In this document: positions 1 through 64,000 of the stretch, one piece after another
How the letters are laid out: the number at the start of each line of letters is the position of its first letter
Numbering within the stretch: the stretch's first letter is position 1
NCBI RefSeq assembly: GCF_018977255.1
Contig: NW_024704755.1
Location: forward strand, 13,826,001 to 13,890,000
From: Callorhinchus milii
Lineage: Eukaryota
DNA: 64,000 bases
Reading direction: 5' to 3'
The notes under the pieces: generated by a model
Databases searched by the model: none
What the model was told of the DNA's origin: nothing
Seen by the model: the letters and a program-made list of their open reading frames with translations, nothing else
Translations under genes and position numbers: made by a program

Positions 1-145
1 ATGCATACACACAGCCAAGAGCTTACACACACCATCAGAGCTGGAGGAAGTAGCCCACACGTTGATCATGAAGGTCATATTCAGCAGAAATAAAGCTGCG
101 CTGAGATTGATGTGGATCACGGTAGCATGATCACTTTTGAAATTT
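1..145 (-). CDS. ADGRG3: ADGRG-like exon, TM2-TM3 (truncated by the window edge)
   Basis: tttaag|A AAT TTC..: NFKSDHATVIHINLSAALFLLNMTFMINVWATSSSSDGVCKLLAVCMH; phase 2 matches the upstream exon. Confidence 0.85.
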
Positions 146-3100
146 CTTAAAGGAATACAACATTGAAACTGTTTTAAATTCTGAAGGAAGTGTATGATAT
201 TAGCTGAAAGGCGCTTTACAAATTTTAGTTTGTATTTTGAGCAAAATCAAAATCTCCACCTTCAAGACCCACCTCAAGACCCTCCTCTTTGATCGTGCTT
301 TCATTCTCACTGCTTCCCCCTCTGCCCTCCACCCTCCCCCACCCCAAACTTCAGCTCGGGTCCAAAACTCTGTCTGTCCAGCGCCTTGGGACATCCTCCT
401 GACGTGAAAGGCGCAATATAAATGTGATTTTGTGGTTGATATATACCATTCTGTGTTTCTTCTTGCTGCTTGGAAAAATATTTTCTGTACATTTCCCCTT
501 TTCTGTAGCAAGGGAAGCAATTCATTGGTCACTATTTCCATAATTCCTGGAGCTAGTGAGTTCATTAGATCATTTGGCCACAAAATTTGCAATCAGCTTC
601 CACTGTGTATGTGTGTGTATTGTACTCATAGAGTCATAGAAATTATAGCACAGAGGCAAAACATTTTATATTATCCTAATACCCAAATTACCCAGCGCCT
701 TGGGACATGCTCCCAACCTGAAAAGCACTGTACAAATGTAGTTACGTTGTTGTTGTATATTGTTTCTCTTCAATCGTTTGTGTGATCTTTCTTAGCATTT
801 TGAAGACCTCTACTGGATGCATTTGAACCTTCTCTGTTCCAATGAAAACAGACTGGTTTTAAAACCTGTCCTTTTTAGCCCTGGTGTCATTTTCTTATCT
901 TAATTCAACACAAACTACATATGGAACTGACATAATGGCAAATGAATCAGCGTCGGAGAGAGAAAGATGCATCTTTCTCTCCCTTCGAAGGGCTTATGCA
1001 GGACACACGTACCCTCAGGAACACGGTTTAAAGAACTTCCTACCTGTACACAAAGTATAGAATTACATTGAGGGCTGAGAAGATAGCAGAAATGCCACAG
1101 CCAATCTGGGTGATGTACGTCAGCGATACCAGCACCTCCTCATGCAAAGCCATGTCCTTTCTTTGAAAATCCTTCAGGAGAGAAGATCAGAGTCAGAATT
1201 GGAATGCTGGAGCTAAAAGAATCCCTGTATCAGCTCGAGGAAGGTACAACATCTCAAATGTTCACAAGTTAGGTAGGGTGGTAAACAGTGAGCAGGATAG
1301 TAGCCAACTGCAGGAAGACATAGACAGAATGGTAAAATGGGTAGACACATGGCAGATGAATTTCAATGTGGAGAAATGTGAGGTAATGCATTTTGGTAGA
1401 AAGAATGAGGGGAGGCAATATACAACAACAATAACAACAACAAGATTCCATTTATAAAGCACCTTTCACGTCGGGAGGACGTCCCAAGGCGCTGTACAGT
1501 AGGGTCAGGACCCGAGCATTGGGGGGAAATGGTGAGGGCAGGGAAGGGAGCGAGGAGGGGGTAGAGAGTTGAGAGGGGAGCTGAAGGCACGGTCAAAGAG
1601 AAAGGTCTTGAGACCGGCCTTGAAGGAGGAAAGGAAGGAAGCGGCGAAGGCACTGGGGGATAGAGTTCCAGAGCCTCGGGGCTGAAGGCCCGGCCACCGA
1701 TGGTAGGGCGGTTGGGGCGGGGGATGTGGAGCAGACCGGAGCCAGAGGAACGGAGGGTACGGGCAGGTAGGTAGGAGGATAGTAGGTCAGAGAGGTAGGA
1801 GGGAGCAAGGCCGTGAATGGCCTTGTAGGTGAGGATGAGGATCTTGAATTCGATCCTCTGGGGGATGGGGAGCCAGTGGAGGCGAGCGAGGGTGGGAGTG
1901 ATGTGGTCACGAAGCATATAGGCTGGTAATACAATCTTAAAGGGGGTAAAAGAACAGAGAGACCTGGGGGTGCAGGTAAATGAATCCTTGAAGGTGGCAG
2001 GACAGGTAGAAAAAAGCTGTAAAAAGGGCAAATGGGATTCTAGGCTTTATAAATAAGGGCAGAGAGTACAAGAGTCAGGAGGTTATGATTAACCTATATA
2101 AAACACTGGTTAGGCCTCAGTTAGAATACTGCGCCCAGTTCTGGGCACCACACTATAGGAAGGATGTTAAGGCATTGGAAAGGGTGCAGAGGAGGTTTAC
2201 GAGGATGGTACCAGGAATGATGGATCTTGATTATGAGGAAAGGCGAGAGAAGCCGGGATTATTCTCATTGGAGCAGAGAAGGTTACGAGGAGACCTAATA
2301 GAGGTCTTCAAAATCCTGAGGGGATTTGATAGGTTAGAAAGGGAAAAACTGTTTCCACTGGTGGGTGTGTTGGTGACTTGAGGTCACAGATTCAAAATAG
2401 TGTCTAAAAGAAGCCGAGGGGAGGTGAGAAGAATTTTTTTCACACAGAGAGTTGTTCGAATCTGGAACGCATTGCCTGAAAGGGTGGTCGAGGCCGATTT
2501 AATAACTACTTTTAAAAATGCGGTGGATGGGTATTTGAGGAGGATGGGTTTGCAGGGTTATGGGGAAAGGGCTGGGGAGTGGGATGAACATTACATTGCA
2601 CTTCTCAAAGAGCCGGCACAAACTCGATGGGCCGAATGGCCTCTTTTTGTGCTGAACAAATCTATGATTCTATGATTCCATTCTTTGTTATTACATGTGT
2701 AACACATACCAGTAACACAGCGAAGAAAGACAAGTGGTGGCAATAGCAAATAGTTTGATTATTCCGAGTTTCTGTTTGACAACCAGCAGGATCCCAGTGA
2801 CCTGGTGTACTTTCTGTAACACAAGTTTGCCTAAAAGTTATCCATTCAATGTCTTTTTCAATACAATCTGAAATGTCTTGCCAAGTTTTTTTTTATTATT
2901 TACCGTCGTCGACATCAAGCCAGAAGACACACTGATGGAATGAATTGTCCTGTAATGAAAAGCAGTATTTAGATAGTATGGCTGTGCAAGGGTGTAGTAA
3001 TCTGGTGGAGCTCGTTGGATCAGAAATGAATGTGGAAGTCATTGAGGAATTCCTTACCTGCAGTGTTTCATCATGTTCGATGTTAATAGTCACCGGCTCT

Positions 3101-5454
3101 GTGATGTTTTCAATGCTTGTGTTTCCCACTATAACTCCAACCACCTTTCTGTTTAAAATGCTGCGGTCATCCTCGAACTGTGGAGAAACACAGCAAGAAA
3201 CACTAGTGAAACACTCGGCTTTTACAACACTTTACACATGAATTCTCACTCACATATCCCTACGCAATGTTAATAATAATAATCCTTGCATTTGATATAG
3301 GGCCTTACCACATCTTTGAGACATCTCCATGCATTTAACAGAATATAGTTAGCCTCCAGCAGTTTCTCAAACACACACTCTGGGGACCCCAAGTCTTGGT
3401 TCTTGCCAACCTGCAGCTAATAATCTCCAGAATTAGGTTAAACAGAGTTGAGTAACCAAATTATTATTATTTTTTTTGAAGGGATTATTACCCCAGAAAA
3501 AGCGATCCGCCAATCGACGAACAACCGGGTTACTACTTACTGCTAGGTAAGTGGCTAGGATATAATATGAGCTCCTGTACCTCAAAAAGAGTTAGGTTGT
3601 CAATCACAGCAAACACAATCCTTGAAAAATCATTGTGCTGCTCTTTGGCTTTTGCTGCCAGTTCTTGTGGCAATATCACTGTAATTTCAGAATTGTCGTC
3701 CTCGCTTTGGCTTGAATAAATTTCCTGGATAACACAAGGAGAGTGATCATTTCATCTACTCAATTTCTGAAATGCATCTCATTTAACACGATATTACCAA
3801 TAATAATAATATTTTGATTGATTGATCAATCATGGATCTGATAAATAGAAGAGACTGCTAGAGGAATGTCACGCGGGCATGTATAAGCAACAACAACTCA
3901 CACTTATGTAGGGTACTCCACGCAGGGCACTATCGCAGAGCTCTTGAGTATAAGCAACTTAACCCGTTGGAGCCAAGTTTGGAATGTTGGCTTTATTCAA
4001 CAAGTAATTGCAGATGAAGAAATGAACTGCATTTACTTGTAAAGTGTAGTAACTGTATATTTTGTAGATGAACGCAGCAGCCTATTTGCGTATAGAAATG
4101 TTCCACAAACAGCCATAGAAGATCACCATGAAAAGAGAGACTTTGCTCTAATCAGATTAAAACCTGAATAAATATTAGGAAAGACCCCAGCAAGGAGTGA
4201 GCAAAAAGGTCAGAAATCTCATTATATTGTTCTTTTTACATGATAAATGCTCTATTCTGATCAAGGAGTAAGATCTTTTGTGTAATGTTGGTGAGAGAAG
4301 AGATGTACTCAACCTTCTTAGCATTTCAGAGCATGCAAAACTTCTTAAATACAGTCTTAAAATTGAACTTCTTTCAAGAATTACAGATAAAACAGTTCAG
4401 AGTTAAGACTGAATACAATAGAATCATTCCAGATGGAATCTCAACCCTGTAATCAATTTGGAGACCTTAGAGTATGCGAATAATTGCTGCTGCGTTTCAC
4501 CCATAAAATACACAGTCACTTGGTCAAAATCACCAATGCTCTAGATTATTTAGTGATTCTCCTAATAGCTGTTTGAGTCACCATGCTGGTGTATGTTTGA
4601 ATACAGTATAAAAATAATTATTTTTAATTAACACTAACTATTGCTTTGAGATGTTTTGATATAAGATGCTAAAAATTCCTTCTTTCTTAGAGAAAGTGCT
4701 CTGGGTTGCTACCCCACATGAAGTGCTATATAAATTCAAGTTGTTGTATCTGTTAGAATAATTATAATCCTTGTATTTCATACAGTGCCTTATCATATCA
4801 TGGTGACGTCTCAAAGTGCTTCACAGGATAGATATACTGTAAACTGGATTAACTGTGTATTTTGTGGGCAAAAAGAGGCAGCCGATTGCATATTACCTGT
4901 GGAAAGCGATCCACCAACCAACTAACAAACGGGTTCCCACTTACTGCTAACTAAACTGCTAGAAGTGTGTGGAGCAAGGAAACTTGCCTAAGGTCCGGCC
5001 TCAACCTCCCTGGGAATCGAATCCAGGTCCTCTCGCTTGCGAGACGAGTGCGCTAGCCACAACAACAACTTGCACTTGTATAGCGCCCTTCACACAGGGT
5101 AACGTCTGACAGGGGCGGAGTCTGAACCTGAGCCAGGGGAGGGGGGGGGTGGGGGAAGGTGACCGTACTCATGATCAAAAAGGAAGGTCTTTAGGTGGGA
5201 TTTCAAAGTGGGGAGGGAGGGGGCAAGGCAGAGGGATTGAGCGACGCTACAGTACTGCACACAAAGTAGTGGTATGATTAATCACAACATAGGGAGCACT
5301 TACACCCGCTGAATTAGCCGAAAGGTATGTTTTGGTAAACGTTGAGAAATTAGACTCTTTTACATAAACCCTCAATCCCTGATTTTCAGCGACGCTGTGA
5401 ATGTCATCAATACTCCCAAATACAAGGCTTTTCGAGAGACACTTTCTATTGAAT
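1..5454 (-). CDS. ADGRG3: Adhesion GPCR, ADGRG1/3/5 group (ADGRG3/GPR97-like); partial gene, 7 confident exons, runs off the left edge
   Basis: Phase-compatible GT-AG exons 5304-5454, 3581-3724, 3058-3177, 2904-2949, 2710-2813, 1044-1171 and <1-145 encode GAIN (ILPQEL..SRIVFAVIDNLTLF; VVGVIVGNTSIENITEPVTINIEH), GPS (CVFW..WDPAGCQT..TICYCHHLSFFAVLL), TM1 (LTYITQIGCGISAIF) and TM2 (IHINLSAALFLLN). The ADGRG family call is firm; the ADGRG3 versus ADGRG5 choice is by recalled similarity only. 5' exons were not resolved. Confidence 0.75.
250..430 (+). mobile_element. L2 3' fragment
   Basis: ttcaagacccacctcaagaccctcctcttt..gcgccttgggacatcctcctgacgtgaaaggcgc tail. Confidence 0.8.
1044..1171 (-). 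CDS. ADGRG3: ADGRG-like exon, stalk and TM1
   Basis: gaag|DFQRKDMALHEEVLVSLTYITQIGCGISAIFSALNVILYFVYR|gtagga; 128 nt. Confidence 0.88.
1270..2680 (+). mobile_element. CR1 LINE 3' portion, interrupted by an L2
   Basis: RT C-terminal motifs ([41 protein letters not shown]) and a (TATGATTC)n tail. Confidence 0.92.
1423..1915 (-). mobile_element. 5'-truncated L2 inserted into the CR1, with ATATA target duplication
   Basis: Matches the 3' ~490 nt of the 23572-27270 element; ATATA at 1418-1422 and 1916-1920. Confidence 0.9.
2710..2813 (-). CDS. ADGRG3: ADGRG-like exon, GPS autoproteolysis motif
   Basis: ttacag|ESTPGHWDPAGCQTETRNNQTICYCHHLSFFAVLL|gtatgt; 104 nt. Confidence 0.9.
2904..2949 (-). 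CDS. ADGRG3: ADGRG-like exon, start of GPS (CVFW)
   Basis: tacag|DNSFHQCVFWLDVDD|gtaaat; 46 nt. Confidence 0.85.
3058..3177 (-). CDS. ADGRG3: ADGRG-like exon, GAIN subdomain B
   Basis: ccacag|FEDDRSILNRKVVGVIVGNTSIENITEPVTINIEHDETLQ|gtaagg; 120 nt. Confidence 0.88.
3581..3724 (-). CDS. ADGRG3: ADGRG-like exon, GAIN domain
   Basis: atccag|EIYSSQSEDDNSEITVILPQELAAKAKEQHNDFSRIVFAVIDNLTLFE|gtacag; 144 nt. Confidence 0.82.
4760..5060 (-). mobile_element. tRNA-derived SINE, degenerate
   Basis: B box, core and tail recognisable. Confidence 0.7.
5304..5454 (-). CDS. ADGRG3: ADGRG-like N-terminal ectodomain exon
   Basis: ttacag|A FNRKCLSKSLVFGSIDDIHSVAENQGLRVYVKESNFSTFTKTYLSANSAG|gtaagt; ends in phase 0, matching 3724. 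Confidence 0.65.
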
Positions 5455-5699
5455 CTGTAACAAATGAAAGAAAAAAACACAACTAAGAAAATATGTGGCT
5501 TTATGATCTAATGAAACTACAATGTTGACATCTTTTCCATTTTTTTTCTCGTTCCCTATTTCATTTGATCTTGTTTCCATCTCCCGATCGTACAAACACT
5601 ATTCCCCTCTTTCTCATGTGAAGGTCTAGCTTCCTCTTTCCACTGAACGCACCTGGCTCAAATCCAACTTAAAGGTCCATCAGCAGATCTAACTGGACC

Positions 5700-7140
5700 T
5701 TATCAAATCTTACCTCTCCACCCTCACCTCTTTAAACCGTCGTTCTATTCCAAGACAATCTTGGAGGCCAAGGACAACCCCAGGCTCCTCTTCTCCATCA
5801 CCAACCAACTCCTCCGTTCACCATCTCACACCTCGCCCATCCTCTCCTCCAACGCCAACTGCGAGGTGATGCTGGGCTTCCTCGAAACCAAAGTCGAGAG
5901 GATCCGCTCAGCTGCCTCTGCCCTTCCATCTACTACTCTCTCCCCATCTCCCCCTCACACCCTGGCCCCTACCCATCCCTCCCTCTGCACTTTCGAACCT
6001 GTCTCCCACTCCTCTCTCACTACCACTATAACCAGCATGAAACCGACCAACTGCTCCCTCGACCCCAACCTTACACCTCTTCTTATCTCCCAGTTCCACC
6101 TCGCTGCCCCTCTATTCACATCATAAACCTCTCCCTGTCGACTGGCACAGTTTCCACCCCTTTAAAAATGTCCATCATCACTCCTCTCCCAAAAAAACCC
6201 TCCCGAGAACCAGTCCTGCTCTCAAACTACCACTCCATCTCCAACTTCCCTTTCCTTTCCAAGGTCTTGGAACGAGTCGTTGCTTCTCAGCTTCGCTCCC
6301 TCTTCTCCCGCCACTCCCTTCACGAACTCTTCCAATCGGCTTTCTGTGCCGCGAACAGAACAGAAACAGCCCTGGTCAAAGTGACAAATGACATTTTGTC
6401 CATCTGTGACCAGGGCTCCCTCTACTTCCTCCCTCTTGGGGACATCATACGCAGACATGGAGTCAACTTCCATATCTATGCGGATGATACCCAACACCTA
6501 TCTCTCTGCCTCCTCCCTTGACTCCAGGACCACTGCTGTCCTGACAGAATGTCTGTCACACATCAAGTGCCTTCACACCTCAGGAGCTAGCTCCCCATCC
6601 CCCAGAGGATCAAATTCAAGATCCTCATCCTCACCTACAAGGCCATTCACGGCCTTGCTCCCTCCTACCTCTCCGACCTACTATCCCCCTACTTAGCTGC
6701 CCGTACCCTCCGTTCCTCTGGCTCCGATCTGCTCCACATCCCCCACCCTAACCGCCCTACTATCGATGGCCGGGCCTTCAGCCTCTCAGCCCCTAGGCTC
6801 TGGAACTCCATCCCCCAGTGCCTTCGCCGCTTCCTCCCTTTCCTCCTTCAAAGCCTTTCTCTTCGACCGTGCCTTCAGCTCCCCTCTCGACTCTCTACCC
6901 ACTCCTTGCTCCCTCCCTTCCCTCCCCTCATCCTGACGATTTCTGGAACTCCATCTCACAGTCGCTCCGCCTCGCCCCCTCCCTTGCCTCCTTCAAGATC
7001 AGTCTCAAGACCCTCCTCTTTGACCATGCCTCCTTCCCCTCCTGCCCTCCACCCTCCCTGAATCCGACCCCCACCTCAGGTCCGAAACACTGATTGTCCT
7101 GCACCTTGGGACGTCCTCCCAACGTGAAAGGCCGATATAC
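5700..7140 (+). mobile_element. Internally deleted, degenerate L2
   Basis: Collinear with parts of the long L2 but missing the RT core and other blocks; ends in an L2 tail. Confidence 0.85.
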
Positions 7141-7149
7141 ATGTAATGT

Positions 7150-7400
7150 TTTTTGTTGTTGAATGCATCTCCACTCGCTACTTCAACCACCTCTTTAGGC
7201 AGCGATTTCCACAATCTCACTACCCTCTGTGAGAAGTAGGTCCTCCTAAATTCTATTTTTGATACCTTTGCCTCAATCTTATGTTTGTGCTCTCTGGTAA
7301 CGGACTCCCCAACTAGTGAAAACAGCCTACTTAAGTTAACCTCATTGAACTCATCTATAATTTTTGAACACACATATGTTATATGATCTGAGTGCAGTTT
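7150..7400 (-). mobile_element. CR1 3' fragment
   Basis: Antisense LFSLVGESVTREHKHK..YFSQRVVRLWKSLP. Confidence 0.75.
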
Positions 7401-7507
7401 GGCTTGCACTAGAGAAAGCAGGTTGCTTTTCTGATATCACAAACCTGTGAAAAGAGTCTACTTCAGTGTTAGTGTGATATTTTCTGCTCAAATACACGTA
7501 AACTTAC

Positions 7508-7551
7508 TTGTGTGCCTTGAAACAATCTTTTTTTTTTCGGTCCTCCTCTCC
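7508..7551 (-). CDS. Candidate small upstream exon of the ADGRG-like gene
   Basis: ttgaag|GEEDRKKKDCFKAH+AA|gtaagt; ends in phase 2, compatible with the exon starting at 5454; no homology support. Confidence 0.4.
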
Positions 7552-7696
7552 CTTCAAACAAACCCTTGGCTTCGTGTCGCATGCCTTTCCTGTTTTATAT
7601 GAATTGAAAGAGATTTTAATTAAAAAAGGAAAAACAGATTCTTCAATGTTTGGTATAATTTTTACCATTTATTTCAAATGGTAAAAATTATTTCAT

Positions 7697-8010
7697 GTGG
7701 AGTCCTGTAGCTCAGTGGTTAGAGCACTCACTTTGCAAGCGAGAGACCTGAGTTCAATTCCAGGCAGAGGGCGAAACCTTGGGCAAGTTTCCTTACTCCA
7801 CACAGAGCCTAATAATAATCCCTCCAAAACCAAAAACAATAATAAAAATTGGTCATTTTCAATCTACAACTGTTTGTGGGACATTGCTGTGCGCAATTGG
7901 CTGCCGCGTTCGCCCACAAATATACAGTCAATTCACTTTACAGTGTGTTCTGTGAAGCGCTTTGGGACGTCCTCCCGACGTGAAAAGCGCTATATCAAAT
8001 GCAAGGATTA
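7697..8010 (+). mobile_element. tRNA-derived SINE (short variant) with L2-type tail
   Basis: A box TAGCTCAGTGG, B box GAGTTCAATTCC, CCTTGGGCAAGT core-like segment, L2 tail GGGACGTCCTCCCGACGTGAAAAGCGC and (TTA)n. Confidence 0.9.
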
Positions 8011-8221
8011 TTATTATTATTGTTATAAATTCAAAACAAAGATTTTACATTTTTATTGCATGCACAGTAACACATCTACTCCATCACACAGATATTAAAC
8101 ATTAATTGAGAGGCAATAAAACTATTACTAACAAATGTATTTGGACGCATGCAGGGATTAGCTGTAATCGTTTATCCTTATTCTTCGTGAGATAATCTAG
8201 AAATGCTCTGGACTTTCCATT

Positions 8222-8637
8222 CAGTGCACTCTGTATAATTGTATGGAGTCCGGACCAGACAGAAAGCGTGCAATTATATGGAGTATACAATAACCCAAAG
8301 TTCATACAATAACCCATTTCATACTCTCATACCTTCAGACTTATCTTTTTTCTTAGAATCGTTCTCCGTTTTTTTTAACTTGCCATTTGATCTGTCTTTC
8401 TCTCCATCATCTTTTCCCTTGCCATCTGTATAAATTAAAACTAATTATACACTAAGAATGAAATCAACTTGCTTGGCTGTCTTTCATGCAGTTAAGCATA
8501 TTAGGCAATTATCTGATATGTGTTTGAGCACAGTGCAATACCATGCAAACAGATAGCGAATTTATGGTACCTAGAAATTACTGTGCAATTAAATGGCGTA
8601 TGCAATTATCCGATATGCAGTTAAGTGGAGTGCCGTG
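8222..8637. mobile_element. Possible Tigger/pogo-type MITE
   Basis: Imperfect terminal inverted repeats CAGTGCACTCTGTATAATTG / CACGGCACTCCACTTAACTG (reverse complement), TA on the right flank only, internal GCAATTATC(C/T)GATATG repeats. Confidence 0.4.
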
Positions 8638-9807
8638 TACGTAATGCTATGATGTTAGTGTAACAATGTATTATCTGTGGGTGTAATGAAGATGGTGGAA
8701 TTATTATTGTACCAGGTTTATCCTTTCTCTTTGCTGCTGCTAACAACATTCTTTCTGTAGACATGAATTTTTGGAAAAGTGTGCATCTTAGAAACCACAA
8801 AAATAGTTACACTTGCGAAAATACAAAACAAGCGATTTTTAAATGAAGGAATACATCTTACCAGTTACTTGGGCACAAAGGAGAATGAGGTTGAGCACAA
8901 TAATATATTTGTACAAAGCAATGAAGCAAGATCGCTTTGGGTTTCCCATCCTGCAGGCACTGTGTATAACAAAATACAAAAGTTCAGAAACTCTTGAACA
9001 TTCTTCATCTATGCCTTTCCCTTGTCCCCTACTTTCCCATCTTCAGGTAGTGCCTGAAGACCTTCCTCTTTGACCGTGCCTATGGCCATCTCCCCCTCTC
9101 CCCAGCTCTGTGTCGTGCTCTACCACCGTGAAGCACTCTGAGACACTACACTGCGTGAGGGGTGCTACATAAATGCAAGTTGTTATTAAACACCTTCTGT
9201 TTGAATAGAAAAAGGGAAAGCATTGGAATAACAGTGGTGTTGCACAATTGCAAGTAAACTATGGAAAACTTTCAGTGAAGTAAATTTCTGTGCACATTGG
9301 AATGTACATTTGATTGAAAAGTATTAACACAATTCAAAGGATTCTTCAAAAGTGCAGGAATAGACATCAAATTTTATTGGGACGAACATCCAGAGCTTCA
9401 AGATTCTGAGTTTCCAGTTCATTGCAAAACAGTGAGAGTTATATACAGGAAATCCTTGTGAAGTAGTTCCAAGCAAATGCAGAGCAGAAGGTTTAATTAA
9501 ATTTAATATCAGAGAAACGAATGTATACCAAATATCACACCAATGTAAAAGTAAAATGTTTTTTTGCGCGGTGAATTTCCCCTCTTGCCCTGCAAATTAT
9601 TTTCTCTTGTAAAGTTCTTGTTTAATATCTACTCAATATTACAATATTACACCGAAGCAGGTTAATATAGTTCAAAAAAAAATCTTTCATCTGTCTTTGT
9701 AGTTGTTATTTATCACAAATATACAGTACTTGATTTCATATAATCAGCACAAGAAGATTCAGTACTAAGTTAGACAACTGTATCTAATGAACAGATAATA
9801 ATCCGAA

Positions 9808-10160
9808 TAATAATAATTCTTGCATTTGATATAGCATCTTATCACATTGTCGAGACATCTCAAAGTGCTTCACAGAATATACTGTAAAGTGAATTAACTG
9901 TATATTTTATGGGCGAAACGCAACAGCCAATTTGCGCACAGCAGTGTCCCACAAACAGTCGCGGATTGAGTGATCACATTTCTTTTTGAGGGATTATTAC
10001 CCCCAGAAAAACAATCCCCAACTGACTAACAACCAGGTTCCTACTTACTGCTAGGTAAACGGAGATGCGTGGAAATTTTCCTAAGGTTTCGCCTGGCTCG
10101 GGAATCGAACCTGGGTTTTCTCACCTGCATGTGCTCTAACCAATATACTACAGAACTCCA
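9808..10160 (-). mobile_element. tRNA-derived SINE (long variant)
   Basis: Same family, with an extra ~70-nt internal segment (agcagtaagtaggaacc..). Confidence 0.85.
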
Positions 10161-13004
10161 CAATCTGCGAGATAGAAGACATTCAAGTTGCAAAGAAGCA
10201 GCAGCACCCAGACAGCAAAACCCACCTTGCACTGCGCCTGTGTAGTCTACAAAACAATGGCTCCACCAAGTTAGACCAAGTAACAAGAAGGGTCGATTGG
10301 GTAAACCCTGCTCCAATTTTCACAGCTCTGAGCACTTCCCCAAGAGGAAGTTGAAAATGGAAATGGAAATGACTTGCAAAACACAAGCCGGAACAAAATT
10401 ATTATTGCGCTCTATAAATGAAATCTTGTTGTTGTGTTGTTCTTGGGGCTGCTATGAACAATGGTAATTTGGCAGGTACTGGGCCATTCAACATAGCGTA
10501 TCAGATCATATGGTCCTGGGGCAATTGTTAACCTGCTGAAGCAAACTCCAGAATCTGGGTGGAGAGAGGGACACTTAATATGAATGCTGTTCTATGATTG
10601 GAGACCCTGTAACATGATCAGAGTTGCCCCTGTGGAGAACCTGCTTATTAGCAGGACTTATTATTTAGTCCATTCATCTCTTTGGACTAAATATGACCAG
10701 AAACGCAAGAGTATTATAGACACCATCGAGTCACAGAAAATGTAGTTATACATTGCTGTTGCGTATCATCGCGAAGAAAGTTTTTTTAAAAAAAATTCTC
10801 TCTAAAAGTATATTTTAAAATCCTTCCAAAAATGTCCTTACCCAATTGTTTGCAGATGGATTCCGGCGCCTCCTCAATCAGGCTGTTCCATGATGTTTGC
10901 AAAAAAAATACAGTAAGTGAATTAACGTTTCTTTCAACCCATCAAAAGTAAATACAATAAGCAAGCTCATTCACTTGGTGGTATAAAGTGAAAACAAAGA
11001 AAATCCTTCTCTGTTGGCCTTAAACAGTCCAGCGCAAATCAACCATCAAACAAACTGAAGTACACAACCAGCAGACAACCACTGAAAGCAAGTTCACTGC
11101 TCAGATAATTACAACGCTTGTTGATGCATAAAGGGTACAGCAACTTGGGTAAGATGGCTGTCTCCTGTTCAATGAGTGAGTGTCACCTGGCAAAAGAGGA
11201 AGTGGTGAACTAGAATGCACTAGAAAACAGGATCTAAAAGGAAATATTGAGAACCTTGTCTGCGAGTGCGGTTACAATAAATGGCAGTCCCTTGTTTCTC
11301 TGTTTTTGCTCCCTGACAATTTCTGTTCTCCACTTTTCTCCTCTCCCTTCCACTCTCCTCTCTGAGAGTGTTTGACTCCTTTTCCCTTACCCTGGACTAC
11401 ACTTTCTGTGAAGCTTTCTGTATCTCACCTAAAGGTCCACTATTCAACTGAAGGTCTTGATACTGAGTGTGACAGGCTGTTCAACATACAGCTCAGCCCA
11501 ATGCTGTCCTCACCAATTTGACCTTCAAGCAGGAATAGCAGGGATAGTGGACAGAACTGAGAATCCTGGCTTATTTTACCCTCTCTAACCTAACCTAAGG
11601 GGCATTGAAACCAATACTAACCTCAACTGCAGTCCACATTGACCGCAAGGTTGATCCTGTGATTTATAACATAATCTTATATGTACATAACATCTTCCAC
11701 ATGCGATAGTGCCTCAGAGCTCTTTATAAAGATGATGAAGGATGGAAGCAGGATGGAAAACAGGGATTGACAGCACAAGGGAATTTAGGTCTTTGTTCCA
11801 GAGAGCGGAGGCAGAGTGGCTGAAAGTGGGGCCACAATTGGTGGGATGGAATGACTGAGGAATACCCAATAGTCCCAAGTTGGGGGAGGAGAGTTGATGG
11901 CCAGGAGAAAGGGGCTGGAGCAGTTTGCAGAAGTAAGGTGAGGCGCGGCCTTGAACATAATATCAAGACAAGGATTTTGCTTGTTTCGTTGTTTTCATTG
12001 AGCAGGGTTGTCTTGTATAGGATTACATTGGTGTTTATCCAACGTCCAGACCTCATTGAAATTGACCAGATTGAGATTGAACGGTAATGGGAAACGGGAC
12101 CTTGACAGAAAAGGATTGCCATGTACTCCATGAACATTATTGCTGGCTATAGCTCAATTCATTGGGAGTTTCAGAGCAGTGCCTTCAACAATAACAACAA
12201 GATTACATTCGTATAGCGCCTTTCACGTCGGTAGGACGTTCCAAGGCTTCAGAGATTGATACTCGGTTTAGTCGGAATGTTAGGACTGAATCATATCAAA
12301 TTTTCACACCTAACGTGAAGAAGACATCAGTGACTGCAAATGCTCCATCTTTGAGCATTAAGTTGATGCCACTATCTATCTGTCGTTGAGCGTATCCAGT
12401 ATTGTATCATGTCCTCCTGCATTCTGCAAGTGATGGATCCACCTTTCTGAAAAGTTGGCAGGTCCACTTATTTCTCCAATATAATTCATCCTTTTGATGA
12501 CTTCTCCAGAGCTCTTGCTGAGCCACACCATTCCCATGTCTATCAGTGCAATACACCAACCAGAACCTTTCCAATCCCTCAATGTGTGGTAAGGTTGGCA
12601 ACATTTAAGGAAGGTGACAGCTGAGCACTTGGGATCAATGAACACTTTGTTCATTGTGAAATGAGTTATTTGAATGAAATTAGTTCACCAGTTATTTGAT
12701 TTGAACAAGTGACTGCTCGGCTGACTTTTGAGGAACCTTTGTTAGTCTCTGAGACTCTAATCAATCCCCAGTAAGTAGTATTACCAGGCGTATTAATCTA
12801 ATCGCTCAATACCTTTCAATTGCAATGCCAAATGAGCCGCGTTAGAGTGACTTCAGTTACAACTTGTTATTTGTCAGGCATACAGAAAGTGTCAATTTAC
12901 GTTACAAGGCTTGTCACTTGTCGCCCAACACAGTGGAATTTTCAGTGACTCACATGTACCAATATTAGTGTAGCGTTGTACTTTGCTGTGACTGCAGGCA
13001 CTGG

Positions 13005-13152
13005 CCTGCTCCACACCCCCCGCCCTGCCTGCTCCACACCCCCCGCCCTGCCTGCTCCACACCCCCCGCCCTGCCTGCTCCACACCCCCCGCCCTGCCTG
13101 CTCCACACCCCCCGCCCTGCCTGCTCCACACCCCCCGCCCTGCCTGCTCCAC
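13005..13152 (+). repeat. Minisatellite, ~6.4 x 23 bp (CCTGCTCCACACCCCCCGCCCTG), L2-derived
   Basis: Exact tandem units; followed directly by an L2 3' end at 13150-13420. Confidence 0.9.
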
Positions 13153-14786
13153 TATCGGCGGTCAGGCTTTCCTTCGGCCTTTCAGCCCCCACCCTCTGGA
13201 ATTCCATCCGCCTCGCCACCTCTCTTGCCTCCTTCAAAGTCCATCACGAGACCTTCCTTTTCAACCGTGCCTTCGATCATCTTCCCTCTTCCGCCCCCCG
13301 TTGCGCTCAATCCCTCTCTGAACCCAACCCACAGCCTGGGTGCTAACCCCTCATTGCCCAGCGTCTTGGAACGTCTTCCTGACGTTAATCGTGCTATACA
13401 AATGCAATTTGTTGTTGTTGTTGTGAAGCTCCTCTGCATTCTATCTGATACCAATAATCCTTCAGTTAAATTGGTTATTCACTTCCTGGTTGTTTGTGAG
13501 ACGTTGATGCATGCAAGTTGGCTGCCGATCTTGCCTACAAATACACTGCAATTACATCTACAGTCATTCTAAACTGGACCATGCTTAACATTTATTGGAT
13601 TGCAGTTACTACCACTGTGGTGTAGTGCAGTGGTTCTAAAAGCTTCCACACCCAGGCAGGATATTGTGTTCATTTCTACTGCAGGCTTTTACAAAATAAT
13701 CATCTAATCTTAAGTGGTAAAAATGAAGGAAACCGAGAAGTGGTTCAGCCCAAGTCAATTTGCCGTGACAATGAGAGAGGTTTTACTTGCCTGACTCCAC
13801 ATGGTTTTGTGCTGTAGTTTCATCACAAGTTGCCCAGATATTAGACTAACCGGTTGGTGGCAGGCAGGTGGGTCGGCTCACTGCTGATATAGTGAGTTAG
13901 GAGAGTGTATATTGCACTGGCACAGAGGGTTTGGAAAATTAAGGAGATAACTTTTTATATTAAAAAAAAGAGGGTCAGAGTTTTCATTAAAATATTCATG
14001 AGTTTCAGAGGCTGAAGCATGGAGCAATAGAGACATGTTTCAGTATATGCAGTCACGCTAGTTGCCAAAGCCCTAAAGGATCGGGTGGTACCAGCTGGAC
14101 AAGCAGCGGGAAAGCTTGCCAGACAGCGATCTCAATGGCAAGCTATGCAGTTTTAGCTGGTCACACTCCAGCAGTTACCCCAACGCACACTTGGGAGTCC
14201 CCAAGCCTTGACTCCTGTCAAACTGCACCTAATACTTTCTGAATTAGGTAAGCGGGACAACTCCCTGACGAGTGCTCATTCCATTCCAACAAGCTATCTC
14301 TGGAATTTCCATGAGGAGGTGGGTTACCACAAAATTACCACATCAGACTGCATAGAGACTGTCCAGCTCTGCCCAGAATCACCATGTTGACCAGAAAATC
14401 GGATTGATCTGGGTCAGGTCACGTCACGGAAAGGTTATGGTTTCCTTTTTCAAAAAGCAAGATCTACCAGCTAAATAATTTCCACACACAACAGCAATCT
14501 AGATTTAACTCCAGATAACATTTCCGTTTTAAACTTCAGACGAAACCTTGTTTTAAGCACAGTCTTTGCTTGACATATTGACATATTTGCGAGCCCCACC
14601 AGCCGCCCCGCAGTCCCGACCCAAAAAAAAATGACCCGCAGCCGGTGTCACAAACCGCAGTGAGATGTCTGATGTCTGAACACGCTATAAGGCACGTTAC
14701 CTATAAAGTCTTTGTCTTTCACACCTACCTCTAGTTTGCTCCCAGTTCCATGAAGAGATGGATTGAGTTAAGGATCTTTACTCAGA

Positions 14787-14841
14787 ATGTTTGCTGTGAG
14801 GACACTTCTTTTGCTTTTGAGGCTGGGAATGATTTTCACAG
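14787..14841 (+). CDS. VJ-C1 receptor exon 1, signal peptide
   Basis: [18 protein letters not shown]+G|gtgcgt; hydrophobic core, phase 1 as in typical IgSF leaders. Confidence 0.75.
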
Positions 14842-17800
14842 GTGCGTGTGATCACATTGCAGAAAGGTCATTTACCCAAACTGGAAAGTTTCTGTGCAAT
14901 AATTTTTGGAGTTGTGCTTCACTTTGATTGTCCTTTTCGGTTTTCACGTGTCCGCAGATTACTTGCTGTGGAGCGCGTTTAACTCACATTTATTTACTGT
15001 ATTATTTATTGTTACTTTCCTTTCCTCCAGTTACCTGGAAACCTCTCCAGAACGTGAAACAGGTTCCTGAGCGGCTGAGAAAGACTAAAGGCACAAATGC
15101 GACCTTTTATTGCTCTTTCTCGCTTGTCAAAGATAAATCCCAAATTGATGTCCAATGGTGGAGGGAGGGAGAAGAGGAATTATTGAACAGAAGGGATACC
15201 AGGAATCGATTTGAAGTTGTGAATCTAGGTACTGCCGTCTTTCACCTCCTAAATTTGAGTGTCTCGGACTCAGGACGCTATTACTGCAAAGTCAGATACG
15301 AGCTTCAAATCGGGAATGGAAATGGCACATGGCTGGATGTAAGCGGTGAGTGCCTCCAACGCTGGGAATCCACAGAATAAATAAATAATCCTGGTACTTG
15401 ATACAGCATCAATAAAGTGTAGCGACTGTGCATTTGTAGGCTAGACAGCCACTTTGCATCCGGCAATGTCCCACGACAGACACAATGAGAATTACAAATC
15501 TTATCTGCATCCCAAAACTGTGTTAGATATTACACGTGGTGTTGGACACTATTTTAGCTCATTAATATTGGTCAATTTTCTACCTTAATAATCCTTACAT
15601 TTGGTATCGTGCCTTTCACATTAAAAGGACATATGTGGCAGCTAATTGAATGCACAGTAGTGTCCCACAAATAGCCATGAAGTAAATGAAAAGTAAAAGT
15701 AATTTTTTTATTTGGTAGAATTGTTGGCCAGGACACAAGGAGAAACTTAATGCCTCGCAATTGCAGCAATATTTGTAAAGGTGAGGATAAATCTATTTGT
15801 GGCCACAGTTGTTCTGTGCATTAAAAATATTCAATCCTATACATTAGGAAGTATTTTATTATCAAAAAGCCTAAATAAACAGAAATAAAATAACAGAGAG
15901 CAATCAAACTGTATATCCAGTGAAGTGAGTAAGTTACAATTAAAATAATCTTAATAATAATCATTGCATTTGATATTGTGCCTTAACACATCATTGAGAC
16001 GTCTCAAAGCGCTTCAAATTATAACGTTAAAGGCTAGAAAAGTACGAATTCTTCTAACTCCAGAGGTTCATCACTTTGACCATACGTTCAGCCGCCCTTC
16101 CTTCCCTTTCCTTCCTCAATTTCTCCCCCTCCAGCTCAGGTTTGCGAAACAGTTGTGTGAGGCTCTTTGATACATCCTCCCAATGTGAAATGCACTACAG
16201 AATATACATGTAAATTATAATAATAATCATAATAATAATAACTCTTGCATGTGATATAGCGCGTTATCAAGTCTTCGAGACGTCTCAAAGCGCTGCACAG
16301 AATATACTGTAAGTGAATTGACTGTGTATTTTGTGGGCGAAACCCAGCAGCCAATTGCGCATAGCAGTTTCCCACAAACAGTCGTGGATTGAAGTGACCA
16401 AATTATTATTTATTTATTGTTTAAAAAAAGTTGATGGGATTATTGTGGTTCACTTAAATTGTAGCCAAAATTTGAAGAATAAGAAGTCTGTAAAAACAGA
16501 AAACAAAAAGCTCAACATCTCTTGGCATCTTTCCCACTTGGGGCAAAGGTTCAGTTCAGTTAAAAACATCGTTAAAGCTCTTGTCCATCGTGCAAAACGG
16601 AGAAAGTTTGCAAATCGTTCACTTTGATTTAAGATTTTTGTCATTTTACAAAGAAAAACTTGGCTGATACCTAAGGATGCTTCTACACCTTTTGCGTCCG
16701 TCTTTTTAAAACATGTTTTGCATCAAAAGCCATTGAACTGAGGTCCTGTAGAGTATTGGTTAGAGCACTCGCCTCACAAGCGAGAGGACCCGGGTCAGGT
16801 TTGATTCCCGAGCGGGCGAAACCTTAGGCAAGTTTCCTTACTCCACACATCTCTATTTACATTGCAGTAAGTAGGAACTCGGACGTTAGTTGAAGGGATT
16901 ATGACTGTAGGCAGATCGCTTTCCGGGGTTATAATCCCTTCAAAAAAATAATAATTTGGTCGCTCAATCTACGACTGTTTGTGGGACACTGCTGTGCGTA
17001 ATTGGCTGCCATGGTTCACCCACAAAAATATATAGTCAATTGACTTCACAGTATATTCTGTGCAGGGCTTTGAGACATCTGAACAACTTGATAAAGCGTT
17101 ACATTAAATGCAAGGATTATCATCTTGAAGTCAAGTTCTAAATTGTGCTAAATTCTGAAAACCTAGGAATTATATATTTTGTAGGAGAGAGGTGGATGAA
17201 GAAGAGATATAAACTTTTCATATACCATACAAATTTACATTTTTAATAGCGACCTTCACATTCGGAGGACGTCGCAAGGCACTTGGCAGTCCTGATTTAT
17301 AGTAATAATAATAATAATTCTTGCATTTGACATAGAGCCTTACCACGTCATTGAGATGTCTCAAAGTGCTTCATAGAATATATTGTAGAGTTGAAAATGA
17401 CTCTGTATGTTGCGGGTGAAACGCGACAGCTAGTTGCACACAAACAGGGAATTAGCACATATAATCAGAGAACGATTCAAATTGTAGCCAGACCAAAGCA
17501 GAGAGTGACATGTTAATGTGTAACTTCTATTAATCAATTACAATTAAAATAAATATAAATTTCTATTGTATATTAAGTGTTTATGTCTCTTCTTCATCTA
17601 TTAATCAGTAACATTAATAATAAGCAGCGAGACATTGCGGTGAATTGCCGTTGATGGAAACAAGTCTGTCCACGCTGCATTGCCAGCATGTTTTGCTTTA
17701 ATTTCACACAATAATAATCCTTGCATTTGATATAGAGCCTTATCACATCATTGAGACTTCTCAAAGCGCTTCACAGGATATGCAGGACTGTATATTTTGT

Positions 17801-20800
17801 GCGCGAAATACATTCCAGTTATTCCTTTTATTCCATTTTATCTGTCCGGTCAGTGCCTGCTACCAGACAGCATCTCATAAAAAAAATTGTCAATTTTGTA
17901 CTCTTTTTTTAAGACATATTGAACTGAAAGTTAGTAATCTTAGTAATCCTCTTGGGCGAGGAGGCAACGACACTTGTGGAGTCTGAACCATTCGTTGCCG
18001 AGTTCTAGAAGGTCAACAGAGATATTTGTACTAGATTGTATTGTGTTATAACAATACATTTGGGCATTGAGTTGCCCTGGGACAGTGCTCAGTGAACACA
18101 CACAGCCCGGGCTGTGGGTTTCAATTAAAAGATAGGTCGAGGAAACCAATAAAACATCTGAATGTTTAAACACGAAGGAGCTTGCAGGGCAGATCGGGTG
18201 TGGAGTCACGTTTCTCAGAAATCTCTCAAAGAAACAATGACCTACAGAAGTTAGCAGAGAACCAGGGAGAGAGAGAGAGAGAGAGAGAGCTCAGGTGCTC
18301 TCAGTTACTGTGAAATCCATCGCTATGCTTTTGGAACACCATCCAAATACTCTCCCTTTCTCTTGCCCAGTGCTTCCCTATTCTATCTGCTGAGCTAAAA
18401 TAACATTTTCTTCCCTTATCTGCTCTCAAGTTCCCCCAGCTCCTTTGAAGATCACCTCCATCCCGCTTGAAAGGAGTTCATCTGTGTTTCTGAAGCTGGT
18501 GTGTAAGACCCATGGGTTTTACCCAGACGAGCTGCAACTCAGCTGGTTTGTGAATGGCTCAGAGATTGCGACGGGGATCAGCACTGATGTACAGCCGAGT
18601 GAACAGGGGCTCTTTCAAGTGTCCAGCTCCATGGAAGAGAAAAGCGCTGTGCAGCCGGGGACAGTTTATACCTGTCAAGTCTCCCACCCCTCTCTCCAGA
18701 CTCCAGCCATCTCTAATTACATTTTCACCTCTCCAGGTAATGGTTAGACGTTTCTCAATGCTGCTCCCATGATTATTGGAAGGTTGTGTCCCACACGCAC
18801 ATCATTGAACACCCTTCACCCCAACACACACACACACACCAACACTCATCCGCACACCACTGCCCCCCTCCCTCCCCCCCTCAAACATACCCTGCATGAG
18901 GGGAGCTATATAAATGCGAGTTGTTGTCGTTGTCCAGCATCTTGGGACGTTCTTCCGATGTGAAAGGCGTTATATAAATGAAATGTGTTATGAATCTGGG
19001 TTTAACGTTTTGAAGACAAAATGATTCTCAATTCGAGCTGTGTAAACGATGAAAACGTTTTCATCAATCCTACCTGAGGAGTCAGAAGAACCGTGGAGTA
19101 TTTGGCATGATCATGTGTGGAGTTAGGTGACAATGTGGTTTTATATCAATCTTTTTTTTTGTTATTTCCAGGCATTTTTTTCATGATTCACGGTGAGGGA
19201 AACAATGAAGTTGATTCCCTTGTGTTAGCGGGACGGTCTAGGAAGGACTAGATAATCTAGTCCTGAAGTGAAATTCGGAGGTCACATAGAACTAGATAAA
19301 ATGGTGTGGGGGATGGATAAAGTAAACCTAGAACAGGTTCAGATATTGATAAGGCAGGATGGAGGATAATAATCTTTGCAATTGATCTCGCGCCTTATCA
19401 CATCGTTGAGACATCTCAAAGCGCTTCATTGAATATATTGTAAAGCGTATATTTTGTGGGCAGAATGAATCTTCAGGAAAAGAGAGAATATTAGAGGGAA
19501 ATAAACAGCAAACTGAATTTTGTACTTGTTTTGTATATATTGCAGAAAATGCCAACCATTTACCCTGGTGGCTCTACGCTTCTATAGGAACTGGAGCTTT
19601 CCTTCTATTACTTCCAATTAGCATACTGATACTCTGTAGGTGCTGTATATTCAAAGGTAAGGATGCCTGGTTTTGTTTTGTGATATGAATTGAACCTAGG
19701 TCAGTCAATATTTCAAGCGTATAAGGTCGGACGCCATAATTAACTTTGAAGTCGTCAATTGAGTTGAAAGCAATCTGGGTTTATCAGATGTATTGTTGGC
19801 CATGAACCTAGAACCTTCTGACTCAGAGGTGAGAGTCCTACCAACTGAGCCAGGCTCACACCGAAAAATAAAATTGATGGCAGATCCAAATTAACCTGCA
19901 CCTCAAGTATGTCATGGAAACAATTGATTTTTCTGTGGTACTTCTGTTTATTGTGACATTTCCAGTTCGCATTAAACTTTGAAATGAACGCCTCGTTTAG
20001 TCCAACAAAATAGTTAGAAAATCACACCAAAGTTAAAGATATTGAAATGTGTGATAACTGTGGTTTTTTTATACAAGATGTTAAATACTATTGAGATAAA
20101 CCCAGAACAATACTTCCAGGTATCCCAAGTCCTAGAGACAGGCCTAAGACGACATCATTTAGGACTGTGAAGGGAAACTTTAGGATAGACATAGAATCAT
20201 ATCATAAAATCATAGAATATACAGCGCAGAAGGAGGCTATTCGGCCCATCGTGTCTTTGCCGGCTCTTTGAAAAGAGCTATCCAATTCAATCCCACTCCC
20301 CCACTCTCTCCCCATAGCCCTGCAAACTTGTCCTTCCCAAATAATTATCTACTTCGCTCTTAAAAGTTGTTATCAAATCGGCTTCCCCCACACTTTCAGG
20401 CATCAGGATTCATTCCTTTAATCAGTCAACATCTGAAATGGGTCATCAGGAAGAATGACTTAGCCAGGAGGTGGACTCAATTTAAGAAACAGGTTGATGG
20501 TATAATGGGAATATGATAGGGTGGGTATTCTGGAAGGAAGGTCCTTCTTTACTCAAACCTATTTGGGATCATGTGCTAAATGTAAGGCCTCCTTTAATGC
20601 AACAGCAAATGTATCCATTTAAATATTTCCACCAGAAAAGCCATGTTCAAGATTCTTAAAACAGATATGTTCATCAGGCAAGTACAAATATGATCTTGAA
20701 TGAGTGCAGTAGTTAATTAGCATGGTTAGCAGTAGTTACTGTTGTGACTGTGCTAATTTCCGAGCACAATGATTTAAGGATGAGATCAGATGGGCCAAAG

Positions 20801-23114
20801 GGCTTATCCGGTGATGTAACCCAGCTTCTGTGTCATTCTGCTCACCAGGCAGAGAGATAACACCAGTGGAAACAGATGTTCAGGAAATGCAGGTACGTTG
20901 ACAAAAATCCCAGTTATCAGATATTCCAAGGTTTGTTGAAAATATTTGTTTTTAAACTGAAGTTTCCTGAACAGTGAGAGATAGAAAGACTCAAAACTTT
21001 ACTGAAATGGACGATTCATGTTTGAATGTATTACTTTTCTTTGGTTGTCAGAAGTGGTTGCGAAACTTTTAAATTAGTTTTCTTTTACAATTACTGAAGC
21101 AATGGCAACAACTAAGCAATAAAACCAGCACACATTACGTGCAGCATAAAGTTTCCAGTACTTGTCCTTGTCACATACATCCTGGAAAATAAAAACCTAA
21201 ATGGGGTAGAGGAGCAAAGGGACCTTGGGGTATACATACACAGTTTCACTAAAAGTAGCAACGCAGGTTAATAAGGTCATAAAAAAGCAAACCAGGCATT
21301 GGTGTTTATTTCTAGAGGGATAGAAATGAAAAGCAGGGAAGTTATGGTAAACTGCTACAGAACCTTGGTTACACCACACTTAGAATACTGGTTGCAGTTC
21401 TGGTCCCCACATTATAGACGGGATGTAGAGGGATTGGAGAGGGTGCAAAGGAGATTCACAAGGATAATCCCAGAACTGAGAGGTTCTACCTATCAGGAAA
21501 GGTTGAACAGCTTGGACTCTTTTCTCTTGAAAAGAGGAGGGTAAGGGGTGATCTAATAGAGGTCTTTAAAATGATGACAGGTTTTGATAGGGTAGACATA
21601 GGGAAAATGTTTCCACTTGTGGGGGAGACCCAAACCAGGGCCCATCAATATAAAATAGTCACAAATACATCAAACAGGGAAGTTAGAAGAAATTTCTTCA
21701 CACAGAGAGCAGTGGGAATGTGGAACATGCTACCACAAGGAGCTGTTGAGGCAAATAGCACAGATGTATTTAAGGGAAAGCTAAACAGGTACATGAGGGA
21801 GAAAGGAATAGAAGGTTATGCTTGAAGGCTTAGTTGAGGAAGGGCAGGAGGAGGCTCATGTGGAGCATAAATACCAGCATAGACTAGTTAGGCCGAATGG
21901 TCTTTTTCTGTGCTGTATATTCTAATATAATGTATTCAATGTAAATGGGGCAAGCTCCACTCCCAAAGCAAACTTGCGCCGCTTCCAATTCCTACACAAC
22001 TTATCTCAGCAAGCGAGTGATTGCAAATCAATATTAAATTTGTGTTGGGCAGTTTTGACCTGCATGCAAACTCACACCCACTCAAAAATGGATTGACACT
22101 ACCCATACCTCAGCTCACACTTACCACTTATGCCCAGGAGAGAACCCGGATTCAGACGGAGGTTTCAGAGGGAAAGGAAGGTTTTATGCCACACAATTCC
22201 CACAATTTATTCTTAAGGTTTTAGTTCATTGAAACTCACATCTACCTCTCTTTCTTTCTCCCTACGTTTTTGTTTTTCTTTGTGTTGCCTTTATTTGGAA
22301 TCAGTTTTCCCCAGTGTTACTTCCGCCCGAAACTCTGGAACTCTCTCCCTCAATTCCTCGTTCTTGCCCCCACCCCCACTCCCACCTTCAAATCCACCGA
22401 AAGACCTTCCTTTTTGATCCCGCTTACGGTCACCTACCCCTTCCCTCTCCCCCGGCTCGGTCTCAGACCCCGCCACTCTTAAGCGCTCCAGGACGCTACC
22501 CCAAGTGAAGGGTGCTATATAACCCCAAGTTATTGTTGTTGTTGCTACATCTCTTTTAACGGAACAGCGAAGCCGAGACTGTGGGTTCAACAACTGTAAC
22601 AGACTGTGAGAAAGATCAGGAGTTAATAAGGGTGAAAACATGACTTTCTTTAAATTACCATCAAGTTTTGACCCCAATCAGCGCAGTTACAATCACGAAT
22701 CAGTCAGAAAATCAGAAGTAGGACTATATTGTATTTGAAGATTTGGATATTCAGGGCTAATCTGCAGCATTTCTTAAGAAATACACAGTTATCACATTTC
22801 TAAATCTTTGAATTAGAAATTTGATAATGACACGTTTTCTATTTTTAAAAAAATCCTGTTTAAGAAATATTGCAAATTAGACAATAATGATGTAAAAAAT
22901 CAGAGTCTTGTCAATCGGAAGTTTTCCTGCTGTTTCCACGCAGCTCATGCAGAGACCAGCCAGTGAGGGGATGGCATACGCCACCTTGGATTTCAACAAC
23001 TCCAGGAAATGCCCAGATCCCCAACGCAAGCAGAAAACAACACAGCCACACGCAGCACCCAGGGTTCAAGCCAGAAACACAGAGATCACCTACGCCACAA
23101 CCAGATTCAAGTAG
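14787..23114 (+). CDS. Non-rearranging Ig-superfamily receptor: leader, VJ domain, C1 domain, TM and ITIM-like tail (PRARP/VJC1-like); 6 exons, 333 aa
   Basis: Exons 14787-14841, 15031-15345, 18431-18736, 19546-19656, 20849-20892 and 22944-23114 join in frame (1002 nt including TAG), all with GT-AG boundaries. V: [25 protein letters not shown]1: [27 protein letters not shown]. Tail: MAYATL and ITYATT. Confidence 0.85.
15031..15345 (+). CDS. VJ-C1 receptor exon 2, V-set Ig domain with germline J-like strand
   Basis: tttcctccag|..[56 protein letters not shown]|gtgagt; 315 nt, phase 1/1. Confidence 0.92.
16740..17115 (+). mobile_element. tRNA-derived SINE (long variant)
   Basis: gtcctgtagagtattggttagagcactcgcc head through the tail atcaaatgcaaggattat-like end. 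Confidence 0.85.
18268..18290 (+). repeat. (GA)n microsatellite
   Basis: gagagagagagagagagagagag. Confidence 0.85.
18431..18736 (+). CDS. VJ-C1 receptor exon 3, C1-set Ig domain
   Basis: ctctcaag|[52 protein letters not shown]..|gtaatg; 306 nt, phase 1/1. Confidence 0.92.
19546..19656 (+). CDS. VJ-C1 receptor exon 4, transmembrane segment
   Basis: tgcag|[37 protein letters not shown]|gtaagg; no charged residue within the TM. Confidence 0.85.
20185..20400 (-). mobile_element. CR1 3' end fragment
   Basis: catagaatcat..atagaatatacagcgcagaaggaggctattcggccc is an antisense CR1 tail. Confidence 0.7.
20849..20892 (+). CDS. VJ-C1 receptor exon 5, cytoplasmic
   Basis: ctcaccag|[15 protein letters not shown]|gtacgt; phase 1 to 0. 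Confidence 0.65.
21195..21940 (+). mobile_element. CR1 3' portion in the last intron of the VJ-C1 gene
   Basis: [34 protein letters not shown]. Confidence 0.88.
22944..23114 (+). CDS. VJ-C1 receptor exon 6, ITIM-like tail and stop
   Basis: tttccacgcag|[32 protein letters not shown]. Confidence 0.8.
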   Translation, partial: LMQRPASEGMAYATLDFNNSRKCPDPQRKQKTTQPHAAPRVQARNTEITYATTRFK

Positions 23115-23571
23115 CAAGAGCTGGGTATCCAGAATCCTTCTGAAAAGTGACCGGCAAAACATCTGATTGTTTTCAATGCTCGAAAAGTACAGTCAGACTA
23201 TATTGTAATCTTTTCCATTGTTAATGTTTCTGGAAGATTATCTCCATTATCACAGATATGCTAAATAAGGACATTTTTATTTTAACTGCTGGAACTCCTA
23301 TCCTACTCCAAACCCTCCGTCTTGCCCCCTTTTTGCCCATCTTTAAATCACACCTGAAGACTTTCCCTCTTCGGCTATGCTTAAGGTTGCCCTCCCTTTT
23401 CTCCCCAGCACTACGCTATTGTTAAGCGCTTTCTGATGCTGACCCACGTGAAGGGCACTTATAAATAAATGCAAGTTATTTTTACATAGAATTGCACAGA
23501 ATTGATATCACCCAAACAGGCCATCACCTGCGAAATGCTTTGAAATCTCTCGATGACACAATAAGAGTGCT

Positions 23572-26500
23572 CCCCAGTCGGGGAGCGGCGGCAGGACAGC
23601 GCGGGGAGGAGCCTGGGCCTACTGACCAGGTACTTAAACTCGACGCCGGAGCGAGTTCAGCCCCGGGGGGGGGGGGGGGGGGGGGGGAGAGCGGGGGAAC
23701 TGCGACGTCATAGATTAGTTTTCAGGTACGTGCGCACGCACACAAAAAAAAAAAAACTCTGCGCCCCCCCCCCCCCCCCAGGGCTCACATCAGAGCCCAC
23801 TATGGTCCTGTTGGGTTTGCTGCCCCAATCTACGGGATAATGCCATCCACCTGACCGCTCGCTCCCGGTCCCCGCGTGCGCACTATGGCTGCCGCTTTGA
23901 CCCCCCTCCCTCCCTCCTCCCTCCTCTCTACCCCCAAACCCTCCCCCCTCTGCATCTCTCCCGCTCTCTCCTCCTCTCTCTCCGTCCCTCTCGTCTTCTA
24001 TCCCCACTTGACCCTCCCACAACCTCCCTCTGCTCCAGCCTGGGAATCCTCCGCCGGGCTCACCGTGGCACTCGGCGTTGGCTGTCCAGCAGCAGCCACA
24101 CCGACTGCCCCATTCCCCACCATACTCGCCAGCCACCCCGGACACAGACCCGGGGAGTCAACCTCTCCTCCCTCATCCCCATTCCCCCACCCCTGCCTCA
24201 CAACCTGGACCCCCTCCCCTCCCACACACCCTTCTGTCAACCGCTCCCTCCACATCGGACTGCAAAATGTCCGCTCCCTCTGCAACAAGGCCCTGGTCAT
24301 CAACGATCTCATCCTTGATGAGAACGTTGATATCATGGCCTTAACAGAAACCTGGCTCACCCCAGGCGACACCTTCCCCCTCACGGAGGCCACACCACCC
24401 GGCTACACCTCCCACCACATCCCCCGCCCCAACCGCCGTGGCGGTGGTGTTGCCCTTATCTCAAGGACACCACTTGCCCTATCCCCCTACTCCACTGGCT
24501 CTTTCCCCTCCTTTGAGCACCTCACCCTCTCCCACCCCTCATTCCTCTCCCTTAAAATCCTCCTCCTCTACCGGCCCCCTAAAACCTCTCCCACCTTCAT
24601 CTCTGACATTTCAACACTCCTCACATCTCTTTGCCTCTGCTCCGATCGCCTCATCATCCTGGGCGACTTTAACCTACACTTCACCCCCTCCTGCTCCATC
24701 TCCACAGACTTCTCTTCCCTGCTCTCCTCACTCAACCTCTCCTTACACATAAACTCCCCCACTCACAGTCACGGCCACCCACTCGATTTGGTGATCACCC
24801 GGGGCCTCAGTGTCTCGGATGTCACTATTACCGACAAGGCCATCTCTGACCACCACTTCATCTCCTTCACCACCTCCACCCCCCTCCCCACCTCCACCAG
24901 ACCCACCACCATCTTCTACCGCCCTTGGAAGAAGTTACCCCCACAATCCCTAACCGATGCCTTGGAGTCCTCTGAACTCCTCTCCCTCTGGCCTTCAACC
25001 CTCACCGACCCCTCTTCTCCTCTCTCCCTCCTCCACAATACCCTCTCCTCCACACTCGATACTCTTGCCCCCATCACTTCCCGCACTGTCTCCTACTCCC
25101 GCTCCTCCCCCTGGTACACCACCCACCTCCGCTCACTGAAAAGCCAGGTGCGGGCTGCTGAACGCACCTGTGTCAAATCTGGCCTAACGGTCCACCGACA
25201 AATCTGGCTGGACCTCCTCAAAATTTACCGCTCCACTCTAGCCTCGGCCAAGTCGTCCTTCTACTCCAGGATAATCCTGGAGGCGAAGAACAACCCCAGG
25301 CTACTGTTTTCCACCACAACCCGACTCCTCCGTCCCCCCCGCCACCCCGCGCAGGTCATCTCCTCCAACCTTCACTGCGAGGAGATGCTGGATTTCCTTG
25401 AATCCAAGATCAAGGGAATCCGCTCCGCGGTCACTTCCCCTCCAACTTCCACCCACCACCCACCCCTTCCCTCCCACACTCCGACTCCTACCCATCCTCC
25501 CCTACACACCTTCGTACCCGTTTCCCCACCCTCTGTCACTGAACTCATCCTATCCCTAAAACCAACCACCTGCTCCCTTGACCCCATCCCCACTCCACTC
25601 CTTATCTCCCAGCTCCACTTTCTTGCCCCACATATCACTGACATCATCAACCTGTCCCTCTCCTCTGGCTCTGTCCCCATTCCATTAAAAACTGCCATCA
25701 TCACGCCCACCCTGAAAAAACCCTCCCTTGATGCGTCGCAGCTATCAAGCTACCGGCCCATCTCCAACCTCCCCTTTCTCTCCAAGGTCTTGGAAAGAGT
25801 TGTCGCCTCCCAACTGCGCTCTTTCCTTTCCACCCATTCTCTTTTCGAACCCCTTCAGTCAGGTTTCCGTGCTGCCCATAGCACAGAAACTGCCCTGGTC
25901 AAGGTCACCAATGATATCCTGACCATCTGTGACCAGGGCTCCCTCTGTCTCCTCGTCCTCCTCGACCTATCGGCAGCATTCGATACGGTCGACCACGCTA
26001 TCCTACTCCACCGCTTGTCCTCCCACCTCAACCTTCAAGGCACTGTCCTTGAATGGTTTAGGTCGTACCTTTCTCACCGTCTTCACTTTGTCTCGACGAA
26101 TGGCTTCTCCTCCACCCCCCGTACTGTCTCATGTGGTGTCCCTCAGGGCTCTGTCCTCGGTCCCCTCCTCTTCACCCTCTATATGCTCCCCCTCGGTGAC
26201 ATCATCCGCAGACATGGAGTTAACTTCCACATGTATGCGGATGACACCCAACTCTACCTTTCCTCCTCTACTCTCAACTCCACGACCACCGATGTCCTGA
26301 CAGCTGCCTGTCCGACATCGAGTCCTGGACGAGAGACAACTTTCTTCAGCTCAACGTGCGAAAAACCGAGGCCCTCCTGATTGGCTCACGTCAGCGCCTC
26401 CGCACCTCAGGCGCTGACACCATCAGCATCCAAGGCTGCACTCTCCACCTCTCAAAGCCAGTCAGGAACCTCGGCGTTTTGTTCGACCCTGAGCTGTCCT

Positions 26501-27270
26501 TTCTCCCTCACATCCGCACCACAACTGGCACCGCCTTCCATCACCTCCGGAACATCGCCAGACTACGGCACTACCTCACCCCTCACGCTGCTGAAACCCT
26601 GGTTCACGCCTTTGTCACCTCAAGGCTGGACTATGGGAACTCTCTCCTCGCCGGCCTTCCCGCCACCTCCCTCCACAAGCTGCAGGTCATTCAGAACTCT
26701 GCAGCTCGTGTACTGTCCCGCACCAGACTTCGGGACCACATCACTCCCACCCTCGCTCGCCTCCACTGGCTCCCCATCCCCCAGAGGATTGATTTCAAGA
26801 TCCTCATCCTCACCTACAAGGCCATTCACGGCCTTGCTCCCTCCTACCTCTCCAACCTACTATCCCCCTACCTACCTGCCCGTACCCTCCGTTCCTCTGG
26901 CTCCGGTCTGCTCCACGTCCCCCGCCCCAACCGCCCTACCATCGGTGGTCGGGCCTTCAGCCTCTCAGCCCCGAGGCTCTGGAACTCCATCCCCCAGTGC
27001 CTTCGCCGCTTCCTCCCTTTCCTCCTTCAAGGCCGGTCTCAAAACCTTTCTCTTTGACCGTGCCTTCAGCTCCCCTCTCGACTCTCTTCCCCCTCCTCGC
27101 TCCCTCCCCTCACCCTGACCATTTGCCCCCTCCTCGCTCCCTCCCTTCCCTCCCCTCACCCTGACCATTTCCCCCCTGCTCGGGTCATGACCCAACTGTG
27201 CAGCGCCTTGGGACGTCCTCCCGACGTGAAAGGCGCTTTATAAATGGAATCTTGTTGTTGTTGTTGTTGT
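23572..27270 (+). mobile_element. Near-intact L2-clade LINE (APE endonuclease and reverse transcriptase), 3.7 kb
   Basis: ORF 23876-26380 carries the APE motifs (QNVRSL, ETWL, GDFN, GHPLDL, SDH) and RT motifs ([17 protein letters not shown]). It continues after a 1-nt frameshift near 26303 into ORF 26356-27057. The 3' end has a stem-loop and a (TTG)n tail. Confidence 0.95.
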
Positions 27271-27329
27271 ACACCAGTTGCAAGGATTACCATATTACGA
27301 TTTCTGCTTCAAGCATAGTATCTGTTCAG

Positions 27330-27800
27330 TGAGTTCCACATTCTAGCTGCTCTCTGTGTTAAGAAGTTCTTGCTTCATTCTCCTTTACATCTGATGGTGT
27401 ACATCTCATTTCCGCTACCTTGTTATAGATTCATCAAGTGAAAACACACTGTGTTCACTTCAAATTACACCTTTTATGATTTTACAACATGTCTATGGGA
27501 ACCCCTCCCAATTGTCTCGTCCACAGGGGGGGAAATATCTGTCCAGTCTTTCCTGATATGTGTATCCTTTCAGCCCTGGTAATATCTTGATAATTCTATG
27601 CTGTAATCTCTGCAAAGACACAATTTCCTTTTTTGCAGTGTGGTGACCAGAACTGAATACAGGACAAATGTGGTCAAACCAAGGTTTTTACAGATTTAAC
27701 AATATTTCCTTATTTTTGTTCTCTCTTCCATTGAATATAAATCCCAGAACTCTTTTTACTTGATAACCTTGTCCACCCGTGTTGCTACTTTGAGACTTAT
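27330..27800 (-). mobile_element. Old CR1 remnant
   Basis: agtgtggtgaccagaactg..ggtcaaaccaagg is an antisense LV.PHL..FWSPH motif. Confidence 0.55.
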
Positions 27801-29646
27801 TTGTTTCTTTGCTCCTCTGAGGTTTATTCTAAGGTAGGAACACTTCTTTATTCCTCCTGTCCAAGAAATGTTCAATAAAAGTTTAATAAGTGAATGTCAA
27901 ATACATGATCAACCTTCACAACGACAATAGTCTGCCTAATCCACCCATCATGAAGAATTGGGACTTTTACCCAAGCTCCAAAACCAACTTAAATGGGTAC
28001 AATTTAAGCAAATCTACATTTCCACTCAATTAATATCAGTCACAAAGACGCTTCCTGTGTCAGAATAGAATGTATTTGGGGAAACTGGGTGAAGCAATGA
28101 GCTAGAAAACATATCTTTAGCTCCAGAACCCGGTTGGAGGTGTGGTTTGCGTGCACATTTGAAGCCTCTGGATAGTAATGTTTCATAACTTCTGCACCGA
28201 TCAATGCAGTTCCCTTTACTTATCAGTACTGGAATTCACAATGTCACTGCGTGACATTACTTAACAACTGGGTGAAGAGGAACCTCATGGATCCGGAACT
28301 AAGATGCAATTGACTACGTTGTTAATGCCAGACTTATTAAATGTCCCTTTACACAAAATCATCTAAAAGCCAATCATCCAGTTCAGTATTATTGGGAGAA
28401 ATATACAGTGTTCTGTTGAAGAAAATCCCAGCTATGCAGATGGACTTTAAAACACTATTGACACTATTTGAAAAGAAAAGGAAGTTTTTTGACTAACATC
28501 TTCATTGGTCTAACTAGGTATTCGCCTGTAGTTGTTTAAAGAACAAACCTTGCTGGCCAAATGCAGTTCCCCTTTCTATTTTTTTGTTTGGTTAGTTTGG
28601 TTGTGTCTAACACCTGCAGAAATGCATCACTATGCTAAAGAGTAGCCAACCAGTTTCATGCATCCCACCTGTATATTGGAAATTCCCAAGATATTTGTTG
28701 GAATGAAATGCACATTCTCTCCATGGAGTAATGCATCCAACTTACCTGATTGTGGAAAGTATAAAGCACAGGCTGGCAAGAGCCAAATGGCCCCTAAGTC
28801 ATGGCATTTGAAAGTAATCATAGCATTTGTAAAACACTTTGAGAAGTGTCACAGAAGTAGTTTAAAGACAAAGTTTTTTAAAAAAACACTGCGTAATACC
28901 TGTTAAAACTGGTTTAATATTTTCATAGTAATAGAATATTACAGAACAGAAGGAGGCCGTTTGTCCCATTGTGCCTGTGTCGGATACCCCATCAGTCCCA
29001 CTCCCACGCTCTTACCCCATATCCTTAAAATGTTATGGCAACTGGTGCTGAGCATACCCTGAAATTAAAGTTTCTGCACAATAGCACTACTGAGTGTTCA
29101 ATCAGACATTCAGAGATTACAACTCTATTGCACAACAACATGAAGGTTGCTTAACCTCTCACTGGCACTTCACTCTTTCCCACATCACTCAGCAAGCCCC
29201 AAGTGAAACGGTTAATAAGCGATTACCTCGCAACGCTTTAGCCACTGAATCATTTCCACTCTTTCACATTAATTCATACACTGGTAATATCATTTAAATG
29301 ACAGGGACTTACAGGAGGAAGAAGCTTGGAATGATCACAAACAATTTTTTTAAAAAAAAAGTTCATACTCCACAATGCCAGTTAATTTGGCTGATTAATG
29401 AGAAAAATAATCACAAAATGTGAGGCTGAGTCACAGATCTTATGTCAATGAGACATGAAGAGAGGCCACAGAAGCTAAACCCTCTTCACAATGTGAAAAA
29501 AATCTTTTTAAGGAGGGAGAGAGAAACAATTCAAAAATGTTTTAATTGTGGAGGGAATCAGTAAGAAAAAACGGCCGGGGAGAGACTCTATTTAAAAGAA
29601 TGGTGCGTGTGTATAATAAAGAGCTCGAGCCTGTCATACAATTTGC

Positions 29647-29652
29647 TTTATT
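29647..29652 (-). terminator. Candidate polyadenylation signal of RBR copy 1
   Basis: AATAAA on the minus strand ~620 nt after the stop; the equivalent site is near 36727 in copy 2. Confidence 0.4.
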
Positions 29653-30271
29653 GAGAAAAAGAAAATAACCAAAGCATTACAGTCTATCAAAGTGTTCCTT
29701 TTGCACAATACGAGTTGCGTGCATTTCTCTCACGATTGAGGAAGGTTAGCAAGCCAGACAAAGCTGATCTTACACTCTGAGATGTACAGCAAGAGCAGTT
29801 CTAGACAGGCAATATCTGTCTTCATAAACAAAGTGGCCACACACCTGCACGATTGCAAGGCCACCATGTTAGTGTACAGTTCATTCCCTGAACAAGGGAT
29901 ATCCACTTACAGGCTATACACATCCTATGAGGTTCACGAGAGAAGTTTGGATGAAGAAGGTCCTTCGCTCATTTACAGGCTTGGCTGGGAATCTCACAGA
30001 GGTCTCTATTATCTACAGCTATGAGGCTGTTGAGATGCTCTACAAGGTTGGGAATATCAGTTCTGTTGCAAAATTTAAGAAACATGCAAAAAACATTTCT
30101 CAGGAGTGATTAGCTGACACTTGGTGTTGGGTCTGTTCAAGACCTACCACCACCTGCAAGTCCCCATTTATGGGACTTGGTTTCACTGGAATAGACAAAC
30201 TCCTACAGTAAAAGCTGAGACAACCTCCACCGGCTGTCAAGCAACCAGCTCCCAAGTCGTCAGCAAACCAT

Positions 30272-33200
30272 TCAGATTTCTCCAGGTTGATGACTTGGCT
30301 GCTGAGGTCTATCAGCTCTGGTAACTCTGTGCATTTGTAACTGAGCCCATCTGTTTTCCATTTCTAACTGAGTTTGCAGTACGAGAAGATAATCTTCATC
30401 GTCTAACTGCTCTCTTTTCTCGTAAACTTTATTGCCCGATACCTTTTGGCGTTCAGCTATAGAACAGCCCTGTAAACCTCCTGTGTGATTTTCATCCAGG
30501 CCAAGGCACCGAAAACAGAATGTATAATTGCAGTTGGGGCAGTCAATATTGCTGCAGCCTTCTAGGCAGTGTTGTGTTAACGCTTCACAGTTAGGGCAGG
30601 CTCGCACTTTTGGGCACCCGTGCACAACAGTATTCTGTACGTTGATCGTGGGACAGCCTTGGAGCAGGGCTGTAAACGTGCAGGCACCATTACCGCATGA
30701 GTTGCTCTGCACATCAGGATTCCTCCATTCCCTCAGGCAGTCAAAGCAAAACACAAAGACTTTCTTTTTTGTCTCAGAGCACGGCAGACACTCCGCAGAC
30801 AGCTTCTCCAGGTCCACTCTCTGTACATACAGACCACATTCTGGACACTGAGGACAAAGCATACCATTAGTCACACTATTGTCCCCTTCGGTTGAGCGCA
30901 ATATTGATTCCTCAACAATTCCCTGCAGCTTTGGAGAATTCAGGCTCCCTAGCTACCTTGAAGGCAATCATTTTGTGCACAACAAGTTCCCACAAGTGAC
31001 CATGAGGAAAGCTATTCAACAAGTTATCCAGTAAATAGCTGGGCTTTCCAGACCAAGAAGCTACCATGTTCATTCCTCGCCCTGTGCTGCAATCCAATCT
31101 CAATCAAGACGGCATTGAAGAGAACTACAGTCTGTCTCAGAATCCTGGATTCAAATAAGGGAGATTGGCTGCTAGGTTTTGCCCACAAAATACAGTCAAT
31201 TCACTTTGCAGTGTATCATGTGAAGCACTTTGAGGCATCTCAACAACATGATAAGGCACTATGTGCAAGGATTATTATTATGATGGTCAATCGAAATTCA
31301 CTCTGCTGATTCCTTTTGGGACAGCATTTGTAGATAATAATAATCCTTGCATTTCATATAGTGCCTGATCACATCTTCGAGATGTCTCAAAGCACTTCAC
31401 AGAATATACTGTAAAGTGAATTAACTGTATATTTTTGGGGCAAAAAGCAGCAGCCAATTGGACACAGCAATGTCCACAAACAGTCATGGACTGACTGATC
31501 AAATTATTATTATAATTATTTTTGGAATGAATTATTACCCCCGGAAAAGCGATCCAACAATCGTCTAACAACCGGGTTCCTACTTATTGCTTGGTAAACA
31601 GAGGTGTGTGGAGTAAGGAAACTTGCCCAATGTTTCACCCTGCCAGAAATCAAACCAGGTCTCTCGCTTGCGAGGCGAGTGTTCTAATCACTGAGCTACA
31701 TGAATCCTAGGACTAGAGATAGCATGAAGACATGGATTACACTCGGCTGCAATTCTGTGATTATTCAAACAGAAGGCAGTTTCTCCCAATGATTTGGACA
31801 ATCTTCCAGATAACAGTGCTCATTTGTTGCACCTTGATGTGTGTGCACAATCTTGTGTTTTGTCTACAAATAGATTTGTCTGCAATAATCTGTGAAACTT
31901 CAAAACATTCACAAGGGCTGTGTATCAAATGCAAGGATTAACTTGAGTGAGGGACAAGAAGTAAAACGGATTATCAGCCGAACAGATCAACATCTGTCAC
32001 TTCATTTTCACTGGCTATTTGATGAGGATGTGAATACAAGATAATTGATTATATTCAAGCAGCATGAGGTGGACAGACCTGTGGCAGGTAAGTAGAGAGA
32101 CAGAGAGATGCACACACAAACCGAGGCAATCAGAGAGACAGAGAGCAAGAGAGATACACACATAGAATCCACCATAGTCCAGTCCGAATGTAAAAATATG
32201 GTAATATCAAAAGCAAATATCAGGAAACAGCCTGTTTGACTAGAGTCAGTTAGAAGGCTCAAAGAGCTGCCGACCTCAGATAACAAGCTGGTGCATTCTC
32301 AGATAACCCTGCTAGGAACAACCCATCATTGTGAGAAGCAAGTAGTCTCAAGGTCTGGGAAAGAAAGGTGCGTAGAGATTAGGGAGACCGGGGGAAGATG
32401 GCCACGGGAACAGGAAAGAATGCTAGAATGCAAGGGATACCATCTCCAATGGGTACAGGCCAATTAAAGGCAGCTACAGGAGAGAGATAAGGGAAGACAA
32501 GGGTTGGGGCATTTACAATGGGCCACATTGTTTTTGGTTAATTAAATCAAAGAAACGAGCTAAGATAAAACAACACTATACAGGAATGATGAGCTAAAGC
32601 CATTCCTGATAAGAGTGTGATCACATTAAAGGGCACAAATCAAGAGTTAGGAAGTACAGGACACTGACCAGGAAAGATCTGGTTATTGGCCAGACACTGC
32701 TAGAGAGGTATAAGTATAGGAGTGAAATAGTCAAGAGAGAACGAGACTCAGCGGAGGTAGACAGGGGAACAGCCCTGCAGTCACTCGAACGAGACGACAC
32801 TCTGTAGCAGGTTGAGCTGCAGAGACGTTGGGAGGAACCATCCCGCTTGTGTCTTGAGCCGATCCGCTGATCAGTTCAAGAGACAGTATCTTACGATACT
32901 GGAGCAGGAGAAATGGGACAGAGGGCAGAGGAACGCGATTGAGAACCAGAGAAAAGAGGAGAAAGTGGACAGAGGGCAGAGGAACTCAATTGAGATCCAT
33001 AAAAANGGGAACGGCATAGATCACCCGGCAATTTGAATTTGGCAATTCCAATGTAACGGAATTGTTACAGGAATCCAAGGACTAGAGATAGCATGAAGAC
33101 ATGGATTACACTCGGCTGCAATTCTGTGATTATTCAAACAGAAGGCAGTTTCTCCCAATGATTTGGACAATCTTGCATCCTGAACTTTACCTTTTTGAAA

Positions 33201-35134
33201 GATTCATCCGCTTGTGTTGTTATCCTGCTGATTATCTCCTCACAGGAGCTCCGCTCTTCCTGCGTTAGGCAGGCCAGTGCACATACCTCCTGCCAGAGCC
33301 AAACTTTACAGCACTTTGGGCATTTAAACACCAAGTGACCCTGCAGAGAATTATCAAGTGTTAAAACCACAGTAAAGACTACACGACCACAGGCTACATT
33401 CTTCCATTTAATATCCAGATGAGTAATTGGCTGCAATGTAACACAGCGTTAAGATAGTTTCTGCCATATATCTATTAATTTCAGCTTCAGAGAATGAAGT
33501 TGTGCCAGAGATGGCGTTCAATTCTGTTCCCTCTCCTTTGTGGTCCAGTGAGAGAACGGAAAGGAACACTGTTCAAAGATAGGCAGATCCCAGCGTCAGT
33601 ACCTCAAGTCAAAATGCAAACTTAGTGATCAATAGCTTTATTGAACCATCGGTGAGTTGTTTTCTCCTCTTACCGTGTGAACTGCTCGGTCACCACTTGT
33701 CAACTGATGAGTGGAGTCTCACATCTCATGACTCTTTGGTACACGTTTTTGAGAGGTTATTGGGAGAGACCCTCCTCACAATTAAGACCAGATATGAGAT
33801 TTAATTAATCAGCGAGTAAAACCCACAAAGCTTAAATAATTCTGGTGCACCCTGACCTCACCTCATTCAGAACCGCCTCACACCATTTGTTCAGGCCCTT
33901 GGACTCCACCAAATGGCCACATGATGCTGTACACAAACGACCCCTGCAAAACAGAACAGAAGCAACCACGAGTCATGAGGCGCAACTCAAAGTACTGTCA
34001 ATCTCAAAACTGCACTCTCCACAAATCAGTTGGAAGCTACTTAACTGAAGAGTTCATGGAGAAAGGCAAATCCCTCAGGATTATCAGAAGATCGTTATAT
34101 CAGGGCATTCACTATAGTAAGGTTTGGCTGTCAAACTGGTGCAAAGGTCAGGCATTGCCTTTGGGATTGTTAAAAACAGGGGTTTGTTTATAAGCAACAA
34201 CAACAACAACAAGATTCCATTTATAAAGCGCCTTTCACGTCAGGAGGACGTCCCAAGGCGCTGCACAGTTGGGTCATGACCCGAGCAGGGGGGAAATGGT
34301 CAGGGTGAGGGGAGGGAAGGGAGGGAGCGAGGAGGGGCGAAATGGTCAGGGTGAGGGGAGGGAAGGGAGGGAGCGAGGAGGGGGAAGAGAGTCGAGAGGG
34401 GAGCTGAAGGCACGGTCAAAGAGAAAGCAGAGTTCATTACAGTCAGGTTCAACCGTACGTGACTTTCTACACCCCCTACTCACCTCTCTTTACTTCAGCT
34501 CACTGAGACCAATTGTAGTACTCAAGTATCTCAGTTCTAACTCAAGCCCATACCAGGAATTGAGTTTGGCACAGTTTAAACAATAGCTTTTATGTGCAGA
34601 GCCATAAATGGAGAGGCTGCTGTCGCCATTCTCTTTCAGTTCCATTTTGATTCAGTTCCTCAGAACAAACTTTCAGATTGAAACAAGATTTAAAATGAAG
34701 ACAAAGGCTGAGTTTTTACATTGCACCCTGATGCCATCCTGATACATACGCAGCTTGATGCCACCTAATCACCAATAGATGGATTGGTAATTAGGTGGCA
34801 TCCATCTCACTTTCCTACTAACACTCAATTATAATGATTCCGAGACTGATGAGCCTCGACTCATCACCCGCTTCTCCTTAGAAAAAGACTTCTGAGGCCT
34901 TTTGCCTGGATTCCTTCCTCTGCTTCTTTGACAGTAATTGGTTCAACCACTGTTGATTTAAACATGTTCAGAATGATACTCTACCAACATCACAAGAGCC
35001 ATTATTAAATAAAGGCCTTACAGTACCTATGAATAGCAATACATTCTGAAAAATAGCTTTTTACCTGTTCCCTTATAAGCTTTGGTAAGAAACTGAAACC
35101 TTCTACTGGTCGCCTCGTAAGCAATGATTTCCAT
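30272..35134 (-). CDS. RBR-type (RING1-IBR-RING2-like) E3 ubiquitin ligase, copy 1; 4 exons, ~286 aa, frame intact
   Basis: Exons 35065-35134 ([23 protein letters not shown]), 33862-33926 ([22 protein letters not shown]), 33191-33340 ([22 protein letters not shown]) and 30272-30847 ([66 protein letters not shown]..) join in frame with GT-AG boundaries (861 nt). The Cys pattern matches the fish expanded RBR-like family as recalled. The first exon is the least certain. Confidence 0.8.
31335..31708 (-). mobile_element. tRNA-derived SINE in an RBR copy 1 intron (duplicated at ~38410-38781)
   Basis: Full head-core-tail structure, antisense to the plus strand. Confidence 0.85.
34195..34425 (-). 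mobile_element. L2 3' fragment in RBR intron 1 (duplicated at ~41267-41502)
   Basis: (CAA)n tail and L2 stem-loop, antisense. Confidence 0.88.
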
Positions 35135-35232
35135 CTTGTTATCACACTGCCGAGGAGTCGAAATGCAGACCGTCTTTAACAAAGAGTATCCATAGATCTG
35201 ACTTTCAGCGCCTACTCTCCCTGAACTAGTTC

Positions 35233-35251
35233 TTTCTCTTTCACTTTCACT
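35233..35251 (-). promoter_or_regulatory. ISRE/IRF-E element (three GAAA cores) upstream of RBR copy 1
   Basis: Minus strand AGTGAAAGTGAAAGAGAAA contains GAAANNGAAA twice, overlapping, about 100 nt upstream of the ATG at 35134. Confidence 0.6.
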
Positions 35252-37359
35252 CTTGTGGTTTCCTGGTATTTACAACAACAACCAACAAAATTACATTGAT
35301 ATAGCGCCTTTCACGGTGGGAGGACGTCCCAAGGCGCTGGACAATCAGTGGTTCAGACCGGAGCAGTGGACGGAAGTCTGCAGGGGAGTAGTGTGGTTTT
35401 GAAATTTTTATAAAACCTTATCTCAATTATGCAACAGAACTTGAGTGCTATATGAAACTGTTGCCTTGGAAAAGGCAATAGTTTCAAACCACCTCTGCTC
35501 ATTATTTTGTCAATGCGCCAACATTGGTGGAAATTATGCGCCATTTCCTGATTTGCCCCACCATTTGGCTTAGACATTCTTATAATACCTGAATCAAGGA
35601 ATGAATGACTTACAAACAGCAGAGCTTCAGTGGCTGATTCCTGAGAGTTATCAGACTCTCCGCAATTCATCTGAACCATTTAATAATTACTTCCCAATTT
35701 AACCTTCTGAAAATCATGATGCAGTACCCACCCTCTTTGTTATAGTTTCAAATAACTTTAATAACCTTTTCCTAAATAAGTTGGCAGCTCTCAAACCTGA
35801 TCCGGGAGGAGAAAAAGGATAGAAATTTCTAATGAAAAGAAAGCACCCTCTCGTGGATGTTCTGCACAAATAGCACAAAATCTAGCATCGGCGTTATGAT
35901 GAAAAAACAATGCGAATCACTTCTGGGAAATGTTTCAACCAAAGCTGCAGCACACCAATAAAGCCTTTGGTTTTTTTAAACTAGAAACGCAGGAGGTTGC
36001 CAATTGTTTTATCTCTAAATAGCTTGACTTTTCATATTGTAGCTTCAGGCTTGTGAACAATGAGTAGTTTGTTGAATATCATTTGAAATAAAGAGGTCTC
36101 CAGTTAATCCTTAACTGCACCCACCCACAGACTTGAAAGTTCAAATAGCATCCATAAACCCCTTGGAGCTCTTCTATGATTTACGCCGTTCCCCCGAAAC
36201 ATGCAGTCAAATTTCAGGTCACTGTGAAACTGTACAAAGAAATGACCTCATCAACAATCAGCACTGGCAAAAAACGTCAGAGAGTGGGCAAGTAGCCAAC
36301 ATTACCTGTTAGTGTCCTTTGCGAACAAACACGTTGAACTCCAATCAGCAGCTCACCATTCCACACTTATTACGTGTGCGGTGGGGAGTACAATCTCTTT
36401 GCGTAGCTCGAGAGCAATCAGGAACATAAGAGGCTTCCACCTACAATGCCAGTTAATTTGGCTGATTAATGAGAAAAATAATCACAAAATGTGAGGCTGA
36501 GTCACAGATCTTATGTCAATGAGACATGAAGAGAGGCCACAGAAGCTAAACCCTCTTCACAATGTGAAAAAAATCTTTTTAAGGAGGGAGAGAGAAACAA
36601 TTCAAAAATGTTTTAATTGTGGAGGGAATCAGTAAGAAAAAACGGACGGGGAGAGAGTCTATTTGAAAGATTAAAAGAATGGTGCGTGTGTATAATAAAG
36701 AGCTCGAGCCTGTCATACAATTTGCTTTATTGAGAAAAAGAAAATAACCAAAGCATTACAGTCTATCAAAGTGTTCCTTTTGCACAATACGAGTTGCGTG
36801 CATTTCTCTCACGATTGAGGAAGGTTAGCAAGCCAGACAAAGCTGATCTTACACTCTGAGATGTACAGCAAGAGCAGTTCTAGACAGGCAATATCTGTTT
36901 TCACAAACAAAGTGGCCACACACCTGCACGATTGCAAGGCCACCATGTTAGTGTACAGTTCATTCCCTGAACAAGGGATATCACTTACAGGCTATACACA
37001 TCCTATGAGGTTCACGAGAGAAGTTTGGATGAAGAAGGTCCTTCGCTCATTTACAGGCTTGGCTGGGAATCTCACAGAGGTCTCTATTATCTACAGCTAT
37101 GAGGCTGTTGAGATGCTCTACAAGGTTGGGAATATCAGTTCTGTTGCAAAATTTAAGAAACATGCAAAAAACATTTCTCAGGAGTGATTAGCTGACACTT
37201 GGTGTTGGGTCTGTTCAAGACCTACCACCACCTGCCAAGTCCCCATTTATGGGACTTGGTTTCACTGGAATAGACAAACTCCTACAGTAAAAGCTGAGAC
37301 AACCTCCACCGGCTGTCAAGCAACCAGCTCCCAAGTCGTCAGCAAACCATTCAGATTTC

Positions 37360-40300
37360 TCAAGGTTGATTACTTGGCTGCTGAGGTCCATCAGCTCTGG
37401 TAACTCTGTGCATTTGTAACTGAGCCCATCTGTTTTCCATTTCTAACTGAGCTTGCAGTAAGAGATATGCTCGAATGTTTTTCTCTCTTTTCTTGTAAAC
37501 TTTATTGCCCAATACCTTTTGGCGTTCAGCTATAGAACAGCCCTGTAAACCTCTTGTGTGATTTCCATTCAAGCCAAGGCACCGAAAACAGAATGTATAA
37601 TTGCAGTTGGGGCAGTCAATATTGCTGCAGCCTTCTAGGCAGTGTTGTGTTAACGCCTCACAGTTAGGGCAGGCTCGCACTTTTGGGCACCCGTGCACAA
37701 CAGTATTCTGTACGTTGATCGTGGGACAGCCTTGGAGCAGGGCTGTAAACGTGCAGGCACCATTACCGCATGAGTTGCTCTGCACATCAGGATTCCTCCA
37801 TTCCCTCAGGCAGTCAAAGCAAAACACAAAGACTTTCTTTTTTGTCTCAGAGCACGGCAGACACTCCGCAGACAGCTTCTCCAGGTCCACTCTCTGTACA
37901 TACAGACCACATTCTGGACACTGAGGACAAAGCATACCATTAGTCACACTATTGTCCCCTTCGGTTGAGCGCAATATTGATTCCTCAACAATTCCCTGCA
38001 GCTTTGGAGAATTCAGGCTCCCTAGCTACCTTGAAGGCAATCATTTTGTGCACAACAAGTTCCCACAAGTGACCATGAGGAAAGCTATTCAACAAGTTAT
38101 CCAGTAAATAGCTGGGCTTTCCAGACCAAGAAGCTACCATGTTCATTCCTCGCCCTGTGCTGCAATCCAATCTCAATCAAGACGGCATTGAAGAGAACTA
38201 CAGTCTGTCTCAGAATCCTGGATTCAAATAAGGGAGATTGGCTGCTAGGTTTTGCCCACAAAATACAGTCAATTCACTTTGCAGTGTATCATGTGAAGCA
38301 CTTTGAGGCATCTCAACAACATGATAAGGCACTATGTGCAAGGATTATTATTATGATGGTCAATCGAAATTCACTCTGCTGATTCCTTTTGGGACAGCAT
38401 TTGTAGATAATAATAATCCTTGCATTTCATATAGTGCCTGATCACATCTTCGAGATGTCTCAAAGCACTTCACAGAATATACTGTAAAGTGAATTAACTG
38501 TATATTTTTGGGGCAAAAAGCAGCAGCCAATTGGACACAGCAATGTCCACAAACAGTCATGGACTGACTGATCAAATTATTATTATAATTATTTTTGGAA
38601 TAAATTATTACTCCCGGAAAAGCGATCCAACAATCGTCTAACAACCGGGTTCCTACTTATTGCTTGGTAAACAGAGGCGTGTGGAGTAAGGAAACTTGCC
38701 CAACGTTTCACCCTGCCAGAAATCAAACCAGGTCTCTCGCTTGCGAGGTGAGTGTTCTAATCACTGAGCTACAGGAATCCAAGGACTAGAGATAGCATGA
38801 AGACATGGATTACACTCGGCTGCAATTCTGTGATTATTCAAACAGAAGGCAGTTTCTCCCAATGATTTGGACAATCTTCCAGATAACAGTGCTCATTTGT
38901 TGCACCTTGATGTGTGTGCACAATCTTGTGTTTTGTCTACAAATAGATTTGTCTGCAATAATCTGTGAAACTTCAAAACATTCACAAGGGCTGCGTATCA
39001 ATTGCAAGGATTAACTTGAGTGAGGTACAAGAAGTAAAACGGATTATCAGCCGAACAGATCAACATCTGTCACTTCATTTTCACTGGCTATTTGATGAGG
39101 ATGTGAATACAAGATAATTGATTATATTCAAGCAGCATGAGGTGGACAGACCTGTGGCAGGTAAGTAGAGAGACAGAGAGATGCACACACAAACCGAGGC
39201 AATCAGAGAGACAGAGAGCAAGAGAGATACACACATAGAATCCACCATAGTCCAGTCCGAATGTAAAAATATGGTAATATCAAAAGCAAATATCAGGAAA
39301 CAGCCTGTTTGACTAGAGTCAGTTAGAAGGCTCAAAGAGCTGCCGACCTCAGATAACAAGCTGGTGCATTCTCAGATAACCCTGCTAGGAACAACCCATC
39401 ATTGTGAGAAGCAAGTAGTCTCAAGGTCTGGGAAAGAAAGGTGCGTAGAGATTAGGGAGACCGGGGGAAGATGGCCACGGGAACAGGAAAGAATGCTAGA
39501 ATGCAAGGGATACCATCTCCAATGGGTACAGGCCAATTAAAGGCAGCTACAGGAGAGAGATAAGGGAAGACAAGGGTTGGGGCATTTACAATGGGCCACA
39601 TTGTTTTTGGTTAATTAAATCAAAGAAACGAGCTAAGATAAAACAACACTATACAGGAATGATGAGCTAAAGCCATTCCTGATAAGAGTGTGATCACATT
39701 AAAGGGCACAAATCAAGAGTTAGGAAGTACAGGACACTGACCAGGAAAGATCTGGTTATTGGCCAGACACTGCTAGAGAGGTATAAGTATAGGAGTGAAA
39801 TAGTCAAGAGAGAACGAGACTCAGCGGAGGTAGACAGGGGAACAGCCCTGCAGTCACTCGAACGAGACGACACTCTGTAGCAGGTTGAGCTGCAGAGACG
39901 TTGGGAGGAACCATCCCGCTTGTGTCTTGAGCCGATCCGCTGATCAGTTCAAGAGACAGTATCTTACGATACTGGAGCAGGAGAAATGGGACAGAGGGCA
40001 GAGGAACGCGATTGAGAACCAGAGAAAAGAGGAGAAAGTGGACAGAGGGCAGAGGAACTCAATTGAGATCCATAAAAAAGGGAACGGCATAGATCACCCG
40101 GCAATTTGAATTTGGCAATTCCAATGTAACGGAATTGTTACAGGAATCCAAGGACTAGAGATAGCATGAAGACATGGATTACACTCGGCTGCAATTCTGT
40201 GATTATTCAAACAGAAGGCAGTTTCTCCCAATGATTTGGACAATCTTGCATCCTGAACTTTACCTTTTTGAAAGATTCATCCGCTTGTGTTGTTATCCTG

Positions 40301-42207
40301 CTGATTATCTCCTCACAGGAGCTCCGCTCTTCCTGCGTTAGGCAGGCCAGTGCACATACCTCCTGCCAGAGCCAAACTTTACAGCACTTTGGGCATTTAA
40401 ACACCAAGTGACCTGCAGAGAATTATCAAGTGTTAAAACCACAGTAAAGACTACACGACCACAGGCTACATTCTTCCATTTAATATCCAGATGAGTAATT
40501 GGCTGCAATGTAACACAGCGTTAAGATAGTTTCTGCCATATATCTATTAATTTCAGCTTCAGAGAATGAAGTTGTGCCAGAGATGGCGTTCAATTCTGTT
40601 TCCTCTCCTTTGTGGTCCAGTGAGAGAACGGAAAGGAACACTGTTCAAAGATAGGCAGATCCCAGCGTCAGTACCTCAAGTCAAAATGCAAACCTAGTGA
40701 TCAATAGCTTTATTGAACCATCGGTGAGTTGTTTTCTCCTCTTACCGTGTGAACTGCTCGGTCACCACTTGTCAACTGATGAGTGGAGTCTCACATCTCA
40801 TGACTCTTTGGTACACGTTTTTGAGAGGTTATTGGGAGAGACCCTCCTCACAATTAAGACCAGATATGAGATTTAATTAATCAGCGAGTAAAACCCACAA
40901 AGCTTAAATAATTCTGGTGCACCCTGACCTCACCTCATTCAGAACCGCCTCACACCATTTGTTCAGGCCCTTGGACTCCACCAAATGGCCACATGATGCT
41001 GTACACAAACGACCCCCTGCAAAACAGAACAGAAGCAACCACGAGTCATGAGGCGCAACTCAAAGTACTGTCAATCTCAAAACTGCACTCTCCACAAATC
41101 AGTTGGAAGCTACTTAACTGAAGAGTTCATGGAGAAAGGCAAATCCCTCAGGATTATCAGAAGATCGTTATATCAGGGCATTCACTATAGTAAGGTTTGG
41201 CTGTCAAACTGGTGCAAAGGTCAGGCATTGCCTTTGGGATTGTTAAAAACAGGGGTTTGTTTATAAGCAACAACAACAACAACAACAAGATTCCATTTAT
41301 AAAGCGCCTTTCACGTCAGGAGGACGTCCCAAGGCGCTGCACAGTTGGGTCATGACCCGAGCAGGGGGGAAATGGTCAGGGTGAGGGGAGGGAAGGGAGG
41401 GAGCGAGGAGGGGGGAAATGGTCAGGGTGAGGGGAGGGAAGGGAGGGAGCGAGGAGGGGAAGAGAGTCGAGAGGGGAGCTGAAGGCACGGTCAAAGAGAA
41501 AGCAGAGTTCATTACAGTCAGGTTCAACCGTACGTGACTTTCTACACCCCCTACTCACCTCTCTTTACTTCAGCTCACTGAGACCAATTGTAGTACTCAA
41601 GTATCTCAGTTCTAACTCAAGCCCATACCAGGAATTGAGTTTGGCACAGTTTAAACAATAGCTTTTATGTGCAGAGCCATAAATGGAGAGGCTGCTGTCG
41701 CCATTCTCTTTCAGTTCCATTTTGATTCAGTTCCTCAGAACAAACTTTCAGATTGAAACAAGATTTAAAATGAAGACAAAGGCTGTTTTTACATTGCACC
41801 CTGATGCCATCCTGATACATACGCAGCTTGATGCCACCTAATCACCAATAGATGGATTGGTAATTAGGTGGCATCCATCTCACTTTCCTACTAACACTCA
41901 ATCATAATGATTCCGAGACTGATGAGCCTCGACTCATCACCCGCTTCTCCTTAGAAAAAGACTTCTGAGGCCTTTTGCCTGGATTCCTTCCTCTGCTTCT
42001 TTGACAGTAATTGGTTCAACCACTGTTGATTTAAACATGTTCAGAATGATACTCTACCAACATCACAAGAGCCATTATTAAATAAAGGCCTTACAGTACC
42101 TATGAATAGCAATACATTCTGAAAAATAGCTTTTTACCTGTTCCCTTATAAGCTTTGGTAAGAAACTGAAACCTTCTACTGGTCGCCTCGTAAGCAATGA
42201 TTTCCAT
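37360..42207 (-). pseudogene. RBR-type E3 ligase, copy 2; 1-nt frameshift at the start of exon 3 (probable pseudogene or assembly error)
   Basis: Exons 42138-42207, 40934-40998, 40264-40412 (149 nt versus 150 in copy 1: cag|GTCAC versus cag|GGTCAC) and 37360-37920 (earlier TGA, altered tail). Confidence 0.7.
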
Positions 42208-42305
42208 CTTGTTATCACACTGCCGAGGAGTCGAAATGCAGACTGTCTTTAACAAAGAGTATCCATAGATCTGACTTTCAGCGCCTACTCTCCCTGAACT
42301 AGTTC

Positions 42306-42324
42306 TTTCTCTTTCACTTTCACT
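42306..42324 (-). promoter_or_regulatory. ISRE/IRF-E element upstream of RBR copy 2
   Basis: Same AGTGAAAGTGAAAGAGAAA motif as in copy 1. Confidence 0.6.
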
Positions 42325-42952
42325 CTTGTGGTTTCCTGGTATTTACAACAACAACCAACAAAATTACATTGATATAGCGCCTTTCACGGTGGGAGGACGT
42401 CCCAAGGCGCTGGACAATCAGTGGTTCAGACCGGAGCAGTGGACGGAAGTCTGCAGGGGAGTAGTGTGGTTTTGAAATTTTTATAAAACCTTATCTCAAT
42501 TATGCAACAGAACTTGAGTGCTATATGAAACTTGCCTTGGAAAAGGCAATAATTTCAAACCACCTCTGCTCATTATTTTGTCAATGCGCCAACATTGGTG
42601 GAAATTATGCGCCATTTCCTGATTTGCCCCACCATTTGGCTTAGACATTCTTATAATACCTGAATCAAGGAATGAATGACTTACAAACAGCAGAGCTTCA
42701 GTGGCTGAATCCTGAGAGTTATCAGACTCTCCGCAATTCATCTGAACCATTTAATAATTACTTCCCAATTTAACCTTCTGAAAATCATGATGCAGTACCC
42801 ACCCTCTTTGTTATAGTTTCAAATAACTTTAATAACCTTTTCCTAAATAAGTTGGCAGCTCTCAAACCTGATCCGGGAGGAGAAAAAGGATAGAAATTTC
42901 TAATGAAAAGAAAGCACCCTCTCGTGGATGTTCTGCACAAATAGCACAAAAT

Positions 42953-43220
42953 TCCAGGCAGAGGGTGAAACCTTGGGCAAGTTTCCTTACTCCACACGCC
43001 TAATAATAATCCCTCCAAAACTAAAAACAATAATTAAATTGGTCATTTTCAATCTACGACTGTTTGTGGGACATTGCTGTGCGCAATTGGCTGCCGCGTT
43101 CGCCCACAAATATACAGTCAATTCACTTTACAGTGTGTTCTGTGAAGCGCTTTGGGACGTCCTCCCGACGTGAAAAGCGCTATATCAAATGCAAGGATTA
43201 TTATTATTATTATTATTATT
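42953..43220 (+). mobile_element. 5'-truncated young SINE present only in duplication unit 2; AAAAT target duplication
   Basis: Unit 1 has the empty site gcacAAAATctagc at ~35876-35885; unit 2 has AAAAT-SINE-(TTA)n-AAAAT. Confidence 0.92.
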
Positions 43221-43814
43221 AAAATCTAGCATCGGCGTTATGATGAAAAAACAATGCGAATCACTTCTGGGAAATGTTTCAACCAAAGCTGCAGCACACC
43301 AATAAAGCCTTTGGTTTTTTTAAACTAGAAACGCAGGAGGTTGCCAATTGTTTCATCTCTTAATAGCTTGACTTTTCATATTGTAGCTTCAGGCTTGTGA
43401 ACAATGAGTAGTTTGTTGAATATCATTTGAAATAAAGAGGTCTCCAGTTAATCCGTTAACTGCACCCACCCACAAACCTGAAAGTTCAAATAGCATCCAT
43501 AAACCCCTTGGAGCTCTTCTATGATTTACGCCATTCCCCCGAAACATACGATCAAATTTCAGGTCACTGTGAAACTGTACAAAGAAATGACCTCATCAAC
43601 AATCAGCACTGGCAAAAAACGTCAGAGAGTGGGCAAGTAGCCAACATTACCTGTTAGTGCCCTTTGCGAACAAACACAATGAACTCCAATCAGCAGCTCA
43701 CCATTCCACACTTATTACGTGTGCGGTGGGGAGTACAATTTCTTTGCGTAGCTCGAGAGCAATCAGGAACATAAGAGGCTTCCACCCATACAATGCATTT
43801 GCAGAGCCTGTAAA

Positions 43815-43820
43815 TTTATT
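43815..43820 (-). terminator. Candidate MBTPS1 polyadenylation signal
   Basis: AATAAA on the minus strand 600 nt after the stop codon. Confidence 0.45.
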
Positions 43821-44419
43821 CCACCGACAATGGTGAAAGTACGTCGTTGAACTGCCATCTTAAATATTTACAGAATGTTATGGTATTTCCATTTTATAAA
43901 AATAAGTCAATTCAAGCACAGAGCCCCACATCCCCCTCCCCGCCTCAACAGGGTGCACTTTCCCCTCAGTCCATCATTCTTGCCAGATCACACCGTCATT
44001 CATTTGTTGAAAGTCCGCAATTCAATCTTTGCATAAACCATGGTTGGATCGTGGAATTCATATTACAAAATACATTTGAAACAATAATCGCTCCCATCAG
44101 GAATGAACGTCCTACATGATTACACATGAAATAAAACCAAGAAATGAAGAAAGAGTTTCCCAGTATCCACTGACTGAGTGGGTTTGGAACAGTTCCCAGG
44201 GAAATATAAATAGTTATCAACCAAATGCAACGTCTTTGGTAAGTGTGATTGCTTCAAAAGGTCTCCTCCATTCGGCCAATGGTATTTGCGTGTCTGCTCT
44301 TTTGACACGAGCCGTGCTATCAGCCACCTTCACTGGGTATCATTTGCAAAAGAAACCTGTGGCCATTGGAGCAGCCCACAGCACAACTCTCTGTGTCCTT
44401 GCGAATGTGGCTGGTGTTG

Positions 44420-63909
<19,490 letters not shown>

Positions 63910-64000
63910 CTAAGTGAGACCCAGATGTTCATCAATCAGAGTGACCCCATCTTCTAAAGATATTCAAGCTTTCAGAAGAGATCAAATCCTGTTCAGAACA

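Follow-up and report, generated by a model that had tools for sequence, protein, structure and literature searches.

The locus analysed here, in a window of Callorhinchus milii DNA (the whole stretch under analysis, 64,000 nucleotides), is a genuine elephant-shark gene that is intact and encodes a receptor of the immune type on the cell surface. At somewhat better than even chances, we read it as an intact, non-rearranging V-C1 receptor of the inhibitory type, presumably signalling as such, that belongs to a cartilaginous-fish family with SIRP-alpha-type tails. The gene is better described as a SIRP-alpha-like inhibitory receptor than as a demonstrated relic of the antigen receptors.

The coding sequence of 1002 nucleotides yields 333 amino acids plus a stop codon. 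The six exons proposed in the initial annotation are confirmed in their positions and are spliced in frame into a type I membrane protein; all internal borders are AG/GT, and the intron phases are 1, 1, 1, 1, 0. The protein consists of a split leader, a V-like domain to which a J-like G strand is fused, a C1-set domain, a stalk, an uncharged transmembrane (TM) helix and a tail of 72 residues. The exons are as follows.

14787..14841, + strand: exon 1, carrying the start codon and the greater part of the signal peptide (plus 1 nt), ending at a GT donor in phase 1 (split leader)
15031..15345, + strand: exon 2, end of the leader and a single-exon V-like (VJ) Ig domain that includes the J-like G strand
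18431..18736, + strand: exon 3, C1-set Ig domain (CKTHGFYP ...), seen by PF07654, the family C1 HMM and the structural model
19546..19656, + strand: exon 4, short stalk, uncharged TM helix and Cys-rich juxtamembrane CRCC
20849..20892, + strand: exon 5, cytoplasmic, 44 nt, with a matching small exon in Heterodontus (P0002 residues 264–278)
22944..23114, + strand: exon 6, cytoplasmic tail with Y289 and Y327 (EITYATTRF) and the stop codon

In the AlphaFold2 model, the signal peptide of exon 1 forms a helix at residues 2–17, and the helix of exon 4 spans residues 233–260. The leader junction motif (F/S)TVT(W/G) is common to the window gene and its orthologues, exon 2 carries N-glycosylation sites at N41, N93 and N116, and the exon 4 motifs PWW(I/L)Y and C-x-x-C are kept in P0002, P0004, P0017 and P0032. 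The juxtamembrane CRCC is a possible palmitoylation site. No RSS-like heptamer-spacer-nonamer was found in positions 14000–24000 on either strand, and there are no CACAGTG or CACTGTG heptamers within 14701–15700. Since the J-like strand lies inside the V exon and the RSS are absent, the gene is germline-joined and non-rearranging, and the initial description of a complete VJ-C1-TM gene holds. No further Ig exon was found in the window. The neighbours seen are an IBR-domain gene and MBTPS1, the latter next door, as had been expected.

The C domain is a bona fide C1-set domain, as first proposed: Pfam C1-set (PF07654) matches residues 146–212 at 2e-16 (60.5 bits; the cut-off is 21), and the AlphaFold2 model shows seven strands and a short CD strand. 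The N-terminal domain matches the Pfam ig, I-set and V-set models, I-set scoring slightly above V-set (6e-7, 108 of 109 model positions). Its modelled strands are A, A', B, C, D, E, F and G. Because the stretch between strands C and D is short (42 residues, W39 to C81 in domain numbering) and strand C'' is absent from the model, the domain is predicted to be a truncated V or I-type fold. Hence the V-set match and the J-like strand of the originally described V domain stand, whereas its fold has to be revised. The related-family HMMs give 123 bits for the V exon and 139 bits for the C1 exon, and both ectodomain Ig domains are modelled with pLDDT above 93 (93–98 for the V-like one). These scores, together with the same six-exon layout at the horn-shark (Heterodontus) locus L003, place the gene structure far beyond chance.

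Full-length six-exon orthologues with 44–45% identity are present in Heterodontus and Heptranchias. The clade of the window gene with P0002 and P0004 has support of 99/92 in the ectodomain tree and 99/98 in the C1 tree, and on these trees the window gene appears as the Callorhinchus orthologue of the shark gene. The related family has 117 representatives at E<=1e-30, found in this analysis only in cartilaginous fish (sharks, rays); all 30-odd named members with the VC architecture come from chondrichthyans, each species having them on a single chromosome. The window gene is a divergent branch of this large multigene family. Its members, all V-C1-TM, have either a long multi-tyrosine (ITIM-rich) tail, which is the inhibitory-type form, or a short tail with R/K in the TM, which is the activating-type form. 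In the sister orthogroup (P0017, P0032, P0047) the tail is basic and contains no tyrosine, hence tail function is labile in this branch. The NCBI names of family members are SIRP-alpha-like, Ig-lambda-like, tapasin-related-like and NCR3LG1-like, two of which had been foreseen as likely labels, and the databases hold the family only under automatic, often wrong names. Thus the gene does not stand alone as an oddity: the large family of cartilaginous fish to which it belongs has tails specifically like that of SIRP-alpha. This membership lowers the novelty, and comes close to the placement in a known family such as SIRP that the initial annotation had itself named as removing it.

The family tail HMM scores 40.3 bits against the human SIRP-alpha tail over the whole length, with the four tyrosines aligned in order. 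The next best tails are CD33 (13.2 bits) and PECAM1 (10.8 bits), while CEACAM1, LILRB1, BTLA, KIR, LAIR1 and PD-1 all score at most 10 bits; among the reference tails and domains used, B7-H6 is confirmed exactly and SIRP-alpha in parts. Shuffling the residues of the SIRP-alpha tail gives 9.4 bits at most, and permutations that keep the motifs have a mean of 15.9 and a maximum of 39.7 bits. The alignment suggests homology of layout between the family tails and the four-tyrosine SIRP-alpha tail. The window tail scores 34.2 bits against the same HMM, keeps motifs 1 and 3 of the four, and appears to be a shortened tail of the SIRP-alpha type. As noted at the outset, the TM is uncharged, and all quoted motifs are present, Y289 (MAYATL) and Y327 (ITYATT) having 37 residues between them. 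The tyrosine pairs of SIRP-alpha are about 24–26 positions apart, compared with 38 for Y289–Y327. The Y289 motif, MAYTAV and MVYTAI in the sharks, approaches the ITIM consensus but has Met at −2; the Y327 motif is non-canonical, with Thr or Pro at +3.

SHP recruitment through one ITIM-like motif (that of Y289) and one non-canonical motif is plausible. The V-like domain would bind a cell-surface or microbial ligand, Src-family kinases would then phosphorylate Y289 and possibly Y327, and SH2-domain phosphatases of the SHP-1 / SHP-2 type would be recruited and dampen activation of the receptor-carrying cell, as with SIRP-alpha in myeloid cells. With only two of the four SIRP-type tyrosines left, the second of them in a non-canonical motif, the receptor probably signals more weakly than its paralogues, or through different partners.

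Judged by its sequence, the ectodomain is not that of SIRP proper, having a single C1 and a V domain apart from the true SIRP V. The V domains of true SIRP (human, Lerista) and of Ig/TCR make up a clade with 99/97 support that leaves out the shark family (AU p 0.056); the family V is apart from the Ig/TCR plus SIRP V group in both V trees. In whole-protein phmmer searches against PDB, SIRP-alpha ranks first (7.6e-20) and UrIg2 second (1.9e-19). In the reference panel, the family V HMM scores best with the PD-L1 V domain (41 bits); NKp30 is second (38 bits), which agrees with the NKp30-like G strand pointed out initially, and a grouping of the family with NKp30 is without support in the V trees. 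SIRP-alpha domain 1 has 24 bits, Ig/TCR V domains 18–29 bits and B7-H6 V 15.8 bits. The family C1 falls into a loose group with SIRP and B7-H6-type C domains (90/91 in one tree, 81/78 in another); in the ML tree it does not join the C domains of Ig, TCR, MHC or UrIg2. This weakly suggests an affinity with the SIRP and B7-H6 type.

The B7 layout is likewise a single V plus a single C ectodomain, and the gene might encode a B7-H6 / B7-type V-C ligand read by NKp30-like receptors, its tail serving reverse signalling or trafficking and not classical inhibition. The loose C1 group and the PD-L1 score agree with this, as do the 54.3 bits of the human B7-H6 C domain against the family C1 HMM, equal to the top score, and the name NCR3LG1-like carried by several members. 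However, the B7-H6 V domain has the low score given above and forms a clade with Pogona and Xenopus V-C1xN proteins (96/95) that excludes the shark family. Moreover, Pfam favours C1-set over CD80-like C2-set (3.6e-5) and butyrophilin Ig-C (3e-4), while ITIM tails paired with charged-TM short tails, and the four-tyrosine collinearity with SIRP-alpha, are traits of receptors, not of B7 ligands. We consider the ligand role unlikely.

There is only a slim chance that the gene is a surviving remnant of a pre-RAG antigen-receptor precursor, that is, a VJ-C1 chain specifically related to Ig/TCR (the 'PRARP/VJC1' class). The V(J)-C1-TM architecture is exact, with a split leader and no RSS, and the precursor concept is current in the field via UrIg and UrIg2 (PMC12227049, PMC10751288). 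The Ig lambda C domain is at the top of the C1 HMM scores (54.3 bits), and a clade of the family C1 with Ig light-chain C is not rejected by the AU test (p 0.17). Fab light chains, that is, V-C1, are the best Foldseek matches of the whole model, with TCR and Ig V domains also at the top, but their E-values differ by no more than about sixfold, a flat ranking dominated by the abundance of antibodies in the database. Against such a remnant, the protein has neither a stalk cysteine for an interchain disulfide nor a charged TM residue, its tail is long and contains tyrosines, and the neighbours seen are not MHC or Ig/TCR genes. With the V domain separate and the C1 weakly with SIRP/B7-H6, no result puts the gene closer to Ig/TCR than other IgSF genes that do not rearrange, and the precursor link drawn initially is not borne out.

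The suspected mis-annotation is real: the NCBI model of the gene (P0001) has 214 amino acids, lacks the leader and V, starts with MTYRIPPAPL and is labelled "HLA class II DP beta 1 chain-like". It begins with a separate exon that sits in intron 2 and joins the same C1 acceptor as exon 3.

18237..18249, + strand: alternative start exon, coding for MTYR plus 1 nt (ATGACCTACAGAA, then GT), the NCBI gene start

It is improbable that the V exon is unused or rarely used, the functional product being a short C1-TM-tail protein or the locus drifting toward loss of function: the NCBI pipeline gave only this model, from the internal ATG at 18237, and the tail lacks two of the four family tyrosines, but the reading frames of the leader and V exons are intact and their splice sites canonical, V is conserved to the same degree as C1 (V 48% identity to P0004; C1 44–48% to P0002 / P0004), and the orthologues in two sharks are annotated as full-length V-C1 models. 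Moreover, a C1 domain made from the short model, which lacks a signal peptide, would fail to arrive at the cell surface.

Among known systems, NKp30 (NCR3) resembles the inhibitory-type V-C1 receptor that we favour in its V/I-type domain and similar G strand (GTGNGTRLVV in NKp30). Unlike the window gene, it has no C domain, carries a charged TM residue and is activating. The field counts NKp30 among the VJ genes that do not rearrange (PMC12227049). In elasmobranch UrIg and UrIg2, a split leader and a non-rearranging VJ encoded by one exon precede C1-type domains, three in the secreted UrIg and nine or more in UrIg2; both are linked to the MHC or the Ig/TCR complex (PMC12227049). The window gene shares with them the non-rearranging VJ of cartilaginous fish, the split leader and the C1 type, but it has one C1, an ITIM-type tail and other neighbours, and its C1 does not go with UrIg2 C. 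PMC10751288 cites the chicken PRARP genes (Fu et al. 2019, J Immunol). By their description these are reportedly non-rearranging IgSF genes that, like the window gene, have a J-like segment and an ITIM-type tail, and they are said to differ in having a single V domain without C1. B7-H6 (NCR3LG1) has the same V plus single C, TM and cytoplasmic tail, and its C domain shares hallmarks with the window C1 (GFYP...ITW, GTVY.C.V.H.SL.TP); however, its V is not close, and it is the shark family that pairs ITIM forms with charged-TM forms, as receptors typically do. SIRP-alpha (SHPS-1/PTPNS1) differs in having two C1 domains instead of one and four tail tyrosines instead of two. Like the window gene, it has a non-rearranging V with a J-like G strand followed by C1-set, and is a type I membrane protein; the TM of the inhibitory form is uncharged, while SIRP-beta has a basic TM residue, as do the short-tail members of the shark family.

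The six exons of the receptor gene, when spliced, yield an open frame of 1002 nucleotides, that is, 333 codons and the stop codon TAG.

14787–14841, plus strand, exon 1
15031–15345, plus strand, exon 2
18431–18736, plus strand, exon 3
19546–19656, plus strand, exon 4
20849–20892, plus strand, exon 5
22944–23114, plus strand, exon 6

Every internal splice border has the AG...GT form, and the intron phases are 1,1,1,1,0, the usual pattern of Ig-superfamily genes. The encoded protein has a secreted-pathway leader, two Ig domains with four N-glycosylation sites on the ectodomain, a transmembrane (TM) segment with zero charged residues, and a tail of 72 residues with tyrosines Y289 (GMAYATLDF) and Y327 (EITYATTRF). 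The extracellular cysteines form two intradomain pairs only. Residues 146–212 match the Pfam C1-set domain (PF07654, 2e-16, 60.5 bits at the curated cut-off of 21), and the N-terminal domain matches ig (3.7e-13), I-set (9.5e-9) and V-set (6.1e-7), the last match spanning model positions 1–108 of 109. The G strand of this domain carries the J-type pattern GxGTxLxV; a single exon encodes it together with the remainder of the V-like domain.

A scan for heptamer-12/23-nonamer signals on both strands yielded none in 14000–24000 and only two across the whole window, and neither CACAGTG nor CACTGTG occurs near the V exon. RSS-mediated rearrangement was rejected, as the J-like strand lies in the V exon and 14000–24000 holds no RSS-like site. 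A second C1 or V exon hidden in the introns was rejected as well, since tblastn across the 64-kb window found one C1 exon and no further Ig exon. Over residues 243–329 (exons 4–6, TM and tail), Pfam gives a weak match, below threshold, to the SHP2-interacting transmembrane adaptor SIT (E 0.0047; 17.9 bits vs. the cut-off of 27.6); it fits a tail with tyrosine motifs, but is not significant.

The AlphaFold2 model, built from a 55-sequence family alignment, has a mean pLDDT of 82; within the two Ig domains the values stay above 93, the TM is helical and the tail is disordered. The C domain is modelled with seven strands and a short CD strand, as in C-type domains. The N-terminal domain has strands A, A', B, C, D, E, F and G. 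Since C and D are joined by a one-residue bridge only, there is no C'' strand, and the domain, as far as the model goes, is most aptly described as a V domain in truncated form, or an I-type one, whose G strand is J-like. Foldseek searches with the whole model and with the V domain gave flat rankings of Fab light chains, CD79b, TCR V and NCAM d1, with the SIRP-alpha V at rank 39; this confirms the fold class only, with no discrimination among families. The open frame, the Pfam matches, the lack of RSS-like sites and the model confirm the gene seen in the initial annotation, which had described a non-rearranging VJ-C1 receptor: its exons, domains and tail tyrosines stand, while its "V" has to be read as a truncated V or I-type domain.

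P0001 (P-numbers denote retrieved proteins), the 214-aa NCBI model of this gene in Callorhinchus milii, labelled "HLA class II DP beta 1 chain-like", agrees with the C1-TM-tail part at every residue (100% identity). It starts at an internal ATG.

18237–18249, plus strand, start of the P0001 model (MTYR) inside intron 2, spliced to the same C1 acceptor

Having neither a signal peptide nor a V domain, P0001 is probably truncated. Hence the suspicion that the gene was unannotated or mislabelled was justified, the NCBI model being truncated and bearing an MHC class II name.

Next to the receptor gene, the window holds a tandemly duplicated IBR-domain gene and the 3' portion of MBTPS1. The copies (29372–35500 and 36443–42571) repeat with a period of about 7.07 kb and are 98.9% identical across 6.1 kb or more. 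Both contain a Cys-rich minus-strand ORF (30272–30901; 37360–37974) with an IBR (half-RING) domain, and NCBI annotates a 299-aa IBR product in this region. The duplication could be a recent real event or an assembly artefact. In 39500–64000, seven stop-to-stop ORF pieces match MBTPS1_4th (five, best 2.6e-22) and MBTPS1_3rd (two, best 1.1e-24) in Pfam, so that the site-1 protease gene, with its 3' part, comes next, in agreement with the earlier statement that MBTPS1 adjoins the receptor gene. A motif search of the window found no catalytic S8 motifs of MBTPS1; only the C-terminal domains are present. LINE-type retrotransposon ORFs occur at 5761–7093 (plus strand), 23876–27118 (plus strand) and 48503–49523 (minus strand). 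One of them, of 834 aa, endonuclease- and RT-like and including YADDTQ, lies directly downstream of the receptor gene, where the sequence is rich in GC (0.58 at 24–26 kb) and shows strong C skew. Related fragments are found elsewhere, SINE-like repeats fill the introns of the receptor gene, and single N bases at 33006 and 56169 are both outside it.

A profile search of 1.84 billion representatives retrieved 117 proteins at E<=1e-30. By the family HMMs, V-C1 is the architecture of most matches shorter than 650 aa; the others are one-domain fragments or other multi-Ig proteins. All 30-odd V-C1 members with a retrieved source name come from chimaeras, sharks, skates and rays. Word-index protein searches with the whole protein, the family alignment and the tail reached close chondrichthyan relatives only, and are uninformative on other vertebrates. 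The family V domain is marked by WW(K/R)xGE, DSGxYYC and a G strand of the NGTGSxLxV type, and the C1 domain by VPPTPLKI, FYP..L.L.W and TVYTC.VSH.SLQ.PA. The window gene scores 123 (V) and 139 (C1) bits with the family HMMs and falls inside the family C1 clade. We are confident that both the gene model and this family assignment hold.

Members of the family come in two forms. In the first, the tail is long and contains two to six tyrosine motifs; in the second, it is short and the outer TM carries Arg or Lys (e.g. ISKYAGAVLIF, LIYRSILGIL), as in receptors that associate with adaptors of the DAP12 or FcR-gamma type. From these two forms the family looks like a paired system of inhibitory and activating receptors. 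Short-tailed members with Arg or Lys in the TM include, from other species, P0003, P0014, P0022, P0035, P0037, P0042, P0044 and P0068.

In each species the named V-C1 members map to one chromosome or scaffold; the position of the family protein P0040 on its chromosome was not found. The window gene itself is linked to other members in both Callorhinchus and Heterodontus. In the former, it sits near 13.84 Mb on scaffold MU249845.1, which also carries the paralogue P0154 near 15.64 Mb; a cluster of paralogues lies about 1.8 Mb from the window gene. In the latter, the orthologue (about 70.97 Mb of CM071052.1) and the family member P0005 (about 90.10 Mb) are about 19 Mb apart. Automatic names within the family include SIRP-alpha-like, SIRP-beta-1-like, Ig lambda-1 light chain-like, tapasin-related-like, NCR3LG1-like and HLA-DO beta-like. 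Public protein sets already contain the gene and its family, as automatic predictions only. A literature search, outside which some key papers fell, found no paper describing a shark SIRP-like family.

The orthologue in Heterodontus francisci (P0002, 364 aa) is 44% identical to the window protein over 97% of the length, and the horn-shark locus has the same six exons. The orthologue in Heptranchias perlo (P0004, 347 aa, named "SIRP-alpha-like") has the same architecture. The three form a clade with support 99/92* on the ectodomain and 99/98* on C1 alone. All three have PWW(I/L)Y at the start of the TM and a cluster of juxtamembrane cysteines. The first tyrosine motif, ITIM-like in the window protein, is conserved among them (MAYATL, MAYTAV, MVYTAI), and 38–39 residues downstream follows the second one, xxYAT(T/P). 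The sister group comprises P0017 (Hemiscyllium), P0032 (Hemitrygon) and P0047 (Callorhinchus), whose tails are basic and tyrosine-free; the PWWIY TM is present in P0017 and P0032 and absent in P0047.

The tail HMM was built from 20 family tails and compared with human reference tails. The SIRP-alpha tail scores 40.3 bits over its whole length, with ITYADL, TEYASI, LTYADL and SEYASV aligned in order with lsYAtLdL ... tvYAqvK ... ltYAaLeL ... teYAelq. Other ITIM tails score far lower: CD33 13.2, PECAM1 10.8, CEACAM1 9.9, LILRB1 9.7, BTLA 8.0, KIR3DL1 6.8, LAIR1 6.3 and PD-1 2.0 bits. The maximum over 500 residue shuffles of the SIRP-alpha tail is 9.4 bits, and 500 block permutations that keep the four motifs give a mean of 15.9 and a maximum of 39.7 bits. 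The window tail scores 34.2 bits; it retains motif 1 and a degenerate motif 3, the tyrosine of motif 2 is replaced by His, and motif 4 would fall beyond the stop codon. Judging by these alignments, the family shares the tail module of SIRP-alpha.

Searched against the PDB with phmmer, the whole protein has SIRP-alpha as its best match (7.6e-20); UrIg2 is next (1.9e-19), and antibodies come after these. With profiles of the V and of the C1 alignment, the PDB matches were dominated by multi-domain chains (titin, contactin, antibodies) and provided no discrimination. Per-domain scores were obtained for reference domains that are mostly human; the B7-H6 sequence was verified exactly and that of SIRP-alpha in parts.

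Scores of reference domains with the family HMMs, bits
C1 HMM: Ig lambda C (IGLC2), 54.3
C1 HMM: B7-H6 C, 54.3
C1 HMM: HLA-DR beta-2 (DRB beta-2), 53.1
C1 HMM: SIRP-alpha d3, 52.6
C1 HMM: UrIg2 C1/C3, about 45
C1 HMM: SIRP-alpha d2, 36
V HMM: PD-L1 V, 41
V HMM: NKp30, 38
V HMM: pIgR D1, 30
V HMM: TCR V-alpha, 29
V HMM: SIRP-alpha d1, 24.4
V HMM: other Ig/TCR V, 18–23
V HMM: B7-H6 V, 15.8

Three reference domains tie for first place with the C1 HMM, which explains the conflicting family names given by NCBI. Domain by domain, the pattern is not SIRP-specific.

Separate phylogenies of V and C1, proposed in the initial annotation as a check, recovered the family C1 clade and set V apart, with weak support at the deep nodes (maximum likelihood, LG+C20, about 100 columns). 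The family C1 domains form a 98/98* clade within a weak (81/78) assembly with SIRP d2 and d3, B7-H6-type and PD-L1 C domains, apart from the C domains of Ig, TCR, MHC, beta-2-microglobulin, tapasin and UrIg2. The true SIRP V domains (human and two from one Lerista protein) form a 99/97* clade nested with Ig/TCR V. The shark-family V stands alone, and forcing it to join SIRP V costs 12.9 log-likelihood units (p-AU 0.056). Since the V-C1-C1 feature of SIRP is missing and the V relationship is unsupported, we do not file the window gene as SIRP. Human B7-H6 V and the V domains of Pogona and Xenopus V-C1xN proteins form a 96/95* clade that does not include the shark family; B7-H6 proper was rejected on this ground and on the V score. 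The proteins in question, P0106 (Pogona vitticeps, "SIRP-alpha-like" in NCBI) and P0142 (Xenopus tropicalis), are among the best non-chondrichthyan matches, and their first C domains group with B7-H6 C (91/70).

Most probably, the family works like SIRP-alpha and SIRP-beta. In the window gene, a ligand would be bound by the V-like domain, the tail tyrosines would be phosphorylated, and SHP-type phosphatases would be recruited, resulting in inhibition. Several features weaken this prediction: position -2 of the first tyrosine motif is Met, position +3 of the second one (Y327 in the window protein) is Thr or Pro, the tyrosines are spaced by 38, and the sister group has lost all tail tyrosines. 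SHP-type inhibition by this gene is therefore put forward tentatively, at slightly less than an even chance; the gene model, the family assignment and the inhibition, combined in one reading, stand slightly above it.

Two readings concern the origin of the antigen receptors. UrIg, UrIg2, NKp30 and PRARP are treated as candidates for the antigen-receptor precursor in the literature (PMC12227049, PMC10751288). The window gene might be a relic of this kind, specially close to Ig/TCR, as V(J)-C1-TM with a single C1 is the very architecture postulated for the precursor. We consider this improbable: on the evidence so far the family V stands away from Ig/TCR V, the gene has neither an interchain cysteine nor a charged TM residue, and the IBR-domain gene and MBTPS1 next to it are not MHC or Ig/TCR genes. 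Even less credit goes to the entire family, including the conserved single-copy branch, being a direct descendant of a one-V, one-C1 membrane receptor older than both the SIRP lineage and the rearranging chains. The AU tests on C1 reject neither affinity, with SIRP C (p 0.235) or with Ig light-chain C (p 0.172), and the trees speak neither for nor against such descent. If true, it would add a third class of non-rearranging relics beside UrIg/UrIg2 and NKp30, one that kept a membrane-signalling tail. Because of the postulated architecture, the family deserves inclusion in phylogenies of antigen-receptor origin.

The reading of the gene as a member of a cartilaginous-fish V-C1 receptor family has other consequences. 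Its public annotation is wrong. Together with the inconsistent names within the family, this can distort the numbers of MHC, Ig and B7 genes counted in sharks. Should the shared tail layout be due to common descent, the inhibitory module of SIRP type would be at least as old as the jawed-vertebrate common ancestor. The gene is of use to annotators and in the discussion of how the receptors arose; its mechanism is not a surprise.

Compared with known systems, NKp30 (NCR3) has a single V, no C domain and a basic TM, whereas the window gene has a C1 domain and an uncharged TM, and NKp30 proper was rejected. The Ig and TCR chains have separate RSS-flanked V, (D) and J segments, a membrane-proximal interchain Cys, a charged TM and a very short tail, all absent here. 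The single-exon VJ with a split leader is common to UrIg/UrIg2 and the window gene; however, the former have three or more C1-type domains and MHC or Ig/TCR linkage, and membership was rejected given one C1 and the observed neighbours. Non-rearranging VJ-C1 receptors as a kind have been known since the SIRP-alpha structure 2wng, together with ITIM signalling and paired forms. The SIRP ectodomain is V-C1-C1, while the window gene has a single C1, and its orthologues and nearly all of the family are V-C1; the four-tyrosine ITIM array of SIRP-alpha is present in the family consensus, and the window gene has motifs 1 and 3 of it.

What the first reader, a model, noticed from the sequence alone, without database searches (positions are those of the whole stretch)
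29372..43796. Tandemly duplicated, ISRE-driven RBR-like ubiquitin ligase cassette: candidate interferon-inducible antiviral E3 pair
Seen in sequence: each 7-kb unit holds an entire 4-exon gene, from a triple-GAAA element (AGTGAAAGTGAAAGAGAAA) ~100 nt before the ATG to an AATAAA downstream of the stop. The protein has a degenerate RING1 (SCGH..WC..FKCPKC), an IBR-like module (CPEC..CLPC..FCFDC), and a RING2-like module whose catalytic-position Cys is kept (LEGCSNIDC, versus GGCMHMKC in parkin), with Asn at the His position. Established: GAAANNGAAA repeats close to the start site are the hallmark of IRF/ISGF3 targets, and RBR ligases act through a RING2 thioester cysteine. Inference: an interferon-stimulated, copy-number-variable E3 family with no obvious mammalian orthologue, inserted beside MBTPS1.
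Basis: partly seen in the sequence, partly recalled or inferred. Interest (0 to 1): 0.7.

Follow-up and report, generated by a model that had tools for sequence, protein, structure and literature searches.

The report
Duplicated interferon-type RBR ligase gene pair
Two near-identical tandem copies of an elephant-shark gene for a small RBR-type ubiquitin ligase, an unnamed sister of the interferon-induced 'ARIT' ligases of salmon, each carry an interferon-type promoter element conserved from chimaeras to turtles, but in this assembly neither copy reads through in the standard four-exon form.

Summary
The tandem duplication is real: unit 1 is 29372-36442 and unit 2 is 36443-43796, about 99% identical. 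The gene lies on the minus strand of Callorhinchus milii DNA. Each unit holds four coding exons, a triple-GAAA element 98 nt before the ATG, and poly(A) signals. The protein has a half RING1 (one zinc site), a full IBR and a full RING2/Rcat. The catalytic cysteine is near-invariant, and the usual histidine two residues later is missing in all relatives. Fold searches return only RBR ligases.

The family is not orphan. Its sister clade was named ARIT in 2025 and is strongly induced by interferon-gamma and ISAV in salmon. The window's gene belongs to a separate, older paralogue clade (chimaera, sharks, coelacanth, lungfish, sturgeons, turtles; bootstrap 200/200).

A sense-strand GAAANNGAAA lies within 200 nt of the ATG in 7 of 10 relatives examined, so IRF/interferon control is well supported by footprinting. 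It is not shown by expression in this species.

One caveat applies. As assembled, each copy has one single-base length difference at a different exon edge, and this breaks the standard reading frame. cDNA-derived proteins of both copy types are intact.

This is a solid but modestly novel finding.

The parts
29372..36442 (-). Duplication unit 1 (gene copy 1 with promoter and 3' end)
   Evidence: the junction shows a 7-nt microhomology, ACAATGC
36443..43796 (-). Duplication unit 2 (gene copy 2). It carries about 273 nt extra near 42953-43220, belonging to an interspersed-repeat family.
35233..35251 (-). Copy 1 triple-GAAA IRF/ISRE-type element, 98 nt before the ATG
   Evidence: conserved block in relatives
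35065..35134 (-). Copy 1 standard coding exon 1 (70 nt; N-terminus conserved in sharks)
34554..34645 (-). Copy 1 alternative first coding exon used by the RefSeq model XP_042196106.1. Only this model gives an intact ORF (299 aa) in this assembly.
33862..33943 (-). Copy 1 exon 2 (82 nt; 83 nt in copy 2). Encodes the Cys-x-His part of the RING1-like module.
33191..33340 (-). Copy 1 exon 3 (150 nt). Encodes the CPxC of the RING1-like module and a helical linker.
30272..30847 (-). Copy 1 exon 4 coding part with stop. Encodes the IBR, the Rcat/RING2 and a variable tail.
30272..30500 (-). Divergence island between the copies (tail after the Rcat). It holds 20 of 55 substitutions in 3% of the unit.
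   Evidence: Fisher p = 8e-17
29541..29652 (-). Copy 1 poly(A) signals (two hexamers, 620 and 726 nt after the stop)
42306..42324 (-). Copy 2 triple-GAAA element
42138..42207 (-). Copy 2 coding exon 1 (70 nt)
40934..41016 (-). Copy 2 exon 2 (83 nt)
40264..40412 (-). Copy 2 exon 3 (149 nt; 150 nt in copy 1)
37360..37920 (-). Copy 2 exon 4 coding part with stop (five codons shorter than copy 1)
36612..36731 (-). Copy 2 poly(A) signals
35270..35375 (.). Fragment of an interspersed repeat (3' tail shared with the LINE at 23876-27118) that abuts the element. The element itself is not part of the repeat.
44420..63888 (-). Neighbour: 3' part of MBTPS1 (site-1 protease); last coding exon at 44420-44611
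   Evidence: E = 2.8e-29 to human S1P residues 697-750

Best explanation
The region is a recent tandem duplication, joined at a 7-nt microhomology, of a Callorhinchus milii gene (RefSeq LOC103172137 and its twin). The gene encodes a small, soluble protein of about 290 aa made only of an RBR module.

The protein belongs to an ancient jawed-vertebrate clade that is the paralogue of the recently named ARIT ligases. Its parts are:
- a half RING1 that keeps one zinc site (Cys-x-His ... CPxC);
- a complete IBR with eight Cys;
- a complete Rcat/RING2 with eight zinc ligands, plus a near-invariant active-site Cys.

Inferred mechanism. IRF-family factors (IRF1 and/or ISGF3), activated by interferon or virus sensing, bind the promoter-proximal triple-GAAA element and switch the genes on. 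The protein then takes ubiquitin, or a ubiquitin-like modifier such as ISG15, from an E2 onto the Rcat cysteine as a thioester and passes it to substrates. The histidine that normally assists this step is missing. A near-invariant His five residues before the Cys may replace it.

The tail after the Rcat is the only part where the two copies differ strongly. This would fit two copies with different partners.

What is shown: the duplication, the gene structure, the domain make-up, clade membership, and conservation of the element. What is inferred: induction, catalysis, the modifier used, and the role of the tail.

In this assembly the standard frame of each copy is interrupted once. I think assembly or allelic length differences in short G-runs are the likelier cause, because transcripts of both types encode intact proteins.
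For: - Duplication.
- Species and gene: the joined exons translate exactly to XP_042196106.1. Cluster members include the cDNA-derived NP_001279179.1/AFK10743.1 (292 aa, copy-1 tail) and V9L2X2 (287 aa, copy-2 tail), both intact.
- RBR nature: Pfam IBR is above its cut-off. Alignments to ARIH1/ARIH2 cover IBR-Rcat. The AlphaFold model from 87 sequences has pLDDT 81.9, and the top 29 Foldseek PDB hits are all RBR ligases (ARIH2 E = 3.4e-7, HHARI, HOIP, parkin, RNF216, HOIL-1).
- Conserved ligands and active-site Cys.
- Clade: 36% identity to the Callorhinchus ARIT-type protein. The split between clade B and the ARIT clade has 200/200 bootstrap support, with both clades present in the same species.
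- Induction of the sister clade: salmon ARIT.1/ARIT.2 show log2 fold change above 11 with interferon-gamma and above 4 with ISAV (PMC12234341).
- Element: a sense GAAANNGAAA lies 52-177 nt before the ATG in Stegostoma, Emydura (two genes), Gopherus, Polyodon and Micropterus as well as here. A near-identical 19-mer lies 510 nt upstream in Heptranchias. Only 2% of background 200-nt windows hold such a motif.
Against: - There are no expression data for this species or this clade, and the transcription start is unmapped.
- The two ARIT-type genes of Callorhinchus itself have no such motif within 400 nt of their annotated ATG. In Heptranchias the best copy is 510 nt away.
- The standard ORFs are broken in both copies as assembled. 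The RefSeq models on this assembly avoid the standard exons: one is N-terminally truncated to 239 aa and the other uses an alternative 5' exon.
- RING1 lacks half of its zinc ligands and gives no Pfam RING hit, so canonical E2 docking is not assured.
- The histidine two residues after the active Cys is absent in all relatives.
Confidence: 0.65

Rival explanations
1. One or both copies are decaying pseudogenes. The duplication made the gene redundant, and single-base losses at exon edges have already disabled the standard protein.
For: The standard joined exons are 878 and 863 nt, with early stops. Copy 2 has no full-length ORF under either 5' exon model. The RefSeq models on this assembly are atypical.
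Against: - Transcript-derived proteins of both tail types are intact.
- The first 121 codons of exon 4 differ by one synonymous change only.
- Both differences sit in short G-runs, and 3 of 6 single-base indels between the units lie in homopolymers, a common place for assembly error.
- Copy 1 keeps an intact 299-aa ORF through the alternative exon.
Confidence: 0.25
2. The protein is not a ubiquitin ligase in the usual sense. It could be a ligase-dead zinc scaffold or regulator. Or it could be an E3 dedicated to a ubiquitin-like modifier, either ISG15 or the small LRLPGG-ended protein encoded beside the ARIT-type genes.
For: - The half RING1 and the missing His.
- In Callorhinchus the ARIT-type genes sit next to a USP gene and a 98-aa ubiquitin-like gene.
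- USP-ARIT fusions are predicted in a skate and an elephant shrew.
- The salmon authors raise ISG15 ligase activity as an open question.
Against: - The active-site Cys and all eight Rcat ligands are kept in 87 sequences over roughly 450 million years, which argues against a dead enzyme.
- No ubiquitin-like or USP gene lies in this window.
- The gene cluster concerns the sister clade, not this one.
Confidence: 0.2
3. The GAAA element drives constitutive, immune-cell-restricted expression through IRF1, IRF4 or IRF8, rather than interferon or virus induction.
For: The element is built of repeated GAAA-G-T/A hexamers and lacks a nearby GAS site. Salmon ARIT.1 has low basal expression limited to immune tissues.
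Against: The same salmon genes rise more than 1000-fold with interferon-gamma and more than 16-fold with virus. The element is kept close to the ATG across very distant species, as is typical of induced genes (my own knowledge).
Confidence: 0.12

Closest known systems
ARIT (Grimholt, Sindre & Sundaram 2025, Front Immunol, PMC12234341); zebrafish-derived database name si:ch211-212k18.15
   Same: - RBR-only soluble protein of about 250-300 aa, with no transmembrane or flanking domains.
- Same half RING1 (Cys-x-His ... CP), same IBR and Rcat ligands, same near-invariant active Cys, and no His two residues later.
- 36% identity within Callorhinchus.
- Tandem near-identical pairs: the salmon ARIT.1/ARIT.2 pair is 98% identical.
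- Absent from humans.
   Different: - It is a separate clade (bootstrap 200/200), and both clades are present in chimaera, sharks, coelacanth, lungfish and turtles.
- The loop between CP and the conserved Trp is shorter.
- One RING1-region Cys (residue 45) is kept in only 5 of 12 members.
- The C-terminal motif differs (RQK-L/V-T/S-G against RQTSIP).
- No mammalian or bird member was seen.
- Induction has been measured only for ARIT.
Ariadne ligases ARIH1/HHARI and ARIH2
   Same: Best sequence and fold matches. The IBR and Rcat align, including the active Cys.
   Different: - There is no complete RING1, no UBA-like or Ariadne auto-inhibitory domain, and no His after the active Cys.
- The sequence match is weak (E about 0.007-0.02).
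RNF144A/RNF144B, RNF19A/B and RNF217 (the names automatic annotation gives these genes)
   Same: Small RBR proteins; the Pfam IBR hits are shared.
   Different: - There is no transmembrane helix.
- Salmon RNF144 genes cluster apart from ARIT and are not induced.
- The database names are best-hit labels, not orthology.

Membership tests
RBR (RING-between-RING) E3 ligases | RING1 with eight cross-braced zinc ligands (the E2-binding module) | tested here: not met
   Only C32, H34, C58 and C61 are conserved (plus C45 in the ARIT clade), which is one zinc site. There is no Pfam RING hit at E <= 1.
RBR (RING-between-RING) E3 ligases | IBR domain | tested here: met
   Pfam PF01485 scores 33.3 bits against a cut-off of 24.3, in two stretches. 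Eight invariant Cys lie at residues 102-157.
RBR (RING-between-RING) E3 ligases | Rcat/RING2 with eight zinc ligands and an active-site Cys | tested here: met
   The ligands are C185, C188, C204, C207, C212, C215, H/C222 and C229. C199 aligns with the active Cys of ARIH1/ARIH2 and is kept in at least 90% of 87 sequences.
RBR (RING-between-RING) E3 ligases | Histidine two residues after the active Cys | tested here: not met
   It is Asn here and variable (N, S, A, D, Q, M, K, Y) in relatives. A near-invariant His lies five residues before the Cys instead.
RBR (RING-between-RING) E3 ligases | Overall three-module fold | tested here: met
   The model has pLDDT 81.9. The top 29 Foldseek PDB hits are all RBRs over about 200-240 columns. 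TM-scores are low (about 0.2-0.28), as expected for flexible modules.
RBR (RING-between-RING) E3 ligases | Thioester-dependent transfer of ubiquitin | not testable with these tools
   This is a biochemical property.
ARIT clade (PMC12234341) | Clusters with salmon ARIT in a phylogeny | tested here: not met
   The ARIT clade was identified by a 17-residue string of salmon ARIT.1, found in ten clade-A proteins, and by the Emys and Elephas proteins of the paper's species. The window's protein falls in the sister clade, with 200/200 bootstrap support.
ARIT clade (PMC12234341) | RBR module only, with no transmembrane or extra domains | tested here: met
ARIT clade (PMC12234341) | Induced by interferon or virus | not testable with these tools
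   Only the promoter footprint is available for this clade.
Interferon-stimulated genes with a proximal ISRE/IRF element | GAAANNGAAA-type element close to the start of the gene | tested here: met
   Two overlapping matches lie 114 and 108 nt before the ATG in both copies.
Interferon-stimulated genes with a proximal ISRE/IRF element | Element conserved in orthologues | tested here: met
   Seven of 10 genes examined have it within 200 nt, against a 2% background.
Interferon-stimulated genes with a proximal ISRE/IRF element | Transcription start near the element; measured induction | not tested
   No transcript 5' ends or expression data were reachable.

The most novel reading that the evidence does not exclude
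ARIT-type proteins, including this sister clade, may form a mechanistically distinct branch of RBR enzymes. They have a one-zinc RING1 and a relocated catalytic histidine. They would serve a dedicated interferon-era ubiquitin-like system, either ISG15 or the small LRLPGG-ended protein encoded with a USP beside the ARIT-type genes in elephant shark. That system would have been lost on the way to humans. The sharply divergent tail of the two tandem copies would then mark recognition surfaces that diversify under pressure from pathogens.
Probability: 0.15. Interest if true: 0.75.

Novelty: new member of a known kind. Interest (0 to 1): 0.45.

Why it matters
Interferon-induced E3 ligases are central to antiviral defence, yet the human set is incomplete as a picture of the vertebrate toolkit. 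This locus shows that, besides the ARIT ligases noticed in salmon in 2025, a second and equally old paralogue clade exists. Its IRF-type promoter element has been kept from chimaeras to turtles, which points to an interferon-linked role dating back to early jawed vertebrates. The family also departs from the textbook RBR design (half RING1, no histidine after the active cysteine). It is therefore a natural test case for what an RBR enzyme minimally needs. The two copies, identical except for a short coding island, offer built-in markers for copy-specific expression studies.

Tried and rejected
- Fetching the DNA of P0001, P0003, P0004 and P0006 failed because they are not on record. The lungfish gene was too long to fetch.
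- Literature searches for DDB_G0292642 and si:ch211-212k18.15 as interferon-stimulated genes found nothing relevant.
- The zebrafish interferon-stimulated-gene preprint and a 2026 fish review on these genes mention no RBR, IBR or RNF144 genes.
- A trout table lists induced 'RNF144A-like' genes, but they cannot be linked to this family.
- MBTPS1 exons were not found in the 6-10 kb flanks of relatives' loci, so shared synteny is unresolved.
- A first bootstrap on a random subset of unlabelled representatives gave only 7/100 for an exact split. I replaced it with a labelled, species-matched set.
- No GAS (TTC-N3-GAA), NF-kB or nearby TATA motif lies near the element.
- The antisense GAAA-type motif inside coding exon 1 is kept only in Heptranchias. 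It looks like a by-product of the RFQF codons.
- I considered an alternative weak donor 22 nt downstream of exon 1 that would restore copy 1's frame. I rejected it as unsupported, because no relative and no database protein uses it.
- The first structure model, from 8 sequences, was poor for the Rcat. It was superseded by the 87-sequence model.
Full report
**What is there**

The window is Callorhinchus milii DNA. The joined exons of copy 1 translate exactly to RefSeq XP_042196106.1.

Positions 29372-36442 and 36443-43796 are direct repeats. They differ by 56 substitutions and 14 indels, including a 273-nt extra stretch in unit 2 that belongs to an interspersed-repeat family. The last 7 nt of the array repeat the first 7 nt of a unit (ACAATGC). 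This points to a microhomology-mediated tandem duplication.

The finding's 19-mer occurs exactly twice, both times on the minus strand, and none is expected by chance. The gene is therefore on the minus strand.

**Gene structure**

tblastn with the database protein P0001 (UniRef A0A4W3GCC3) finds four coding exons per unit, and inspection of the splice sites confirms them.

| Copy | Exon 1 | Exon 2 | Exon 3 | Exon 4 |
|---|---|---|---|---|
| 1 | 35134-35065 | 33943-33862 | 33340-33191 | 30847-30272 |
| 2 | 42207-42138 | 41016-40934 | 40412-40264 | 37920-37360 |

All borders are GT/AG. Poly(A) signals follow 620-743 nt after the stops, inside the units.

Exon 2 is 82 nt in copy 1 and 83 nt in copy 2. 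Exon 3 is 150 nt in copy 1 and 149 nt in copy 2. Joined as they stand, the standard models are 878 and 863 nt long, and they stop after 40 and 75 residues.

NCBI's models on this same assembly avoid the problem.
- XP_042196106.1 (299 aa) uses another first coding exon, 34645-34554, which restores the frame of copy 1.
- XP_042196346.1 (239 aa) starts late in copy 2.

Proteins derived from transcripts are intact for both tail types: NP_001279179.1/AFK10743.1 (292 aa, copy-1 type) and V9L2X2 (287 aa, copy-2 type). Both length differences lie in short G-runs. I cannot tell from the window whether they are assembly errors, alleles or true lesions.

**The protein**

- Pfam finds IBR above its cut-off and no RING domain.
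- The sequence and the family profile match only the IBR-Rcat part of ARIH1/ARIH2, and weakly.
- In alignments of 32 and 87 relatives, the conserved Cys/His fall into three groups.
  - C32, H34, C58 and C61, plus C45 in the ARIT clade, form one zinc site of a RING1.
  - Eight Cys between residues 102 and 157 form the IBR.
  - C185, C188, C204, C207, C212, C215, H/C222 and C229 are the Rcat ligands.
- C199 sits where ARIH1/ARIH2 have their active Cys.
- The residue two positions later is Asn here and varies in relatives; it is never His in the sets examined.
- A His five residues before the Cys is near-invariant.
- An AlphaFold model built on 87 sequences has mean pLDDT 81.9.
- Its 29 best Foldseek matches in the PDB are all RBR ligases.

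**Relatives**

The first searches found sharks, coelacanth and a turtle. An exhaustive profile search found 933 representatives, 104 of them below 1e-30. Labelled examples are turtles, lungfish, paddlefish, sturgeon, teleosts, a ray, an elephant shrew and a sponge.

A 2025 paper (PMC12234341) names a previously undescribed RBR clade ARIT.
- It occurs in teleosts, reptiles, monkeys, elephant and echidna, and is absent in humans.
- The protein consists of the RBR module only.
- In salmon there are two genes 98% identical on one chromosome.
- These genes rise by log2 above 11 with interferon-gamma and above 4 with ISAV.

A 17-residue string of salmon ARIT.1 printed in that paper's supplement occurs in ten of my clade-A proteins. 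The Emys and Elephas proteins of the paper's species are also in that clade.

Callorhinchus, Heptranchias, Heterodontus, Latimeria, Protopterus and turtles each have ARIT-type genes in addition to the type in this window. The two Callorhinchus types are 36% identical. In a species-matched neighbour-joining tree, the window's clade (12 sequences) separates from 20 ARIT-type sequences in 200 of 200 bootstraps. The gene is therefore an old paralogue of ARIT, not ARIT itself.

**The promoter element**

The element is GAAANNGAAA twice over, 114 and 108 nt before the ATG. A repeat fragment at 35270-35375 abuts it. The element is not part of that repeat, because other copies of the repeat lack it.

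The table gives the distance of the sense-strand motif before the ATG in relatives.

| Species (locus) | Distance of motif before the ATG |
|---|---|
| Stegostoma | 89 nt |
| Emydura, first gene | 52 nt |
| Emydura, head-to-head paralogue | 69 nt |
| Gopherus | 59 and 53 nt |
| Polyodon | 177 nt |
| Micropterus (ARIT-type) | 71 nt |
| Heptranchias | 510 nt (differs from the Callorhinchus 19-mer at one base within its first 18), plus a degenerate copy near 100 nt |

The two ARIT-type genes in the Callorhinchus locus L007 have none within 400 nt.

Only 2.0% of 200-nt windows in all fetched DNA hold such a motif. Seven hits in eight genes has P of about 1e-11. With the two negatives added, seven of ten remains far beyond chance.

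This is phylogenetic footprinting, not expression. From my own knowledge, repeated GAAA-G-T-type hexamers are classic IRF1/IRF-family sites. That would fit the very strong interferon-gamma response of salmon ARIT.

**Differences between the copies**

Twenty of 55 substitutions fall in 30272-30500, which codes the tail just after the Rcat (Fisher p = 8e-17). They affect 13 codons non-synonymously and 4 synonymously, and there are two 3-nt indels. The preceding 121 codons differ once, synonymously.

There are two possible readings. An older duplication may be kept uniform by gene conversion except where selection keeps the tails apart. Or a converted patch may have come from another copy. Database variants that mix the two tails (P0301) show that exchange does occur.

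**Verdict**

Interferon or IRF control is well supported indirectly.

- The family does have mammalian relatives, in the sister clade.
- It is not undescribed.
- The standard ORFs are not intact in this assembly.

**Slip note**

All comparisons reported rest on tool alignments or on letters quoted by the finding or a paper.

Noticed in passing
L007 (Callorhinchus milii MU249842.1:14965852-14988701), 1-22850: The ARIT-type paralogues of elephant shark sit in a cluster. It holds a USP/UCH gene (1-5277, minus strand), a 98-aa two-exon ubiquitin-like gene (6504-6912), and then two ARIT-type genes (10001-12850 and 18190 onwards). The C-terminal half of the ubiquitin-like protein matches ubiquitin residues 39-76 and ends in LRLPGG plus a short extension. 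A GAAAGTGAAA lies between the USP and ubiquitin-like genes. The layout looks like a conjugation and deconjugation cassette.
   Followed up: partly
P0193 (Leucoraja erinacea, 613 aa) and P0040 (Elephantulus edwardii, 457 aa): These predicted proteins fuse a USP domain to an ARIT-type RBR. The best PDB matches of the USP part are USP47 and USP18. In a trout infection table, a 'USP47-like' and an 'RNF144A-A' gene with neighbouring locus numbers are both induced (PMC8467531).
   Followed up: partly
window 30272-30500 (copy 1) and the matching part of 37360-37575 (copy 2): This short coding island is about 9% divergent inside units that are otherwise about 0.5% divergent. Most changes alter the protein, and there are two in-frame 3-nt indels.
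   Followed up: yes
window 35089-35098 (minus strand; codons for RFQF in exon 1): An antisense GAAA-NN-GAAA-type motif lies inside the coding exon, 37 nt after the ATG. It is shared only with Heptranchias, so it is probably a by-product of the codons.
   Followed up: yes
window 14928-15380 and 18445-18747 (+ strand): Two exons encode an immunoglobulin V-set domain and a C1-set domain (Pfam E = 9e-8 and 9e-14). They belong to an unidentified immune-type receptor gene to the left of the pair.
   Followed up: partly
window 23876-27118 (+ strand): This is a LINE-type retrotransposon copy with endonuclease and reverse-transcriptase domains. It is GC-rich with a strong negative GC skew. Short fragments of its 3' tail recur across the window, including in intron 1 of both gene copies and next to the promoter element.
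   Followed up: partly
window 31697-31808, 33066-33177, 38770-38881, 40139-40250: A 112-nt sequence is present twice per unit, 1369 nt apart, flanking exon 3 in the introns. It was not characterised.
   Followed up: no
L003 (Emydura macquarii) 8401-11956: Two paralogues of this clade lie head to head, 344 nt apart. Each has its own GAAA-type motif, so they share a bidirectional interferon-type promoter.
   Followed up: partly
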